From contig BGOS01000003.1 in NCBI GenBank assembly GCA_003569365.1, forward strand, positions 64,315 to 128,314: a stretch of DNA of 64,000 nt. The letters are read 5' to 3'. Source of the stretch: Anaerolineaceae bacterium (GTDB lineage Bacteria > Chloroflexota > Anaerolineae > Anaerolineales > UBA11657). The translations under genes and the position numbers were made by a program. This document shows, one piece after another, positions 1 to 64,000 of the stretch (positions are counted from its first letter, which is position 1; each line of letters opens with the position of its first letter). The notes under the pieces are model-generated. The model had not been told where the DNA came from, searched no databases, and was given only the letters and a program-made list of their open reading frames with translations.

Positions 1-251
1 AATACTTCGCTATGGGCAAAGTTGATCATGCGCAGCACGCCGTACACCAGCGTGTAACCCAGCGCAATCAGCGCATAAATGCTGCCTTGCGCGAGGCCAA
101 AGATAAAAAGATCCTGCCATTGAGCAAGTGTGTATTTGCCGGACGACAATGTTGCAGCTGAACCAGCAACGATTACGCCCGCCAGCCCCAAGCCCACGGC
201 AAACATGACAACGTCTGTGATCGTCAAACGCCCCAACGAGTTTTTGCGCAT
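1..251 (-). CDS. branched-chain amino acid ABC transporter permease (LivH family), N-terminal part; gene continues past window start
   Basis: Hand translation of the minus strand from ATG 251..249 gives [28 protein letters not shown]...[33 protein letters not shown], the typical LivH N-terminus. It lies directly downstream of two Leu/Ile/Val-type binding-protein genes. Confidence 0.8.
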
Positions 252-275
252 GAGCAACTATACCTTGAAATAATA

Positions 276-307
276 GAACAGGGGCAAGCTTGCGCCGGCC
301 CCTGTTC
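276..307 (-). terminator. intergenic stem-loop between binding-protein gene and permease gene (attenuating terminator candidate)
   Basis: GAACAGGGGC (276-285) pairs perfectly with GCCCCTGTTC (298-307). It sits 44 nt after the stop at 351 and is followed on the minus strand by a U-rich stretch. Confidence 0.5.
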
Positions 308-350
308 TATTGTTTGAGTTCGTACTAAGTTTCCGAAGTACTTGGGCAAA

Positions 351-1595
351 CTACTGCGAAATTTTCTTTGGGTTGGTGTCCGTGGCTCCGGTCGGGTTCC
401 AGCTGGCCGGGTCCGCATTCACAATCTCATAGACTGCAATCTTCGTGTCACTGCAATCACCGGTTGCCGAGCACGACAGATTACCGGTAATGCCCTTGAA
501 GTCTTTGGTTGCAAACATGGCGTCGCGCAGCGCTTGGCGGCCAAAGTGCAGCGTGCCATCGGCATCCGCCACTACAACCTTCTCAAGCGCGGCGAAAATG
601 ATGTTTGCTCCGTCGTAGCCGTGGGCGTGGAAAGCGGAGAGTGGAGCTTCACCGTACTTCTTCTGGTGCTTGTCCAAGAAGTCTTTGTAACCGCCGGCAA
701 ACGCCGAGAAATCCGGGCTGGAGTTCCAAACGCCCTTGGCAGCTTCGCCCGCCGCCTTCAAGTAATCAACCGAGTACATCGGGTCGGCGCCCATCAACTG
801 TACAGTTTCGAGGCCCGGCACTTCTTTGGCTTGCGAAGTGATGAATGCCGCGGCTGAAGTGAAGCACGGGTAGTAAATCAGCTCGGGTTTGCCCGCAGAG
901 ATATTCGTGAGCACGGGGCGCATATCAGTGTCGTTGGGCTGGACTGCTTCACCGGCGACAATTTCTCCGCCCAGTTCCACGAATTTTTTCGCGAACACTT
1001 CTGCAAGGCTCTGGGAGTAGATGCTGCCATCGTGAATAGTGGCTGCCTTCTTGATGCCTTTTGTGGTGTAGGCAAAGGCAGCTGCAACCGCACCCTGAAG
1101 TTCGTCGTTGTGCGCAGTGCGCATGTAGCCGTCCACGTGCTTTTCAGGTTTGGTTAAATCCGGGGCAGTGTTGGACGGGGAGATCATCGTGAGTCCGGCA
1201 TCGCGCAGAATTGGCGCGGCAACACGGGCTTCTGAAGAACAAGAGGTGCCAATTACGGCCACAATTGTTTTGTCGGCTGCCAGTTTCTGGGCAGCGGCCT
1301 GGCCGCCTTCCGCGTTGCAACCAGTGTCCTCGCCGGTCAACTCAATTGTGTGGCCGCGGAACTTGCCCTTGTCATCAATGGCAATTTCAACGCCGCGTTT
1401 GGAATCGGTGCCGAGCACGGCATCCGGTCCGGCAACCACCAGCGCGTAGGCAATATGCACAGACGCAGCGGGCGCAATTGTTACGCAGCCGATCTTGTCC
1501 GTGCACTCGTATGGCTTGGCGGCCGGCGCGCATGCAGCCAGCAGTGCCCCAAAGCACCCCAATACTAACAATCCTGGCAACCTTCGTTCGATCAT
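351..1595 (-). CDS. periplasmic/lipoprotein branched-chain amino acid-type ABC substrate-binding protein (Peripla_BP_6 / LivK-like), paralog 1
   Basis: 414-aa ORF with a lipobox-like signal (LLAACAP) and typical Liv-type SBP body (TGCNAEGGQAAAQKL, GTSCSSEA, MRTAHND). AGGAGG RBS upstream. Confidence 0.9.
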   Translation of the reverse strand: MIERRLPGLLVLGCFGALLAACAPAAKPYECTDKIGCVTIAPAASVHIAYALVVAGPDAVLGTDSKRGVEIAIDDKGKFRGHTIELTGEDTGCNAEGGQAAAQKLAADKTIVAVIGTSCSSEARVAAPILRDAGLTMISPSNTAPDLTKPEKHVDGYMRTAHNDELQGAVAAAFAYTTKGIKKAATIHDGSIYSQSLAEVFAKKFVELGGEIVAGEAVQPNDTDMRPVLTNISAGKPELIYYPCFTSAAAFITSQAKEVPGLETVQLMGADPMYSVDYLKAAGEAAKGVWNSSPDFSAFAGGYKDFLDKHQKKYGEAPLSAFHAHGYDGANIIFAALEKVVVADADGTLHFGRQALRDAMFATKDFKGITGNLSCSATGDCSDTKIAVYEIVNADPASWNPTGATDTNPKKISQ

Positions 1596-1642
1596 ATTCT
1601 TCCTCCTAATAGTAAATGAACTAATTGCTCATTTCCGCGCGA

Positions 1643-1671
1643 AGTCTACCTGCGGGATTTCTGAGTGTCAA
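1643..1671 (-). promoter_or_regulatory. sigma70-type promoter for binding-protein paralog 1
   Basis: Minus strand reads TTGACA-17 nt-TAGACT, about 47 nt upstream of the ATG at 1595. Confidence 0.5.
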
Positions 1672-1876
1672 GCGGGATGAATTGGGTGCAATGTGGGCTG
1701 ACTGCGTCGATTAGCGTAATCTGAGCCAGCGCTGCTGTCTTCGAGAGGCCGGAATGTGGTGCCAATCCTGATGCTAAATTGAACAGATGTGGGATTGGGA
1801 GCGGGCAGGCAAGTTGCGAGTGAAACTGCGGCCGGATCATAGGCCACACGATTACCCCAATACTTCAGCAGGAAAC

Positions 1877-1910
1877 AAAACAGGGGCTGGCCAATGCCAA
1901 CCCCTGTTTT
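1877..1910 (-). terminator. stem-loop terminator after binding-protein paralog 2
   Basis: AAAACAGGGG (1877-1886) pairs with CCCCTGTTTT (1901-1910), and the loop has an inner TGGC/GCCA pairing. It lies 42 nt after the stop at 1952. Confidence 0.6.
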
Positions 1911-1951
1911 GTTAAGTCTTTGGCTGGCAGCAGCCCAAAGACAATATCAGA

Positions 1952-3196
1952 CTACGGGTAAATTTTCTTCGGGTTGGAGTCCGCCGCAGCACCGGGATTC
2001 CAGCTTGCAGGATCCGTGCTCATCATTTCGTAGACTGCAATCTTGGGATCGCTGCAGTCACCGGTGGGTGTGCAGGTGAGGGTTCCCGTGATGCCTTGGA
2101 AGCCCTTTGTGGCAAACATTGCGTCACGCAAAGCCTGACGCCCGATGTGCAGGGTCCCGTCCGCATCCTTCACGCCCACCTTTTCCATGGCCGCAAAAAT
2201 GATGCTGGCGGCGTCGTAGCCGTGGGCATGAAAAGCAGAGAGCGGTTTCTCGCCGTACTTCTTCTGGTGCTTGTCCAAAAAGGCGGCATAGCCTGATGCG
2301 AAGGCCGAGAAATCCGGGCTGGAGTGGTACATGCCCATCGCAGCAGCGCCCGCTGCTTTCAGGAAGTCGGGCGAGAAAATACCATCGGCCCCCATCAGCT
2401 TGACGGTCTCGAGGCCCGGCACTTCTTTGGATTGTGAGGTCACAAATCCACCGGCCGCTGTGAAGATTGGTAAATAGATCAGCTCGGGTTTCGCGGCAGC
2501 GATGTTAGTGAGCACCGGGCGCATATCAGTATCGGTCGGCCCCACGGCTTCTTGGGCAACGATTTCACCGCCCAATTCCACAAAGCGTTTGGCGAATACT
2601 GCTTGCAGGCTCTGGGCGTACAAGCTGCCATCATGAATGGTGGCTGCGCGCTTTATGCCTTTGCCATTGTAGGCAAACTCAGCCGCTACTGCACCCTGAA
2701 TTTCGTCATTGTGAGCGGTGCGCATGTAGCCCGCCACGTGCTTGGCTGCGGAGGTGAGATCTGGTGCGGTGTTGGAGGCCGAAATAAGCGTCATACCCGC
2801 GTCCGTCAAGATCGGGGCAGCTACGCGCGCTTCGCTCGAGCAGGACGTGCCAACGACTGCGACGATCGTTTTGTCTGCAGCCAGTTTCTGGGCTGCCGCC
2901 TGGCCGCCTTCCGGATTGCAGCCAGTGTCTTCGCCGGTCAACTCAATCGGATGGTCGAACAACATTTTCTTGTCATCAATGGCAATTTCGACACCGCGCA
3001 TTGAATCGATGCCCAGCGTGGCATCGGGCCCGACCACCACCATTGCATAGGCAATATGCACTGGCTTGCCCGGCGCAATGTCCACACAGCCGATCTTGTC
3101 CGCGCATACAAACGGGGCTGCGGCCGGTGTGCACGCGGCAAGCAGTACTCCCAAACTTCCCATACCAATCAGTAACGAAAACCTTAGCTTGAACAT
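1952..3196 (-). CDS. branched-chain amino acid-type ABC substrate-binding lipoprotein, paralog 2
   Basis: 414-aa ORF, gap-free colinear with the 351..1595 product (roughly three quarters identical by eye). Lipobox LLAACTP. Confidence 0.9.
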   Translation of the reverse strand: MFKLRFSLLIGMGSLGVLLAACTPAAAPFVCADKIGCVDIAPGKPVHIAYAMVVVGPDATLGIDSMRGVEIAIDDKKMLFDHPIELTGEDTGCNPEGGQAAAQKLAADKTIVAVVGTSCSSEARVAAPILTDAGMTLISASNTAPDLTSAAKHVAGYMRTAHNDEIQGAVAAEFAYNGKGIKRAATIHDGSLYAQSLQAVFAKRFVELGGEIVAQEAVGPTDTDMRPVLTNIAAAKPELIYLPIFTAAGGFVTSQSKEVPGLETVKLMGADGIFSPDFLKAAGAAAMGMYHSSPDFSAFASGYAAFLDKHQKKYGEKPLSAFHAHGYDAASIIFAAMEKVGVKDADGTLHIGRQALRDAMFATKGFQGITGTLTCTPTGDCSDPKIAVYEMMSTDPASWNPGAAADSNPKKIYP

Positions 3197-3246
3197 TTCT
3201 AATCCTCCTAGGACATATATGAAAGGTCTTCCTTTCTTAGTGCAAT

Positions 3247-3276
3247 ACTATACAGACAGCACCGCGTTCTTGTCAA
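3247..3276 (-). promoter_or_regulatory. sigma70-type promoter for binding-protein paralog 2
   Basis: Minus strand reads TTGACA-18 nt-TATAGT, with a 50-nt leader ending in an AGGAGG RBS before the ATG at 3196. Confidence 0.55.
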
Positions 3277-3497
3277 ACATGGGTTTGGCTTGTTTTGCCA
3301 CAATTCGGGAATAGATGCCTGACAGACGCGGCGCGTCAGAGTAGTGGGATGTAATAAGCGGCCTCGAATCCGAGTGTGAATTCTCATGGTTTTGTCGAAG
3401 AGCCGCATGCGCGATATTTCCAGCTTAGGAAGTTCCACACAAGACCGCGATTATTTGGTCTGGTTTGTAGCGCCACTGGCACATGTTATAAAATGAA

Positions 3498-3526
3498 TTG
3501 ACAGCAAGCAGCTGATGGAGTAATGT
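3498..3526 (+). promoter_or_regulatory. sigma70-type promoter for the plus-strand catabolic operon
   Basis: TTGACA (3498-3503), a 17-nt spacer, then TAATGT (3521-3526), 38 nt upstream of the ATG at 3564. Confidence 0.55.
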
Positions 3527-3563
3527 AAGACCATGAAATACAAATTACACGGCGGAAAAATTT

Positions 3564-4436
3564 ATGGTGTTTAGTGGAATCTTTGCCCCGATTGTCACGC
3601 CTTTTGGCGCCGACGGAGAAATCAACTATCCAGTGCTGGGCAAGCTGGTTGATTTCCTGATTGAAAACGGGATTGCAGGCCTGGTGCCGGGTGGGACAAC
3701 TGGCGAGGTCTATGCCTTCAGCGATGCTGAGCGACTTGAGGTTTTTCGATTTGTGAAGGCGCATGTAAAGGGGCGTGTGCCGCTGATGGCCGGCACCAAC
3801 TCTGGCGCAACCCGCGATGTAATCCGCTACTCGCAGGCGGCTGAGAAGCTGGGCTATGACAGCCTGATGGTAGCAGTGCCGCCTTATTCGCGGCCCAACC
3901 AGCGCGAACTGCTGGCGCATTATTTGGATGTGGCGCGCAGTGTTGCGCTTCCAATTGTGCTTTACAACTTTCCGTGGCGGGCGGGGACTGAGGTGGGTTA
4001 TGAGGTCATGGATGGCTTGCTTGACCAGAAGAATGTGATGGGCATCAAGGAAGCCTCGGGAGACATGGCGCGCGTCTACGAATTTCGCATGCGCTATGGC
4101 AGCCGCTACCAGATGATCTGCGGTTCCGACGACCAGGCGTTGGACTACTTTTTGTGGGGCAGTACGTGTTGGATTGGCGGTGGCGCATCTTGCGCGCCGC
4201 GCCAGCACGCGGCCGTGCTGCAGGCGGCACTGGCCAATGATTTTGTGGCGGCGCGCAGTGCCATGGACAAGCTTATGCCGCTGATGCGCTGCCTCGAGGG
4301 TGGCAGCTATGCGCAAAAAGTTAAGCGCGGATGCGAGTTGCTTGGCATTCCAGTGGGCAGCCCGCGCCAGCCGCTGCTGCCACTAACGGATACAGAACGC
4401 GTGGAGTTCGACAAAATTTTTCTGGCTTGCAAATGA
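3564..4436 (+). CDS. dihydrodipicolinate synthase / N-acetylneuraminate lyase family class I aldolase-type lyase (candidate pyrroline-4-hydroxy-2-carboxylate deaminase-like)
   Basis: 290 aa. Carries GGTTGE, a YNFP tyrosine motif and the Schiff-base lysine context GIKEASGD. The specific substrate is inferred only from neighbours. Confidence 0.85.
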   Translation: MVFSGIFAPIVTPFGADGEINYPVLGKLVDFLIENGIAGLVPGGTTGEVYAFSDAERLEVFRFVKAHVKGRVPLMAGTNSGATRDVIRYSQAAEKLGYDSLMVAVPPYSRPNQRELLAHYLDVARSVALPIVLYNFPWRAGTEVGYEVMDGLLDQKNVMGIKEASGDMARVYEFRMRYGSRYQMICGSDDQALDYFLWGSTCWIGGGASCAPRQHAAVLQAALANDFVAARSAMDKLMPLMRCLEGGSYAQKVKRGCELLGIPVGSPRQPLLPLTDTERVEFDKIFLACK

Positions 4437-4475
4437 GCGCGTGGAAGAAAATATTACAGGTGGGGCAATAACACA

Positions 4476-5579
4476 GTGAAAATCAAGCGTATTCGGGCGT
4501 ATCAAGTGGATTTGCCGTTGCATGAGGGCTCGTACAAGTGGTCGGGCGGCAAGTCGGTCACTACTTTTGATTCGACTGTGGTCGAGATTGAAACAGACGC
4601 GGGGATTACCGGTTACGGAGAGGTGTGCCCGCTTGGCCCATTTTATTTGCCGGCGTACGGCAATGGCGTGCGGGCTGGAATAATTGAGCTAGGGCAGCAT
4701 TTGCTGGGCGAAGACCCACGGCAATTGCAAAAACTCAACCGTTTGATGGACGCGGCCCTGAAAGGCCATGCGTATGTCAAATCGGGAATCGACATGGCGT
4801 GTTGGGACATTTTGGGCAAGGCCACAAAATTGCCGGTGGCCGAGCTGATGGGCGGTAGGTATGGCAGTGATGTGTGTCTTTACCGCGCAATCTCGCAGGA
4901 GGCGCCAGAGGCGATGGCGCAGCGGGTTGCCGGCTATCGCGCGGAAGGGTACAAGCGCTTTCAACTAAAGGTGGGCGGCGACCCGGCGGTGGACATTGCG
5001 CGAATCTTTGCGGTTGCGGAACAATTGCAGCCGGGGGACCGGCTGGTGGCTGATGCCAACACGGGCTGGCTGATGCACGATGCCATGCGCGTCGTGAAGG
5101 CCGTGCGCGATCTGGATGTTTACATCGAGCAGCCCTGCCTTTCTTACGAGGAATGCCTTTCAATTCGCAAGCACACTGACCATCCATTTATTTTGGACGA
5201 GGCAATTGATACCATTGACTGCCTGCTGCGCGCGCATGCAGACCAAGCCATGGATGTTGTAAATCTTAAGATAAGCAAATTTGGCGGCCTGACCAAACTA
5301 AAGCAGGCGCGCGACCTGTGTGTGTCGCTTGGCATTGCAATGACGCTGGAAGACAGCTGGGGCGGCGACATCATCACTGCGGCAATTGCACATCTGGCGC
5401 AAAGCACGCCGCCTGAATTGCAGTTCTCGTCGACCGATTTCAACAGCTATGTTTCCGTAAGCATTGCGGAGGGTGCGCCGAAGCGCATCAATGGAAGAAT
5501 GTCCGCGAGCAGCGCTCCCGGGCTGGGCGTTCAGCCAAGAATGGATGTGCTGGGAAAGCCGGTTCTCGACTTGCATTGA
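4476..5579 (+). CDS. enolase-superfamily enzyme, mandelate racemase/muconate lactonizing subgroup (hydroxyproline(-betaine) epimerase / cis-3-hydroxyproline dehydratase-like)
   Basis: 367 aa. Has the KxK-type motif FQLKVGG, metal-ligand contexts ADAN, IEQP and LDE, and a second-base lysine in NLKISKFGG. Confidence 0.8.
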
Positions 5580-5656
5580 GGTTGGCTGTTGTTGGGGCCA
5601 CTTCCCAGGCACGGCGGTAAGTTTTCGAACTGGCTTCAGGCGCACCTAATTATTGA

Positions 5657-6697
5657 ATGATGCACGCTCCGATGCGCCTGTCGCTTGATGCGGCGCACGC
5701 GCTTGCGCTGCAGGCGCTGCTGGCCAGCGGTGTTTCGGCTGCGCAGGCAGCCGCAATTGCAGGCAATGTTACGGCAGCAGAACGCGATGGCTGCCCATCG
5801 CATGGATTGTTTCGGCTGCCCGGGTATATCCGGTCTGTTCAGAATTTGAAGGTGACTCGCGATGCTGTGCCACAAGTAACCGATCTGGCACCCGCCGTTG
5901 TGCAAGTGGACGGCAACAATGGTTTTGCGCCGTTAGCTTTGGAGATGGGCCACAGCCGGCTTGTGGGTAAAGCGCGGCACTGTGGGATTGCGGCCATGGC
6001 CGTGACCCGGATTTTTCATTTTGGAGTGTTGTGGGTTGAGGTGGAGCAGCTGGCGCAAGAAGGCCTGGTGGCGTTTGCATTTACGCAAAGCAGCAGTGCG
6101 GTGGCACCCGCCGGTGCAACCAAGCCATTGTTCGGCACCAACCCGATGGCGTTTGCATGGCCGCGCGTGGGCCGCCCGCCTTTGGTGTTTGACCAGGCCT
6201 CGAGCGTCACTGCGCGCGGGGAACTACTGTTGAAGTTACGGGATGGCTCGTCAATTCCGCAAGGGTGGGCGGTTGATAGCAGCGGGGCAGCGACGACTGA
6301 TGCGGCGGCAGCCCTGGCGGGGGCGCAGTTGCCGTTTGGCGGTTACAAGGGATCTTCGATTGCATTGATGGTCGAGCTGCTTGCCGGTGCCTTGATCGGC
6401 GAGGCGTTTGGCTTTGAGGCAGCTGCTGCGGACAACAATGATGGCGGGCCGACGCTGGGCGGTGAATTGATCATTGCGATTGATCCCGCACATTTTTCCC
6501 CGCATGGCAACAGCGAAGCGCAACTGGCGCATGCCGAGCTGCTCTTCGCGCGCATCCTTGATCTGGAAGGGGCGCGCTTGCCCTCTGACCGGCGTTATGC
6601 TGCGCGGCAGCGCAGCGCGGTGGATGGGATTGTGATTCCGGGTGCGCTGCAGGCTGAACTGAGCGCGATGGCAAGTTCCGGCGCGCGGGCAGAGTAA
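5657..6697 (+). CDS. Ldh2-family (malate/L-lactate dehydrogenase type 2) oxidoreductase, ketimine (pyrroline-/piperideine-2-carboxylate) reductase-like
   Basis: 346 aa. Family-typical segments include CPSHGLFRLPGYI, FGTNPMAFAWP and GYKGSSIALMVELLAG. Confidence 0.8.
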   Translation: MMHAPMRLSLDAAHALALQALLASGVSAAQAAAIAGNVTAAERDGCPSHGLFRLPGYIRSVQNLKVTRDAVPQVTDLAPAVVQVDGNNGFAPLALEMGHSRLVGKARHCGIAAMAVTRIFHFGVLWVEVEQLAQEGLVAFAFTQSSSAVAPAGATKPLFGTNPMAFAWPRVGRPPLVFDQASSVTARGELLLKLRDGSSIPQGWAVDSSGAATTDAAAALAGAQLPFGGYKGSSIALMVELLAGALIGEAFGFEAAAADNNDGGPTLGGELIIAIDPAHFSPHGNSEAQLAHAELLFARILDLEGARLPSDRRYAARQRSAVDGIVIPGALQAELSAMASSGARAE

Positions 6698-6750
6698 AGC
6701 GGTCGTTATACATTGGGCAGTTGCTAGCGCTTCAGTAAGTAAAATTACAA

Positions 6751-8982
6751 GTGCACACTATGAATATTTTGCAATCTGATAAATCAATGCGCATCATTGT
6801 TGATGGCACGCCAGTTGAGTTTGCTGCCGGCGACAACGTGCTGGGCGCCATGTTGCGGGCTGGACTGCGCCCGACAAGCGGCGGTTGCCTGTGTCTTGGC
6901 GGCGATTGCCCGCATTGCCTGGCTACGGTGGATGGGATTGCCTATGTGCGCACATGCCAGACCGCAGCCCGCCCGGGGCTGATTGTGCAGAGTTTCCCGG
7001 ATGACGGCTATCCGCCGCTGCCGGCTGGCTCCACGCGTGAGCCGGCGGTGACCGCGCGCAATATTCATTGCGATGTGGTGGTGATTGGGCAGGGCGCGGC
7101 CGGGCGCGCTGCGGCTGCGGCTGCCCGCCAAGCGGGCAAACAAGTTGTCACGCTGGATGCTAGTGCCGGTGAGGAGGTGATTGGCATTTATGCGGGTCCA
7201 CTGGTCGTCGCGCGCACTGCCGCCGGCATGCTCCACGCTCACCCGCGGGTCGAAATAATTGTGGCCACAGGTGCAGCTGAGATTCAACCGGTGGCGCCCG
7301 GCAACGACTTGGCCGGAATACTGACTGCGCGCGCGGCGGAGGCGTTGGTGGCTGCCGGTGTCGACCTCGGCCGGGTTGTGGCGGTTGGTACTCCGCCGGC
7401 TGGCATAAAGGTTGAGCAGGCCGAGGGCGAGCTTTTGCGGTTTGAGGGCACGCTGCGCGTTGCGGGCGTGGTGATGCGCGATCGCAACGGCAGCGAGCGG
7501 CGCTATGCGTGTGACACTGCGGTGGTGGGGCTGGGCATGCAGCCGCGGGATGCGCTGCTGCGCATGGGTCAGGGTCTCGCGGTGCGGGCGGTGGGTGATG
7601 CTGCCCGTGCGTCAGACATGCCGCCGTGTCCGTTGGCGGGCACGGTGTGTGCGTGTTCGGGTGTGACGGTGGCTGATTTAGAGTCCGCGTGGCAGCGCGG
7701 GTTTCATGAGCTGGAGCTTGTAAAGCGTTCTACTTTGGCGGGCACGGGCACGTGCCAGGGCATGGCTTGCATGCCGCATGTGCGCAGCTTCCTGGCGGCG
7801 CGCGGTGGCAGTTTGCAGCCGCCTTTTACTGCGCGGCCGGTGACGCGCCAATTGACGATGGGCGAAGCATCTGCTGGATCGCATCATCAGGCCGTGCCGC
7901 GCACCGCGCTTGACGGCGAGCACCGGCGGCTGGGCGCCCAGATGGATCGCATCGGGGGCTGGTGGCGGCCGTGGCACTACGGCAATCCGCTGCGGGAGTA
8001 CTGGGCCGTGCGCGAAGCTGTTTCGATTGGCGATGTAAGCACGCTCGGAAAGATGCAGGTGTCCGGGCCGGACGCGCTTGAGTTGTTGGAGCGCCTGTAT
8101 CCAACGCGTGTGAAGTCGATTGCACCCGGCACCGCGCGTTATGTTTTGATGCTCAATGACCGTGGCTATATTTTTGACGATGGACTGATTTGCTGCGATG
8201 GCGCAAACCGCTACTCGCTTACCTTTACCAGTGGCGGTGCGTCTTTTGCGGAGCTGTGGGTGCGTGACTGGGCCGAAAGCTGGAAGCTGGATGTGCGCAT
8301 CCTAAACCAGACAATGGCGCTTGGTGCCATCAACGTCACCGGGCCGCTGGCCAAGGAATTGCTTGCGCGCGCCGGCCTGCCCAACGCGCCAAAATATATG
8401 CAGCTGGCAAGCGCGCTGGTTGCGGGCGTGCAGTGCCGGGTGCATCGCTTAAGTTTTACGGGCGAGCTTTCCTACGAACTGCATCATCCCGCCGAGCATT
8501 CTGTAGTGCTGTGGCGGCAGCTGCTGGAACTGGGCAAAGATCTGGGCATCAAGCCGCATGGCTTGCAGACGCTGCTGCAACTGCGGCTTGAGAAGGGGCA
8601 CATCATTGTCGGGCAGGATTCAGATTTTGATTCGACGGCGCGGCGCGTGGATATGGAGTGGGCGGTTAAATTGGACAAGCCGGAGTTTGTGGGAAGGCAG
8701 GCAGTGGTGCGCACCAACAAGGTTTCGCTTGATCGCCAGCTAACCGGCTTTGAGATGGAAGGTGTGGCGCCGATTGAGGGCTCAAGCATTCATTTTGGCT
8801 CTGAGTACGCGGGTTACGTTACATCTAGTTTTACTTCGCCGGTGTTGGGCAAGGCGGTCATGCTTGGCTGGCTGCGGTTGTTTGATGGCAAACTGCCGGA
8901 TGCTGTTTTGATCGATGGACGCAGCGCGCAGCGTGTGCCCGTGCCTTTTTATGACAAGGCTGGCGGCCGGGCCCGTGTTTGA
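6751..8982 (+). CDS. soxA: sarcosine-oxidase alpha-subunit-family protein, short form with N-terminal Cys cluster and BFD-like Cys cluster
   Basis: 743 aa. N-terminus has GGCLCLGGDCPHCLATVDG...RTC, followed by Rossmann DVVVIGQGAAG and a second cluster CACSGVTVADL...GTGTCQGMAC. The C-terminal half resembles the aminomethyltransferase (GcvT) fold (GKMQVSGPDA, FTGELSYELH). Confidence 0.85.
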   Translation: MHTMNILQSDKSMRIIVDGTPVEFAAGDNVLGAMLRAGLRPTSGGCLCLGGDCPHCLATVDGIAYVRTCQTAARPGLIVQSFPDDGYPPLPAGSTREPAVTARNIHCDVVVIGQGAAGRAAAAAARQAGKQVVTLDASAGEEVIGIYAGPLVVARTAAGMLHAHPRVEIIVATGAAEIQPVAPGNDLAGILTARAAEALVAAGVDLGRVVAVGTPPAGIKVEQAEGELLRFEGTLRVAGVVMRDRNGSERRYACDTAVVGLGMQPRDALLRMGQGLAVRAVGDAARASDMPPCPLAGTVCACSGVTVADLESAWQRGFHELELVKRSTLAGTGTCQGMACMPHVRSFLAARGGSLQPPFTARPVTRQLTMGEASAGSHHQAVPRTALDGEHRRLGAQMDRIGGWWRPWHYGNPLREYWAVREAVSIGDVSTLGKMQVSGPDALELLERLYPTRVKSIAPGTARYVLMLNDRGYIFDDGLICCDGANRYSLTFTSGGASFAELWVRDWAESWKLDVRILNQTMALGAINVTGPLAKELLARAGLPNAPKYMQLASALVAGVQCRVHRLSFTGELSYELHHPAEHSVVLWRQLLELGKDLGIKPHGLQTLLQLRLEKGHIIVGQDSDFDSTARRVDMEWAVKLDKPEFVGRQAVVRTNKVSLDRQLTGFEMEGVAPIEGSSIHFGSEYAGYVTSSFTSPVLGKAVMLGWLRLFDGKLPDAVLIDGRSAQRVPVPFYDKAGGRARV

Positions 8983-9355
8983 GCGCGTATTGACAACGCG
9001 CATCGTGGCCATGCCGGCTGCGCTTGACGCTGCGCGATGGCCAGCGGGCCATGTGGCGCTGCGCACCGCTGCGGATGAAGTGCTGATCACGCCGCCGCTT
9101 GCCGATGCGCGGGTGGCGGATGAACATGCAATTGTGCTGGCCGACGGCAGTTTCTTTGGCGGTTGGATTGCGCCGGCTTTGGCGCTGGCGGTGTTGGAGC
9201 GCGAGTGCGAATGGGAAGTACCGCATGCGCGGCCGGCTTTTGCACAAGGCATGGTTGCGGGCCTGCCCGTAAAACTCTGGCTTGAAAGCGAGCGTGTACT
9301 GGTGCTGGTGGCTGCGCCCTTTGCGCACGATCTTGCGGAGCGCTTTGTGGCATGA
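8951..9355 (+). CDS. soxG: sarcosine oxidase gamma-subunit-like protein (start uncertain: 8915, 8951, 8975 or 9011)
   Basis: Small ORF overlapping the alpha stop, and its own stop overlaps the beta start (ATGA at 9352-9355). Assignment rests on position and size plus weak SoxG-like sequence. Confidence 0.55.
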   Translation: MTRLAAGPVFERVLTTRIVAMPAALDAARWPAGHVALRTAADEVLITPPLADARVADEHAIVLADGSFFGGWIAPALALAVLERECEWEVPHARPAFAQGMVAGLPVKLWLESERVLVLVAAPFAHDLAERFVA

Positions 9356-10560
9356 ACGAATTTGTTGAGCGCCAGATTTCCCTTGCGTGGAACGATCCCA
9401 AGCCGGCTTACGATGTGGTGATCGTGGGCGGAGGCGGGCATGGTTTGGCAACCGCCTACTATCTGGCAGCGCGCCATGGCATTACCAATGTGGCTGTGCT
9501 GGAGCGCAAGTACATTGGGTCGGGCAATTCGGGGCGCAACACCACAATCATCCGTTCCAACTATGGGATACCGGAGGCCGTGCGGTTTTACCAGCGCAGC
9601 CTTGAGCTGTATTCGACACTTGAAGCCGAGACCGGCCGCTGGGTGATGCACAAGCAGAAGGGGCTGTTGTGGATGGCGCATACTGAGGCGGGTGTGCGCG
9701 CGGAGCGGTCGCGGGCTACGGTGAACACTTTGTTTGGCGCAAAGACGGAGTATGTGACGCCGCAGCAGGTGAAAGAAATTTGCCCGCAAGTTGACATCAC
9801 CGGCAGCGGCGTGTGGCCGGTGATGGGTGCTTCTTATCACGCGGAAGGTGCAACGGCGCGCCATGACCGGGTGGTGTGGGCGTACGCGGAAGGCGCAATG
9901 CAGCGCGGTGTGCACATTCATCAGAACACAGCTGTTACCGGACTGCAAATGAATGCTGGAAAGGTGACCGGTGTGCAGACTAACAACGGTCCGATTGCGG
10001 CCAAGATTGTGGTGAGTGCGGTGGGCGGGCACGTGACCACGCTGGCAGCGATGGCGGGTGTGCGCCTGCCCATTCGCACGCATCCGCTGCAGGCTTACGT
10101 AACCAACCATTACGCGCAGAGCTTTGATGCGATTGTGGCTTCGATGAACCTGCTGTTTTATGTTTCGCAAACTGCGCGCGGTGAAATGCTGATTGGCGCT
10201 GAGATTGACCGGCAGCCCAGCTATTCATATGGTGCCGGCCATCACTTTTTGCAAAGCTGCTCGCACCGCGCGATCACAGTGCTGCCGTTCCTGCGCAATT
10301 TGCGAATTGTGCGCCAGTGGACGGGCGTGTGCGATATGAGCGCCGACTACTCGCCGGTCATGGGCGTCACTGGCGTAGACGGTTTTTATGTAACGACGGG
10401 CTGGGGCACTTGGGGTTTCAAAGCCATTCCTGCCGGCGGCGAACAAATGGCGGAGCTGGTTGCGACCGGCGTAACGCCGGAGTTGATTGCGCCTTTTGCG
10501 TTGGATCGTTTTGCAAGGGACCGCACGATGGCTGATCGCGGGTCGGCCGGAACCCACTAA
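9352..10560 (+). CDS. soxB: sarcosine oxidase beta-subunit family FAD-dependent oxidoreductase
   Basis: 402 aa. Has YDVVIVGGGGHGLATAYYLA dinucleotide fold and a DAO-family body; translationally coupled to the gamma-like gene. Confidence 0.9.
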   Translation: MNEFVERQISLAWNDPKPAYDVVIVGGGGHGLATAYYLAARHGITNVAVLERKYIGSGNSGRNTTIIRSNYGIPEAVRFYQRSLELYSTLEAETGRWVMHKQKGLLWMAHTEAGVRAERSRATVNTLFGAKTEYVTPQQVKEICPQVDITGSGVWPVMGASYHAEGATARHDRVVWAYAEGAMQRGVHIHQNTAVTGLQMNAGKVTGVQTNNGPIAAKIVVSAVGGHVTTLAAMAGVRLPIRTHPLQAYVTNHYAQSFDAIVASMNLLFYVSQTARGEMLIGAEIDRQPSYSYGAGHHFLQSCSHRAITVLPFLRNLRIVRQWTGVCDMSADYSPVMGVTGVDGFYVTTGWGTWGFKAIPAGGEQMAELVATGVTPELIAPFALDRFARDRTMADRGSAGTH

Positions 10561-10637
10561 GCGATGCGTGTTTGCAAAGTTGAAGGCGCACTACGTGCAG
10601 TTGTGAGTATGCGCGTGGTCGGTGAGGCGCCGTCCCA

Positions 10638-10880
10638 ATGAGCCTGCAACTTAATTGCCCAACGTGCGGGCGGCGGCCAGTTGAGGAGTTCATCTACGGT
10701 GAGATTCCGGTTGTGCCGGATGTGATTGTGGATGCGGACGCGCGCGATGTGGATCGCGCCTTCATGCACAGCAATCCGGAGGGGCCGCTAACGGAACGCT
10801 GGTTTCATGTGTATGGCTGCCGGCGCTGGATCACGGTGCGGCGCGATACGCGCACTGACCAGTTGCTGGGCGGAGCGTAG
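10638..10880 (+). CDS. soxD: sarcosine oxidase delta-subunit family zinc-binding protein
   Basis: 80 aa. Contains CPTCGRRPVEEFIYGE...WFHVYGCRRW, the SoxD Cys3His pattern. Confidence 0.85.
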   Translation: MSLQLNCPTCGRRPVEEFIYGEIPVVPDVIVDADARDVDRAFMHSNPEGPLTERWFHVYGCRRWITVRRDTRTDQLLGGA

Positions 10881-10955
10881 GCAAGCAGCCGCAGCGCACG
10901 CAGGATGCGTGGCAGTTGGCGAAGTTGGTATGAGCGCCAGCGTTAGCGCGCAGTT

Positions 10956-12113
10956 CTAAATTACGTTGTACTCGGCGATTGCGCGCCCTTCGGCGAAGCG
11001 CGCATAGTCCAGCGCGCTGATGTCGATGCTGTGCGCTGCCCCATCCACCAGCAGTTCTGCCAGCAGCAAGCCGCATACCGGGCCGTGCATGAAGCCGTGT
11101 CCGGAGAATCCGGCCAGTACATAGAAACCGGGAACCGGTGTTGCGCCAATTATGGGGTGGGCATCGGGTGTCACTTCATACAATCCTGCAAGGCGTGAAA
11201 CTACGCCCGCTTCTTCGAGAGCTGGCAAGCGTGCGCACGCGCGATCCATGTGCGTGAGTTCCCATGCCGGATCCACGGACTGGTCAATGCCGGCGGCCTG
11301 CAGCGGATCCGACATGCCGGTAAGCACGCCGCCACCTTCGCGATGAAAGTAAAGGCTTTGCGAAAAATCAACCACGAATGGAAAATCTGGCGGCAAGTCT
11401 GGCAGGGCGGTGGTGGTGAGCCATTGACGGCGCACGGGTACCACTGGCAGCGCAAGCCCCGCCATTTGTGCGAGTGCCGCGCTCCATGGCCCGCAAGTGT
11501 TGATGACGATTGGAGTTGAGATTGCGCCGGCGTTGGTGTGCACGGCGCTGATACGGCCGCCGGCGCTAACGATGCCGGTGACCGAGACGCCGGAGTGGCA
11601 GGTGGCGCCCAGGCGGCGCGCCGCATCGATGTAGCCCATGACCACGCTGTTGGGATCGGCCAACCCATCTTCCTTGAAAAAGGTGCCGCCAAGCGCATCT
11701 GCAAAGCGGCAGGCGGGCAGGCGGCGTTGTACTTGCGCGCCGTCCAGCCATTCTGTTTGGATTCCGAGGCTGCGCTGTAGTGCGATAGTTTGTTCAAAAC
11801 GCGCCACGTCTGCGGCGCGCGTAAGCACAAACATATAGCCGCACTTGCGCACAAGTGCGGGCCGGCCGGTCACGGCCTCAAAGTCATCCAGCATGCGCAG
11901 GCTCACTTTGGATAGTTCGATATTGATGGCAGTGGCAAACTGGTGGCGGATGCCACCGGCGCAGCGTCCGGTAGCGCCGGCGCCAAAGAACTGCTCGCGC
12001 TCCAGCAGCACCACATTCTTTGTGCCGCGCTGCGCCAGATGAAAGGCAGTACTGGCGCCCATTACGCCGCCGCCCACAATCACAATATCGGCGGTGGCTG
12101 GCAGTTGGGTCAT
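10956..12113 (-). CDS. FAD-dependent oxidoreductase, D-amino-acid-oxidase (DAO) family (D-hydroxyproline dehydrogenase-like)
   Basis: 385 aa. N-terminal ADIVIVGGGVMGASTAFHLA and a DAO-type body. Confidence 0.85.
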   Translation of the reverse strand: MTQLPATADIVIVGGGVMGASTAFHLAQRGTKNVVLLEREQFFGAGATGRCAGGIRHQFATAINIELSKVSLRMLDDFEAVTGRPALVRKCGYMFVLTRAADVARFEQTIALQRSLGIQTEWLDGAQVQRRLPACRFADALGGTFFKEDGLADPNSVVMGYIDAARRLGATCHSGVSVTGIVSAGGRISAVHTNAGAISTPIVINTCGPWSAALAQMAGLALPVVPVRRQWLTTTALPDLPPDFPFVVDFSQSLYFHREGGGVLTGMSDPLQAAGIDQSVDPAWELTHMDRACARLPALEEAGVVSRLAGLYEVTPDAHPIIGATPVPGFYVLAGFSGHGFMHGPVCGLLLAELLVDGAAHSIDISALDYARFAEGRAIAEYNVI

Positions 12114-12154
12114 TATGTGTTTTGTGCGCCTTGCTGTGCCTTGCGGGAGTTGGG

Positions 12155-13144
12155 CTACAGCTCCACGAGTGTGCCAAGGTTGAGCTGTGCTGCATTGTTG
12201 ACCACAATGCGCGCCGCTACTGCATCCTGCGCTGCGCTGCCACAGCCTTTGAAGTATGTGATCTGCTCATTAGTAGTGCGTCCGGTTTTGGTGCCGCGCA
12301 GCACCTCGCCCAGCTCGGCGTGAATGATGTCTGTAGTGATGCTGCCGGCGCGCAGCGGCTGTATCAGATCGCCGGCTTCTTCCCAGGCTGATGCGCGCGA
12401 ATCAACGATGACCAGCGCGCGCTGAATTGTTTCGAGGTCTATCTCCTGCATCTGCGGCGTGAAGGAGCCAACACCATTGACGTGCGCGCCGGGCTGCAGA
12501 TCGTGACCGGAGAACACGGGTGTATGCGCGGTGGTTGCGGCGCAAATAATGTCGGCACCGCGCACGGCGGCGGCCGCCGAAGCTACGGCTTGGACATCGG
12601 GCGGGATGGGTCCCTGCGCGCGCATCGCTTCTGCAAACGCAGCCGCGTGCTGCGCGTTCGGGCTGTAGACGCGCACGCTGTCAATTTTCCGCACCGTGCA
12701 AATGGCTTCGAGCTGTGTGCGCGCTTGTACGCCGCTGCCGATAATTGCGGCTGTGTGGCATTCGGGCAGCGCCAGCAAATCTGTGGCAGCGCCCGCGCCC
12801 GCGCCGGTGCGAATGGCAGTCAGGCTGCCCCCTTCCAACAGCGCCAGCGGCTGGCCGGTGGCGGGGTCAAGCGCCAGCACTACGCCGTAGATCAGCGGCA
12901 GGCCCCGCGCCGGATTGGCGTTGAAGACGGAGACAATCTTTACGGCGAGATCGCCACTGCCTTGCATGTACGCCGGCATGATCAGGCTGACGCCCGGCGG
13001 GTCCGGGACTGACACGCGCAGCCGCAGCGGCACGTGTGCAGTGCCGGCCGATAGCTGGGCGAAGGCGTCCTTCATGCCATCGATTGCAGCGGCCATGGGT
13101 AAAGCCTGGCGGACATCTGCCGCTGTCAGGATTCTGATTTGCAT
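12155..13144 (-). CDS. ornithine cyclodeaminase / mu-crystallin family protein (ketimine reductase or cyclodeaminase)
   Basis: 329 aa. Has an OCD-type N-terminus (ILTAADVRQALPMAAAIDGMKDAF) and the NAD site IIGSGVQA. Confidence 0.85.
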   Translation of the reverse strand: MQIRILTAADVRQALPMAAAIDGMKDAFAQLSAGTAHVPLRLRVSVPDPPGVSLIMPAYMQGSGDLAVKIVSVFNANPARGLPLIYGVVLALDPATGQPLALLEGGSLTAIRTGAGAGAATDLLALPECHTAAIIGSGVQARTQLEAICTVRKIDSVRVYSPNAQHAAAFAEAMRAQGPIPPDVQAVASAAAAVRGADIICAATTAHTPVFSGHDLQPGAHVNGVGSFTPQMQEIDLETIQRALVIVDSRASAWEEAGDLIQPLRAGSITTDIIHAELGEVLRGTKTGRTTNEQITYFKGCGSAAQDAVAARIVVNNAAQLNLGTLVEL

Positions 13145-13438
13145 CCCAGCTGTATTTTACTCTTGCGACGCTTGTCGCCCGCTCGCATTGCTTTGGTAGC
13201 GCGCATTTTGAGGGCAACACGGGCTGGTTTGATAAAAGCCTGCGTTGAGCCGATAACAACCGAGCTTGCTTCTTCCGTGCCTGTGTGAAAAATGATTCCC
13301 ATGTGTTTTCAGGTTGCCAGCTGTACAAGGCTGGCACGACCGCTGTAAAAAGCAGCCGCAAGGTGAAAGCATTTTGTTGTGCGGTAATTTGTAGTGTCTT
13401 GGTGGGCGCACCAGATGTTGGGCGGTAATATCGCACCT

Positions 13439-14221
13439 ATGCTAGATGCAGATGTAAAGACTTCGTACAGCGTTGGGAGTGTGACGGGTGAAGTGTTGGA
13501 CGGTTCGGCTGTGCCCGCACCGCTCCTGATTTCGCTGCGCAATGTTGTAAAGGACTATGACGGCCTGGCGGGAACCGTGCGGGTGCTGCAAAGCCTCAGC
13601 CTTGAAGTTCGCAAGGGCGAGTTTGTAGGCGTGTGCGGTCCAAGTGGCAGTGGCAAGTCCACGCTGATTAACATGATCACTGGTATTGACCGCCCCACAA
13701 GCGGCGATGTTCTGGTGGCGGACACGCTGCTGAACAAGCTTTCTGAAAACGAGCTGGCACGCTGGCGCGGCCGCAGTGTTGGCGTGATCTTCCAGTTTTT
13801 TCAACTACTGCCAACGCTGACCGTTGTTGAAAACATTATGCTGCCGATGGACTTCTGCCGCATGTGGACACTGAAGGAGCGTCCGCAGCGCGCGCTGCAG
13901 CTGCTGGAGCAGGTGGGGCTGGCAGACCAGGCGCACAAGCTGCCCAACGCACTCTCCGGCGGCCAGCAGCAGCGCGCCGCTATTGCACGCGCGCTTGCAA
14001 ATGATCCGCCGCTGCTGGTGGGCGATGAGCCGACCGGAAACTTGGACAGCCGCACCGCGGATAAAGTTTTTACTTTGTTTGAAGAACTTGTGGCGCAGCA
14101 CAAAACTTTTGTGATGGTGACCCACGACAATGGGTTGGCGGCGCGCCTGCCGCGTGTGGTTGAGGTGGTTGACGGGCAGCTGTTTGAAGGCACCCGCAAC
14201 GGCCGCGTAAAAGCCGCCTGA
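13439..14221 (+). CDS. ABC transporter ATP-binding protein, MacB/LolD-type (alternative starts 13394, 13415)
   Basis: Walker A GPSGSGKST, signature LSGGQQQRAAIARAL, Walker B LLVGDEPTG. Confidence 0.9.
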   Translation: MLDADVKTSYSVGSVTGEVLDGSAVPAPLLISLRNVVKDYDGLAGTVRVLQSLSLEVRKGEFVGVCGPSGSGKSTLINMITGIDRPTSGDVLVADTLLNKLSENELARWRGRSVGVIFQFFQLLPTLTVVENIMLPMDFCRMWTLKERPQRALQLLEQVGLADQAHKLPNALSGGQQQRAAIARALANDPPLLVGDEPTGNLDSRTADKVFTLFEELVAQHKTFVMVTHDNGLAARLPRVVEVVDGQLFEGTRNGRVKAA

Positions 14222-14224
14222 GAC

Positions 14225-16690
14225 ATGCGCCGGGCTTACATAAAGGTGTGGCGGGATCTCGCCACGCACCTTGGGCGCACCATAACCGTGGTGATGAGCA
14301 TTGCGGTGGGCGTGATGGCGCTTGGAATGATCCTCTCCAGCAATGGCTTGATGGCAATGCAAATGGGCGCTGCGCAGCTGGCGGCGCGCCCGGCGCACGC
14401 ACTGTTGTTTGTGACCGGCGCGCTTTACGATGGCGTTGCGGAAGATGTGGCGCGCGTTCCCGGCGTGGTCGCGGCCGATGCGCGCGTGCAGCGCTCAATC
14501 CGCTGGAAGCCAACCCTTGAAGCTGAGTGGCAGGACGCGGACTTTGTGGCTGTCGCAGACTTTTCTGCGCAGCGCATGGATCTTGTAGACCTGCGCAGTG
14601 GCGCTTGGCCGGATGACCGTTCGATTGCGGTGGAGCAAGGCCACGTCGCGCCGTTCAATGTGCCAGCGACTGGCAGCACAATTTATTTTGACATCAATAA
14701 CCGCTCAGACGCGGTTGCGCTGTCCGGTACGGTGCGCGACAACTACCGCGCCAAGCCGCCATTGGGCAGAAACCGGCCGGCATTTTATTTGACGCTGGCA
14801 GGCTTGAAGCGCATCACGGGCAGCCGCACGATCACGCAAATTGGAATTACGGTTTCAAACTTTTCCGAGGAGCGGGCGCGGGAAGTGGCCGATGCGGTCT
14901 CCGACAAGTTGGAGAAGCAGGGCATCAAAGTGCGCTACACCGAAATTCAGGATCCGAAGGAACACTGGGCCCAGACCATGGCGGATGGCGTGGGCGTGGT
15001 GCTCACGGTGATGGCCGTGGCTGCTTTGTTCTTGAGTGTGGCGCTGGTGGTCAATACCATTAATGCGATTCTGGTGCAGCAGGTGCCGCAGATTGGCATC
15101 ATGAAGACAGTGGGAGCACTGCGCGGCCAGATTGGCAGCGTTTATCTGGCGGGTGTTGTTGTGTACGGGCTGCTTGCGATTGCGGTGGCGGTTCCATTGG
15201 GTGCGCTGGGCGGCGTACTGTTGTCCGGTTACATCTTGCGCATCTTGAATGTGCCCGGGTCCGGCTACCAGCTGTTGCCGCAAATAGTGGGCGCGCAGCT
15301 TTTCACCGGATTGCTGGTGCCGCTGCTGGCCGCAATCTGGCCGGTGCTGCAGGGCGTGGGCGTCTCGGTGCGCGAGGCGCTAAGCAGCTACGGCGTGGGC
15401 CAGGGGCGCTTCGGCACGCGCTGGCTGGATCAGTTTCTGGGAAACTTGCGCGGACTGCCGCGCATGTTGTTGCTGATGCTGCGCAACAGTGTGCGGCGCC
15501 TCGAACGCGTGGCGTTGACGCAGCTTGTGCTGGTAACCGCTGGCGCTATTTTCATGATGGTGCTCAGCACCCATTATTCGTTTATTGAGACGATTGCCGA
15601 AACCTGGCGTGCCTTCGGCTATGACGGATATGTGGTGTTTGAGCAACCGCAGCTGATACCGGAAGTGCTGGAAGTATTGTCCACACGGCCCGGTGTTGGG
15701 CGAACTGAAATGTGGCTGTGGCAGACGGCGCAGACAACCCTGCCAAAAATCGTTAGTCTGGTGGACGCCGGTCAAAAAGCACCGCCAGCCCAAATGCGCG
15801 GCGATCGTGGCGGAAACGTGGGCAGCAATAGTTCCGGCACCGGTTGGCGGGTGGGGCTGCGCGGCGTGCCGTTGGATACGCAGATGTTCAAGCCAAAAAT
15901 TGTGGCGGGGCGCGGCTTGCGGGGCGGCGAGCAGCGCAGTATGTTGTTGAACGAAAAACTTGCCGCCGAGATTGGCGTGGGAGTGGGGCAGAATCTGGAA
16001 CTGGACTTGGGCAATGAGCGCAAGGTTACGTGGCACATTGTTGGCTTGGTTTCTGACATAACCAACAATCAGGAAACGGGATATGTAGTGCGCGAAGAGT
16101 TGGCGCGGGAAATTAATAGCATTGGGCGCGCATCGTTTGCGCACATCATGATGGCTGATCAGACCGCGGTAGGGCAGCGCCGGCTGCTTGCAGACCTGTC
16201 CGCGTTTTTGAAGGCGCGCGGCATGCGGGTGTCCAGTACGCGCACTTCGGCGGGCGATCGCGAGGATACGAATGCACAGTTTGGCATTCTGACAACAGTG
16301 CTGTTGACGATGTCTTTTGCGATGGCAATGGTTGGTGCGATCGGGCTTTCCGGCACCCTGTCCATCAACGTGATGGAGCGCCGGCGTGAAATTGGCGTGA
16401 TGCGCGCGGTGGGCGCTTCCTCTTCTGATGTGGCGTATGTGTTTGTGGGCGAGGGCCTGCTGCTGGGGATTACAAGCTGGCTGCTGGCGATGCCCCTGAG
16501 CGTGGTAGGCGGTCCGCCATTTGTGGCTGCCATCAGCAATGCCATTAGTTTCTCCGGCCGGTACCATCTGGATTGGGCGGGGTTTGCGTGGTGGCTGCTG
16601 ATTGTGGTTGTGCTTTCCATTGTAGCCAGCTGGCTGCCAGCGCGCCGGGCGACTGAGATCAGCGTGAAAGACAGCCTTTCATACGAATAA
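14225..16690 (+). CDS. ABC transporter permease with two FtsX-type domains (MacB/YbbP-like)
   Basis: 821 aa. Two hydrophobic 4-TM blocks are separated by large extracytoplasmic segments. The FtsX-type C-terminal motif (MERRREIGVMRAVGAS) is present, and the gene starts 4 nt after the ATPase gene. Confidence 0.85.
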   Translation: MRRAYIKVWRDLATHLGRTITVVMSIAVGVMALGMILSSNGLMAMQMGAAQLAARPAHALLFVTGALYDGVAEDVARVPGVVAADARVQRSIRWKPTLEAEWQDADFVAVADFSAQRMDLVDLRSGAWPDDRSIAVEQGHVAPFNVPATGSTIYFDINNRSDAVALSGTVRDNYRAKPPLGRNRPAFYLTLAGLKRITGSRTITQIGITVSNFSEERAREVADAVSDKLEKQGIKVRYTEIQDPKEHWAQTMADGVGVVLTVMAVAALFLSVALVVNTINAILVQQVPQIGIMKTVGALRGQIGSVYLAGVVVYGLLAIAVAVPLGALGGVLLSGYILRILNVPGSGYQLLPQIVGAQLFTGLLVPLLAAIWPVLQGVGVSVREALSSYGVGQGRFGTRWLDQFLGNLRGLPRMLLLMLRNSVRRLERVALTQLVLVTAGAIFMMVLSTHYSFIETIAETWRAFGYDGYVVFEQPQLIPEVLEVLSTRPGVGRTEMWLWQTAQTTLPKIVSLVDAGQKAPPAQMRGDRGGNVGSNSSGTGWRVGLRGVPLDTQMFKPKIVAGRGLRGGEQRSMLLNEKLAAEIGVGVGQNLELDLGNERKVTWHIVGLVSDITNNQETGYVVREELAREINSIGRASFAHIMMADQTAVGQRRLLADLSAFLKARGMRVSSTRTSAGDREDTNAQFGILTTVLLTMSFAMAMVGAIGLSGTLSINVMERRREIGVMRAVGASSSDVAYVFVGEGLLLGITSWLLAMPLSVVGGPPFVAAISNAISFSGRYHLDWAGFAWWLLIVVVLSIVASWLPARRATEISVKDSLSYE

Positions 16691-16742
16691 TTTTCAGCCG
16701 GCGTCAATTCTATGGCGCTGGAAATATTTTTAGGGGAGATAA

Positions 16743-18257
16743 GTGAAGCAAATGAAGACAAGTAAATTGAGTGGCCTGGCGGCGATAGCCCTGTGTGGTG
16801 TGTTGGCGGCTGCTTGCGGCACGGTGGCATCTGCCACACCGGAGGCAACTCCCGGCCCGGTGGCGGAGGTGGTGGGGGCTGTGCTGGCCGAAGGGCGCCT
16901 GGTTCCAAAGGATTACCGCCAGCTGGCGTTCACCATGGGCGGGCAGCTGGTGGAGGTGTTGGTGGTGCAAGGGGATGTTGTTGCGGCTGGCGATGTGCTG
17001 GCGCGCCTTGGCAATGCGCAGGACCTTTCAGCCGTGCTTGATCGCGCACAGCTGGAACAGCTGAATGCACAACAGGCGCTGGATGCATTGAACGACAACG
17101 CCGGCAAAGTGCGCGCTGCGTTGCAGAGCGAGCTGGCTAGTGCGGAAGACAAACTGGAGCGCGCCAACCGCAAGCTGCGCAATCTGAAGAGCCCGGACAT
17201 TGCGTACTACGAGCGTGAGCTGCGCGATGCGCAGTTTTCTTACACCAAGGCGCAGCAAAACACTGAGGCGGTGGATCTTGGTGCGAGTGGCAGTGCGAAG
17301 AACAATTATGATGCGGCCATTGAAAACCAGAAGGATGCCCAGAAGCGCTACGACAAGGTGGTGCAGGCGGTCAATGGCTGTACCGTAATTCCCAATCCCA
17401 AATACAAGAACTTGACGCTTGTGAATGTGGGCGGCGCCACATACTCTGTGGGCACCGACCAAAAGCTGACGCTGATTACGGACCCGGACACCATCAATGA
17501 CCCGACGAAGCAGTGCGACTCAAACCGCAAGGTGTCGGTGGATGGCGTGTCGCAAACTGTGGAAGAGGCCACCAACGCGCTGAGTGGCGCGCGCGACCGC
17601 ACGCGCCTGGCGCAGATTGCATACAACCAGGGACAGATGAGCAACACCACGGCGCTGGACAAAGTGGCGCAGGATCTTGAGGATGCAGAGAACCGGCTGC
17701 GTTATGCCAAGGAGGCGCCTAAGAATATTGATGTGGCGCTTGCGGCAGCGGAAGGCGGGGTGGCCCAGGCTGCCATTGATGATGTCAAGCGGCGCCTTGC
17801 AGACATGGGCGCCAGCGGCCCGAACCCGGATGACTTGAAGTTGATTGAGGCGCGCCTGGCGCAGGCGACGGCTGCGGTAATGAACGCCGAGGCCAATCTG
17901 GCAGACAACGAGCTGCGCGCGCCGATCGCGGGCGAGGTGGTGCGCATGGCCCTTAAAGTTGGCGAGTTTGTGCAGCCCGGCTTGGCGCTGGTTACGCTGG
18001 CAAACGCGGACGACTGGGAAGTGCTCACCGACAACCTGACGGAAATTGAAGTGCCGCAGGTGAGCGTGGGCCAGGTGGTTACCATCGTGCCGGACGCGCT
18101 GCCCGATGTGAAGCTCAGCGGCAAGGTAACCGAGGTATCACAGCTGTTTGAAGAGAAGCGCGGCGACATCACGTATACCGTCAAGGTGGCGCTGGGGGAC
18201 AGTGACCCGCGCTTGTTGTGGGGCATGACGGTGCTGGTGACTTTCCCGGCGCCGTAG
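16743..18257 (+). CDS. HlyD/MacA-family periplasmic adaptor lipoprotein
   Basis: 504 aa. Features a lipobox (LAAACG), a lipoyl-like hairpin (GQLVEVLVVQGDVVAAGDVLARL ... LRAPIAGEVV), a long coiled-coil middle and a beta-barrel C-terminus. Confidence 0.75.
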   Translation: MKQMKTSKLSGLAAIALCGVLAAACGTVASATPEATPGPVAEVVGAVLAEGRLVPKDYRQLAFTMGGQLVEVLVVQGDVVAAGDVLARLGNAQDLSAVLDRAQLEQLNAQQALDALNDNAGKVRAALQSELASAEDKLERANRKLRNLKSPDIAYYERELRDAQFSYTKAQQNTEAVDLGASGSAKNNYDAAIENQKDAQKRYDKVVQAVNGCTVIPNPKYKNLTLVNVGGATYSVGTDQKLTLITDPDTINDPTKQCDSNRKVSVDGVSQTVEEATNALSGARDRTRLAQIAYNQGQMSNTTALDKVAQDLEDAENRLRYAKEAPKNIDVALAAAEGGVAQAAIDDVKRRLADMGASGPNPDDLKLIEARLAQATAAVMNAEANLADNELRAPIAGEVVRMALKVGEFVQPGLALVTLANADDWEVLTDNLTEIEVPQVSVGQVVTIVPDALPDVKLSGKVTEVSQLFEEKRGDITYTVKVALGDSDPRLLWGMTVLVTFPAP

Positions 18258-18278
18258 CAAAAGCCTTTCAAAATAGGG

Positions 18279-18313
18279 CAAAGGCACAGCCTGCAGAACA
18301 GGCTGTGCCTTTG
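18279..18313 (+). terminator. rho-independent-type terminator after the exporter operon
   Basis: CAAAGGCACAGCCTG-CAGAA-CAGGCTGTGCCTTTG, a perfect 15-bp stem 22 nt after the stop at 18257. Confidence 0.65.
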
Positions 18314-18362
18314 TGGTTTAATCCACTGGCTGCCTGCAGCTAAATCTTTGCTGGAGTTTGTC

Positions 18363-19892
18363 ATGCCTAAAAACCTGCTTTCGAAATTGCGCATCAAAGC
18401 TGCCAACGCGGGAACTTGCAGCGGCCCGCAACAGTGGCTGGAAGATGCCGGCGGCACCTGGCTGGTTTCAAACAACCCAACCACCGGGCGCGAGATTGCG
18501 CGCGTGCGCACGGCCTCGCCGGCAGCGTATGAGACAACCGTAAAACGCAGCCGCGCTGCATTTGCAACGTGGCGCAGCGTGCCGGCGCCGCAGCGCGGCC
18601 AGCTGGTGCGCGACCTTGGCAATGCACTGCGCGCGCAGCTCGAGCCGCTGGGCGAGTTGATTGCGCTGGAGGTGGGCAAGATCCGCGCTGAAGGCATTGG
18701 CGAAGTTCAGGAGATGATTGACATCTGCGACTTTGCGGTTGGGCTTTCGCGCCAGCTGTATGGGCTCACAATGCATTCGGAGCGGCCGGGCCACCGGATG
18801 TACGAACAATGGCATCCGCTGGGCCCGGTCGGTGTAATCACGGCGTTTAATTTTCCGGCTGCAGTTTGGTCGTGGAATGCTGCGGTGGCTGCCGTGTGCG
18901 GCGACACGGTGATCTGGAAGCCTTCGGAGCTGGCGCCGTTGACCGCAATTGCGATTCAGCACATTGCCAACGATGTGATGGCGGACCATGGCGTGACGGG
19001 CGTGTTCAGCCTGGCGGTTGGGGACGGGCGCCAGGTGGGCGTGCGGCTGGTGGCTGACCCGCGCATTCCGCTGCTCGCATTCACGGGTTCCATCCGTACC
19101 GGGCGCGAGGTGGCGCAAGCCGTGAGTGCGCGCCTGGGACGCTCGCTGTTGGAGCTGGGCGGCAACAACGCCATTGTTGTGGCAGCGGACGCGAATCTTT
19201 CGCTGGCAGTGCGTGCCATATTGTTTGGCGCAGTGGGCACTGCCGGCCAGCGCTGCACATCCACGCGCCGCATCATTGTGCACCGTTCCGTGGCCAAGCC
19301 GCTGGCGCAGCGCCTGGCGCGCGCGTACAAGCAGGTTGTGGTGGGCGACCCGCTGCGGCCGGCAACTTTGATGGGCCCGCTGATCACTGCGCAGGCAGTG
19401 GCTGCCATGCAAGCTGCACTGCGGCGCGCGCTGGCGGATGGCGGCAAGCTGCTGTTTGGCGGGCGCGTGCGCCCGGATCTAGGACCGCAGTTTGTGGAGC
19501 CGGCAATCGTGCAAATGCCAAAGCAAACCGAGATTGTGTGCGCGGAAACCTTTGCGCCAATTTTGTATTTGATGGAGTTCGACACAATGGCTGAGGCTGT
19601 GGCATTGCACAACGGAGTTGATCAGGGGCTTTCGAGCGCGATCTTTACCGAGTCAGTTTCAACGATGGAAGCGTTTCTGGCTGCAGGCGGATCCGATTGC
19701 GGCATCGCGAATGTGAACATCGGCACCTCGGGCGCGGAGATCGGCGGTGCGTTTGGCGGCGAGAAGGATACCGGCGGCGGGCGCGAGTCCGGGTCGGATG
19801 CATGGAAGGCTTACATGCGCCGGCAGACCACAACCATCAACTGGTCCGGGCAGCTGCCGCTGGCACAGGGCATCAAGTTTGGGTCAGACTAG
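18363..19892 (+). CDS. aldehyde dehydrogenase, ALDH7 (aminoadipate-semialdehyde / piperideine-6-carboxylate dehydrogenase)-like
   Basis: About 509 aa. Catalytic contexts ELGGNNA and GTAGQRCTS, with an antiquitin-like N-terminus. The ORF track starts at TTG 18348; ATG 18363 is preferred. Confidence 0.85.
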   Translation: MPKNLLSKLRIKAANAGTCSGPQQWLEDAGGTWLVSNNPTTGREIARVRTASPAAYETTVKRSRAAFATWRSVPAPQRGQLVRDLGNALRAQLEPLGELIALEVGKIRAEGIGEVQEMIDICDFAVGLSRQLYGLTMHSERPGHRMYEQWHPLGPVGVITAFNFPAAVWSWNAAVAAVCGDTVIWKPSELAPLTAIAIQHIANDVMADHGVTGVFSLAVGDGRQVGVRLVADPRIPLLAFTGSIRTGREVAQAVSARLGRSLLELGGNNAIVVAADANLSLAVRAILFGAVGTAGQRCTSTRRIIVHRSVAKPLAQRLARAYKQVVVGDPLRPATLMGPLITAQAVAAMQAALRRALADGGKLLFGGRVRPDLGPQFVEPAIVQMPKQTEIVCAETFAPILYLMEFDTMAEAVALHNGVDQGLSSAIFTESVSTMEAFLAAGGSDCGIANVNIGTSGAEIGGAFGGEKDTGGGRESGSDAWKAYMRRQTTTINWSGQLPLAQGIKFGSD

Positions 19893-19919
19893 GCAGCGCC
19901 TCACGGTGGGCAGCCGCGC

Positions 19920-21191
19920 ATGACCGCGCCACTCCAACTGGTAACTCCGCCGGGCGCTGCGGCACAGGCGAGCGCCATTTTAATTGCCAGCCTGCTGAAG
20001 CAGGAGCAGGTGCAGTTGACGGCCGATGCGCTCAACCGCGAGTTCTTTGGCGTGCTGGCGGATTTTGAGAAGCAAGCCGCACGCAGCGGGTTGAGCGGGG
20101 CGGACAATCCGTTTACGCAATTGAGCGCGGAGTTGGTGGAGTGGATGAACCAGCAGGCGGCGGGGCGCCGTACGGCTCCGGATGTGCCGCCGGAGTTTGC
20201 TGAGGAGATTGGGCGCAGCCGCCATATGCGGGAGGAGGCGGCCCACAATCCCGGGCTGCTGGTGATTGTGGTGCGCATGCTGGAGAAGCTGGCCGCCCGG
20301 CCGGAGCTGGCGGCGCATCCGCGGGTGCAGGCTGAGGTGCTAAAGGAGCTGGGCAGCGCGTACGCAGAGCTGCCGGTTGCGGATAGGCAGCGCGCGGTTC
20401 AAGCCGGCATTGCCCGATTGCTGCAAGCGCAGGCTCTGATAGCGATAGGTACGGACCCCGCGTTTTCTGCAGGGATTTTGCATGATTTGGGCAACGCGCA
20501 TTTGCACCTGCCGCAAATGGGGCCGCTGCGCGCGGCTGCGGTGGCCGCCGCGGGCGCAGCATTTGAATCGGCGCTGGCACTTGCGCCGGACCACACCCCG
20601 CCCGGCGGCCGCGCCCTGATGCATTTGGGCTGGGCGACGGCGGCCGGGCTGAGTGGCCACTTTCAATTGGCGCTTGAGCAGTTTATGAATGCGCTGGCAA
20701 TCTTTACGATAGATGCAAACCCGATCGGTTATGCGTGGGTGCAAGCGCGCAGCGGGGCGGTGTATTTGCAGTGGCAGGGTGCGTTTGCAGCCGCGCAGGC
20801 TGCGTATGCGGCTGCGCTTGGCGTGCACACTGTGGAGGCAAATGCCTTGATGCACGCGTGCCTGCAGGCGCAGCTGGCAATGGCGTGGCTGAGCACACCG
20901 GGCACGGCGGGCGTGGCAGCCGCAGCGCAGGCGATTGAAGCTGCGCAAAATGCACTGCCGGATTTTGCTGCGCCGGCCCTGGCGCACCAGTTTTCACTGG
21001 CGTTCGGTCCGGTGTTTGCGCCGTGGCAGGGGGCGGAAGGACGCAGCCAGCTGCTGGCCGAGGTGGCGCAGCTGGCTGCTGCGCCGGGCGCGGCGGAGCG
21101 GCGGCAGCTGTGCCGCGCATATTTGCGCATGCTGGTGGCGGACCCGCAGCAGGCGCGCGCCTATTTGCAGCGCGCTGCGCAGGCGCTTTAG
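19920..21191 (+). CDS. hypothetical Ala/Leu/Gln-rich helical-repeat protein
   Basis: 423-aa uninterrupted ORF, too long for a chance high-GC ORF. No catalytic motif recognised; TPR-like impression only. Confidence 0.5.
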   Translation: MTAPLQLVTPPGAAAQASAILIASLLKQEQVQLTADALNREFFGVLADFEKQAARSGLSGADNPFTQLSAELVEWMNQQAAGRRTAPDVPPEFAEEIGRSRHMREEAAHNPGLLVIVVRMLEKLAARPELAAHPRVQAEVLKELGSAYAELPVADRQRAVQAGIARLLQAQALIAIGTDPAFSAGILHDLGNAHLHLPQMGPLRAAAVAAAGAAFESALALAPDHTPPGGRALMHLGWATAAGLSGHFQLALEQFMNALAIFTIDANPIGYAWVQARSGAVYLQWQGAFAAAQAAYAAALGVHTVEANALMHACLQAQLAMAWLSTPGTAGVAAAAQAIEAAQNALPDFAAPALAHQFSLAFGPVFAPWQGAEGRSQLLAEVAQLAAAPGAAERRQLCRAYLRMLVADPQQARAYLQRAAQAL

Positions 21192-21229
21192 TTTTTTAGC
21201 GGGCGGGGCGGAAGCGAGCCGCGCTGGTT

Positions 21230-23236
21230 TTAGGGGCGCAGTCCGTCCGCCAAAATCTCAGCCACATCGCGCACCTGCACTGTGTTGCCGGCTGCGCGGT
21301 TGGCATCGCCCAGCATCTGCATGCAGAAGGGGCAGCCGACGGCAAGCGTGGTTGCGCCACTGGCTTGCACTTCCGCAAAGCGGTTGTTGTTGATGGCCTC
21401 GGTGCCGGGCTCTTCTTCTTTCCACATCTGGGCGCCGCCGGCGCCGCAGCAAAAAGAGTTGCGCCCGCTGCGCGGCAGCTCAATTAGTTCAATCTGGTTT
21501 GAGCGCAATGCTTCGCGCGGGTCGGCGTAGATGCCGTTGTGGCGCCCCAGGTAACACGGGTCATGGAACGTGACGGTGCCGTTGCTGAGCGCGGGGTCCA
21601 GCTTCAGGCGGCCGGCTTGCAGCAATTCGTTGAGGAAAGTTGTATGGTGCACCACCTCAAAGCGTCCGCCAAAGTCCGGGTACTCCGCGCCCAATGTGTG
21701 CAGGCAGTGCGGGCAGGTGGCCACAATCTTGCGCACGCCCGCGCTTTGCAGCGTGCCAATGTTGGCAGTGGCCATTTCGGAAAACAAGTATTCGTTGCCG
21801 GCGCGGCGCGCCATGTCGCCGGTGCATTTTTCGCGGTTGCCAAGCACGGCAAAGTTCACCTTGGCGGACTGCAGCAGCTTCACAAATGCGCGGGCCACTT
21901 CGCGCGCGCGCGGGTCAAAGCTGGCAGCGCAGCCCACCCAGTACAGCACTTCAAAGCCCGGGTTCTCTTCCACGGTGGGCACGCCCAGGCCCGCATACCA
22001 TTCACCGCGTGGGCTGCCCAGTTGCCACGGGTTGCCCTGGCGCTCAATGCCATTGAACGCGCCCAGTAGTTTGTCCGGAAAGCGCGCTGCGGTCAGTACC
22101 TCATGGCGGCGCATCTGCAGAATGTCAAACATGGGCTCGTCGCCCACCGGGCACACTTCCACGCAGGCGCCGCACGCAGTGCACGCCCACAGCGCCGTCT
22201 CGCTGATGGCATGCCCCAGCAGCGCGGTGGATGATGGCGCGCCGCCGGCCAGCGCCGCCATTTCTGAGCGCAGCAAGTAGCGCTTGTTCACTTCCAGCGC
22301 GGACGGCGAAAGTTCCTTGCCGGTCACGAACGCCGGGCACACATCCTGGCAGCGGTTGCACATTACACAGGCAAACGCATCCAGTACATGCTTTTGCCCA
22401 AGGTCTTCAATGCGCTCCACGCCAAACTTCTCGCGGGTTGTGTCCTCAAAATCCAGGCGCGGCAGTGCGCCCAGCGCGGCCCGCTGCGGGCGCAGCAAAT
22501 AATTTACCGGCGCTGCCATCAAGTGCAGATGCTTGCTGTACGGAAAGTAAGGCAGAAAGAAAAGGATCAACCCGAGGGCGAGCCACCAGGCAACGTGCTG
22601 CAGGGTTACAAGCACGCCGCTGTCCAGCCCGCGAAAGGCGGCTGCCAGTGTGCTGGCAAACGGCTGCCATGCGTCCGCCGCGTGCTGCGCAACTTCAAAG
22701 CTGGCGCCCAGCAGCCGGAAGCCCACATGAAAAAGAATAAACACGCCGACCACCAGCGAGTCGCGCCGGATGCCGGCGGCCGCATCCGGCCGCACCAGGC
22801 TGCGCGGTGAGAGCACAAGCGCCGGGTCGCGCAGCACAAAGCGCCGCGCCAAAAAGTACGCCACCCCGCCCAGCACCGCCACACTGAGCCCGTCGGCCAG
22901 CAGGCGGTAGATGCCGCCCGCCAGCGTATCTCCCAAAAAGTGAAAGCCGGGAAGAAATCCCTGAAGGATGTCCGCTGCATTCACCAGAAAGTAGAACGTA
23001 AAGCCCCACGCCACAAATGCGTGCACAATGCTGGAGCCAACACGCGTCTTCAACACGGTGCGCTGCGAGAGGAAAACCACCAGCGCGGTCCACACGCGCA
23101 GCGGCAGCTGGTTCCATTGCAAGTCCGGCTCACCGCGCCGCACAATCCGGAATACCATGCCGAAGTTGCGCGCAGCAACTGCGCCGGTCGATAGCGCGAG
23201 GATTACAAACAGGATTTTTTCGGTGGTTGTTAGCAT
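21230..23236 (-). CDS. membrane-anchored (Fe-S)-binding oxidoreductase, HdrD/DsrK/GlpC-like with CCG domains
   Basis: 668 aa. Has about 6 N-terminal TM helices and two 4Fe-4S motifs (CVMCNRCQDVCP, CTACGACVEVCP). Two cysteine-rich CCG-type repeats follow (CPHCLHTLG, CCGAGG...GCPFCMQML). Confidence 0.85.
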   Translation of the reverse strand: MLTTTEKILFVILALSTGAVAARNFGMVFRIVRRGEPDLQWNQLPLRVWTALVVFLSQRTVLKTRVGSSIVHAFVAWGFTFYFLVNAADILQGFLPGFHFLGDTLAGGIYRLLADGLSVAVLGGVAYFLARRFVLRDPALVLSPRSLVRPDAAAGIRRDSLVVGVFILFHVGFRLLGASFEVAQHAADAWQPFASTLAAAFRGLDSGVLVTLQHVAWWLALGLILFFLPYFPYSKHLHLMAAPVNYLLRPQRAALGALPRLDFEDTTREKFGVERIEDLGQKHVLDAFACVMCNRCQDVCPAFVTGKELSPSALEVNKRYLLRSEMAALAGGAPSSTALLGHAISETALWACTACGACVEVCPVGDEPMFDILQMRRHEVLTAARFPDKLLGAFNGIERQGNPWQLGSPRGEWYAGLGVPTVEENPGFEVLYWVGCAASFDPRAREVARAFVKLLQSAKVNFAVLGNREKCTGDMARRAGNEYLFSEMATANIGTLQSAGVRKIVATCPHCLHTLGAEYPDFGGRFEVVHHTTFLNELLQAGRLKLDPALSNGTVTFHDPCYLGRHNGIYADPREALRSNQIELIELPRSGRNSFCCGAGGAQMWKEEEPGTEAINNNRFAEVQASGATTLAVGCPFCMQMLGDANRAAGNTVQVRDVAEILADGLRP

Positions 23237-23324
23237 TTTGTTTTATTCGCGAAGAATGTTACTAGCTGTGGTTATTGATTAGACGTTGCATTCGCATTGA
23301 ACGGGTGCAGGCGCAACGATGGTT

Positions 23325-24092
23325 TCATTTTTGCGAGAGTTCCTGTTCAATAATTTGGGCGAAAGCCTCAAGCGGCTGGGCGCCTACGAGCGGAATGCCG
23401 TTGATGAAGAAGGTTGGCGTGCCGGTCACGCCCAGTGCACGCGCGTCGTTAAAGTCCTTCTCCACTTCCGCGCTAAACTCCCGGGAATTTACGCAGGCGG
23501 CAAAACGCTCCTTGTCCAGGCCCATGGAAATTGCCAGCGACTGATACAGATCCGGGCCAAGCCGGTCGATGTTGGCAAATACGGCGTTGTGAAACTCCCA
23601 GAAGCGCCCCTGTGCATGGGCGCACTGCGATGCTTCCGCAGCCAGCGTGGCTTGCGGGTGGATTGAGGCCAGTGGAAAGTCACGGTACACAAAGCGCACT
23701 TGCTTGGGGTAGCGCTCCAGCAGCGTCACTAGTGTGGTTTGATAGAACACGCGGCAGTACGGGCATTGGAAGTCGCTGAACTCGATAATCGTGACGGGCG
23801 CATCGGCATTGCCCCAGGACGGGTCGTCATCAGCTGAAACTTGCACGCGCTGCACCGGCCGGCGCACCACGCTGCCCGCTGCAGTGTCAGGGCTGGCCGG
23901 GTGATGCGGGGTTGGCGGAGGGTGGCGGCGCCGGCGTGCGGCCCCACACCACATAGCCCGCTGCAAGGCCGGCACCAAATGCAGCCAGTAGCAGCAGCGG
24001 AACGAGTACCCACTGGCGCAGGGGTTGGCGGCGCGGGTGCCGGCTTCTGCTTGGGTTGCGGTTACATCTTCCATGCTGCCATCCCAAGGCAC
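23325..24092 (-). CDS. DsbA-family thiol:disulfide oxidoreductase; the probable N-terminal membrane anchor is in another frame (see finding)
   Basis: Thioredoxin-fold body with FSDFQCPYC and a C-terminal GTPTFFING. The tracked ORF has no hydrophobic N-terminus in its own frame. Confidence 0.7.
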   Translation of the reverse strand: MPWDGSMEDVTATQAEAGTRAANPCASGYSFRCCYWLHLVPALQRAMWCGAARRRRHPPPTPHHPASPDTAAGSVVRRPVQRVQVSADDDPSWGNADAPVTIIEFSDFQCPYCRVFYQTTLVTLLERYPKQVRFVYRDFPLASIHPQATLAAEASQCAHAQGRFWEFHNAVFANIDRLGPDLYQSLAISMGLDKERFAACVNSREFSAEVEKDFNDARALGVTGTPTFFINGIPLVGAQPLEAFAQIIEQELSQK

Positions 24093-24433
24093 AACCAGCC
24101 GCCGATGAACGCCACGCCGCCTAACGGCGTAATTGCACCGAGCCAGGTGATGCCCGTAACTGCCAGTGCGTACAGGCTGCCACTAAAAAGAAAAATGCCA
24201 GCAGCAAAAAGCCAGCCGCTGGCGAGGAGCAGGTTTTGGCTTTGCACGCGGCCCATCAACGCGGCAGCTGCCAGCAGAGCCAGCGCATGCAGCATATGGT
24301 ATTGCACTGCAGTTTCAAATGTGGCTATTCGCGCCGGCTCCAGCCGTGCGCGCAGCGCATGCGCGCCGAATGCGCCGATTGCCACGCTCAGGCCGGCCAT
24401 CGCGGCTCCGGCAATCCAGAGTGTGCGTTCCAT
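24062..24433 (-). CDS. DUF423 (YgdD-like) small membrane protein
   Basis: Preferred start is ATG 24433, giving MERTLWIAGAAMAGLSVAIGAFGAHAL...YHMLHALALL..., the characteristic DUF423 pattern. The tracked ORF extends to 24580. Confidence 0.8.
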   Translation of the reverse strand: MERTLWIAGAAMAGLSVAIGAFGAHALRARLEPARIATFETAVQYHMLHALALLAAAALMGRVQSQNLLLASGWLFAAGIFLFSGSLYALAVTGITWLGAITPLGGVAFIGGWLCLGMAAWKM

Positions 24434-24485
24434 GTTTTGGGGGCGCGCAGGGCTGCTCATGCTGCACTGCCGCGGATGCTGCGCT

Positions 24486-25598
24486 TTACGATACGACGTC
24501 CGGGAAGGGCGCAAGGCCAAGCAGGCGCCGGCGAATGTAGCGGCCCACCACCAGCAGCGAGCCGAGCACGGGGACCACAATCAGCGCTCCCAGCACACCC
24601 TGAACCAGCGCCGCAATGATTACCACGGTGAAAATAATCCCTTCTGGCAGCAGCATTTGGCGGCCCAGCACGTAGGGGCGCAGCCAGATACTTTTGATGT
24701 TGATTAGCACGGTATAAATGCCGAGCACCAGCAACCCAAAAGCTGTGCGCGATATGTCCAGATAAATTGAGCCTTTCATGAGCGCAACCACCACGGCGAT
24801 GACGGCGGTGGCGGCGGGACCCAGCTCCGGAATAATGCTGAGCACGCCGGCAAGAATGCCGATGGTGAGCCCGCCCGGCAGCCCAATGGCCATGTAGATG
24901 ACGCTAAAAACCACTCCGACAATCAGCATCAAGATTAAATTGCCCCACAGGTAGGTGTGCCATACGCGGCGCACGTCAATATACAAGCGGTGCATCTCAG
25001 CATGCATGTACACTGGCGTCAGACCAATCATCCAATTGCGCAGGCGCGGCCAGCCGGACAGAAGGTAGTAAGTGGTGACCACAATCATCACGGTCCAGGC
25101 AAGGTTGGCGGATGTGGCCTGCAGCAATTCAATCACGGTGGCGGAGCTTGGCAGCAGCGAGCTGAGCGAGAGTTCCGCGAGGCCCGGAAACATTTCGCCG
25201 AGGCGCATTGTGCCACTGGGGGTACGGATGGGTTGCAGCACAGCTGTGCGCAGTTCATCAAATGAGTACTGCACATCAGTGTAGATTTGCTGTGACTGGG
25301 TGATGAGTGTGGGTGCCAGCAGCGCTGGCAAGAACAGGAAGATTGCCAGGCTGGTGAAGTACACGAGCACCACCAGCGTTTGGCGCGACAAGCGGGTTGC
25401 CTTGCCCAGCCCGTCTACGATGGTGCTCAGCACGTAAGCGACCAAGCCGGAAATAATGAGTGGCTTGACCGCTGCCTGCGCGTAATATAAAACTGCCCAG
25501 CCGCACAGCACCAAAGTGATGAGAGCGATGTAGCGAAACGCCTCAGTCCAATGTTGGCTTTCGTCGGCGTCAGGTGCGGGGTCGGGCTGCGGATTCAC
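24486..25598 (-). CDS. AI-2E family transporter (PerM/UPF0118)
   Basis: 370 aa, about 8 TM helices, with a typical AI-2E C-terminal half (IPELGPAATAVIAVVVAL). Confidence 0.8.
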   Translation of the reverse strand: MNPQPDPAPDADESQHWTEAFRYIALITLVLCGWAVLYYAQAAVKPLIISGLVAYVLSTIVDGLGKATRLSRQTLVVLVYFTSLAIFLFLPALLAPTLITQSQQIYTDVQYSFDELRTAVLQPIRTPSGTMRLGEMFPGLAELSLSSLLPSSATVIELLQATSANLAWTVMIVVTTYYLLSGWPRLRNWMIGLTPVYMHAEMHRLYIDVRRVWHTYLWGNLILMLIVGVVFSVIYMAIGLPGGLTIGILAGVLSIIPELGPAATAVIAVVVALMKGSIYLDISRTAFGLLVLGIYTVLINIKSIWLRPYVLGRQMLLPEGIIFTVVIIAALVQGVLGALIVVPVLGSLLVVGRYIRRRLLGLAPFPDVVS

Positions 25599-25699
25599 TT
25601 CGGGTCCGTTGCGAAAGATTGTAACATCCGGAACGCCGCCGGGAGTGGGTTACAATAATTCAGGGGCGCATCCGGAGCGCCGGTTGCCGGAATTTTCCA

Positions 25700-27004
25700 A
25701 TGACTGACGCAGCTGCCCGCAAGCGCATTACCGCCTCCCTGTTCTTGTCGCAGGCGTTCTATTCGTCTGCTTTCATTGGTGTTTTTGCGGTGATGCCCAT
25801 CCTGGCCACGCGCTTCGGCGGTTCTCCGGCACAGGCCGGGCTGCCGATCACGCTGACCATGGCAGGTCGGGCGCTGGCATCATATCCACTGGGCTGGGCG
25901 ATGGACCGCTTTGGGCGGCGCACCGCGCTTACGATTGGGTTCACGGGCGGAGTGCTGAGCGCCGTGCTTGGCGTGCTGGCAGTTTGGGGCAGCAACTTGT
26001 GGCTGCTGCTTGCGAGCGCAGCGCTGATGGGCCTGGCGCGCAGCGCCGCTGAGCAGGCGCGCTTTGTTGCCGCGGAAGTCCATCCGCCCGCCAAGCGGGA
26101 CAACATTATTGGCCTGATAGTTTTCGCGGGCACTTTTGGCGCAGTCGGTGGGCGCGGCGCTGCGCAGTTTGGCAGCTGGCTGCGGGTTTCGTTTGGGCTG
26201 AATGAATTTGCGGTGGTGTACTTGCTCGCCATTGGCTTGCTGGCGATAGCGCTGGTGTGCAATCAGCTACTGCTGCGGCCAGATCCGCTTACGCTGCGTT
26301 GGAAGGCAGAGGCGTCCCCCGAAGTCGGTTCAGGCGCCGTTATAAAAGTTGCCGGTGAAGAGTCTGGTGTCACAACGGCCGGGGGCGCACCTGCCCTGCC
26401 GCGCGGCCGGCCATTAGCTGAAATTTTTTCTGCGCCGGATATGCAGATTGCGGTAACGGCGATTGCCATTGGGCAGCTGGTGATGACCATGCTGATGGTG
26501 ATCACGCCGCTGCATATGAACATTTGCGGCTACGATACGCTCAATGTTTCTACGGCATTGGCAGTGCATACGCTTGGCATGTTTGCGCTTTCGCCCCTCA
26601 CCGGCTGGATGAGCCGGCAGTTTGGGCGCGTGCCGGTGATTTGCGCGGGCGCAGTGGTGCTGATGGCGTGCGGCTTGCTGGCACCGTATGCGGTGGCTTT
26701 GTCGGCGCTGTACTTTGGCATGTTTGCGCTGGGGTACGGCTGGAACCTGTGCCATGTGGCCGGGTCCGCATTGCTGGCGCAGATGGTGCCGGAGGGCGAA
26801 GGCGGCCGGGTGCAGGGCGCTGCGGAATTTATTACGTCAATTACGGCCGGCATCGGCAGCCTGAGCTCGGGTGCGCTGTTTGCGTGGCGTGGCTTCAGTG
26901 GGCCGGGCGCTGCGGGATTGATGCTTTCCGGCTTGATACTTGTGGCAGTAGCGGTGGCTGCGAACACCAACCGGCGCATGGCCGCGGTAGTGGCAAGTGC
27001 TTAA
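25700..27004 (+). CDS. MFS transporter
   Basis: 434 aa, 12 predicted TM segments, with an MFS loop motif (GWAMDRFGRR). Confidence 0.85.
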   Translation: MTDAAARKRITASLFLSQAFYSSAFIGVFAVMPILATRFGGSPAQAGLPITLTMAGRALASYPLGWAMDRFGRRTALTIGFTGGVLSAVLGVLAVWGSNLWLLLASAALMGLARSAAEQARFVAAEVHPPAKRDNIIGLIVFAGTFGAVGGRGAAQFGSWLRVSFGLNEFAVVYLLAIGLLAIALVCNQLLLRPDPLTLRWKAEASPEVGSGAVIKVAGEESGVTTAGGAPALPRGRPLAEIFSAPDMQIAVTAIAIGQLVMTMLMVITPLHMNICGYDTLNVSTALAVHTLGMFALSPLTGWMSRQFGRVPVICAGAVVLMACGLLAPYAVALSALYFGMFALGYGWNLCHVAGSALLAQMVPEGEGGRVQGAAEFITSITAGIGSLSSGALFAWRGFSGPGAAGLMLSGLILVAVAVAANTNRRMAAVVASA

Positions 27005-28172
27005 ACAGCGCACGGCGTTCGTGGTGCCGGATCTTGCGCAGTGGGAAGTGCATGCGGAGCGCGGCTTTCTTCCGGATCCAGACCCGCTGTTGGAGTTGCC
27101 GCCAGAGTATGCGGCGTGGGAACGGATCAACCGCGAGCTGCCCGGCCTGCTGGCTGCGGGCAGCGGCGCCATGCTGCGCAGCGTAGGCCGGCTGCCCGTG
27201 CTGGAACTGGCCGGCTTGCAGACTGCGCCGATGCACAACCGTGCCATGGTGCTGTTGAGCGTGCTGGCGCATGCATTTGTGTGGGCGGACCCGCAACAGC
27301 CGCGCAAGCAGCTGCCGGCGGCAATTGCGCTGCCGCTTGGCACACTGGCCGCGCAACTTGGCCGCCCGCCGATTTGCACGCATGCGACGACGGTCTTGCA
27401 CAACTGGCGCCGGCTGGACCCAAGTGGCCCGATTGAGCTCGGCAACGTTGCCACGCTGGCCGGTTTCTTTGGCGGCTTGGATGAGGCGTGGTTCTTTTTG
27501 GTTACGCTGGCGGTGGAGGCGCGCGGTGCGCCGGCAGTTGTTTACAGCTTGCAGCTGCAAGCTGCCGTTTTGGCGTTGGATGTGGAAGCTGCAACCGAAG
27601 TGCTGGAGCGCATGCACGCCACGCTGCTGGCCATGATGGAGGCGCTGCGGCGCATGCACGAGCGCTGTGCGCCGTTTGTATTCTTCAACCGCCTGCGTCC
27701 GTTTCTGGCCGGCTGGAAGGACGAGCCGCTTTTGCCGGATGGGTTGATTTACGAAGGCATGGGTGTGGAACCACGGCAATACTTTGGCGCCAGCGCTGCG
27801 CAGAGCGCATTGTTCCCGCTGTTTGATGAAGTGCTGGGCATCACGCATGATCCCGGGCACGCCGGCGGCTACCTGGGCCAGATGCGCAGCTACATGCTGG
27901 GCGGGCATCGGCGCCTGTTGGAGTACGTGGCGGCCGGGCCGTCTGTGCGCCACTGGCTGCAGCGCCTGCCGGAGGGTGGTGCGCTGCGCGCTGCATACAA
28001 CTTGTGCGTCGCCGAGTTGGGTGTGCTGCGCACACTGCACATGCGCATTGCGGCTGAGTACATTGTGGCGCAGGCGCGTGCGGGCACTGAGGCGCGCGGT
28101 ACTGGCAGCACGACCGTGATACCCTTTCTAAAATCCGTGCGTGATGAGACCGCGGCCAGCGCCGCGGTGTGA
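26997..28172 (+). CDS. indoleamine 2,3-dioxygenase (IDO) family heme dioxygenase homolog
   Basis: 391 aa, colinear with eukaryotic IDO as recalled. Matching blocks are FFNRLRPFLAGWKDEPLLPDGLIYEG, GASAAQSALFPLFDEVLGI, MRSYMLGGHRRLL and the proximal-His context LRTLHMRIAAEYI. The start overlaps the MFS stop by 8 nt. Confidence 0.9.
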   Translation: MLKQRTAFVVPDLAQWEVHAERGFLPDPDPLLELPPEYAAWERINRELPGLLAAGSGAMLRSVGRLPVLELAGLQTAPMHNRAMVLLSVLAHAFVWADPQQPRKQLPAAIALPLGTLAAQLGRPPICTHATTVLHNWRRLDPSGPIELGNVATLAGFFGGLDEAWFFLVTLAVEARGAPAVVYSLQLQAAVLALDVEAATEVLERMHATLLAMMEALRRMHERCAPFVFFNRLRPFLAGWKDEPLLPDGLIYEGMGVEPRQYFGASAAQSALFPLFDEVLGITHDPGHAGGYLGQMRSYMLGGHRRLLEYVAAGPSVRHWLQRLPEGGALRAAYNLCVAELGVLRTLHMRIAAEYIVAQARAGTEARGTGSTTVIPFLKSVRDETAASAAV

Positions 28173-28225
28173 CCTGCGCGCTGCGTGTGCAAGCGCGCAG
28201 TTTTGGCAAATAAAAGGATTCAGCC

Positions 28226-28588
28226 ATGACAGCAATTCTCGCCGAGCAAAAGTGCGTTGCGTGCCGCGCAGACGCGCCGCGGGCAACCAGTGCCGAACAA
28301 GCGGCTCACATGCAGCAGCTGCCGGACTGGCAGGTGCTCGAGCGTGCAAGCGTGCCGCAGTTGGAGCGCATGTTTAAGTTTGCCAACTTTGCGCAGAGCC
28401 TGGAATTTACCAACCGCGTGGGCGCACTGGCGGAGGAGCACGGGCATCATCCTGCGCTGCTTACCGAGTGGGGCCGCGTGACGGTGACATGGTGGACGCA
28501 CAAGATCGGCGGGCTGCACAACAATGATTTTGTGATGGCCGCCAAGACGGACCTTCTGCATTCCGGTGCCGGGCAGCCACGCACCTAA
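28226..28588 (+). CDS. pterin-4-alpha-carbinolamine dehydratase (PCD/PhhB family)
   Basis: 120 aa. Contains [23 protein letters not shown], the PCD signature. Confidence 0.9.
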
Positions 28589-28609
28589 ATATCTTCAACG
28601 GAGCAAGCA

Positions 28610-29527
28610 ATGACAGCACGCGTTTCTGAAATTCTGAGCTGGTATCGCAGCGACAACCCGGGCACGCAAACCAACCTGGCGCGCATGCTCAACCACGGGC
28701 GGCTGGGTGGCACCGGGCGCATGGTGATCCTGCCGGTGGACCAGGGCTTTGAGCACGGGCCGGCGCGCAGCTTTGCGCCAAACCCCGCCGGGTACGACCC
28801 GCACTTTCACTTTCAGCTGGCGATTGACGCGGGCTGCAATGCCTACGCTGCGCCACTGGGATTTTTGGAGGCGGGCGCTGCGGATTTTGCCGGGCAGATC
28901 CCGTTGATTCTGAAACTGAATAACCATGATGTGCTGCATTCCGAGACCGACCCGCTGGGGGCGCAGACCGGCAGCGTGGAAGACGCGCTGCGCCTGGGAT
29001 GCGTGGCCATTGGCTACACCATTTATCCCGGCACGGTGGAGCGGCGCATGCTTTACGAGCAGCTGCGCGAGCTTGTGCTGGAGGCGAAGGCGGTGGGCCT
29101 GGCGGTTGTGGTGTGGGCGTACCCGCGCGGCGGCGAGCTTTCCAAGGAAGGCGAGTCCGCGCTGGATGTATGCGCCTACGCTGCGCAGCTGGCTGCGCAG
29201 CTGGGTGCGCACATCATCAAAGTGAAGCTGCCTTCGGCGCACATTGAGCAAGCCGAGGCGATCAAGATTTACGAGAAGCATAAAATCCCCAAGGCTACGC
29301 TCACCGAGCGCGTGCAGCATGTGATGCAAGGCGCGTTCAACGGCCGGCGCATTGTGATCTTCTCGGGCGGCGCCAAGAGCGACGATGAGACGGTGCTGGC
29401 AGAGGCGCGTGCGATCCGTGATGGCGGCGGGTTTGGCTCCATCATCGGGCGCAATAGTTTTCAGCGTGCCAAGCCGGATGCGCTCAAGCTGCTGGCGGCC
29501 ATCATGGAAATTTATCGCAGCGGTTAG
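28610..29527 (+). CDS. class I fructose-bisphosphate aldolase family protein (DhnA/FbaB archaeal-type, DeoC/LacD superfamily)
   Basis: 305 aa. Has ILPVDQGFEHGP and the Schiff-base lysine context AHIIKVKLP. Confidence 0.8.
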   Translation: MTARVSEILSWYRSDNPGTQTNLARMLNHGRLGGTGRMVILPVDQGFEHGPARSFAPNPAGYDPHFHFQLAIDAGCNAYAAPLGFLEAGAADFAGQIPLILKLNNHDVLHSETDPLGAQTGSVEDALRLGCVAIGYTIYPGTVERRMLYEQLRELVLEAKAVGLAVVVWAYPRGGELSKEGESALDVCAYAAQLAAQLGAHIIKVKLPSAHIEQAEAIKIYEKHKIPKATLTERVQHVMQGAFNGRRIVIFSGGAKSDDETVLAEARAIRDGGGFGSIIGRNSFQRAKPDALKLLAAIMEIYRSG

Positions 29528-29566
29528 TGCTTGCGGCGGAGCCGATGCTATACTGTTTGGCACAAT

Positions 29567-30370
29567 ATGGTGGAAATTCCACATGATTACCACTTGCACT
29601 CCAATTTTTCCTGCGACTGCGAGGCGCCCATGGCGGAGATGTGCGCTGCGGCTGTGGCACGCGGAATTCCGGAGATCGGGTTTACCGAGCACTACGACCA
29701 GCATCCCGGCGACAGCTGCCGCAATTGGCTGCGGGTTCCAGAGTGGGCAGCCAGCCTCGAGAAGTGCCGCGCTGAGTTTGCCGGCCGGCTGATCATTCGC
29801 GCGGGCATTGAAATTGGCGAGCCCCACATTTTTACTAAAGAGGCGCAGGCAGTGCTGGCGCAGCATCCCTTTGATTATGTTTTGGGAAGCCTGCACTGGG
29901 TGGGCGGTGACTTTGTTTTTGACGATGAGTTCTACAAGCGCCCGGCGGCACAGGCGTTCGGTGCATTTTTTGGCGAGCTGGCGGTGATGACGCTTGCGGG
30001 CGGGTTTGATGTGTTGAGCCATTTTGATCTGCCGGCGCGCATGAGCCGGCCGTTTTATGGCGCCTATGATCCCGTGCCATTTGCGGAACCAATCCGCGCC
30101 GTGCTGGCTAACTGTGTGGCGCATGGCATTGCGCTTGACATCAATACGGCTGCGCTGCGGCGCGGTACACCCACGCTGACACCGGGCGAGACGATCCTGC
30201 GCTGGTACCGCGAGCTGGGCGGCGAGCGCATCACACTGGGCTCGGATTCACACCGGCCGGCTAATTTGGGTGCAAACCTTCAGGATGCACTTGCGGCGGC
30301 GCGCGCAGCGGGCTTCCGGTACGTAACGCAGTACCAGCAGCGCGTGGCGCACATGGTGCCGCTGCCCTAA
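29567..30370 (+). CDS. PHP-domain histidinol-phosphatase (HisJ) family protein
   Basis: Starts MVEIPHDYHLHSNFSCDC (PHP motif I). Later motifs include GFTEH, GSLHW and GSDSH. The tracked ORF begins at TTG 29531. Confidence 0.8.
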   Translation: MVEIPHDYHLHSNFSCDCEAPMAEMCAAAVARGIPEIGFTEHYDQHPGDSCRNWLRVPEWAASLEKCRAEFAGRLIIRAGIEIGEPHIFTKEAQAVLAQHPFDYVLGSLHWVGGDFVFDDEFYKRPAAQAFGAFFGELAVMTLAGGFDVLSHFDLPARMSRPFYGAYDPVPFAEPIRAVLANCVAHGIALDINTAALRRGTPTLTPGETILRWYRELGGERITLGSDSHRPANLGANLQDALAAARAAGFRYVTQYQQRVAHMVPLP

Positions 30371-30388
30371 CGCGATTGCGGGGGCGTG

Positions 30389-31369
30389 ATGAAGCAATCC
30401 CAGCCCGTTGGGCGCGCCCGCAAAACTTTCCAAATGAACCCCTACACTAAAAAGCTGGACATCAATCGTTGCAGTGAAGCGGAGCTGCTAGCGCTCGATG
30501 GCGTGGGTGCGGAGCTGGCTGCTGCGATCATTGCGCGCCGGCCCTATGGCTCGGTGCTGGGGGTGCGGTCAATTCCCGGGATGACTGCAAGAACGTACCA
30601 GGCATTGAAGGCTTGCTTGCATGTGGAGCACCGGCCGCCGGCTGAAAAGCTGAATTTGAATACGGCGAGCCTGCGCGAGCTGCTGCTTGTGCCGGAGATG
30701 ACGGCCGAGGCGGCCGAACGGATCTTGATGCTGCGTCCGTTTGCAGGCGTGCTGGACTTGAAGTGGGTGCCGGAAGTTTCCAGCGAACAGCTTGCAGTGT
30801 TTGTGGACTGGTTTGTGGCGGGCGATAGTGCGGGCAATCCCGGGGCGCCAGAGAGCGCTGCGGTGGGCGGCGCGGATGTTGCCGGGGATGGCGCCAATGA
30901 TGGCGAAGAGCGGGGCGATAGCGATCCGACTTTGGTGATTGACCGTGAGAAGGACGGTGGCGTGGGCGAAAGTGCGGATAGCGGCGATCCGGATGCTACT
31001 GCCACCGCCGGCAGCGATGTTGATGATTTTGCCGATGGTTCGGCTGATGCGGATGCGGACGAGGCTGAGAGCGACGCGGATGTTGCCGGTGAATTTGAGA
31101 CTGGTGTGGTGGATCTGCCGGCGGGCTTGTTGCCGTTGCCGGCCGTTGATTGGGCGGCGGGAACGGGCCTGGGGTTGGATGACGATGCCATAACGGTTGA
31201 TGTGCCGGGCGGACGTTCGGCGGCACCATCGGCTGACCGGTTGCCGGATGATATGGCGATTTTGAGCGGCCTGAGAATGCGATGCTCGGTTATCCTGCGC
31301 GGGGCGGCAATCCGGGAGCGGGCCAGCGCGTATTGCAATGGCTGGGCTCGCCGCAGGTGCGTGGGTTAG
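30389..31369 (+). CDS. tandem helix-hairpin-helix (ComEA-like) protein with long acidic low-complexity tail
   Basis: Two HhH units (EAELLALDGVGAELAAAII; LRELLLVPEMTAEAAERIL) are followed by about 150 aa rich in D/G/A/E. Confidence 0.65.
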   Translation: MKQSQPVGRARKTFQMNPYTKKLDINRCSEAELLALDGVGAELAAAIIARRPYGSVLGVRSIPGMTARTYQALKACLHVEHRPPAEKLNLNTASLRELLLVPEMTAEAAERILMLRPFAGVLDLKWVPEVSSEQLAVFVDWFVAGDSAGNPGAPESAAVGGADVAGDGANDGEERGDSDPTLVIDREKDGGVGESADSGDPDATATAGSDVDDFADGSADADADEAESDADVAGEFETGVVDLPAGLLPLPAVDWAAGTGLGLDDDAITVDVPGGRSAAPSADRLPDDMAILSGLRMRCSVILRGAAIRERASAYCNGWARRRCVG

Positions 31370-32325
31370 TGGTTAGCGCATTGGTAATCGGGGCGTTTGC
31401 CGGCGGGTTGTATTTTGTGTTTAGGCGGGAGGCGCCGGCTGTGGTTGTGGCAGTTGTTCCCACCGCCACAGCTATGCCGCCAACAGCGACAACCGTGCCA
31501 ACGCTGGTGCCAACTCCCACCGCTGAGCCAACAATTGAGCCGACACCCAGCGGGCGGACTTACCGGCTGCGTCTTTCACATTACTGGCCGGCACTGGGCG
31601 GTACCAACTGCCATGCAGCGGAGTGGGTGGATGGCGAATGCAAAACGCAGCTGGCTGGTAAACCGTGGCAACAGTGGGCGGGCATCGGGGCGGCCTGCCC
31701 CAAGGAAATCCCGACCGGCACCGAAATCAGTATTCCGGATCTGGGGCGCAGTTTTATCTGTGTGGACAAGGGCGGGGCGATTGAGGCAGTTCCAGACGGG
31801 TCCTTTTTTATTGACTTGATCCAAAAGGATAATTTGTACCTCCCGAACGCTGAAGTGATCAAGGACGAGTACTGTCCGCAGACTTGCTTTGTGGTGGATG
31901 GGTTGGTGATACCGAAGGCAAACACTGGCATACCGGGGAGTACCGCTGCCGTTGCCAAGGCGGATTGGTTTACGGTGCGCTTGGGGAATTGGTGGGAGGA
32001 CGAGTGGGGCGCGGGCTGCAAGCCGGGCAAGCCGCTGCTGGGCTGCAATTACAAGATAAACGGGCAGCCGGTGCAGAGCTGGATCGGGGTTGCCGCAAAG
32101 TGCCCGTCAGATTTTGAGCTGGGCTCGATGGTTTATGTGGCGGTGCTGGAGGCGCAGGTAACTTGCCTGGTGGTGGGCGAGAAGCGCGCTTTGGACGGCT
32201 CAGGTTTTATGATCATGCTGCAGCCGGATCCATTGTTTTTGCCGGCGGCGCAGACAGTGCGCGATGGAGACTGCCCGAGCAGCTGCTTTGTGAGCCAGGC
32301 AAAGAAGCTGGTGCCGAACCCCTAG
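31357..32325 (+). CDS. membrane-anchored protein with two tandem 3D-domain-like (MltA/RlpA DPBB-type) repeats; start uncertain (31282, 31357 or 31369)
   Basis: A TM anchor (LVVSALVIGAFAGGLYFVF) and a Pro/Thr linker precede repeat 1, whose GIGAACPKEIPTGTEISIPDLGRSFICVDKGGAI...FIDL resembles the 3D domain. A degenerate second copy follows. Confidence 0.5.
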   Translation: MRGLVVSALVIGAFAGGLYFVFRREAPAVVVAVVPTATAMPPTATTVPTLVPTPTAEPTIEPTPSGRTYRLRLSHYWPALGGTNCHAAEWVDGECKTQLAGKPWQQWAGIGAACPKEIPTGTEISIPDLGRSFICVDKGGAIEAVPDGSFFIDLIQKDNLYLPNAEVIKDEYCPQTCFVVDGLVIPKANTGIPGSTAAVAKADWFTVRLGNWWEDEWGAGCKPGKPLLGCNYKINGQPVQSWIGVAAKCPSDFELGSMVYVAVLEAQVTCLVVGEKRALDGSGFMIMLQPDPLFLPAAQTVRDGDCPSSCFVSQAKKLVPNP

Positions 32326-32401
32326 GTGTGGCTGGCGCCAATTGCAGTGTGCGCCGCATCACTTTTGCCTGCGTGCGCGGCGGACAGTACCGTAAGCGCA
32401 A

Positions 32402-32474
32402 AGCCACCTTCGGGAGTCGAACCCGAAACCTATCACTTACGAAGCGATTGCTCTGCCAATTGAGCTAAGGTGGC
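32402..32474 (-). tRNA. tRNA-Thr (anticodon CGU)
   Basis: Folded by hand: acceptor GCCACCT/AGGTGGC, D arm GCTC-AATTGGCA-GAGC, anticodon arm ATCGC-TTCGTAA-GTGAT, T arm TCGGG-TTCGACT-CCCGA. 73 nt; CCA not encoded. Confidence 0.9.
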
Positions 32475-32573
32475 GAAGAGCGCATTATACACAGGGGCTG
32501 TGCAAGCGGAGTTGGCAGGGGCTCAAATCTGCCACTCAAGAGCATGCACCGTCCAGCGTTAGCGCGGTGATTA

Positions 32574-32723
32574 TTAAGGGCGGGCTTTTTGTGCCGTCGC
32601 AGTAAAGGTAATTGGCAAATGCGTTGGGCCTGTATTGCCACTGTCGGGCAAGTATGCAGCTTCGGGGCTCACGCGCATTTCGGGCAGGCGCGCGGCCACG
32701 GTAACAACAGCACCCTCGTCATC
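32574..32723 (-). pseudogene. orphan 3'-terminal fragment of a cytochrome P450 gene
   Basis: Minus-strand reading between TAG (32726..32724) and TAA (32576..32574) gives DDEGAVVTVAARLPEMRVSPEAAYLPDSGNTGPTHLPITFTATAQKARP. The central 28 residues equal the C-terminus of the P450 at 35202..36414. Confidence 0.6.
32614..32698. repeat. 85-bp direct repeat, copy 1 (83/85 identical to 35251..35335)
   Basis: Aligned by eye: GGCAAATG[C/A]GTTGGGCCTGTATTGCC[A/G]CTGTCGGGCAAGTATGCAGCTTCGGGGCTCACGCGCATTTCGGGCAGGCGCGCGGCCA. Also visible as the shared peptide in tracked ORFs 32589..32792 and 35256..35459. Confidence 0.9.
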
Positions 32724-32753
32724 CTAGGTTGTGCGCTCGTGAGTGGTGCAAGT

Positions 32754-34733
32754 TCACGGAATTCCATAGAGCGCATATTCCCGCGTTTTTGAAAGAAGCG
32801 GCAGTTGTATCTTCCAATCCGGGTAAGTGATCACACCTGTAAATCTGAATTCCAGCGCAAGTTGTTGCCATTGTTTGGCAGTTCTATCTTCCCAGGCAAT
32901 TTTTCCGGCATCCGGCAGGAGTCCACCTGACCTTGCGTTTTGCACTTCTGTTGATGGGTTAAGAATGTCAGTATCATATACTGTTAATAAAATTTGGTTT
33001 AGATTTTTTGCGACTGATGCCCTGTAGGGGAACACATCGAGTCGTCCTCCGTCGATAAGTACCGCTTGCCTTGTTCTTAGTTGTACATAGTGGAGGTCGG
33101 AGGAGGTGACTAGGAGAGTGGGAATTTGAGTGGCGGCAAGTTCTGCGTCTAAGACCCAGGGATGAATTTTGGAAAGATTTTGGTCCTTCCATCCTCCAGC
33201 TATATTAATTGTTAACGCTATTGCCGTGAGACAAAACATGGCTATGTAGTCCGCTTGCGGCCATTTTCGAAATAGGTTTACGGTCAACTTCCAGACTTTC
33301 GTCGTTATACGGCTGCCAGTTTTCCAGTAGAAGCTGAGGATTGTGGCGGCTGAAAGTAGGTATAGGATTGATGCAGTTCGTAGTCTGCCTATTGAGTAGT
33401 AGCTGGAAAGTGCAAGCGTGAATTTCTTTCCGATCAGAATTACGGTTCCGAAAAGCAGCAGCGACAGGGCGGTGTTTCTAGCAAGTACTTTAGTGGGTAT
33501 GGAGTTGGGGTTACTTTCGATAACTAGAAAAATTATTCCGGCACCTAACGACGCAATCGTGGCCGGAACGGTCAAGTTAGGTGCTAGGAAGTAAAGCATG
33601 CAGAGCGTAAGTAGCAGCCATAGCCGGGAAGCAATGCTAGCGGAACTGCGCGCAAGCAGCCCCACACACAGAATGGGCAATAACAAGATCGAAAGGTTCA
33701 TCCACCGCATGGGCATCAGAATGAGAATGCTTATGGGCAGGATTTCCGGGGGCAGCCAAGATAACGCAATTCCTATAATCCCGCACGCAGAGGCTATAAA
33801 ACTCAGCCAGAGTAGGTTATTTATGGGCACTGCTTGTGATGCTTTGCAGCTCTTTAATAGATAGATCGTGGCGAGTAGATTTGCAACCAAATAGGTTGTC
33901 CCCACTGTCAATAGTGGGACCGCTCGTCTATGTGCATCCCAATTCTTGATGAACGCGAGAATGTATTCAGTGCCAGATGCCGCATTTGGCACAATCGCTG
34001 CAGCTGAAACTTGTTGTTGTACCAGGTAACTGGCTGTAGCTAATGCGGTACCGATAATGAACCAACGGTAAATTGTCTTCTGCGGAAATCCAATTTCGCG
34101 CAGTTTGGTGAGGCAATAACCGGAAATTATTATCCAACCCAGAACGCCATAAGAACTATGGATCGAAGGCAGGATTCCTAACAGAAATGCGCCCCATGCG
34201 TTTTTGCGCAGGCTTAGAAACGCGATAGAAAGTAGTAGGCACGAAAGACCGATAATGCCGTGTGTGTGCGGGTAACCTAGGAGCCAGATGGGATATACAG
34301 CGCCAAAATCTGCCGCCCGAGTTGCGTAGATAAATACAGGTGTTATGAGAGACATCCATATGTTTTCTGTGCATGCCAGCGCGCAAAGACTAATTGCCTG
34401 AAACGAGACCATCCCCAAAAGTCCACTGACGAATATGGAGACCAAGACTTCGGACAGCCCAAGACGCAGAAGGATTGCGCAGAATTGTACTAGTATTGAC
34501 CATATATTTGCTTCTATAAGAGCATAGTTACTGTGCGGAGTTGGATGTATGACTGCGCCTACGATTTGCGCATACTCGACTGCTTCCTGCCAAGTGGGAT
34601 AAATTAGCGCAGCCAAACAAAATCCAATTAGGCCACTTATTGCCAGGGACATGTATATAGTTCTATTCGTGAGATTATGAACGAGAGACGGATCTTGTTT
34701 ATTGAATATATTTTGGTTACTGGAGCTGTTCAT
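32754..34733 (-). CDS. large polytopic integral membrane protein of unknown function (GT-C-like architecture: many TM helices plus C-terminal soluble domain)
   Basis: 659-aa ORF in a clearly AT-richer segment. At least 12 hydrophobic segments are followed by an approximately 150-aa hydrophilic C-terminus. No motif I can name. Confidence 0.65.
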   Translation of the reverse strand: MNSSSNQNIFNKQDPSLVHNLTNRTIYMSLAISGLIGFCLAALIYPTWQEAVEYAQIVGAVIHPTPHSNYALIEANIWSILVQFCAILLRLGLSEVLVSIFVSGLLGMVSFQAISLCALACTENIWMSLITPVFIYATRAADFGAVYPIWLLGYPHTHGIIGLSCLLLSIAFLSLRKNAWGAFLLGILPSIHSSYGVLGWIIISGYCLTKLREIGFPQKTIYRWFIIGTALATASYLVQQQVSAAAIVPNAASGTEYILAFIKNWDAHRRAVPLLTVGTTYLVANLLATIYLLKSCKASQAVPINNLLWLSFIASACGIIGIALSWLPPEILPISILILMPMRWMNLSILLLPILCVGLLARSSASIASRLWLLLTLCMLYFLAPNLTVPATIASLGAGIIFLVIESNPNSIPTKVLARNTALSLLLFGTVILIGKKFTLALSSYYSIGRLRTASILYLLSAATILSFYWKTGSRITTKVWKLTVNLFRKWPQADYIAMFCLTAIALTINIAGGWKDQNLSKIHPWVLDAELAATQIPTLLVTSSDLHYVQLRTRQAVLIDGGRLDVFPYRASVAKNLNQILLTVYDTDILNPSTEVQNARSGGLLPDAGKIAWEDRTAKQWQQLALEFRFTGVITYPDWKIQLPLLSKTREYALYGIP

Positions 34734-35201
34734 GGGTTGAGGTCACTAAAAGTGGAGCGCGGAGTATATTTCCCGGAGTTTATTTAGGTGGCAGTGACTG
34801 TTGTGAGATTGCCTTCGCAGCGTGGTTTTAAACACTTGTGGATCTCGCGTCAAAAGCTATGGTAATGTTTATGATTGAACGAGTCAATTGTTGGCGCTTT
34901 TTGGTCGCTGCTAATCCGGTAGGCTCCAGGAGTACACGTGTCTTTTTCACCCACTACTTTCGTGGTATGCGCGGCGGACGATTGGAGCATTCGGGTGCGC
35001 GCGTCTTGGGTAGGCTGAATATTCTCGGCTGAGAGGATGCTTTGTTGCCGGGGTTTATGAAGAACCTTGTTTCGTTTGCGGGTACCAGGTCTTTGCGTTA
35101 CCTGAACTTGCAACGCCAGCCGCGGATACAGTGAGCGAACGAGTGGTGGATGGGTGCCATGGGTGTAGAGCCATAAACTGGACGCTGTTTAAGTGTCGAG
35201 G

Positions 35202-36414
35202 TTACTTGGTCGGTATCTGGCTCCGGGATTTCGACGGCTTAAACGATAGTGGCAAATGAGTTGGGCCTGTATTGCCGCTGTCGGGCAAGTATGCAGCTTC
35301 GGGGCTCACGCGCATTTCGGGCAGGCGCGCGGCCAGAGCTTTGAAGGCTTCCGTCATATCCAGGCGTGCCACCAAGTGGCCGATACAGTGATGCATGCCG
35401 CCGCCGAAACCAAAATGAGGCGGTCGTTCTTTCTCAATATCAAATTCAGCCGCTTCTAATTTGCGCGGATCGCTGCCGGCTGGAATGGTGAGCAGGTGCA
35501 CGGTGGTTCCCTTTTCAATTGTGAGCTCGCGGTACTGCATATCCTCTGATGCCTCACGCGACACCCAGGTGATGGTTGGGTTGACGCGCATTACCTCCTC
35601 CACTGCCTGGCGAGCCAGCGCCGGGTTGGCGCCGAGCTTTTGCCATTGGCCTGGGTGGTCCGCAAAGGTTTGCATGCCCAATCCAATTTGATTGCGCGTT
35701 GTGTCAAATCCGGCGAAGACTACAATCGACACAAGTGAGAGCAGCTCGGCTTCTGTAATCGGTGCCATCGAGGCTGGCTCTTACCAGCGTGCCAACAAAG
35801 TCATCCGCATGTGTGCCGCGCCTCGCATCAATCAGCGCTTTTGAGATGTCGAGAATGCCCTGCAGTCCATGCTCGATGGCCGCTAACTTGTCTTTTATCG
35901 TCACAGAGAAGACATAGCCCAGCTCGGTCGCCAGGTCGGCAAGCAGGCGCCAATTGTGCTTTGGTATTCCCAGCAGCCCGGTAATCACGCGCGCTGAAAA
36001 TGGCTCCGCAAATTCGCGCATGAACTCGCAACTGCCGCGTTCGCAGAAGCCGTCAATCAGCTCGTTGGCAAGCTCGGCGAAATATCCCGTCAGCGGTTCG
36101 ATGACGCGCGAGGAGAAAGCCGGGTTGGCTAATTTGCGCAGGCGCAGATGATCCTGGCCTTCAACGCTTAGCAACATTGTCTGCCACCAGTCAGCCAGCA
36201 AGCCGCTGGTAATGCCGTAATGTGCCGGCCAGCGCCGCGTGCCTTGGTAAAGACGCCGGTCTTTCAACAACGCATTTACATCCGCATATCTGAGGACGGC
36301 GATGCTAAAGGGGGTTTTAGCGTACCAGTGGTTTTCGCGGGCCTGCATGACTGCGGCCGAGCGGATTGAAAATCCGGCCTGATTGAAATCTAGAAAAGCG
36401 AGGTCTGGAGACAT
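35202..36414 (-). pseudogene. cytochrome P450, split by a 1-nt frameshift near 35768-35781 (pseudogene or sequence error)
   Basis: The N-terminal ORF 35704..36414 and C-terminal ORF 35202..35768 overlap in different frames. The I-helix (FAGFDTTRNQ), EXXR (EEVMRV) and heme loop (FGFGGGMHHCIGHLVA) are all in the C-terminal piece. Confidence 0.85.
35251..35335. repeat. 85-bp direct repeat, copy 2 (inside the 3' end of the P450 gene)
   Basis: See copy 1. The two copies are 2637 bp apart. Confidence 0.9.
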
Positions 36415-36678
36415 GCGTTGGTTTTCTTTTTTAGTGGGTTATGCGGATGCGAAACCGCGATGGGTAGTTACGTTGGACGGTGGATAGAAATTCACGCCGT
36501 GTGCGGCCGCAGGTTCGGTTTGTTAATTTACCGTTGGTCAAAAGGCACGCGGTGAAGTTTGTGTAGCGTGAATTCCGGCAAACGGGAGAGCTCATTGAAT
36601 GTCAGCTGGCCCGGTGTGGGCAAACCGGATGCGCAATATTATAATTGGGGGTTGGTAAATTAGATTGGGAAGTGAATT

Positions 36679-36939
36679 ATGAGCAACGCAGCAGAAATCA
36701 CAATGTATGGGCATGATCGGTGCTCAGATTGCCTCCGGTCCGAGCGCCTTCTGAAGGCACTGAATGTTACGTACACCAAAGTGGATGTGCATGCAGACCT
36801 GGCGGCTGCAGATAAAGTAATTGAAATCAGTGGTGGCAATCTGTCAGTGCCGCTGATTTGCTTTCCTGATGGGACGCACCTAACGGAGCCGTCTGACCCG
36901 GTTCTGAAAGCCAAACTGGTTTCCCTGCATATTATTTAG
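36679..36939 (+). CDS. glutaredoxin-fold protein, mycoredoxin (Mrx1)/NrdH-like
   Basis: 86 aa. Has the CxxC motif CSDC in ITMYGHDRCSDCLR. The C-terminal part GGNLSVPLICFPDGTHLTEPSDPVLKAKLV is colinear with actinobacterial mycoredoxin-1 as I recall it. Confidence 0.75.
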   Translation: MSNAAEITMYGHDRCSDCLRSERLLKALNVTYTKVDVHADLAAADKVIEISGGNLSVPLICFPDGTHLTEPSDPVLKAKLVSLHII

Positions 36940-37157
36940 CGTCTGCCCAACGGTCCGGCCCCGGCGTTTTGCGTTACGCCAAATACAGAGTGTGGGTGCG
37001 GCTGCCAGTATCAGCATAGCGCGCCGCTGCGGTTGCCCGCTGGAGCTGCACTCCTCTTTTGCTAAGTGTGTCCCGCATTTTTGGATTTTTTCGATCATCT
37101 GGCTTGCGCCTGGGTAGCGACAATTCGCAGTTGCATCTGCGCCCAGCCATCCGTATG

Positions 37158-37186
37158 TAGGCAGCTGCCCCTAACCTGTGGATAAT
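37158..37186 (+). promoter_or_regulatory. possible promoter giving a leaderless transcript of the GT4 gene
   Basis: TAGGCA-17 nt-GATAAT ends 6 nt before the ATG at 37193, and there is no Shine-Dalgarno sequence upstream. Confidence 0.3.
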
Positions 37187-37192
37187 TGAACC

Positions 37193-38452
37193 ATGCGGAT
37201 TGCAATGCTTTCGCTGCATACCTGCCCGCTGGCCACATTGGGCGGCAAGGAGACTGGCGGCATGAACGTGTATGTGCACGAGCTGGCCAGTGAACTGGGG
37301 CGGCAGGGAGTAGGCGTGGATGTGTTCACGCGTTCGCAGGATGAGCATGAGCCGCATGTGAAGCATGACCTGGGTAATGGCAATCGCGTGCTGCATATTC
37401 CGGCCGGGCCGGAGCATCCGCTGCCCAAGGCCGAGCTGTACCAGCACGTGCCGGAGTTTGTGGGCGGTGTGCGCCTGGCTGCAGCGATGCTGGATTCGCG
37501 CTACGATGTGATTCATTCACACTACTGGCTCTCCGGTGTGGTGGCGCGCCAGCTGCAGCAGCACTGGCCGGTGCCCGTGGTGCACATGGCCCACACGCTG
37601 GGCGTGATGAAGAATCGCGTGGCGCTTAGTGCGGACGAACAGGAACCACAGCTGCGCCTCGACACGGAGCAGCGCCTGCTGCGCTGGGCCAACCATACCG
37701 TGGCAGCAACCGTCGCAGAGGAAATGCAGCTGCGCTGGCTGCTGCACAATGACAACGCCACCGTGCGGGTCATTCCGCCCGGGGTGGATACGCAGCGCTT
37801 TCGGCCGTCTGACCGGGCTGCAGCGCGCGCTGCGATTGGCGTGGCTGCGGACGCATGCCTGCTGCTGTTTGTCGGCCGCATCGAGCCGCTGAAGGGCACG
37901 GACACCCTGCTGCAGGCCGTGCAGCTGCTGCGCGCGCGCGGCGAGCTGCCGGCGCATCTCTCGCTTTCCATTATTGGCGGTGACCCGGATCAGCCGCGTG
38001 AGTCGCGTTTGGCGGAACTGCAGCGCCTGATGGAACTGCGCGACGAGCTGGGACTCGGCGAGGTTGTCACCTTTCTGGGCAAGCGCGCGCAGGAGACGCT
38101 GCCGGATTACTACGTGGCTGCGGATGTGGTGGTGATGCCTTCGCTCTATGAGTCATTCGGCATGGTGGCGCTTGAAGCGATGGCGTGCGGCACGCCCGTG
38201 GTGGCGTCGCAAGTGGGCGGCTTGGCGTATTTGGTGCGCGATGGCGAAACCGGCTACTTGGTGCCGGACCGCGACCCGGCTGAGCTGGCGGACCGTTTGA
38301 GCCGGCTGCTTTCCAACCCGCAGCTGCGCGCGCAAATGGGGGCGCAAGCCGTGCAGCACGCCCGCACCTACGCCTGGCCGGATATCACGCGCAAAGTGAT
38401 CGGGCTGTATGCGGACGCGGTGCGAATGTTTGTGGCGTCTGCAGCGGTTTAG
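37193..38452 (+). CDS. GT4 glycosyltransferase, MshA (D-inositol-3-phosphate glycosyltransferase)-like
   Basis: 419 aa. N-terminus RIAMLSLHTCPLATLGGKETGGMNVYVHELASELGRQGVGVDVFTR, plus YDVIHSHYWLSG, the EX7E region SLYESFGMVALEAMACGTPVV and GGLAYLVRDGETG. Confidence 0.8.
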   Translation: MRIAMLSLHTCPLATLGGKETGGMNVYVHELASELGRQGVGVDVFTRSQDEHEPHVKHDLGNGNRVLHIPAGPEHPLPKAELYQHVPEFVGGVRLAAAMLDSRYDVIHSHYWLSGVVARQLQQHWPVPVVHMAHTLGVMKNRVALSADEQEPQLRLDTEQRLLRWANHTVAATVAEEMQLRWLLHNDNATVRVIPPGVDTQRFRPSDRAAARAAIGVAADACLLLFVGRIEPLKGTDTLLQAVQLLRARGELPAHLSLSIIGGDPDQPRESRLAELQRLMELRDELGLGEVVTFLGKRAQETLPDYYVAADVVVMPSLYESFGMVALEAMACGTPVVASQVGGLAYLVRDGETGYLVPDRDPAELADRLSRLLSNPQLRAQMGAQAVQHARTYAWPDITRKVIGLYADAVRMFVASAAV

Positions 38453-39105
38453 TGACTGGACTGGTGGTCGCTGCATTCGGGCTGGGCCTGGCTTTGTGCG
38501 CGCCGCCGGGCGTGGTGTTTGCCGAGACCGTGCGGCGCGGATTGGTGCGTGGCTTTCGCGCGGCGCTCAGCGTGCAAGTTGGCTCGCTGGTTGGCGATGG
38601 CACTTGGGCAGCGCTGGCGCTCGGCGGAGCCGCCTTGCTGGCGCAACAATGGCTGGCGCGTTTGGTGTTGGGTGCGGTGGGCGTTACGCTGCTGCTGTAT
38701 CTGGCGTGGAATGCGCTGCTGGATGCATGGCGCCCGCACGCGCCGGCCGAACGTACAGCCGGTGCGCCGCTTGGCGGCACAACAGTGCCGTTGGCAGTGC
38801 GCGGCGATTTTGCAATCGGCGCAGCCCTCTCGCTCAGCAATCCCTTCAACATTGTGTTCTGGCTGGGCGTGGGTGGTGGCGTGGTAGCAGTGCACGTGGC
38901 GGAGCCAGCTGGCGTGCACTACGTTGCATTCTTTGTGGCTTTTCTTGCCGCGTGCGTCGTGTGGGGTATTTGCATGGCAGCGCTGGTGGCTTACGGCCGG
39001 CGTTTTTTGGATGGGATTTTTTTCCGCGTGGTGAATGCGGTGTGCGGCCTGGCGCTGCTTTATTTCGCAGCCGGCCTGTTTCAGCAGCTGCTAAAGCCGG
39101 GCTAA
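38452..39105 (+). CDS. LysE/RhtB family amino-acid efflux translocator
   Basis: 217 aa, 5-6 TM helices, with LysE-type motifs (NPFNIVFWLGVGG). The GTG start overlaps the upstream TAG by 1 nt. Confidence 0.75.
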   Translation: MTGLVVAAFGLGLALCAPPGVVFAETVRRGLVRGFRAALSVQVGSLVGDGTWAALALGGAALLAQQWLARLVLGAVGVTLLLYLAWNALLDAWRPHAPAERTAGAPLGGTTVPLAVRGDFAIGAALSLSNPFNIVFWLGVGGGVVAVHVAEPAGVHYVAFFVAFLAACVVWGICMAALVAYGRRFLDGIFFRVVNAVCGLALLYFAAGLFQQLLKPG

Positions 39106-39114
39106 AGCCGGAGG

Positions 39115-40038
39115 CTATACCGTTACGAGTTCCGGCCGCATAATGTAATCCCACCAATTGTGCGACACCTGCGCGCTGCTGCCCGTTGTGTGCGGCAGGC
39201 GCTGCAGCCACCACAAGTGATGTGCGCGAATATCTCCGCCGCCCCAGTCTATGCAATTCATCGCGCGAGCCGCGCCGCCCAACTGTGGAAAGTTTAGCCA
39301 GCTGTCTGCGCTGCACTGCACCGGGCGGCGGCTGCCCCATTCGTAATCGCGTTCGCTGTTGGGCGCAAAGTGCACATTGCCGCATTCTGCCCGGCCGGGA
39401 TGCGTGCGTTCGTGGCGCGTGAAGCGTTCCCACAAGTTGTGCGCAGTGGGTGCTTGCGCAAACACGTGCGCCATGATGGATTCTGTGCGGTGCCCCAGGT
39501 TCTCCAGCATTTCGCCCGGCCCGCGCTCGTAGTTGAACCCCATAATCACAAAGCGCCGCCCCGCTGCGCCCGTGTTGGTGAGCGGCGGCGCATTGCACCA
39601 AAACGCGTCCGGCCCGCCCATGATCGATTCGTAATAGCCCGCGTAGGGGAATGCCATCAGCCACACTTCATCAATTGCACCAGCGTGCACGCGCTGCAGA
39701 ATGTTGAAGCGCTGGATCAGGCGCATGTAATCCACCGCGTCCGGCTGGTGAAATCCGCTGCGGCTGTGCCAGCAATCCAGATAATGCTGCGCAGTGTAGT
39801 TGAAGCCGTCCAGCTTGGCGGGAAACGCATCGACGAGCACGCGTTCAACAATGCGGTATTGCACCAGGCCGTGGCTGGCGGTCGCCACATCGGCGCAATA
39901 TTGGTTGGCTAGTTCATCGGGGTCGTTCCAGCCCAGCGCGCTGTGTAAGCTTTGGCTGCGCTGTGCACCCACCAGCGGGTCATGGATGATGAGCAGTACG
40001 CGCTGCTCGATGGGCGCTGCGACTTCGGTCAAGTGCAC
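39115..40038 (-). CDS. hypothetical protein, enzyme-like, no recognisable family
   Basis: 307-aa ORF with coding-like composition, rich in His/Trp/Cys (GNVHFAPNSERDYEWG, WGGGDIRAHHLWWLQRLP). No signal peptide. Confidence 0.6.
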   Translation of the reverse strand: MHLTEVAAPIEQRVLLIIHDPLVGAQRSQSLHSALGWNDPDELANQYCADVATASHGLVQYRIVERVLVDAFPAKLDGFNYTAQHYLDCWHSRSGFHQPDAVDYMRLIQRFNILQRVHAGAIDEVWLMAFPYAGYYESIMGGPDAFWCNAPPLTNTGAAGRRFVIMGFNYERGPGEMLENLGHRTESIMAHVFAQAPTAHNLWERFTRHERTHPGRAECGNVHFAPNSERDYEWGSRRPVQCSADSWLNFPQLGGAARAMNCIDWGGGDIRAHHLWWLQRLPHTTGSSAQVSHNWWDYIMRPELVTV

Positions 40039-40059
40039 CGGTTGGCGCAGCGCAAGGGC

Positions 40060-40681
40060 TTAGTCAGCGCTCGCGTAGCCTTGCGCAATGCACTCGTCCG
40101 CAGCCCGGCGTAGCACGTCCACCGGCTGCGCGCCAGAAACCAAAAATCTTTCACCAAAGATCATCGCGGGCACTCCGCTAATGCCAAGCGCGCGGGCTTC
40201 GTCCAAGTCCGCCTGCACCTCTGCGCGGTGCGCACCGGTCTGCACCGCCGCCAGAAAATCAACCGGGTCCAGGCCAATTCCGGATGCGATGGTGGAGCGT
40301 AGTGTAGTCATCCAGTCGCTGTCCGGCTTGCCAGTGCGCTATAAAACAGGCGTGCACGTACTCAAGTTCGAGCGCGTGCAGCCGGGCAAACTTGCTGCCT
40401 TCCAGCGCCGGCCGCGAGTCGACGCCAAAAGCCCCGGCGCGCATCTCCAGCCCAAAGCGCTCGCGCGCGGTAGCAAACATTTCGTTCTGCTTGGCGTCAA
40501 TCATTGTGCGGAACTTCGCTGCCTGTTCCGGGCCGCCCGGGAACTTGCCGCCGGGCAGCAGTTCATATGCGCGCCAGTCGCGGGTGATGCTGTGCGTTTG
40601 CGCAAGCGAGTCCAGACCGGACTCGGCCATAAAGCACCACGGTCAGACGAAATCGCTAAATATTTTGATGTTGACGGGCAT
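40060..40681 (-). CDS. DsbA/FrnE-family thiol oxidoreductase with in-frame TGA at the first CxxC position and a downstream frameshift (candidate selenoprotein, or decaying gene)
   Basis: Minus strand from ATG 40681 reads MPVNIKIFSDFV-TGA-PWCFMAESGLD..., continuous with ORF 40259..40630. The C-terminal third (ORF 40060..40311, GISGVPAMIFGERFLVSGAQP) is in another frame. Confidence 0.7.
40607..40625 (-). promoter_or_regulatory. SECIS-like stem-loop 17 nt downstream of the in-frame UGA
   Basis: The mRNA can form CGAGUCC-GGUCU-GGACUCG (7-bp stem, loop starting GGUC). Flanking GUGCUUU and AAA(C)GCAC could extend the helix. Confidence 0.4.
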
Positions 40682-40711
40682 GATGTTGGTGCGCGTTGCC
40701 AGCGGGTTTAA

Positions 40712-42772
<2,061 letters not shown>

Positions 42773-42820
42773 GTGCGCCGGGCCAAGCCCGCCAAGCATC
42801 TTGCCCAACTCAGGATAAAT

Positions 42821-44029
42821 ATGCAAAATACAGAGAGCGTTGACGGTATTGCACAACGCATAAATGGCATGGCGCTCCGCATTTCAAAGATGCAGGCGGA
42901 TGAGCTCTATTTTTACAACATGCCGATCACTGAAATTCACGGCAGCGCTGAAGTGGTGGTGAACGGTCGCAAAATGTTGATGTTTGCGTCTTACGGCTAC
43001 TCCGGCCTGCTTGGGCATCCGCGCATCAATGCGGCAGCCAAGGACGCAATTGACCGCTATGGCACGGGCACGCACGGTGTGCGCCTGCTGGCCGGCACGC
43101 TGGATTTGCATCGCGAGCTCGAGGCCACGATTGCAAAGTTCAAAGGCGCAGACGATGCAATCACATTCAGCAGCGGCTACGTCACAAATCTCGCGGTCAT
43201 CTCCTGCCTCGTGGGCCGCCATGACCTGGTGCTGTGCGACAAGTTCGATCATGCCAGCATACTGGACGGGTGCGTGCTGGCGGGCGCCGAGCTTAAGCGC
43301 TTCCGCCACAACGACATGGCGCACCTTGAAGCGCTGCTGCAAAAGAATGCGCACCGCGCCACCAAGCTCGTGATTGTGGATTCGGTGTTTAGCATGGATG
43401 GCGACATCATTGACCTGCCAACTACGATTGCGCTGTGCCGCAAGTACCACGCGTACCTGATGGTGGATGAAGCGCACTCGATTGGCGTGCTCGGAGCCAC
43501 CGGGCGCGGGATCGAGGAGCACTTTGGCCTGCACGACGGCGTTGATGTGAAGATGGGCACGCTTAGCAAGACGATTCCCAGCGTTGGCGGGTATGCTGCC
43601 GGGAGTTGCACGCTTGTCAATCTGCTGCGCCATGCGGCGCGCGGATTTATCTTTTCGGCTGCGCTGCCGCCCGCGCAAGCAGCGGCTGCGCGCGCCGCGT
43701 TCGATGTAATTCTGGACGAGCCGGAGCGCGTGGTGCGCCTGCGCGAAAATTCCATTATGTTCCGGGACAGCTTGAAGCGCATGGGCTACGACACGATGCA
43801 GAGCGAGACTGCAATCGTGCCGGTCTTATGTGGCGCGGATGATCTGGCGTACAGCCTGGTGCGGGCCTGCCAGCAGCGCGGGGTATTTGCCCTGCCAGTG
43901 GTTGCGCCTGCGGTGCCGGAAGGAACGGCGCGGCTGCGCGCGACTGTTACCGCCGGCCACAGCAAGTCGCAGATCGAAGCCGCACTCGAAGTGTTCGAAG
44001 CTGCGGGCAAAGAAGTCGGCCTGATCTAA
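42821..44029 (+). CDS. alpha-oxoamine synthase family PLP enzyme (BioF / Kbl / serine-palmitoyltransferase-like)
   Basis: About 402 aa. Has HGVRLLAGT, DEAHSIGVLG and the PLP lysine in GTLSKT. The tracked ORF starts at GTG 42773, abutting the ligA stop. Confidence 0.85.
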   Translation: MQNTESVDGIAQRINGMALRISKMQADELYFYNMPITEIHGSAEVVVNGRKMLMFASYGYSGLLGHPRINAAAKDAIDRYGTGTHGVRLLAGTLDLHRELEATIAKFKGADDAITFSSGYVTNLAVISCLVGRHDLVLCDKFDHASILDGCVLAGAELKRFRHNDMAHLEALLQKNAHRATKLVIVDSVFSMDGDIIDLPTTIALCRKYHAYLMVDEAHSIGVLGATGRGIEEHFGLHDGVDVKMGTLSKTIPSVGGYAAGSCTLVNLLRHAARGFIFSAALPPAQAAAARAAFDVILDEPERVVRLRENSIMFRDSLKRMGYDTMQSETAIVPVLCGADDLAYSLVRACQQRGVFALPVVAPAVPEGTARLRATVTAGHSKSQIEAALEVFEAAGKEVGLI

Positions 44030-44047
44030 AGCGCTGCGCGCAGCTTA

Positions 44048-45280
44048 TTGCGCGGACATTCCAGCTTGGCAATACTGGTCCTCAAACCCGGCCGCGAGAA
44101 GTCGGTGTTGCGCATGCACCCGTGGATTTTTTCCGGCGCGGTGGAACGCGTTGACGGGCGCGCTGCGCCCGGTGCCACCGTGGAGGTGCGCACTGCCAGC
44201 GGCACCTGGGTGGGGCGCGCATCCTACAATGAAAACTCCCTTATCTCCGCCCGCATGTGGACTTGGACGCAGGCGGAAGAAATCAACGAAGCGCTTTTTG
44301 CGGCGCGCATAGACCGGGCGCGCCAGTCCCGGCGTGACTTGCTGCTTAATGGCCCGCAGCGCGATCGCACCAATGCACTGCGGTTGGTGTTTGCAGAGTC
44401 TGATGGTTTGCCCGGATTGATTGTTGATGGTTACGCGGAATTTCTAGTTGTGCAGTTTCTTACTGCGGGCGCAGAGATGTGGAAGCCGGTGATTGCAAAC
44501 GTGCTCGCGAAGACAATTCCGGCGGCTGGTATTTATGAGCGTTCCGATGTGGAAGTTCGCGAGAAAGAAGGCCTTTCCAAATCGACGGGCTTGTTATGGG
44601 GCAAGGATCCGCCGGCGCTTGTGCAGATCTGGGAACAACTGGACAGCAAGGAGGTAATGCGGTTTCTGGTCGATGTGAAACATGGGCACAAAACCGGGTT
44701 TTATCTGGACCAGCGTGACGGGCGCAAGGCGGTGGCTGCCGTGGCCGCGGGCCGCACTGTTTTGAACGCCTACGCTTACACCGGTGCGTTTGCAGTTGCC
44801 GCGTACGCCGGCGGTGCCAAGCATGTTGTGAATGTGGACACCTCTGAGCCCGCGCGGCGATTGGCCCGGCTGAACTTGGAGCTCAACAACCGCACCGTGC
44901 TTGAAGACGAGCTGGTGGATGCAGATGTGCCCGTTTATTTGCGGCAGCAGTTGCAGGCCGGCAAGCGCTATGACATGATAATACTTGATCCGCCTAAGTT
45001 TACGCGGTCGCGCGCACAGATTGACCGTGCGGCGGCCGGCTACAAGGACATCAACTTGCATGCCATTAAGCTACTCAATCCCGGCGGCTATCTGCTGACC
45101 TTTTCATGCTCGGGACTGGTGAGCGAAGATTTGTTTCAGAAAATTTTGTTTGGTGCCAGCCAGGACGCCGGCCGTGACCTGCAGATACTGCGGCGCCTGT
45201 CGCAGCCGGCGGATCATCCGGTACTGTTGTCTTACCCCGAGGCGCAGTACTTGAAAGGGTTTGTGTGCCGCGTGGTGTAG
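44048..45280 (+). CDS. rlmI: class I SAM-dependent rRNA methyltransferase, RlmI-like (PUA + MTase)
   Basis: 410 aa. N-terminal LKPGREKSVLRMHPWIFSGAV, an SAM-binding region VLNAYAYTGAF, and DMIILDPPKF. Confidence 0.8.
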   Translation: MRGHSSLAILVLKPGREKSVLRMHPWIFSGAVERVDGRAAPGATVEVRTASGTWVGRASYNENSLISARMWTWTQAEEINEALFAARIDRARQSRRDLLLNGPQRDRTNALRLVFAESDGLPGLIVDGYAEFLVVQFLTAGAEMWKPVIANVLAKTIPAAGIYERSDVEVREKEGLSKSTGLLWGKDPPALVQIWEQLDSKEVMRFLVDVKHGHKTGFYLDQRDGRKAVAAVAAGRTVLNAYAYTGAFAVAAYAGGAKHVVNVDTSEPARRLARLNLELNNRTVLEDELVDADVPVYLRQQLQAGKRYDMIILDPPKFTRSRAQIDRAAAGYKDINLHAIKLLNPGGYLLTFSCSGLVSEDLFQKILFGASQDAGRDLQILRRLSQPADHPVLLSYPEAQYLKGFVCRVV

Positions 45281-45287
45281 GGCGCAG

Positions 45288-45983
45288 CTAATTATTTGTT
45301 TCGGGCTCGGCCAGCCCGTTCGCTTTTGCCCATTCGATAAATTCCGGCAGGCGGGCGTGGTCGGCATAAACGCCGCGCCGCGCCGCTGGCAGCATTGCGG
45401 CCAGGCGCAGCATCATTTCTTCTGTGATGCGCTCCAGTTGTGCACTGCGGTTAGCCGGTTGCAGCGGCGGCACAGTAAAAGCCGGGCCGACCTTCATCAC
45501 CATGTGCGGCCGGCGCAGGCGTTTCAGCTCCCCAAAAGCGGTGGCAGTGTGCAGTAGCGCCACCGGCAACACTGGTACACCCGCATGCACTGCGAGGAAG
45601 GCGGCGCCGGGCAGTCCGGGCAGCAGGCCGCCGGTTGTGGAACGCGTGCCTTCCGGTGCAATGCCAACCAGCACTCCGGCATGCATGCGCTCGATTGCAA
45701 CCTTGAGGGCGGCGCGGTCGGACTCGCCGCGCCGCAGCCAGATGATGTTGGTGACGGTTAGCAGCCAATTGAAAAACCAGTTCTCCATGTACTTGGTGGT
45801 AACCAGCGCGCTCAGGCGTGGATGCGGCAGCAGCGTGAACAGCAGCGCAATGTCCACCATGCTTTGGTGATTGATGATCATCAGGTAGCCGCCGGATGAG
45901 GGCATGTTTTTTGCGCCGAGAAGCGTGCGCCGGGACAGCATCCAAAACAAGAAATCAAACACGGATCGCAGGAATTCAAACAT
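45288..45983 (-). CDS. plsC: 1-acyl-sn-glycerol-3-phosphate acyltransferase
   Basis: 231 aa. Has the HX4D motif (NHQSMVD) and PEGTRS. Confidence 0.85.
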   Translation of the reverse strand: MFEFLRSVFDFLFWMLSRRTLLGAKNMPSSGGYLMIINHQSMVDIALLFTLLPHPRLSALVTTKYMENWFFNWLLTVTNIIWLRRGESDRAALKVAIERMHAGVLVGIAPEGTRSTTGGLLPGLPGAAFLAVHAGVPVLPVALLHTATAFGELKRLRRPHMVMKVGPAFTVPPLQPANRSAQLERITEEMMLRLAAMLPAARRGVYADHARLPEFIEWAKANGLAEPETNN

Positions 45984-46981
45984 TAGTTTGAGGGGGTTGC
46001 GGCTGCGATCTGGCCCCAGGCTAGTGTTTCAACGCGGTCTACGAGGCACGGCACGGCGCCGAAGGCAGTTTCAAAAGGTGCGCTGGATTGCGGTTCGAGT
46101 ACAGTCGGGAGCAGGCTGATGCTGTAGCTGCAAATGATATCCTGAGAATTATAGAGCAATACCATTATGTGAACCGGCAGCAGTGGCAGGTTGGCTTGTG
46201 ATGCGACCGCGCCGCGCACTGTGGCGGCGCCACCGGCTGAGTTGAAGGTGGCGTCGCTGGTGGTCACGCGCGCAAAGCTGGCCGCCAGCCCGGAGGCTGC
46301 AGTTGCGGTGCGGAGGGTGGCGCGCGCGCCGCCGGCTGCGGAGCCCGCCGCGAACCAGGCATGCGCAGCGGCAGTGTCTCCCGGCCACAGCAGTTCTACC
46401 TGCAATGTCGTGGTTTGGCTGACGTCCGGTGTGCTTGCAGCGGTGAGCGCATCAAATGTGAGCTGGATGTTGGTGAGTGGTTCCGTGTCATTGTTATGCA
46501 CTACTGCAATGCAAAAAGTGCGTCCGCCTGGCGAGGGGTAACACACGGGCGGATCGATGGCGACATTGGCTGATGGTTCGTCTGTTCCGCCGGGTGTGCG
46601 TGTTTCGTTGGCGTTGACGGGCAGCTGCACCTGCTGGCCAATTCGAATCAGTTGTGCGTTTATGCCCGGGTTGGTTGCGAGCAACGCCTCTAGTTTTATT
46701 CCATAGCGCAGGGCAATCCCGAGCAGTGTGTCGCCTTCCCGAACTGTGTGGTTCCACGGGGTGGGGCTGGGCAGCGGAAGAGGGCTCGCAATTGCGGGGC
46801 CTATGTTTGTTTCCAAAGCTGGCGTGAGGTCTGGCGTGCCGGTCGGGAAAGTTGTGCTGGCGGGCAGCAAAGTTAGTGCGGCGGTTGGCGCGGCAGGCGG
46901 GTCACTGCACCCGCCCGCAAGGCTTGCAGCCAGTAACACGCACATATACGGGCTGGTGGGGGTGAACTTGGCTGGTGACAT
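45983..46981 (-). CDS. LysM-domain lipoprotein
   Basis: Lipobox LAGGC and a LysM domain (HTVREGDTLLGIALRYGIKLEALLATNPGI...GQQVQLP). Its stop overlaps the plsC start. Confidence 0.7.
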   Translation of the reverse strand: MSPAKFTPTSPYMCVLLAASLAGGCSDPPAAPTAALTLLPASTTFPTGTPDLTPALETNIGPAIASPLPLPSPTPWNHTVREGDTLLGIALRYGIKLEALLATNPGINAQLIRIGQQVQLPVNANETRTPGGTDEPSANVAIDPPVCYPSPGGRTFCIAVVHNNDTEPLTNIQLTFDALTAASTPDVSQTTTLQVELLWPGDTAAAHAWFAAGSAAGGARATLRTATAASGLAASFARVTTSDATFNSAGGAATVRGAVASQANLPLLPVHIMVLLYNSQDIICSYSISLLPTVLEPQSSAPFETAFGAVPCLVDRVETLAWGQIAAATPSN

Positions 46982-47101
46982 TGCGTTGCTAACTTTTAGC
47001 AGTCGGTAGCGCTTCGGAGATTATAGAATTGGACGGGAGCGGCGGCTTGGCGGGTTCGCAATCCATCGGCAGGCTGCGGGTGCCACCCGTGTTTTTGTGC
47101 G

Positions 47102-47130
47102 TTGGCACGCTTGGATTCTCGGGGTATCAT
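47102..47130 (+). promoter_or_regulatory. sigma70-type promoter upstream of the zinc-ribbon gene
   Basis: TTGGCA-17 nt-TATCAT, about 94 nt upstream of the ATG at 47224. Confidence 0.45.
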
Positions 47131-47223
47131 CTTGGAAACGGTTGCACAATGCGGTTGCTACTTATCTGTTTCTAACAATGGAGCGGCATGCTCCGCCAAT
47201 ATTCTCACAGGTGAAATCTCAAG

Positions 47224-47625
47224 ATGCCAACTTATGCCTATCGATGCGAAAGCTGTAGCGCGGAATTTGAGCGCATGCAGCGCTTTAGCGATGCTCCGAT
47301 TACGCGCTGCCCCGAATGCCGCAAGAATAAAGTGCGGCGGGTGATTCACGCGGCCGGTGTGATTTTTAAGGGGTCGGGGTGGTATGTGAACGACAGCAAA
47401 GCCACCAATCCTGCCAGCAGTCCGGTGGCGAGTGATGGGGGCGAATCGAAAAGCGCCGAAAGCAAAGGTGGCGAGGGCGCTGGCTCCGAGGCCAAAAGCT
47501 CAGATTCAAAAAGTTCCGAAGCCAAGGGCGGTGAGACGCCGGCTGCAGCCGGTGCGTCCGCGGGTTCCGCATCTTCAAAGTCTGCGAGCTCCAAATCTTC
47601 CGGCAAGGCTGCCGCTGCTGAATAG
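47224..47625 (+). CDS. FmdB-family zinc-ribbon protein (CxxC_CxxC_SSSS) with S/A/K/G-rich tail
   Basis: Begins MPTYAYRCESCSAEFERMQRFSDAPITRCPECRKNKVRRV. Confidence 0.85.
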   Translation: MPTYAYRCESCSAEFERMQRFSDAPITRCPECRKNKVRRVIHAAGVIFKGSGWYVNDSKATNPASSPVASDGGESKSAESKGGEGAGSEAKSSDSKSSEAKGGETPAAAGASAGSASSKSASSKSSGKAAAAE

Positions 47626-47656
47626 CGAATTCCGAACGCGCTAAATTTTGTGTATC

Positions 47657-47690
47657 AAAACGAGCGACTGTAAAGTCGCTCGTTTTTATT
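47657..47690. terminator. bidirectional rho-independent terminator
   Basis: AAAACGAGCGACT-GTAA-AGTCGCTCGTTTT, flanked by A-run and T-run, between convergent genes ending at 47625 and 47735. Confidence 0.7.
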
Positions 47691-47734
47691 TCCAAATGCT
47701 GCGCCGTTTAGCGCAGGCGATTAAGTTAACGGCT

Positions 47735-48991
47735 TCAGCCCACTACATCCAGGCTTGCGCCGGGCGCGGTTCCAACGAGGTTGCTGAAAAACTCCACGAG
47801 TGTTTGCTCGGGTGGAATTTTGAATTGGCGCGGTGCGGGCAGGGGTGCAGCCAGAAATGCGTTGACAATTGTTTTGGAGAGCGCTTGGTGCTCAGCATCG
47901 GTTGGTATCGCAAGGAATACAGCCAGCCCATCAAAGTGGCAGGCCCATTCGGGCAGAAATCCTTCCGGCCCCGCGACGCCCACTGCCTGGCATTGTGCAT
48001 GGGAAAGCGCCTGTGCCGTGAGCGGGTCGGCGCAGATCAAGAGCGGGGTGTTCAATTCATGCGCCCGCAGGATGGCGCGCATGTTGTAAAGGCATGGCGT
48101 GGGCGCCGACAAATACTCCACAATTGGTTCGGGGGCGTTGCTCTGGTTGTCCATGCCAAGTACATGCACTGGCATCAAGTCGTCGTCGGTTGGCAGCCAG
48201 AACGGCAGCAGCAGCCGGTGCTGCGCAAAGCGCAGGGCTCCACGTTCATCCAGTAAACCAAGTTCATCCAGCGTTTTAGAGCCAAACATGCGGCGCATTT
48301 CTTTGTCGGCTGTGGCCCATTCTTCAAGGTAGTGAACGCCAAAGTCCTTTTGGGTCACAAGCGGCACGCCGTGCTGTGTGCTGAGCCAGAACGAGCCTTC
48401 AGTTGCGGGTTGGTCTGCGGACGCGGTGGGTTCTGCATGGCTTAGCAATGCTTCGAAGACTTTGGTGCGCAACTCGGCATCCGGCATGGCAGTGTGTGCC
48501 AAATCGTCTATGGCTTGGGGTGATAAATGTTGGGTGCCGGAAAGGTGCGGGTGGTAGCCGAGGGCCAGCAGCGCAAATGACATTGTCTCCGGGCGGAACA
48601 AGTCCGGCCGAAAGTTGGTGTCAAGCAAGTCGCTCGCTAGTTGGCGGAATTGGGATCCGGGCTTGCTCTTGGGAAGCAAAGCTGCGAGCCATTCATCCTT
48701 TTTGAGGCGCAGTAGATCTTCAGCGGTTTCTGCCAGCAGGGTCAAGCGCAGCACCGCTGATTCGAGCGCGTTGCCGCGCAGCAAGTTGGCCGGGTTTGGC
48801 AGCGGGGCGGGCGCTTGTTGTTGCGTTGTGCCGGTGGCGGATTTAGGTTCGCTGCCAGCTATGACGCGCGCTATCGCCTTCACAGCGCCCAACTGGCTCG
48901 GGTTTGCGCTTTCGTTCTCAGTCAGCGCGGCCTTAGTGGTTGTGGCAGCCGGGCTGCTTGGGCGGGCGCGGACGGCGTCAATCTCGGCCAT
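47735..48991 (-). CDS. hypothetical protein; C-terminal half resembles a degenerate DnaG-type primase core/Toprim region
   Basis: 418 aa. The N-terminus is disordered. LRFAQHRLLLPFW...VHVLGM, EYLSAPTPCLYNM and LLICADPLTAQAL...FLAIPTDAEHQ are reminiscent of DnaG motifs, but the acidic catalytic residues are not conserved. Confidence 0.4.
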   Translation of the reverse strand: MAEIDAVRARPSSPAATTTKAALTENESANPSQLGAVKAIARVIAGSEPKSATGTTQQQAPAPLPNPANLLRGNALESAVLRLTLLAETAEDLLRLKKDEWLAALLPKSKPGSQFRQLASDLLDTNFRPDLFRPETMSFALLALGYHPHLSGTQHLSPQAIDDLAHTAMPDAELRTKVFEALLSHAEPTASADQPATEGSFWLSTQHGVPLVTQKDFGVHYLEEWATADKEMRRMFGSKTLDELGLLDERGALRFAQHRLLLPFWLPTDDDLMPVHVLGMDNQSNAPEPIVEYLSAPTPCLYNMRAILRAHELNTPLLICADPLTAQALSHAQCQAVGVAGPEGFLPEWACHFDGLAVFLAIPTDAEHQALSKTIVNAFLAAPLPAPRQFKIPPEQTLVEFFSNLVGTAPGASLDVVG

Positions 48992-49027
48992 GGTTCATTG
49001 CTCTACGATGGTTTCGGCAGTGTAGCA

Positions 49028-49531
49028 CTATGTTGCGGGCAGGCGCTTGGAATTACGCTGATTTTTACGGGCCGTGATTGGCGGAGCCAGCGCGGCAACT
49101 ATTTGATCTTGCACGGCCCACATTGCGCTGCGTTCGGCTTTGGTTGCATGGTCGTAGCCAAGCAGATGCAGGGTGCCATGGATCGTCAGCAGCTGCAACT
49201 CGGCAAGCACCGTGCGGTTGTGGACCACAGCTTGGTTTGCGGCTTTTTCCACCGAGATCACGATGTCGCCCAGGTACCCATCCACCGCTGCTGATTCGGC
49301 CGGAAATGACAGCACGTCCGTTGGCACGTTTAGCTTTGCAAATTTGAAATTGAATGCCTGCATCTGGGCGTTGGTGCCCAGCATGACAGAAAGATGTTTG
49401 GTGGACGGGGTGGCATGTTTGCGCAAGGTGAGGCGCACAGCCGCAGCAAGTGCGGTGCGCAAAGCCGGGCGCGCTAGAGGCAGGCTTACCCCGGCTAAAA
49501 AGCCAATCTGCACACGGTGGGGCGCAGCCAT
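49028..49531 (-). CDS. ybeY: rRNA maturation endoribonuclease YbeY
   Basis: Has the HGTLHLLGYDH metal site. Preferred start is the Met at residue 18 of the tracked ORF (49582). Confidence 0.85.
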   Translation of the reverse strand: MAAPHRVQIGFLAGVSLPLARPALRTALAAAVRLTLRKHATPSTKHLSVMLGTNAQMQAFNFKFAKLNVPTDVLSFPAESAAVDGYLGDIVISVEKAANQAVVHNRTVLAELQLLTIHGTLHLLGYDHATKAERSAMWAVQDQIVAALAPPITARKNQRNSKRLPAT

Positions 49532-49535
49532 TGTG

Positions 49536-51695
49536 CTAGCTTGAGGGCGCAGCAGAAAGCGCAGCATTGGTCTGGGCGTCACCGTCCGGTGGCGCCTGCC
49601 ATTCGGGGTACTTTAGCCGGCTGTGAAAAAAGCCCTGGAGCGTTTTTACAAACGACAGCCGCACCGCTTCCAGGTCTGCCAGCGTTAGATGCGCTTCGAT
49701 GAGCTGGCGCTGCTGCAGGCGCGCGGAGATGATCGAGCCCACCAATTTATCGATGGCATCGGCAGTGGCGGGCAGCTCCGCGCGGGACTTGGCCTCACAG
49801 CCGTCGGCAAGCAGCAGCAGTGCTGTTTCGCGCGACTGCGGCTTTGGGCCGGGATAGCAGTAGTCTTCAATGGGCACTGTTGCGCCGGTGTTGGCGCCTT
49901 CCTGCACGGCGCGCTGGTATTGAAACTGAGTGACGATGGTGCCGTGATGTTCGGTGATTGCCGCCCGGATTACCTGTGGCAGCCGGTACTTGCGCGCCAG
50001 TTCTTCGCCAGCCCGCACATGGTCAATAATGATGCGCGCGCTGGTGTACGGGTCCAGGCTGTCATGCGGGTTCACGGTTTCGATCTGGTTCTCAATAAAG
50101 TATTCCGGCCGCACGGATTTGCCAATGTCATGGAACATGGCGCCGACGCGCACGAGCAGCGCGTTGGCGCCAATCTGCTGCGCCGCGTGCTCGGCAAGAT
50201 TGGAAACCTGCAGGCTGTGCTGATAGCTGCCCGGTGCAGCGCGCAGCAGCTGCAACAAAAGCGGGTGATCCGGCCGCGAAAGCTCCACCAGTTGCAGCGT
50301 GGTGGTGATGTCAAACACGTAACTGAGCAGGAACAGCCCCAGCAGCGTGACTGACGCCGTGACCAATCCGTTTGCGAGGCCGGCGCTGAGAAGTTGGAGG
50401 ATGCCCTGCCAGTCCAGCACCGGATCTGCTATGTGCAGCGTTAGCAGCAGGGCGGTGTTACCGGCGGCAAGCGCAACACCAGACCAGAAGTAAGCATTGA
50501 CCCGCTCTGCGCGGCCAACAGCCAGAATCGCAAGCATGGAGCCAGCCAGGTGAAACAGCGTCACATCCATGCGGCCATCCGCCACCAGGCTGAGCAACAT
50601 GCAGAAAAGTACGCTGGTGAACAGTCCTAATTGCGGCTGCAGTGCCACTGCGATCAGCAATCCCAGCGCCGCGCCCGGGAATAAGAATGGCAACAGCACG
50701 CGCTGGGTTACCAGTACCTTCGCTCCGAGCAGAAACAGATGCACCAAAAATATTATGAACAAAAGGTGGCGGGTATTGGTAATGTATTCGGGCAGCTGCG
50801 TGCGCACATAAAGTGCGAACAGCACAGTAACGAGCACCACAATCAGCGTCGGCGGAAGCAGCAGCTTGAGCCAGTTGGTGGATCCGCGCAGCAAGCCTAG
50901 CTGCGTAAGTGCCTCCAAATCCTCAGGGCGGACGATGCTGCCGCGGCGCAGTACTGTTTGCCCTGCCAGAAAGTTTTGGTTTACCGACAATGTGGCATCT
51001 AGCGCCGCCTGGCGGGCTAGCTTTGTGGCGGGCTCATTGTAGAGCGAGTTGGGCACAATCCATTCGGCGGCAAGGGTGGCTGCAATTCGTCCTTCGGCAG
51101 GGCTCAGAAGCATGCTGGTGCGGTCTGCAGCTGCGGCGCGGGCGGCGGCCAGCGCATTGGCGCGGACTGGGTCGCGCAGTGTGGTTTCGAGCACGCGCAG
51201 CGTGTCCGTAGCAACTGCTTGCCAGCGCGCTTCGGTAAGCTCCAGAATTATTTGGGCTGCAGCTGCGTCGAGGTTGGCGCCGGATGTCAGCTGCAAGTTT
51301 GTTAGCTTCTGTGGCGCTTGCAAGCTGGCATCGGATCGCAGCGCGGTAATGGAGGCAAGCGCAGCCTGGGCAGCGGCAAGCTGGGTTCGGGCAATGCGCC
51401 CGTCGGGCGGATCAAAGATTGGTGCGACTGCAGCGAGCGCGCTTTGCTGTTGCGCCGTGGTTTGGATGGAACTTATGTAAGTGATAGAGCGCGGGGCACT
51501 GATGTCTGCGGGGGCGACATCGCCAATATTCAGGTTGTAGGTAGGCTGTGCTTCGCGGCCCAATGGGGAAACCAGAATTGCCAGCGCCACGCTGGCGAAG
51601 AGTGCGGCGAGCAGGCCGTGGCGGGCGGCGGCCCAGAAGGGCACCGCAGGCGTGGCGCGGCTGCTTGTGCCGGAAGTTAGCGGAGGATTGTCCAC
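49536..51695 (-). CDS. 7TM-HD membrane phosphohydrolase (PgpH/YqfF family)
   Basis: 719 aa. An extracellular N-domain and 7 TM helices are followed by an HD domain (HSLQVSNLAE..., MFHDIGK). Confidence 0.85.
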   Translation of the reverse strand: MDNPPLTSGTSSRATPAVPFWAAARHGLLAALFASVALAILVSPLGREAQPTYNLNIGDVAPADISAPRSITYISSIQTTAQQQSALAAVAPIFDPPDGRIARTQLAAAQAALASITALRSDASLQAPQKLTNLQLTSGANLDAAAAQIILELTEARWQAVATDTLRVLETTLRDPVRANALAAARAAAADRTSMLLSPAEGRIAATLAAEWIVPNSLYNEPATKLARQAALDATLSVNQNFLAGQTVLRRGSIVRPEDLEALTQLGLLRGSTNWLKLLLPPTLIVVLVTVLFALYVRTQLPEYITNTRHLLFIIFLVHLFLLGAKVLVTQRVLLPFLFPGAALGLLIAVALQPQLGLFTSVLFCMLLSLVADGRMDVTLFHLAGSMLAILAVGRAERVNAYFWSGVALAAGNTALLLTLHIADPVLDWQGILQLLSAGLANGLVTASVTLLGLFLLSYVFDITTTLQLVELSRPDHPLLLQLLRAAPGSYQHSLQVSNLAEHAAQQIGANALLVRVGAMFHDIGKSVRPEYFIENQIETVNPHDSLDPYTSARIIIDHVRAGEELARKYRLPQVIRAAITEHHGTIVTQFQYQRAVQEGANTGATVPIEDYCYPGPKPQSRETALLLLADGCEAKSRAELPATADAIDKLVGSIISARLQQRQLIEAHLTLADLEAVRLSFVKTLQGFFHSRLKYPEWQAPPDGDAQTNAALSAAPSS

Positions 51696-51738
51696 GGTGC
51701 GGGGTGGAGGTGCGGGCTGCGCTGCGGCGCAGGGTAGG

Positions 51739-52185
51739 TTATGGAAGCAGTTCCGAGACGATGCTGCTGACCAGTTTGGCGTCTGCCCGCCCCTGAACCT
51801 GCGGCAGCAATACCTTCATCACGGCGCCCATTTGGCGTTTACCCGCTGCTCCCGTTTGAGCAATGGCGGCTACTACCAGCGCAGCAATTTGGTCGCGGTC
51901 TAACTGCGCGGGCAGAAATTCCTGCAAGATCGCCATGCGGGCATGCGCCTGCGCCAGAAGCAATGGCCGGTTTGCTTTTTCAGCATCCGCTGCGGTTTCC
52001 TGCAGGGCCTTAATTTCCTTCTGGAAAATCTGCAAGATATCGCCTTCTGTGATCGTTGCGCGGGTGTCTACTTCAATTTGTTTGATTGCAGCTTGCACGA
52101 GGCGCAGTGTTTGCTTGCGCTCTTCATTAGCGGCGCGCAGAGCGGCCGTCACCGCGTTGTCAAGATTTTCGCGAAGAGTTGTCAT
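51739..52185 (-). CDS. GatB/YqeY domain protein
   Basis: 148 aa, with typical YqeY sequence (LRAANEERKQTLRLVQAAIKQIEVD). Confidence 0.85.
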   Translation of the reverse strand: MTTLRENLDNAVTAALRAANEERKQTLRLVQAAIKQIEVDTRATITEGDILQIFQKEIKALQETAADAEKANRPLLLAQAHARMAILQEFLPAQLDRDQIAALVVAAIAQTGAAGKRQMGAVMKVLLPQVQGRADAKLVSSIVSELLP

Positions 52186-52313
52186 CAGTGCGCCCGAGAA
52201 ATGGCCAGCTTGCTGGATTTTAGCATACGGTCACGATACAAAGGTAGCGTTGTGTTAACGCGCTGGTATACTCCGAATTCAGTAGAAGGGCTGCGAATTT
52301 TGGAGAACAAGTT

Positions 52314-53108
52314 GTGCATATTGTCGCTTGTGTAAAGCAAACCCCGGATAGCGCCGCACTAATTACGGTGGCAGACGGGCGCGTGGGCTGGGGTGATGCC
52401 GCAATGGTTGTGAATCCGTGGGATGAGTACGCCATTGAGGAGGCTATTCGCCTCAAGGAAAAGCACGGCGGGCGCGCCACGGCGATTACGATGGGACCAG
52501 AACGCGCGCGAGACGCTTTAAAGAGCTGCATCGCGATGGGTTGTGATGGCGGCGTTTTGGTGGCGGATGCGGCGCTGGCGGGTTCGGACGCGCGAGCGAC
52601 TGCCCGCGTGCTGGCTGCTGCCATCCAGAAGCTGGGCGATGTTGATGTTGTAATTTTTGGCAAGCAGGCGATTGACGGCGACTCAGGGATTGTGCCGCTG
52701 GCGGTGGCGCGCCTGCTCGGCTGGTCGCCGCTAAGCTATGTGCTCCAAATCTCCGCGCTGGATGCAGGCGCGCGCACGATTGAGGTGGCGCGGCTGTTGG
52801 AGGAGGGGCGCCAATTGTGCAGCGCACAGCTGCCGGTGGTAATAAGCGTTGTGAGGGACATCAACGAGCCGCGCTACCCGACCTTTGCCGGGATCCGGCG
52901 GGCTGGCACGGCGCAAATCCCCATTTGGAACTTGGGCGACCTGGGCCTTGATGAGCTGCAGGTTGGGGCGGCCGCGGTTACTGTTGCGTGGCAAGCGGTG
53001 CGGGCACCCGCATCGCGCGCCGGCGCGGTGGAGATTTTAGCGGGCGACTCCGTGGCGGCCACAGTGTCTATGCTTGCTGACCGGCTGCAGGCGGAGAAAT
53101 TGACGTGA
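52314..53108 (+). CDS. etfB: electron transfer flavoprotein beta subunit
   Basis: 264 aa. Begins HIVACVKQTPD...NPWDEYAIEEAIRLKE. Confidence 0.9.
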   Translation: MHIVACVKQTPDSAALITVADGRVGWGDAAMVVNPWDEYAIEEAIRLKEKHGGRATAITMGPERARDALKSCIAMGCDGGVLVADAALAGSDARATARVLAAAIQKLGDVDVVIFGKQAIDGDSGIVPLAVARLLGWSPLSYVLQISALDAGARTIEVARLLEEGRQLCSAQLPVVISVVRDINEPRYPTFAGIRRAGTAQIPIWNLGDLGLDELQVGAAAVTVAWQAVRAPASRAGAVEILAGDSVAATVSMLADRLQAEKLT

Positions 53109-54097
53109 CGCAGCAGGACATCTGGGTTTACATCGATCAGCACCAAGGTGCGGCAATGTCCGCAAGTTGGGAGACGTTGGGCGCTGCTTGTGAGCTGAGC
53201 ACTCTCCTGCAGGCTGAAGTTACGGCACTTGTCTTTGGGGTTAACGCAGAGGCTATTGCGCGCGAGGCGCTGGCGTACGGTGCCAGCGCGGCAATCTGCT
53301 GTGACGATGCGACGCTGGCGGATTTTCGGGTTGAGCCATTTGCATCGTTGTTGGCATCACTGGTGGCTGCGCGGCAGCCGCGCGCGGTTATTGCGCCGGC
53401 AACAGCGCGCGTACGAGAGCTGATTGCGACGGCTGCGATTGACGCCGGTACCACCGTGATGGCCGATGCCATCGGACTTGAAGTGCAGGGCGATGCAGTA
53501 CAAGTAACGCGGCCGGTGTATGCGGGCAAGCTGCTTTGCACGGTCAGTGGTGTCGGGGCGCAGCCGTTGTTTATTACGCTGCGGCCGCGCGCATTTCCAA
53601 AACCGGCAGTTCAGGTTGCGCAGTTCCCGGATGCGATTGAGCATGTGCAGGCTGTAATTGCCGAGGATGCGCTGCGCGTGAAAGTTACCGGTTACGACAC
53701 AGTGGCCGGCCAGGTGAGCCTGACGGATGCGAGCATCATTGTTTCGGGCGGGCGTGGCGTGGGTGGTCCGGATGGTTTTGCGCCGGTGCGCGAGTTGGCC
53801 ACGGTGTTAGGCGGAGCGATGGGCGCATCGCGTGCGGCGGTTGATGCCGGCTGGGTGCCGTACGCCCATCAGGTGGGGCAGACGGGAAAGACAGTGGCGC
53901 CGGATCTGTACGTTGCCTGCGGTATTTCAGGCGCAATCCAGCATCAAGCCGGGATGCGCACGTCCAAGATAATTGTGGCAATTAACAAAGACCGTGAGGC
54001 ACCGATCTTTAGTCTTGCAAAGTATGGAGTGGTGGGGGACTTGTTCGAAGTGCTTCCGGCACTTAGTACTGAAATGCGTAAACGACTCGGTCGCTAG
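53105..54097 (+). CDS. etfA: electron transfer flavoprotein alpha subunit
   Basis: 330 aa. FAD-binding C-terminus GASRAAVDAGWVPYAHQVGQTGKTVAPDLYVACGISGAIQH; overlaps etfB by 4 nt. Confidence 0.9.
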   Translation: MTQQDIWVYIDQHQGAAMSASWETLGAACELSTLLQAEVTALVFGVNAEAIAREALAYGASAAICCDDATLADFRVEPFASLLASLVAARQPRAVIAPATARVRELIATAAIDAGTTVMADAIGLEVQGDAVQVTRPVYAGKLLCTVSGVGAQPLFITLRPRAFPKPAVQVAQFPDAIEHVQAVIAEDALRVKVTGYDTVAGQVSLTDASIIVSGGRGVGGPDGFAPVRELATVLGGAMGASRAAVDAGWVPYAHQVGQTGKTVAPDLYVACGISGAIQHQAGMRTSKIIVAINKDREAPIFSLAKYGVVGDLFEVLPALSTEMRKRLGR

Positions 54098-54115
54098 ATA
54101 CCTCATCGCTAACAT

Positions 54116-54145
54116 AAAAGAGCCGCGCATTTGCGCGGCTCTTTT
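54116..54145. terminator. bidirectional rho-independent terminator between etfA and ftsH
   Basis: AAAAGAGCCGCGC-ATTT-GCGCGGCTCTTTT with flanking A and T runs. Confidence 0.7.
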
Positions 54146-54168
54146 ATTTTGGAATACTTTGTTGGCGC

Positions 54169-56124
54169 TTAGGCGCCGGCAGGTAACGGCATCGGGCTGG
54201 CACCCGTAGCCGGCCGGGTATTTGGCGTTTCTGCGGGCGGTGCAACCGGCGGTACTTCTGGCGGCTTGGCTTCCACCACGCGCACCGGGATCGGTTCTCC
54301 CTTCCACAGTGCTTCAAACTGGTCCATCTCAAGCGTCTCGTTTTCCAGCAAGTAGTTGGCTGTTTCGTCCAGCTTCACGCGCCACTTTTCCACCATCGCT
54401 TTGGCAGTATCATGCGCTTCTGTTACAAGGCGGCGTACTTCTGCGTCAATCTCGTGCGCCACGTTTTCAGAGAAGTCGCGCTGCTCGCTTATCTCGCGCC
54501 CCAAAAAGACAAGCTCGTCTTTGCGGCCGTAAGCTATCGGGCCCAGTTTTGGACTCATGCCCCAGCGCATTACCATGCGGCGCGCAATGCTGGTTACCTG
54601 CTCCAAGTCGTTAGATGCGCCGGTTGTAATCTCATCTTCAGAGTAAATCAGTTCCTCGGCAGCCCGGCCGCCGAGCGCCGAAGCCAGCTTGGACTTCAGC
54701 CACGCACGCGTTGCGAGGCGCTGGTCTTCATCCTCAGTCAAGTACCATGTTAGGCCACCCGCCATTCCGCGCGGGATGATTGTGATCTTCCGCACCGGGT
54801 CGCCGTGCGGCAGTGCCTGGGAGACAATGGCATGGCCGGCTTCATGATAGGCGGTGACTTTGCGCTCACGCGGGCTGATGATGCGGCTCTTGCGCTCCGG
54901 TCCCAGTACCACGCGCTCAATCGCTTCGTCAAAGTCTGCCATGGTGACGGACTTTTGCCCTTTGCGGGCTGCCAGAATTGCAGCTTCATTGACAGTGTTT
55001 TCAATATCTGCGCCCACCAAGCCCGGTGTCGCTTTGGCTAGCAACGGCAGATTTACATCTGGCGCAAGCGGCTTGCCCTTGACGTGAACTTTGAAAATCG
55101 CTTCACGGCCTTTGATGTCCGGGCGGTCAATCACCACGCGACGGTCAAAGCGGCCGGGGCGCAGCAAAGCTGGATCTAGGATGTCGGGGCGGTTTGTTGC
55201 CGCAACCACAATTACATGTGTGTCGGTGTCAAATCCGTCCATCTCCACCAGAATTTGGTTGAGTGTTTGCTCGCGTTCGTCGTGGCTGCCACCCAGTCCT
55301 GCGCCGCGCTGGCGCCCTACGGCATCAATCTCGTCAACGAAGATGATGCAGGGGCTTTGGCGCTTGGCCTGTTCAAACAAATCGCGCACACGGCTGGCAC
55401 CGACGCCCACAAACATCTCTACAAATTCCGAGCCGGAGATCGAGTAGAACGGAACACCGGCTTCGCCGGCGCAAGCTTTTGCAAGCAGCGTCTTTCCGGT
55501 TCCTGGAGGGCCCACCAATAGCACACCCTTGGGAATTCTGGCGCCGAGCCCCACAAATTTTTCCGGTTCTTTCAGGAACTCTACGACTTCCTGCAATTCT
55601 GCTTTTGATTCATCCACGCCCGCAACATCATCGAACGTTATAGCTGGTTGGTCGCTGTTGAAGACGCGGGCGCGGCTCTTGCCAAACTGCATGGCTTGAT
55701 TGTTCGTACCCTGCGCCTGGCGCATCATGAAATAAATGAATCCCACAACAAAGACGGCCGGCAGGCTATAGCTGAGCAGGGCCATAATGTTGCCCCAGTC
55801 GCTGGGGCGCTGCACGTCCCACTTGATGCGCGCCAGGCTTTCTTGCGGAACGCCCAAAGACACCAGCTGTTCAGCGGCGGTCGACTTGCCTTCTACGCGT
55901 GCTACCGCAATGCTATGCGATGATGACGGCATAAAGTAAACCGTTAGGTTTTCCTCCGCTACCGCAATTTTTTCAACTTCATTGCGAACAATTGCATCCC
56001 GGATTTCGCCCAGTGAGAGGACTTCTTTGGCGGGAGTTTGGGCACGAACCGAGTATAGGATGGCCGCGAGCGCCAAAAAGATCAGCACGTAAACGAAAGC
56101 GTTGCGAATTTTAGGGTTATTCAC
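54169..56124 (-). CDS. ftsH: ATP-dependent zinc metalloprotease FtsH
   Basis: 651 aa. Walker A GPPGTGKT, an SRH region, and HEAGH zinc site. Confidence 0.95.
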
Positions 56125-56296
56125 CAGCAGGCTCCATTTTGTTCAGGGCGACAATATTTTGGCGCATATGTTCCGCGAGTATACCAGCGCGTTCAAAATC
56201 GGCAGTTAGATTATCGTTAGAGAATTTGATTGGGCTGTACAGGTGGGGTCGCGTACGCGGTGTTATACTGGGAGCAGCAAGCGGAGGCTATGGGCT

Positions 56297-56521
56297 GTGG
56301 CTTTTTATGTAAATCTTATTCAAATTGTGGTTTCGATTGCTCTCATTGCCGCAATTGTGCTGCAGAGCAAAGGGGCTGGTTTGGGCGGTATCAGCGGCAG
56401 CAGTGAGGGCGGTGTCTTTCGAGCGCGGCGCGGCGTTGAGAAATTGCTCTTCAATTTTACGATTGTTTTGTCTGTTTTATTCTTCGCTACTGCCATCGTG
56501 AACGTTGTCATAAGCGGCTAA
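56297..56521 (+). CDS. secG: preprotein translocase subunit SecG
   Basis: GTG start 9 nt after a GGAGG. Sequence VAFYVNLIQIVVSIALIAAIVLQSKGAGLGGISG, with a second TM helix at the C-terminus. Confidence 0.8.
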   Translation: MAFYVNLIQIVVSIALIAAIVLQSKGAGLGGISGSSEGGVFRARRGVEKLLFNFTIVLSVLFFATAIVNVVISG

Positions 56522-56588
56522 GCCCGCTGTTCTGGCGCCCGGTTGGGGTGCGCCAGCCGCCACCATAGGTGTTTCGCTACTCCCTGCA

Positions 56589-58283
56589 ATGCGCGTAATC
56601 GGCTGGCAGCTCCTGATTGCCGCCACTGGTTTGGGTGTGGTGGGCGCACTATTATTCGCTCAATCATCGGGTTTAGAAGTTACTTATTCGCCAGCCAATG
56701 GCGGGGTTTATGTTGAGGCGGTGGTTGGGCAGCCAACGTTCTTAAATCCGCTGCTGCGGTCGCAGACTCCGCCTGATCGCGATCTTGCGGCACTTACTCA
56801 GGCGGGCCTTATGCGGCTGGATGCAAGCGGGCTGCCAGTGCCCGATCTGGCAGCGACTTGGGCGGTGAGTGCAGATGGCCTGTCTTATACATTTGTTTTG
56901 CGCCAAGGCCTGCGGTGGTCTGACGGGCTCCCCCTCACACTAGATGATGTTCTGTTCTCGGTTGAGCTTTTGCAGGCGCCGGACTTTCCGGGCGCGCCGG
57001 ATTTGTCGGCGCTATGGAGCAAGGTGGTCGTGGCCAAGCTGAATGCAAATACGCTGAAGCTGACGCTGCCAGAAGCAAATGCACCGTTTTTGGAACAACT
57101 TGTTTTTTATGTGCAACCCGCACATGTGTTTGCGCCCGCGGTTGCCAGTCAGTTGGGGCGCCATCCAGCTAACGCGCGGCTGGTGGGTGCCGGCCCTTTT
57201 CTGCTAAAGGAGTTAATTTCGAATTCTGATGGCACGCTGCAGGAAGCGGTGCTCACTCCAAATCTCAATCACTATGGTCCGGCGCCGATGTTGGAAAGTG
57301 TGCGTCTGCGGTTTGTGCCGGATGAAGCGGCAGCGCTGAGTGCGCTGCGGGATGGCGCGGTAATGGGCGTTGGTGGCGCACCGTCTGCTGCGGTAGCCGC
57401 TATGTTGGCGGATCCAACAATTCAAGTTTATTCCGCCCCCGTCCCAAAATTCGGCGTGATTTTTTTGAACCAGCGCAATGCGGCGGTTGAATTCTTTGGG
57501 GAGAAGAAAGTTCGGCAAGCCTTGCTGCTGGGTTTGAACCGGCAAGGGTTTGTGGACCAAACGTTGCAGGGGCAGGGCATTGTGGCGCGCGGACCCGTGT
57601 CTGAGGGTACGTGGGCGTACAAGGCTGACTTACAGACAGCTGCATTTGAGCCGAAGCGGGCGGCGGAGCTGTTGGCGGTGGCAAATTGGCAATTGCCCGT
57701 GGATGCGCTGGCGGGTACTGATGGCTATACGCGCGAAAAGCAAACGAAGCGCTTGGCGTTTACCCTGACAGCGGCAGATGACGAGCTTGGCCGGACGCTG
57801 GGCAAGTTGGCCGTTGACAGTTGGAAGGAATTGGGCGTGCAAGCTGTTCTGCAGCTGGTGCCGGCTGCTGATCTTTACGGCAGCGTCTTGCCGGGGAGGC
57901 AGTTCGAGGCAGTGCTGGCGATGATCAGTTTGGAAAGCAGTGCTGATCCGGACCCGTACTTGTTCTGGCATCAGACAGAAATTGACACTGGCTTGAACTA
58001 CAGCGGCTATGAGAATCGCGCCATCAGTGAGCTCCTCGAACGCGCACGGGTCAGCCCATCAATTGCGGTGCGGGCCCGGCTCTACGATAGTTTTCAAGCG
58101 CGCTTTGCGGACGAAACGCCGGCCTTGATTTTGTTTCAGCCGGTGTACTCTTATGCCGTCAGCCGCCAGGTGCGCGGAGTTCAACTTGGTGTCTTGCTTG
58201 AGCCGAGTGACCGCTTTCAGTCTGTCAGTGATTGGTATATGGTGACGCGGCGCACGATCCGGCGCATTGCGAAGGTGCCGTAA
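56589..58283 (+). CDS. ABC transporter substrate-binding protein, family 5 (peptide/nickel, OppA/DppA-like), N-terminal TM anchor
   Basis: 564 aa with a family-5 SBP body. No cognate permease or ATPase genes are adjacent. Confidence 0.8.
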   Translation: MRVIGWQLLIAATGLGVVGALLFAQSSGLEVTYSPANGGVYVEAVVGQPTFLNPLLRSQTPPDRDLAALTQAGLMRLDASGLPVPDLAATWAVSADGLSYTFVLRQGLRWSDGLPLTLDDVLFSVELLQAPDFPGAPDLSALWSKVVVAKLNANTLKLTLPEANAPFLEQLVFYVQPAHVFAPAVASQLGRHPANARLVGAGPFLLKELISNSDGTLQEAVLTPNLNHYGPAPMLESVRLRFVPDEAAALSALRDGAVMGVGGAPSAAVAAMLADPTIQVYSAPVPKFGVIFLNQRNAAVEFFGEKKVRQALLLGLNRQGFVDQTLQGQGIVARGPVSEGTWAYKADLQTAAFEPKRAAELLAVANWQLPVDALAGTDGYTREKQTKRLAFTLTAADDELGRTLGKLAVDSWKELGVQAVLQLVPAADLYGSVLPGRQFEAVLAMISLESSADPDPYLFWHQTEIDTGLNYSGYENRAISELLERARVSPSIAVRARLYDSFQARFADETPALILFQPVYSYAVSRQVRGVQLGVLLEPSDRFQSVSDWYMVTRRTIRRIAKVP

Positions 58284-58330
58284 TCATTTGCAGGCAGCAG
58301 CTCTGCGGGCGGGCAGCTGCCGGTTTGCAG

Positions 58331-60763
58331 CTAAGGTTCGTAGAGCGTGGCGTAGACGGCTCTGTATTCGGTGATGCGCCGAATGTAGCGTTGCGTCTCG
58401 GTTGCCGTAGTCACTTCCAGAAAGAGGTCAGGATCGTCGCCTGCCAGATCGAGCCAGCGTCGGGCGTTGCCGGGTCCGGCGTTGTAAGCGGCTAGCATCG
58501 CGTACGGGTTGCCTTCAAAATTGCGGCGTTGTTCTGCAAGATAAAACGCGCCAAACGGAACATTGATAATCGGCCGGTTTAAGTCGCTCTCTATGTATCC
58601 CGGCCACGCGAGCTTGGTTGCAATATAGTCCCCAGTCGGTGGAATGATTTGCATTAAGCCCTGCGCAGCAGCTGAGGATGTTGCGGTGCTTGAAAACAAA
58701 CTTTCCTGGCGGATGAGCGCGGCCATAAGCAGCGGGTCAAGGTTTTCCTTGGCCGCAGCACTTGCGATCAAATCTTCATAGTACGGGCCGAAACGCAACA
58801 ATGTGAGAAAGCGCGGCGCTTCCAGCGGAGTTTGTTCGAAGCCGAGCGCATCAACACAATCACGCGCTGCGTAGATGCTGCCGTAAAAGTATCCCAGTTC
58901 GCGATAAGCGAGGGCAAGTTGGTAGGTAGCAAGCGCGTTGGTACGGACGGCCAAGCGCAAGCTGACTAATTCTGTGCGGGCTTCGTCCTCGAGGCCAAGC
59001 TGCCAAAGTGCTGATCCACGCTGCCAACGCCCGTCTGCGCGAAGAGGTTCGGCGAGTTCACGCAGGCCGGTTGTGGTGGACAAGCTCAGTTTCGCAGAAA
59101 GCCATTGCTCAAAATCATTTTGGGCGGCATCGAAATCCGTACGGAGTTCGGGTGTGCCAGTTTTAAGTAAAGGTGCGCTGCCGGCTTGCAATTGGCTAGC
59201 GCGTAGTCCGTAGTAATTGCGCGGGTCTGCTGCTGCAGCCGCGGCATAGTTGCTGAGTGCACTTTCTGTTTGGCCCAGTTTTGCGGAGGTCTTCCCTTGC
59301 CATAATTTTGCAGCCGCAATCTGTTCGGGGGTTGCGGTGGTGGCTGCAGCCGCTGCTGCGAATGCAGTTTGGGCTGATTCTGTTTCATCAAGGCGGTAGA
59401 GCATGATGCCAGCCTGAAAGCTGGCCGGGCTGGCAGTTGGCAGGTCCGGGTACTGGGCCGCGGAGCGCAACCAGATATCGGCAGCTTGGCGGAGGGTGCC
59501 CGCACTGGCACTGGCGCGCGCGGCACTGGCAAGCGCAGCCGCCCCGTCTGTTGGAGCTGGACCGGTTTCGACAAAGTCCAGGTAAGTTTGAACTGCAGCT
59601 TTTGGGTCGTCTCGATCATGCTGTTGAACCCGGGCGAGCTCCAGCCATGCCTTTGTGCGTTCTGCTGTAGGTGAGTTCAGTGCAATCAGACCGCGCAATA
59701 GTGGCTCGGCAGCATCTGGCTGGTCGAGCTGCGCGTATGAACGCGCAAGCAGGTACGTGGCCTCGGCTACGGGTTGCGGCGTGGCGCGAATGTAGTTTTC
59801 CAGTGCATCCACGGCGGGTTGGTACTTGCCGTTGTGGTAATCAACGCGCCCGCGCTGCAAATCATTGACTGTTGCACCACCGTCAAGCAGTGCAACCAAC
59901 GCAAGGTAAGCAGATGCCGTTTCGGGGTAATTGTCAATTGCGTGCTGGTAGAAAGATTGTGCCTTGGCCGTGGAGCCAGAGGCTGCGAATAACTGGCCGC
60001 GCAGTAAGTCTATTTTTGCACGCGTGAAGTCGCTCGCGGCAGCTTTGTCAGCGAGGTCATAAATTGCCGCTGCGTCGTCGGGTCGGCCGGATGCGAATAG
60101 CGCTCCGGCTCTGGCGATCAACAGGTGGTCCAGGGGTCCGGCTCGGTCTGCGAGAATGGCGCGGCCGTACGCGTCGGCAGCACCGGCTTGGTCGTCTGCA
60201 GCTGCGCGCAAATCGGCTATCAGTTCCCATACATATGAGGCCAGCACTGCTGGTTCCGAGTCCAGGTACTTGAGGTAGTAAGCTGCTGCATTTAAGGAAT
60301 CTCCGAGCGCAGCGTATGCATTTCCGATTTGTAAGTCACGGCTCGCGGTTTGTGCGGCGGGCGGGACTTCAGAGCTGACTTGTAGCAGCAAATCAAGCGC
60401 TGCTTGGTGCTGGCCCAGGTTTGAAAGTGCACGGGCATGTAAGGATTGTGCCCAAGCTTGGTCAGGAGAAAACGCATTTAGTAGTGCGGGGCTGCCAAGA
60501 ATTGCAATGGCTTGCAGCCAGTCACCGTTTCGAAGCTGGCGCGCACCATCGGCAATATTCTGTGAAGGTATGGCAGGTAAGCTTGCCGGCTGGGGTGCGG
60601 CCGGTGCTTCTGGTTTTGTGGTCGGTAACTGGGTGGCTAGTTCGTAGGTAACCGCCGGCGGGCGGCTAATTTCAGGTGCAGCGGTTGGCACGGTGGCTGC
60701 AAATTGTGCGCATGCGTTTGTAAATGCGAGCAGCACGCACGCAAGGATTTGTCTGAGTGTCAT
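58331..60763 (-). CDS. lytic murein transglycosylase (Slt70-like: helical/TPR superhelix + SLT domain), lipoprotein
   Basis: C-terminal SLT motifs (IRQESLFS, GLMQIIP, AAYNAGPGN). Preferred start MTLRQILACVLLAFTNAC at 60763; the tracked ORF extends to 60832. Confidence 0.85.
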   Translation of the reverse strand: MTLRQILACVLLAFTNACAQFAATVPTAAPEISRPPAVTYELATQLPTTKPEAPAAPQPASLPAIPSQNIADGARQLRNGDWLQAIAILGSPALLNAFSPDQAWAQSLHARALSNLGQHQAALDLLLQVSSEVPPAAQTASRDLQIGNAYAALGDSLNAAAYYLKYLDSEPAVLASYVWELIADLRAAADDQAGAADAYGRAILADRAGPLDHLLIARAGALFASGRPDDAAAIYDLADKAAASDFTRAKIDLLRGQLFAASGSTAKAQSFYQHAIDNYPETASAYLALVALLDGGATVNDLQRGRVDYHNGKYQPAVDALENYIRATPQPVAEATYLLARSYAQLDQPDAAEPLLRGLIALNSPTAERTKAWLELARVQQHDRDDPKAAVQTYLDFVETGPAPTDGAAALASAARASASAGTLRQAADIWLRSAAQYPDLPTASPASFQAGIMLYRLDETESAQTAFAAAAAATTATPEQIAAAKLWQGKTSAKLGQTESALSNYAAAAAADPRNYYGLRASQLQAGSAPLLKTGTPELRTDFDAAQNDFEQWLSAKLSLSTTTGLRELAEPLRADGRWQRGSALWQLGLEDEARTELVSLRLAVRTNALATYQLALAYRELGYFYGSIYAARDCVDALGFEQTPLEAPRFLTLLRFGPYYEDLIASAAAKENLDPLLMAALIRQESLFSSTATSSAAAQGLMQIIPPTGDYIATKLAWPGYIESDLNRPIINVPFGAFYLAEQRRNFEGNPYAMLAAYNAGPGNARRWLDLAGDDPDLFLEVTTATETQRYIRRITEYRAVYATLYEP

Positions 60764-60947
60764 TGTTTTTATGATAACATCTTGCTTGTGTTTTTTTGCA
60801 GTTGGTTCTTTCCGCATCGGTGCGGTCAACAATTCATAAGCGCTTGCGGCGAGAAGACAATGAAGTGTTTGGGCTGGTTGAATCTCTAGGGTGGTTTATT
60901 TATTACTTCTGGCCAGTGGGGCCCGGTATTGAGAGTTTGATAACCGA

Positions 60948-61757
60948 ATGAATTCTGTAACTGCGCCTAATAGTGACGTGCCAGTGATTTTGCTCGTTGG
61001 AGGCATGGGCACTCGGATGGGTGCTGATGCGGGCGAACTGCCTAAACACCTCGTGCCGGTGGGTGGGCGTCCCATCTTGTGGCATGTCATGCGGCTGTAT
61101 TCGCACTTCGGTTTCAACGAGTTTGTGTTTCCATTGGGCGCAAGGGGAGAAAGCTTCCGGCGTTACTTCTTGGAGTTTCGATCGCTAAACTTTCCATTGC
61201 AAGTAGAGCTTGGGACCGAGAACTCCAGCTCAGCCGATGCCGTTGGACCGGAAACTATGTGGAAGGTCAATCTCTTTGACGCGGGCTTGGCGACCAACAA
61301 GGGCTCTCGCGTACGCCAGGCTGCGGAACGCGGTGGGGCCGAGCGTTTCATGGTTACCTATGGCGATGGAATTGGGGATGTTGATATCGCGGCTTTGCTG
61401 GCTTTTCATCGCAAGCATGGACGTCTTGCTACGGTGACTGGTTACCAGCCACTTTCGCAGTACGGGATGCTGGACGTAAATAGCGAGGGTTTGGTGCAGG
61501 AGATGCGCGAGAAGCCGCGACTGCCGCAATGGATCAATTGCGGGTTTATGGTATTTGATCGGGCGGCGCTTAGTTACTTTGGGTCTGACAACGGAGTGGA
61601 TTTGGAGAAGGATGTTCTGCCGCGGCTGGTGGCAGACGGGCAACTTGTGATGTACCGGCACACTGGGTACTGGGCGTCAATGGATACGTTTAAGGATGCG
61701 CAAGTGCTCAGCGATGCGTGGGACGCTGGTGCGCCATGGAAACTTTGGGCAGAGTGA
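60948..61757 (+). CDS. rfbF: glucose-1-phosphate cytidylyltransferase
   Basis: 269 aa. Begins ILLVGGMGTRMG...LPKHLVPVGGRPILWHVMRLYSHFGFNEFVFPLG. Confidence 0.9.
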   Translation: MNSVTAPNSDVPVILLVGGMGTRMGADAGELPKHLVPVGGRPILWHVMRLYSHFGFNEFVFPLGARGESFRRYFLEFRSLNFPLQVELGTENSSSADAVGPETMWKVNLFDAGLATNKGSRVRQAAERGGAERFMVTYGDGIGDVDIAALLAFHRKHGRLATVTGYQPLSQYGMLDVNSEGLVQEMREKPRLPQWINCGFMVFDRAALSYFGSDNGVDLEKDVLPRLVADGQLVMYRHTGYWASMDTFKDAQVLSDAWDAGAPWKLWAE

Positions 61758-61769
61758 AAATAGATTGAT

Positions 61770-62761
61770 ATGAATAGCGATATGTGGCGCCAGCGGCGCG
61801 TATTAGTTACCGGATGCACCGGAGTGCTTGGCTCCTGGCTTGTGTTGCGCCTGTTGGAATTAGGCGCAGATGTGGTGGGCCTTGTGCGGGACTGGGTGCC
61901 GAGCAGCCAGCTTGTTCTGTCTGGTGCTGTGAACCGGATTGTCACCGTGCGGGGTGATGTCACTGACCCGCGCTAACCGAGCGAATTTTCAGTGAGTATG
62001 AGATCCAGACTTGCTTTCACCTTGCGGCGCAAACCACAGTTGGGATTGCAAACGAAGTTCCTGTGCCCACCTTTGAAACGAATATCCGTGGCACTTGGCT
62101 GATGCTCGAGGGGGCGCGGCGGTGGCATGGCCTCAAACAGATTGTGGTTGCGTCTAGCGACAAGGCATACGGCGAGCACGAGCAGCTGCCGTACACGGAG
62201 CAGGCTGCGCTGCAGGGTGCGCACCCGTATGATGTTTCAAAGACCTGTGCGGATGTATTGACGCGGGCGTATGCCCATACATATGGCATGGGGGCAGCGG
62301 TGACCCGCTGCGCGAATATGTTTGCCGGCGGAGACTTGAATTGGAATCGAGTTGTGCCGGGTACTATGCGCAGCTTATTGCAGGGCAAGCGGCCGGTTGT
62401 GCGCTCCGATGGTTCAATGCGCCGGGATTATTTGTATGTAAAGGATGTAGTGTCTGCTTATATCACGCTGGCCGAGGCGATGGAAGAAAAGCCGGGGGTG
62501 CACAACGGCATGGCCTACAACTTCGGGCAGGGTCAGCCGATTTCGGTGTTGGAGTTAATTGCATTGATGACTGAGCTATCTTCCCACCCTAGTCTTGAAC
62601 CAGTTGTTGAAAACATTGCCACGAACGAGATTCAGGATCAGTATCTTTCAAGTGAACTTGCGATTGAGCGGCTTGGGTGGCGGCCAAAATACACCTTGCG
62701 AGAGGGGCTCACTGAAACTATGGCGTGGTACCGGGCGTACCTTGAAGCGAGTTCCGCTTAG
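61770..62761 (+). pseudogene. rfbG: CDP-glucose 4,6-dehydratase, interrupted by a 1-nt frameshift at a C-run (61967-61969)
   Basis: The N-terminal ORF ([14 protein letters not shown]...[13 protein letters not shown]) ends at 61976. The next frame continues [22 protein letters not shown]...PTFETNIRGTW...YDVSK. One extra C would restore [13 protein letters not shown]. Confidence 0.85.
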
Positions 62762-62881
62762 GTGTTCAGCAAGTTGCTTGGCATCGGACTGCCGTGACTA
62801 AGCGATTGTCAATTGCTCTACGTTTGGTAGTTTTGATGTGTGTGGGCAGTTCTGAAAACGTCTATATAGGTTCATGATTTT

Positions 62882-64000
62882 ATGAATAATTCTAGTGAGG
62901 ACTTGCGAAGGCAAATTTTGGAGGGAGTTGCTCGCTACTACGATGCAGCCCACAGTGATCGGGAGTTCGTGCGCGGGAAGACGCGGGTGCAGTACGCGGG
63001 GCGCGTATATGACGAGCAGGAAATGGTGGGCATGGTTGATGCTGTGCTGGACTTTTGGCTTACGGCTGGTCCGCGCACGCAGGTGTTTGAGCGGGTGCTG
63101 GCTGAGTTTATCGGTACACGCGAAGTAATTCCGGTGAATTCAGGATCCTCTGCCAATCTGGTTGCGGTAACTACGCTGTGTTCGAAGCAGCTGCGCGGGC
63201 GGCGGCTGGAACCCGGTGACGAAGTGATTGTGCCGGCGACGTCCTTTCCAACGACGGTGGCGCCCATTGTTCAAAACCGGCTGCTGCCGGTATTGGTGGA
63301 TTGTTGCGTGGGCGATTACAACATTGACCCGGAGGCGATAGAGGCTGCGATATCGCCGCGCACGCGCGCGCTAATGTTTGCACATACTTTGGGCAATCCG
63401 GCAGATATGTCCAAAATTATGCCGCTTGTGAAAAAGCACAATTTGCTTTTGATTGAGGATACTGCGGACGCCCTTGGGTCCAAGTTTGATGGCCAGATGC
63501 TCGGAACCTTTGGTCAAATTGCGACGCTCAGTTTTTATCCGGCGCATCACATCACCATGGGGGAAGGTGGTGCAGTTTACACAACCAGCCGGCGCCTTGC
63601 AAAGATTGCGCGCACTGTGCGGGATTGGGGCCGGGATTGCTGGTGCGGGTATGACAATCCGACCGATGGCAAGTGCGGCATCCGTTTTGACCGCGAGATC
63701 GATGGTGTTGAGGGTCACTACGACCATCGTTACTATTACACTGAGATTGGGTACAACTTGAAGATCACCGATCCACAGGCTGCTATGGGCGTGGCGCAAC
63801 TTGCCAAACTTCCCGGCTTTGTTGCTGCTCGCAAGCGCAATTTCAAGTTTTTGTATGAGGCGCTTGGACGCTACTCCGAGTTTCTTGTGATGCCCGAATG
63901 GCACCCGTTGGCTGACCCGTCGTGGTTTGCGTTCCCGCTGAGTGTGCGGCCCGGTGCTCCCTTTGCACGGCGTGACATCACACGATTTCTCGAATATCGC
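62882..64000 (+). CDS. rfbH: CDP-6-deoxy-D-xylo-4-hexulose-3-dehydrase (E1, RfbH/DdhC; DegT/DnrJ/EryC1 family), 3' end outside window
   Basis: Hand translation from ATG 62882 gives MNNSSEDLRRQILEGVARYY... The protein has YPAHHITMGEGG (His in place of the PLP lysine, the E1 hallmark) and the Fe-S Cys context DCWCGYDNPTDGKCG. The frame is open to the window end. Confidence 0.9.
   Translation, partial: MNNSSEDLRRQILEGVARYYDAAHSDREFVRGKTRVQYAGRVYDEQEMVGMVDAVLDFWLTAGPRTQVFERVLAEFIGTREVIPVNSGSSANLVAVTTLCSKQLRGRRLEPGDEVIVPATSFPTTVAPIVQNRLLPVLVDCCVGDYNIDPEAIEAAISPRTRALMFAHTLGNPADMSKIMPLVKKHNLLLIEDTADALGSKFDGQMLGTFGQIATLSFYPAHHITMGEGGAVYTTSRRLAKIARTVRDWGRDCWCGYDNPTDGKCGIRFDREIDGVEGHYDHRYYYTEIGYNLKITDPQAAMGVAQLAKLPGFVAARKRNFKFLYEALGRYSEFLVMPEWHPLADPSWFAFPLSVRPGAPFARRDITRFLEYR

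Follow-up and report, generated by a model that had tools for sequence, protein, structure and literature searches.

A compositionally foreign single-gene insert at the 3′ end of a cytochrome P450 gene is polymorphic in CL500-11 bacteria of Lake Biwa

CL500-11, a lineage of Chloroflexota (Anaerolineae) sampled here from Lake Biwa, is among the most abundant bacteria of deep lakes and, to our knowledge, has never been cultured. The window analysed, i.e. the whole 64,000-nucleotide stretch of DNA, contains a cytochrome P450 gene (Pfam PF00067, 35202..36414) that has become the target of an insertion. Followed in its reading direction, the gene body is contiguous with an 86-bp direct repeat (copy 2, attL-like, 35250..35335), then come a divergent gene end (tail 2, 35202..35249), a non-coding spacer (34734..35201; 468 nt, GC 0.51), a gene for a 659-aa protein (the cargo gene, 32754..34733), a 55-nt segment of insert DNA (termed X, 32699..32753) extending from the cargo stop codon to the repeat, the second repeat (copy 1, attR-like, 32613..32698), a further P450 end (tail 1, 32574..32612) and a tRNA-Thr gene with anticodon CGT (32402..32474; ARAGORN, and Rfam tRNA at 65.3 bits); all of them except the unstranded spacer lie on the minus strand. 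The repeat copies start 2,637 bp apart and enclose 2,551 bp, in which the cargo gene is the only called ORF above 90 aa; the content described in the earlier note, one gene plus about 470 bp of non-coding DNA, was borne out. A 2-nt gap near 35760-35763, private to the window, splits the P450 gene there into ORFs 35704-36414 and 35202-35768, whereas Logan and ENA contigs carry the gene intact.

The near-perfect direct repeat comprises 86 nt (32613-32698 versus 35250-35335, 84/86 identical) and is one base longer than the 85-bp, 83/85-identical block noticed previously; a repeat search extended the match to 96 nt at 94% identity (32603-32698 and 35240-35335). Because of the length and identity of the repeat, a chance origin is excluded. 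The two mismatches between the copies, at 32622 and 32640, are SNPs that also segregate among strains with an empty site. Similarity had been thought to collapse abruptly on both sides of the repeats, and this holds for the X side, where homology ends between 32698 and 32699 at a junction that is the same in two other assemblies (L034 and L043), but not for the tail side, where it decays gradually, with 8 of the next 11 nt matching and the P450-family motif LP[IL]xF retained. An in-frame TAG lies within X (32726..32724), 5′ of the orphan fragment, at nine codons rather than the proposed two codons from the first fully repeated codon, and the tRNA-Thr gene, placed by the earlier note about 140 bp outside copy 1, sits at a measured distance of 138 nt.

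Copy 1, which encodes (V)AARLPEMRVSPEAAYLPDSGNTGPTHLP, is a 3′ piece of the P450 gene left as an orphan, and with it is orphaned tail 1, 12 codons that translate as ITFTATAQKARP and a stop, while copy 2 continues in frame into the insert-borne tail 2, LSFKPSKSRSQIPTK and a stop; both peptide tails thus translate as first described. The intact P450 of the empty-site alleles has 401 aa and ends in PITFTATAQKARP, the same tail as that of the orphan, and the orthologue C-termini LPITFTPTKK and LPITFTATKR (pattern LPITFT[PA]TK) match tail 1 as well. Tail 2 (LPLSF…) fits the P450-family pattern LP[IL]xF.P[ST], and no native tail 2 was present in the database P450s searched. Because the orthologue C-termini match the orphan's tail, copy 1 together with tail 1 is the ancestral end of the gene and the current tail 2 a replacement brought by the insert, which agrees with the earlier suggestion of an insertion supplying its target with a new end.

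By comparison with other assemblies, the exact empty site was found in six Logan contigs assembled from other runs (L036-L041; identity to the window ∼99%), in which the P450 gene carries a single 86-bp copy and is followed by the 32574-32612 tail and tRNA-Thr with no insert, the very arrangement predicted from the window for relatives with an empty site. The tRNA-Thr gene, directly downstream of P450 in this arrangement, is not duplicated, is identical in the empty-site contigs and is not the insertion target. The filled arrangement recurs with identical junctions in three more assemblies, i.e. L034 (NCBI GCA_003569065.1), L043 (an ENA k141 contig spanning both repeats) and L029 (a Logan contig of ∼2.65 kb, ending inside the two repeats when aligned to the window). 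The cargo-bearing Logan contigs are mostly about 2.63-2.68 kb long, and as assembled at k=31 they do not distinguish integrated from circular forms. The repeat has six variable positions, and the SNP patterns of its copies in the three filled strains fit crossovers within a perfectly identical block of 58 nt. Between strains the insert is 99.0-99.8% identical and the cargo alleles differ by 1-12 residues; the P450 gene and its flanks are mosaic, with 77-88%-identical patches among cells otherwise ∼99% identical, and form a recombination hotspot. The filled and empty alleles come from what are probably single-cell assemblies. The locus is an insertion polymorphism with exact junctions and an established ancestral state.

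The 2,551-bp insert is compositionally foreign. Its GC is 0.476 versus 0.601±0.026 in 226 other 2.55-kb windows (z = −4.8), and its tetranucleotide distance is 0.48 versus 0.19±0.03 elsewhere, about 9 sd off; the compositional shift first noticed as lower G+C on a few lines was thus confirmed and is significant. The cargo gene has a GC3 of 0.465, compared with 0.62-0.78 for neighbouring genes. The spacer, which had been proposed as a place to look for element remnants, yielded none: weak promoter-like hexamers are its sole signals, neither a gene remnant nor meaningful repeats were found in it, and its small ORFs had no Pfam match at E ≤ 1. Neither arm-type repeats nor dyad symmetry were found in the spacer and core, and the Rfam search returned no family except tRNA.

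The cargo protein crosses the membrane several times and has a soluble domain at its C-terminus; no Pfam family was matched. Its AlphaFold2 model (pLDDT 66, pTM 0.70) was compared with known structures by Foldseek, and the top 11 PDB matches were all GT-C enzymes (AglB, DPY19, STT3, AftA and ALG9), at probabilities of 0.77-0.97 but with weak E values of 0.01-0.13 and TM scores of 0.26-0.39. The family has ∼1,570 representatives, and the homologues adjoin genes for Polysacc_synt_3, GT4, GT2, DegT, epimerase and radical SAM proteins, as in polysaccharide clusters. From the modelled fold and this gene context, the cargo is probably a GT-C-like glycosyltransferase or glycan-assembly protein, with a likely role in cell-surface glycans. 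Homologues in a JGI metagenome scan were only 27-43% identical, and neither a closer cargo relative (>43% identity), nor a donor genome, nor a circular form was found; database look-ups of the exact window cargo, the P450 C-terminal ORF and GBL36420.1 returned no record.

Searches for mobility machinery gave uniformly negative results. Integrase, transposase or recombinase Pfam domains were found neither in the insert, nor in the large ORFs of the 64-kb window, nor among the genes of related contigs, and no terminal inverted repeats were found at the insert ends, in line with what the first inspection had reported for the element; no larger element occupies the P450 site in any retrieved contig. 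A transposon or IS was rejected on the lack of transposase and terminal inverted repeats and on the 86-bp length of the duplication. An attC-type integron cassette was rejected as well, since the single-strand folding of the repeats did not exceed that of shuffled sequences (z from +0.9 to −1.0) and the 64-kb window has no IntI-like gene. Against a tRNA-targeted island, the insert is located 5′ of tRNA-Thr, which is neither duplicated nor altered. A phage or plasmid origin was rejected since the insert had no match in GenBank phages or PLSDB plasmids; in IMG/VR neither the cargo alignment nor the copy-2 form of the core sequence had a match. Compared by nucleotide and by translated sequence in the search for a donor, the surroundings of P450 orthologues from Nanopelagicaceae and Rhodoluna had no similarity to the insert. 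As for the remaining classes, the insert has the target-derived direct repeats and single-copy empty site of an integrative element but encodes no tyrosine or serine recombinase adjoining an att site; like a CIME, it keeps att-like repeats and lacks integration and transfer genes; and like a Campbell integrant, it is bracketed by a direct duplication of a homologous segment that is single-copy in the parental allele. Of the earlier proposal that an element integrated into the gene's 3′ end, the footprint, the empty site and the replacement tail stand, while the insert is only putatively an element with its own or a dedicated recombinase. The locus is a clear but ordinary gene gain by a cassette that has no mobility gene of its own.

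A second case was met in an unrelated metagenome contig, L069 (SDBV01046991.1), in which a cargo homologue of 34% identity is bracketed by 77-nt repeats. These repeats consist of local intergenic DNA, and a compositional break is present as well; no non-coding motif and no element ends were found to be shared between L069 and the P450-site insert.

These data are best read, with about even confidence on our part, as the entry of a foreign, non-autonomous cassette through a Campbell-type crossover in the 86 bp of homology. The cassette entering the CL500-11 chromosome would comprise 2,551 bp, i.e. the substitute P450 tail, the 468-nt spacer, the GT-C-like gene and the 55-nt X, and would have been carried on a putative circular intermediate; a single reciprocal crossover between the 86 bp close to the 3′ end of the resident P450 and a matching P450-3′-end-like segment on the incoming circle would duplicate the 86 bp, orphan the original last 12 codons beside tRNA-Thr and give the P450 an in-frame substitute tail. 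The enzyme would most likely be the host homologous recombination acting on short homology, the cassette encoding no recombinase. Ordinary recombination in the flanking DNA could thereafter carry the filled allele from cell to cell, and the cassette could presumably be lost again by recombination between the two repeats; such spread and reversible loss would explain the coexistence of filled and empty alleles. Supporting this crossover are the exactly one repeat copy in L036-L041, the identical filled junctions in the window, L034 and L043 together with the ends of L029 inside the repeats, the ancestral orphan tail, the P450-like tail 2 and the foreign insert, and the filled-strain SNPs that fit exchanges inside the 58-nt block. 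It also accords with the lack of integrase, transposase, terminal inverted repeats, attC-like fold and spacer remnant, and the L069 repeats with no common non-coding motif argue against a shared att site or recombinase. In E. coli, single-crossover integration of circles with truncated homology produced target duplications of 109-950 bp (PMC3240628). Against the Campbell crossover, 86 bp is short for an efficient RecA-dependent exchange; the circle, the donor and a cargo relative above 43% identity were not found in the searches made; mimicry of a gene end that keeps the target ORF whole is the classical signature of integrase-driven elements; and the host genome inspected amounts to 64 kb only, from outside which a recombinase could act in trans. 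It also leaves unaccounted why a circle would carry 86 host-identical nt beside a diverged tail.

As far as the footprint goes, host homologous recombination accounts for it equally well as an element with a dedicated recombinase does, and the strongest rival, which we consider possible but rather unlikely, keeps the same topology and has the crossover made by a tyrosine or serine integrase encoded outside the insert. The repeats would then be true attL and attR, and the insert would be what is left of a larger island after decay, or else a CIME-like passenger that depends on an integrase elsewhere in the genome. In favour, an in-frame, family-like tail together with direct repeats where the target gene ends is the classical integrase footprint, the junctions are identical in three strains, elements of the CIME class that kept att sites and lost recombination genes are documented (PMC6323972), and an integrase-bearing element occurs at another site in CL500-11 single cells (PMC12143481). 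Weighing on the other side, a recombinase was found neither in the insert nor in the surrounding 64 kb, the spacer and core have no arm-type repeats or dyad symmetry, no larger relative occupies the P450 site among the retrieved contigs, and L069 has a wholly different repeat and shares no element ends.

We regard as improbable the capture of a linear piece of foreign DNA, whether by homology-facilitated illegitimate recombination or through break repair. Homeologous pairing with the end of the P450 gene would anchor one side of the fragment and account for the gradual loss of similarity in tail 2; the X side would enter by an illegitimate joint, either upstream of the anchor or at a staggered break with subsequent fill-in, and both routes would yield the 86-bp duplication. 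Such a capture suits the one decaying and one abrupt repeat boundary seen in both the P450 insert and L069 and the mosaic hotspot formed by P450 and its flanks, and a lineage in which the cargo gene follows a native P450 might have been the donor. It requires two rare joints, however, the donor arrangement was not found in the searches made, and in the E. coli study target deletion was the expected outcome, the duplications there being ascribed to circle integration (PMC3240628). That the filled state is ancestral, the orphan being the relic of a second P450 copy and the empty alleles all deletions between the repeats with no recent insertion, is very improbable: deletion between 86-bp direct repeats would be easy and junctions alone cannot polarise empty versus filled, but the insert is foreign in composition (GC 0.476 versus 0.60), the empty-site P450 tail is common to all orthologues, and the cargo alleles are only 1-12 residues apart in inserts 99.0-99.8% identical across strains. 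An assembly collapse or chimera, named at the outset as a possible refuter and lent some colour by the indel errors of the window, apparently a PacBio-CCS metagenome bin, is excluded for practical purposes because the filled junctions recur in four independent assemblies, window included, one of them the k=141 contig across both repeats.

Returning to the Campbell-type crossover by host enzymes, we raise only tentatively the broader idea that the cassette exemplifies an integrase-free, homology-guided movement of single envelope-glycan genes. A circle of about 2.1-2.6 kb would consist of one gene and a host-sequence mimic of roughly 80 bp that would serve as a homing arm for host recombination; here the mimic would be a gene end with a functional substitute tail, and in L069 an intergenic, promoter-side stretch. 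If true, recombinase-free insertion of this kind would offer flexible genes a simple route of entry, possibly a general one, by which streamlined plankton with almost no mobile-element machinery could reversibly gain and lose genes that modify the cell surface; if an integrase acts in trans, the insert would be a routine hitchhiker element. Surface-glycan differences between cells are thought to govern which viruses infect which cells. The locus is a resolved gain/loss polymorphism of a probable glycan gene, with exact junctions and a known ancestral state, and so is usable as a marker for tracking surface-glycan variation and as a test case for foreign-gene acquisition in genomes nearly devoid of mobile-element genes.

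Prophage e14 and phage 21 in the E. coli icd gene are integrative elements that enter the 3′ end of a protein-coding gene and bring a substitute gene end. The P450 insert resembles them in its repeats derived from the target 3′ end, in the orphan original end at the far junction, in the in-frame, family-like replacement end and in the empty-site alleles of the same population; unlike them, it has no integrase, excisionase or other mobility gene, and it comprises 2.55 kb with one metabolic or envelope gene and no phage or plasmid similarity found. CIMEs are cis-mobilizable elements in which the flanking att sites persist after loss of the genes for integration and transfer (ICEberg 2.0, PMC6323972), and the insert is like them in having att-like direct repeats and cargo only, without recombination or transfer genes, whereas no parental ICE or IME of the same site specificity is known and its repeats are only putative recombinase substrates. 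With the Campbell-type lacZ integrants of E. coli (PMC3240628) it shares the bracketing of the insert by a duplicated homologous segment and, in our model, independence of a dedicated recombinase; the homology of 86-96 bp is slightly shorter than the 109-950 bp duplicated there, and that laboratory system used conjugated plasmids, as against a hypothetical circular donor here with an arm ending in a diverged gene tail. Finally, hypervariable glycosyltransferase loci form flexible genomic islands for cell-surface glycans in abundant aquatic bacteria (PMC9426551). The insert likewise is a strain-variable, probably envelope-glycan gene of foreign composition in an abundant oligotroph, adjoins a tRNA gene, lies near a GT4 glycosyltransferase and has mosaic flanking genes, but it differs from such islands in being a single gene rather than a cluster swap, and in having duplicated 86 bp within a P450 gene on arrival instead of replacing what lay between conserved flanks.

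The insert at this locus is genuine, and the population contains both filled and empty alleles. A repeat search of the window delimited the bracketing direct repeats as a 96-nt pair (32603–32698 and 35240–35335, 94% identity), within which a near-perfect block of 86 nt (32613–32698 and 35250–35335, 84 of 86 positions identical, period 2,637 bp) forms the core of the duplication. Read on the minus strand, copy 2 belongs to the end of a cytochrome P450 gene (PF00067), which at present terminates in ...THLP-LSFKPSKSRSQIPTK and a stop; copy 1 is an orphan translating as ...THLP-ITFTATAQKARP and a stop. The earlier note had described repeats and insert correctly except for minor details: its 85-bp duplication and orphan fragment were recovered, but the in-frame TAG lies nine codons upstream of the orphan repeat and not two. 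Between the copies are 55 nt of insert DNA (32699–32753), a cargo ORF of 659 aa on the minus strand (32754–34733), a 468-nt spacer and a 48-nt substitute P450 tail (tail 2, 35202–35249); tRNA-Thr(CGT) is encoded at 32402–32474.

The empty site anticipated in the earlier note, with the P450 running directly into tail 1 (32574–32612), was found in six Logan contigs (L036–L041), which are ∼99% identical to window 24562–32698 and again from 35250 onward; L040 and L041 begin inside the tRNA gene, and their left-side alignment covers 32423–32698 only. In all six, the two window alignments share exactly one 86-bp copy, and base by base the contigs read as tail 1, core and P450 body. The empty-site P450 is an intact 401-aa gene that ends in PITFTATAQKARP and a stop in five of the six, and the variant tail of L036 (...TATAQETHP and a stop) indicates that the gene end itself varies in the population. 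L036 also carries 17 differences clustered between tRNA and P450 end (∼7900–8060, matching window 32500–32613). The filled arrangement recurred with identical junctions in three more assemblies, L034 (GCA_003569065.1), L043 and L029, of which L043, a k=141 ENA contig, crosses both repeats, so an assembly artefact is excluded. In addition, the 90% cluster of the cargo comprises 51 member sequences, most on Logan contigs of 2.63–2.68 kb, the size expected if contigs end in both repeats, as L029 does.

As to the host, the window's cargo protein contains, as an exact substring, NCBI protein GBL36420.1 (EMGBD1_01070, ‘Anaerolineaceae bacterium’), which is encoded on a 257.5-kb contig; bin BD1, recovered from a Lake Biwa PacBio-CCS metagenome, is a draft genome of CL500-11 (Chloroflexi, Anaerolineae; PMC6329791). 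Many contigs in ENA, NCBI and Logan encode the window proteins LigA and GT4 unaltered, and the DRR583xxx assemblies in Logan probably correspond to the single-cell genomes from Lake Biwa described in PMC12143481; no CL500-11 genome surfaced in a scan of species-representative genomes.

The lower G+C and the insert-borne replacement gene end claimed earlier were both upheld. The 2.55 kb between the copies (32699–35250) has a GC of 0.476 versus 0.601±0.026 in other 2.55-kb windows (z = −4.8) and a tetranucleotide distance of 0.48 versus 0.19±0.03, and the cargo GC3 is 0.465 versus 0.62–0.78 in adjoining genes. Since 25 P450 orthologues end in LPITFTPTKK, LPITFTATKR or similar, matching the orphan's tail and not the present P450 tail, these ends, combined with the insert's foreign composition, make the empty state the ancestral one. 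Far from being random, tail 2 retains LP[IL]xF.P[ST], the family pattern of further database P450s, and is identical to tail 1 at 8 of the first 11 nt; the incoming DNA thus brought a diverged P450 3′-end beside 86 nt (near-)identical to the host. The reported lack of integrase, transposase and terminal inverted repeats was likewise reproduced: neither enzyme was found among the large window ORFs scanned or the genes called on related contigs (spanning ∼24.6–52.8 kb of the window), and the insert has no terminal inverted repeats. The spacer holds no small ORF with a Pfam match and no notable repeats, Rfam returned the tRNA alone, and neither phage or plasmid similarity nor attC-like folding of the 86-bp repeats was detected.

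The cargo matched no Pfam family. Its AlphaFold2 model (pLDDT 66, pTM 0.70) gave weak PDB matches, of which the 11 best (probability 0.77–0.97, E 0.01–0.13, TM 0.26–0.39) are all GT-C glycosyltransferases (AglB, DPY19, STT3, AftA, ALG9), with two more GT-C matches lower down (AftD, EmbA-EmbB). Homologues at 27–43% identity (∼1,570 representatives at E ≤ 1e-3 among 1.84 billion) usually lie within polysaccharide gene clusters or biosynthesis operons (including P0002–P0011, L042 and L123–L125), next to a Polysacc_synt_3 protein, GT4 and GT2 transferases, DegT aminotransferase, epimerases and a radical-SAM enzyme; invariant residues include W265, D266, H268 and R269, and E53 is nearly so. With moderate confidence the cargo is a membrane glycan-assembly enzyme, and its family is a candidate new GT-C-like family without a Pfam model.

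A second case was met in the unrelated metagenome contig L069 (SDBV01046991.1), in which a 596-aa cargo homologue (∼34% identity) sits between two unrelated genes and is bracketed by 77-nt direct repeats of local intergenic DNA (971–1047 and 3059–3135, 94% identical). Its insert breaks sharply from the flanking genes in GC (0.415 versus 0.47–0.50) and GC skew (+0.16 versus −0.26 to −0.35), and has no non-coding motif in common with the window insert. Across 647 kb of related loci there are just three repeat pairs of this sort, and two of the three exactly bracket this gene family.

Allele comparisons mark the locus as a recombination hotspot. The central P450 (window 35400–36000; L030, L031, L033, L040, L041) falls into allele classes with patches 77–85% identical in nucleotides and of similar GC, carried by cells with flanks of ≥99% identity; these diverged alleles lie no closer to actinobacterial genes, and reflect mosaicism or else a balanced polymorphism. 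The L043 insert is 99.6–99.8% identical to the window and its tRNA at least 99.6%, versus only ∼85% over the 600 nt beyond the tRNA (31800–32400, helix-hairpin-helix gene 3′-end and intergenic), with a sharp switch at the tRNA 3′-end (32402). The P450 is closest to genes of freshwater Actinobacteria (Ca. Planktophila, Nanopelagicaceae, Rhodoluna; loci L001–L026; GC 0.38–0.54) at 70–78% aa identity, with no neighbour genes in common. This similarity and the lower GC of the P450–glutaredoxin stretch (35202–36939, 0.52–0.57 versus 0.60 for the window) suggest an older transfer across phyla, among lake plankton that occur together.

Several reading-frame irregularities were seen as well. A 2-nt gap (35755–35770, minus strand; GTAAT-CGG-TGCC versus GTAATGCGGCTGCC in the nearest of ten related contigs) breaks the window P450 into two ORFs. 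It probably reflects a PacBio-CCS indel error and not a pseudogene, with a strain-private mutation as the alternative; in L034 another indel lies near 35842, and the gene is uninterrupted in the Logan and ENA contigs. The helix-hairpin-helix gene (30386–32325, plus strand) forms two overlapping ORFs of 327 and 347 aa versus one 645-aa gene in L036–L039, suggesting another indel in the window assembly. Elsewhere, two adjacent tandem 414-aa periplasmic binding protein genes (Peripla_BP_6; 351–1595 and 1952–3196, minus strand) are probably paralogues.

Taken as a whole, the evidence documents well that a foreign cassette of one gene has been inserted here in some strains and not in others, with an att-like duplication of 86 bp and a replacement end for the target gene. 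Topologically, the product is what a reciprocal crossover would yield between a circle (X, the 55 nt beside copy 1, then core and tail 2) and the chromosome (body, core and tail 1). Host homologous recombination could perform this crossover, an explanation to which we give an even chance: it is supported by the lack of a recombinase in cis, by the target duplications of 109–950 bp in published single-crossover integrants (PMC3240628), by the second case in L069, and by repeat-copy SNPs of the three filled strains, in which element-proximal parts are constant, chromosome-proximal parts track local haplotypes and the patterns are compatible with exchange inside a 58-nt perfectly identical block. 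A site-specific integrase acting in trans on an element that, like the cis-mobilizable ones (PMC6323972), kept att sites and lost integration and transfer genes would fit the way in which the gene-end mimic preserves the reading frame of the P450, and is, judged from the 64 kb of the window, a possible though rather unlikely source. Entry of a linear fragment by homology-facilitated illegitimate recombination or break capture would account for a repeat boundary that decays on one side and is abrupt on the other but requires two rare joints, and is improbable. The insert is a non-autonomous integrated islet of a kind already known, and the only unusual points about it are the recombinase-free reading and the fact that its gene family has a second member bracketed by repeats.

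Follow-up and report, generated by a model that had tools for sequence, protein, structure and literature searches.

A DsbA-like gene with an in-frame TGA

The window, by which we mean the whole 64-kb stretch of DNA that was analysed, carries on its minus strand (40060..40681) a gene for a DsbA-like protein of the FrnE/COG2761 type, which was recognised by its translation, a PF01323 match and its orthologs and is predicted to encode a selenoprotein. Its reading frame opens with ATG(40681), runs through twelve N-terminal codons (MPVNIKIFSDFV; 40646..40681, minus strand) that are left out by public gene calls, meets a TGA at 40645..40643 and continues as PWCFMAESGLD... in the translation. The original prediction had started from this in-frame TGA at 40645..40643 and the ATG at 40681, and the same frame and coordinates were recovered here on the minus strand. 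At full length the gene comprises 207 codons including the putative Sec13. In the window it is broken by a 2-nt deletion (40294..40295, minus strand), past which the C-terminal part of the gene (40060..40293, minus strand), with the conserved cis-Pro loop (GVPA) and the TAA stop at 40060..40062, is now out of frame. Shortly downstream of the TGA lies a candidate SECIS hairpin (40607..40625, minus strand), in which 40619..40625 pairs with 40607..40613 to give a stem of 7 bp capped by the loop GGUCU (40614..40618).

In alignments, SDFV-TGA-PWCF of the window lies opposite SDFVCPWCF of the Cys homologs, so that the TGA (40643..40645, minus strand) corresponds to the first Cys of CPWC and would be the first position of a U-P-W-C motif (40634..40645). 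That the TGA sits at the nucleophilic Cys of a CxxC motif in a gene of the FrnE/DsbA type had been proposed from the start, and both the alignment to CPWC homologs and the PF01323 assignment agree with it. The site is singular within the window: a naive scan for UxxC or CxxU motifs with TGA in open frames returned 78 candidates, none of them credible besides 40645, and nearly all of the 78 are off-frame ORFs of GC-rich sequence.

For the family assignment, the TGA was taken as Cys and the frameshift was mended, giving a query protein of 207 residues. Residues 5–195 match PF01323 (DSBA) with E=5e-27, scoring 95 bits where the cutoff is 25.6. Among proteins of solved structure, the closest are FrnE of Deinococcus radiodurans (5CNW, E=4e-15) and SCO1869 of Streptomyces (3GL5, E=6e-13), both of which share with the window protein the cytoplasmic DsbA fold and an N-terminal ..SD..CPWC.. 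arrangement but have Cys in place of the putative Sec. The C-terminal tail of FrnE contains an additional CX4C motif, whereas the window protein ends in ...DECIAQGYASAD, without a motif of the CX4C type. A signal peptide is absent from the DsbA-like protein, whose first beta strand begins at residue 2, and P173 is invariant in the alignment of homologs (A1). NCBIfam holds no specific model for the protein, the sole match being a weak C-terminal one to the Rcas_1661 (seleno)lipoprotein family at 27 bits, well short of the cutoff of 190; the missing dedicated model is consistent with the truncated public annotations described below.

On the same strand, a gene for a 307-aa protein (39115..40038, minus strand) begins 21 nt past the stop of the DsbA-like gene and matches no Pfam family. 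It was considered as a general partner of the DsbA-like gene and rejected, synteny being limited to close relatives and one further locus (L005). Another ORF of the window, of 659 aa (32754..34733, minus strand), likewise has no Pfam match.

The 2-nt deletion and other small deletions in the window

Nine close orthologs (L001, L002, L003 and L086–L091) are intact, with protein identities of 86–95% and DNA identities of 82–89%, and their frames are uninterrupted apart from the putative Sec codon, whereas the frame in the window is not. Where the orthologs read CTC GGC ACx, the window has CTC--CACC, the GG of the GGC codon being missing between 40295 and 40294. The deletion was located in alignments with L001, L002 and L003 and is private to the window in an alignment of seven sequences; it lies some 348 nt past the TGA and not in a homopolymer. 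The shifted frame stops at 40259..40261, before the cis-Pro loop, so that the gene as written would yield a protein cut short at about 140 residues and lacking this loop. Downstream of the frameshift, the codons of the window differ from those of the orthologs by 23–30 synonymous and 3–11 non-synonymous changes, and this mostly synonymous divergence, a mark of continuing purifying selection on the part past the shift, indicates that the deletion is either recent or artificial.

The deletion does not stand alone. Private small deletions were found in the window at 40294/5, 39113, 35760 together with 35763, and 31261, three of which split genes; these are four private events in about 23 kb, all of them deletions. 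Among the seven sequences aligned over 6.2 kb, the window alone has private indels, the six relatives having none. Because several private, deletion-only events fall within the window and none in the six relatives, the 2-nt deletion is probably an error of the assembly consensus. The original prediction had placed a frameshift about 330 nt downstream of the TGA and given it as the ground for a competing explanation by decay; the frameshift is indeed present in the sequence, but it is more likely an assembly error than a sign of decay.

The alternative that survives best accepts the selenoprotein family as genuine and takes the window copy to be a young pseudogene, freshly inactivated by a real 2-nt deletion. 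We regard this as possible though rather unlikely. The deletion is, after all, in the sequence and outside homopolymers, and there is no independent sign of an error, since an exact-pattern scan of metagenome contigs gave 0 matches to the allele with the deletion or to one with the two bases restored, and neither is found in the gene index, which has no record of the exact 123-aa frameshifted ORF. Against a real inactivation stand the mostly synonymous differences of the codons past the frameshift, the lack of private deletions in six relatives, and at least three more private deletions of 1–2 nt in about 23 kb, two of which split the genes for a cytochrome P450 and for a protein with a helix-hairpin-helix domain; moreover, the events are deletions only, as consensus errors would give. 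If the frameshift were real, a selenoprotein gene would have been caught just past its inactivation, with UGA and SECIS still intact.

The neighbouring events were characterised as follows. The deletion at about 39113 is a 1-nt event, private with respect to six relatives, located where the 307-aa gene ends and the intergenic spacer starts. The cytochrome P450 gene (35202..36414, minus strand) falls into two ORFs because of two missing single nucleotides, at 35760 and 35763, counted relative to L090 in a stretch of 97% identity; PF00067 matches the C-terminal half, and relatives have a single ORF of 425–433 aa. The segment 35250..36416 is 93–97% identical to L090 (14309..15477), whereas the flanking syntenic DNA is only about 79–88% identical, which suggests either a recent exchange or unusually strong conservation. 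On the plus strand, the gene with an N-terminal helix-hairpin-helix domain (30386..32325) is divided by a 1-nt deletion at about 31261 into ORFs of 327 and 347 aa, the corresponding gene being a single ORF in both L086 (643 aa) and L090 (697 aa).

Conservation of the TGA and of the downstream hairpin

The TGA is not a peculiarity of the window. Among 91 motif-bearing related loci, nearly all of them labelled Chloroflexota, the codon at the Sec position is TGA in 73 and TGC or TGT in 18. A comparison with orthologs had been proposed together with the original prediction, and besides these 73 loci all nine close orthologs, whose gene bodies are intact, have TGA and not TGC at the same codon. Scanning species-representative genomes brought up 80 loci, whose titles name Anaerolineales, Caldilineales, Ardenticatenaceae, Promineifilaceae, Thermoflexales and Aggregatilineales. 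Five Cys forms (L024, L059, L062, L074 and L075) have the N-terminus of the window clade (FSDYVCPWC.M) and occur alongside Sec forms; Cys forms within the window clade imply at least one switch between Sec and Cys there, accompanied by loss of the hairpin. One Cys-form homolog (L080, JAPUDW010000087.1) comes from a metagenome-assembled genome labelled “Bacteroidetes bacterium”, although this contig may be mis-binned.

The hairpin CGAGUCC-GGUCU-GGACUCG (40625..40607) is present as the original prediction had drawn it, starting 17 nt past the UGA, and its loop begins 24 nt past the UGA. Folded alone, it has a minimum free energy (MFE) of -10.6 kcal/mol, which was equalled by 1 of 200 shuffles. 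The wider 64-nt region folds no better than shuffles (z=-0.98), and only the local hairpin stands out.

Conservation of the hairpin was assessed in an ungapped alignment (A2) that covers 63 nt from the TGA in 67 TGA-form sequences. A core of the form CC-RGUYU-GG is invariant in all of them, the invariant columns including C26, C27, G29, U30, U32, G33 and G34. Three of these, C27, U30 and G33, are synonymous third positions, and their invariance indicates constraint at the level of the RNA. Around the core, two types can be told apart: type A, GAGUCC-GGUCU-GGACUC, encodes AESGLDS and is found in the window clade, and type B, CUCC-AGUUU-GGAG, encodes SSSLEKL and is found in a sister clade. Across the family, the conserved core of the stem is 4 bp and the stem extends to up to 7 bp, the loop reads R-G-U-Y-U with G29 and U30 invariant, and the spacing from UGA to loop is 24 nt in 67 of 67 sequences.

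Covariation points in the same direction. In the 67 TGA forms, 77.9% of the cells of the 7-pair helix are paired compared to 36–50% when the 3' partner is slid, and the observed pairing or covariation score was reached by none of 500 shuffles. Pair 24–36 occurs as CG44/GC12/UG3/GU1/UA1 and pair 25–35 as UA62/GC2/UG1, although most of this covariation splits two large clades and independent events are few. Compensatory changes, whose occurrence across orthologs had been named as a check on the hairpin, were found in TGA forms only, as in L082 (GUGUCC..GGACAC) and L071 (CGCC..GGCG), and in L063 and L068 the stem is kept via G-U wobble pairs. In the 16 Cys forms tested, the CC-RGUYU-GG core is found in none and 38% of the cells in the same columns are paired. 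One of these Cys forms, L059, keeps a similar peptide (ANSGLD), yet is without the hairpin. Throughout the sequences compared, the hairpin is thus strictly tied to the TGA forms.

The element also resembles in part the SECIS of Escherichia coli fdhF, a SelB-dependent element for Sec insertion. The original prediction had pointed out that the loop starts with GGUC as in fdhF, and the K-12 gene indeed reads GCA-GGUC-UGC at this place. Both elements are stem-loops in the coding sequence just past the UGA, and their apical GGUCU is identical. We take the invariant loop G and U (G29/U30) to correspond to the SelB-contacting G23/U24 of fdhF. The two elements differ in that the loop starts 18 nt past the UGA in fdhF as opposed to 24 nt here, in that the window family has no conserved bulged U and a conserved stem of only 4–7 bp, and in that there is no sequence similarity beyond the loop.

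A published model of bacterial SECIS elements (bSECIS) specifies a loop of 3–9 nt with an upper stem of 4–16 bp (PMC13188914 Fig. 2A), a G within the first two loop positions in the pattern N1-G-[G|U]-N-N2, a distance of 16–37 nt from UGA to loop and an MFE of at most -7.5 kcal/mol (PMC13188914). With its 5-nt loop GGUCU, its 7-bp stem, its spacing of 24 nt and its -10.6 kcal/mol, the window element agrees with the model on all four counts, and the distance of about 24 nt, which the original prediction had considered to be within the bacterial range, does fall within it. Some type-B hairpins are weaker, such as that of L007 with about -7.1 kcal/mol in a different register. For type B, the UCUCC/GGAGA register preferred by ViennaRNA was discarded because it fails in sequences of the GUAGCC type, in which the CUCC/GGAG register holds.

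The original prediction further considered a possible lower stem, GUGCUUU with AAA(C)GCAC. It can be drawn in the window, where GUGCUUU (40631..40637) faces AAACGCAC (40592..40599) across 40592..40637 of the minus strand, but family-wide it is only 64.9% paired, mainly through bases fixed by the coding sequence, and shows no convincing covariation; we consider it doubtful. Rfam searches of the window at the gathering threshold and of 40400..40800 at E<=10 gave no match to a SECIS or tRNA-Sec model, the only hit being a chance one to radC. The SECIS core (CCRGTYTGG) occurs four times in the window with 2.3 occurrences expected, and none of the other three follows a plausible Sec codon.

Decoding of the TGA and the known selenoprotein family

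On the evidence of these comparisons, the TGA is very probably a selenocysteine codon in the U-P-W-C active site of a FrnE/DsbA-type oxidoreductase, with a SECIS element downstream. The original prediction had reached the same main reading, and it is now supported by the TGA in orthologs, the covariation of the hairpin and its fit to the bSECIS model. The product would be a cytoplasmic thiol-disulfide oxidoreductase of the DsbA/FrnE type whose redox motif has Sec as the attacking residue. During translation, the UGA at 40645..40643 would be decoded as Sec, while the mRNA 17–35 nt past the UGA would fold into a short hairpin with the loop R-G-U-Y-U. By analogy with E. coli fdhF, this hairpin may recruit SelB-GTP-Sec-tRNASec to the ribosome. 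Because it lies within the coding sequence, the hairpin would also fix the encoded peptide, AESGLDS in the window clade and SSSLEKL in the sister clade. SelB binding, selenium incorporation and the presence of selA, selB, selD and selC in the genome are what we infer from this reading.

The gene makes the organism a likely selenocysteine user. ARAGORN found no tRNA-Sec in the 64-kb window or the related loci, the window containing tRNA-Thr only, and tblastn with the E. coli SelA, SelB and SelD as queries found none of them in the window and 1.3 Mb of loci, each locus representing less than 0.5% of a genome. Sec use is documented in the lineage, SelD, SelA and SelB being listed for Anaerolinea thermophila and Caldilinea aerophila along with 4 and 3 selenoproteins, respectively (PMC5029168 Table S1). 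The 37 long ORFs of the window end in TAG (17), TAA (13) or TGA (7), and TGA is therefore a normal stop elsewhere in the window, as had been maintained in the original prediction; it also terminates the L003 ortholog itself. As a side observation, TGA is the least used stop of the window, which seems unusual at 59% G+C.

Reading of the UGA by a route other than SelB and Sec, be it near-cognate insertion of Trp, Cys or Gly or a lineage-wide reassignment of the codon, is highly unlikely. Such a route would sit well with the Sec machinery not being found in the window and the 1.3 Mb of loci and with TGA being the rarest stop (7 of 37 long ORFs), but TGA still ends ORFs of the window as well as the L003 ortholog, the hairpin fits a bSECIS model of the SelB type, SelA, SelB and SelD occur in cultured Anaerolineae and Caldilineae, and the site is that of the catalytic Cys. 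At catalytic Cys positions, pairs of Sec and Cys are the rule.

Decoding as selenocysteine presupposes that translation starts upstream of the TGA. In the twelve upstream codons, the window differs from L001, L002 and L003 by no non-synonymous and 2–5 synonymous changes. Across 66 distinct TGA forms, the mean entropy of the nine codons before the TGA rises from 0.51 and 0.57 bits at the first two codon positions to 1.35 bits at the third, and the Ser-Asp pair preceding the TGA is invariant. Given differences that are synonymous only and a 3-nt periodicity, the stretch upstream of the TGA is, by its pattern of variation, translated coding sequence. Public databases present the gene differently. 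Of the 47 homologs obtained in a protein search, about 35 (44–92% identity, 187–199 residues) all start with “MAESGLDSL”, the Met lying right after U-PWC-F, while those of a second group (about 40% identity, about 205 residues) are Cys forms that begin about 17 residues earlier with ...SDFVCPWCF. The starts just past the UxxC are explained by gene callers halting at the in-frame TGA. The public “DsbA family” orthologs in our search (P0001–P0021 and P0034–P0043) are truncated past the redox motif because the Sec TGA is read as a stop.

If these annotations were taken at face value, translation would start at ATG 40630 (M18) and produce a DsbA-fold protein without CxxC, leaving the upstream stretch untranslated. 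Despite the roughly 35 database entries called in this way at 188–190 aa, such a start is barely credible: the residues encoded by the 12 upstream codons and PWC are conserved, the variation being synonymous and of a 3-nt period in the same frame, the upstream residues align one-to-one with the N-terminus and CPWC of the Cys homologs, and type-B relatives carry Leu at the position of Met18, so that a downstream restart would lack a start codon there. As for the competing explanation given with the original prediction, a TGC-to-TGA nonsense mutation in a decaying gene with a hairpin there by coincidence, we reject it as having a negligible chance, since, for all that the same gene has a frameshift and the 64-nt region folds unremarkably, the TGA is shared with nine intact close orthologs and 73 of 91 loci from several Chloroflexota orders, the hairpin covaries and is found strictly with TGA, purifying selection acts on the stretch upstream of the TGA, and a TGA artefact shared across independent assemblies is implausible.

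A selenocysteine codon at this position has precedents. The “DsbA-like protein” (COG2761, UxxC) was described in 2005 as a Sargasso Sea selenoprotein family of nine sequences with predicted SECIS elements (Zhang, Fomenko & Gladyshev, PMC1088965), and subsequent work added members from Anaeromyxobacter, Desulfovibrio and Desulfotomaculum (PMC1794560). By 2016, it comprised 45 proteins from 41 organisms (PMC5029168), and in a 2026 review it appears under the name “DsbA-like protein form 1, PF01323, UxxC” (PMC13188914). Apart from its broken frame, the window gene is, by its sequence features, a member of this known family (COG2761/PF01323, UxxC), as judged from the published sequence-level features. 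It shares with the family the FrnE-type PF01323 domain, the putative Sec as first residue of UxxC, a SECIS element immediately downstream and widespread Cys-containing homologs. The difference lies in the hosts, the published members considered here coming from the Sargasso Sea, Deltaproteobacteria and Clostridia and the present one from Chloroflexota. The published accounts of the family (PMC1088965, PMC1794560, PMC5029168, PMC13188914) contain no statement on the prevalence of the Sec form in Anaerolineae-type Chloroflexota and no mention of a tight, lineage-wide SECIS core.

Neither a new mechanism nor a new selenoprotein family is revealed by the gene, and its value lies chiefly in comparative genomics and in annotation. 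The Sec form may plausibly be the rule in Anaerolineae-type Chloroflexota (about 80% of the sampled loci), with a minimal, lineage-typical SECIS (CC-RGUYU-GG, 24 nt past the UGA) that dictates the peptide and with public entries that are almost uniformly truncated at the N-terminus and devoid of the redox motif. For annotation, the finding means a correction: the gene and dozens of its relatives in databases, recorded as DsbA-family proteins of 188–190 aa without a catalytic motif, are very probably UxxC selenoproteins. Lastly, the 67 ungapped sequences and 16 Cys controls make up a well-populated case of a SECIS element embedded in coding sequence, and this sequence set could be used to train models of bacterial SECIS elements, which are lacking in Rfam.
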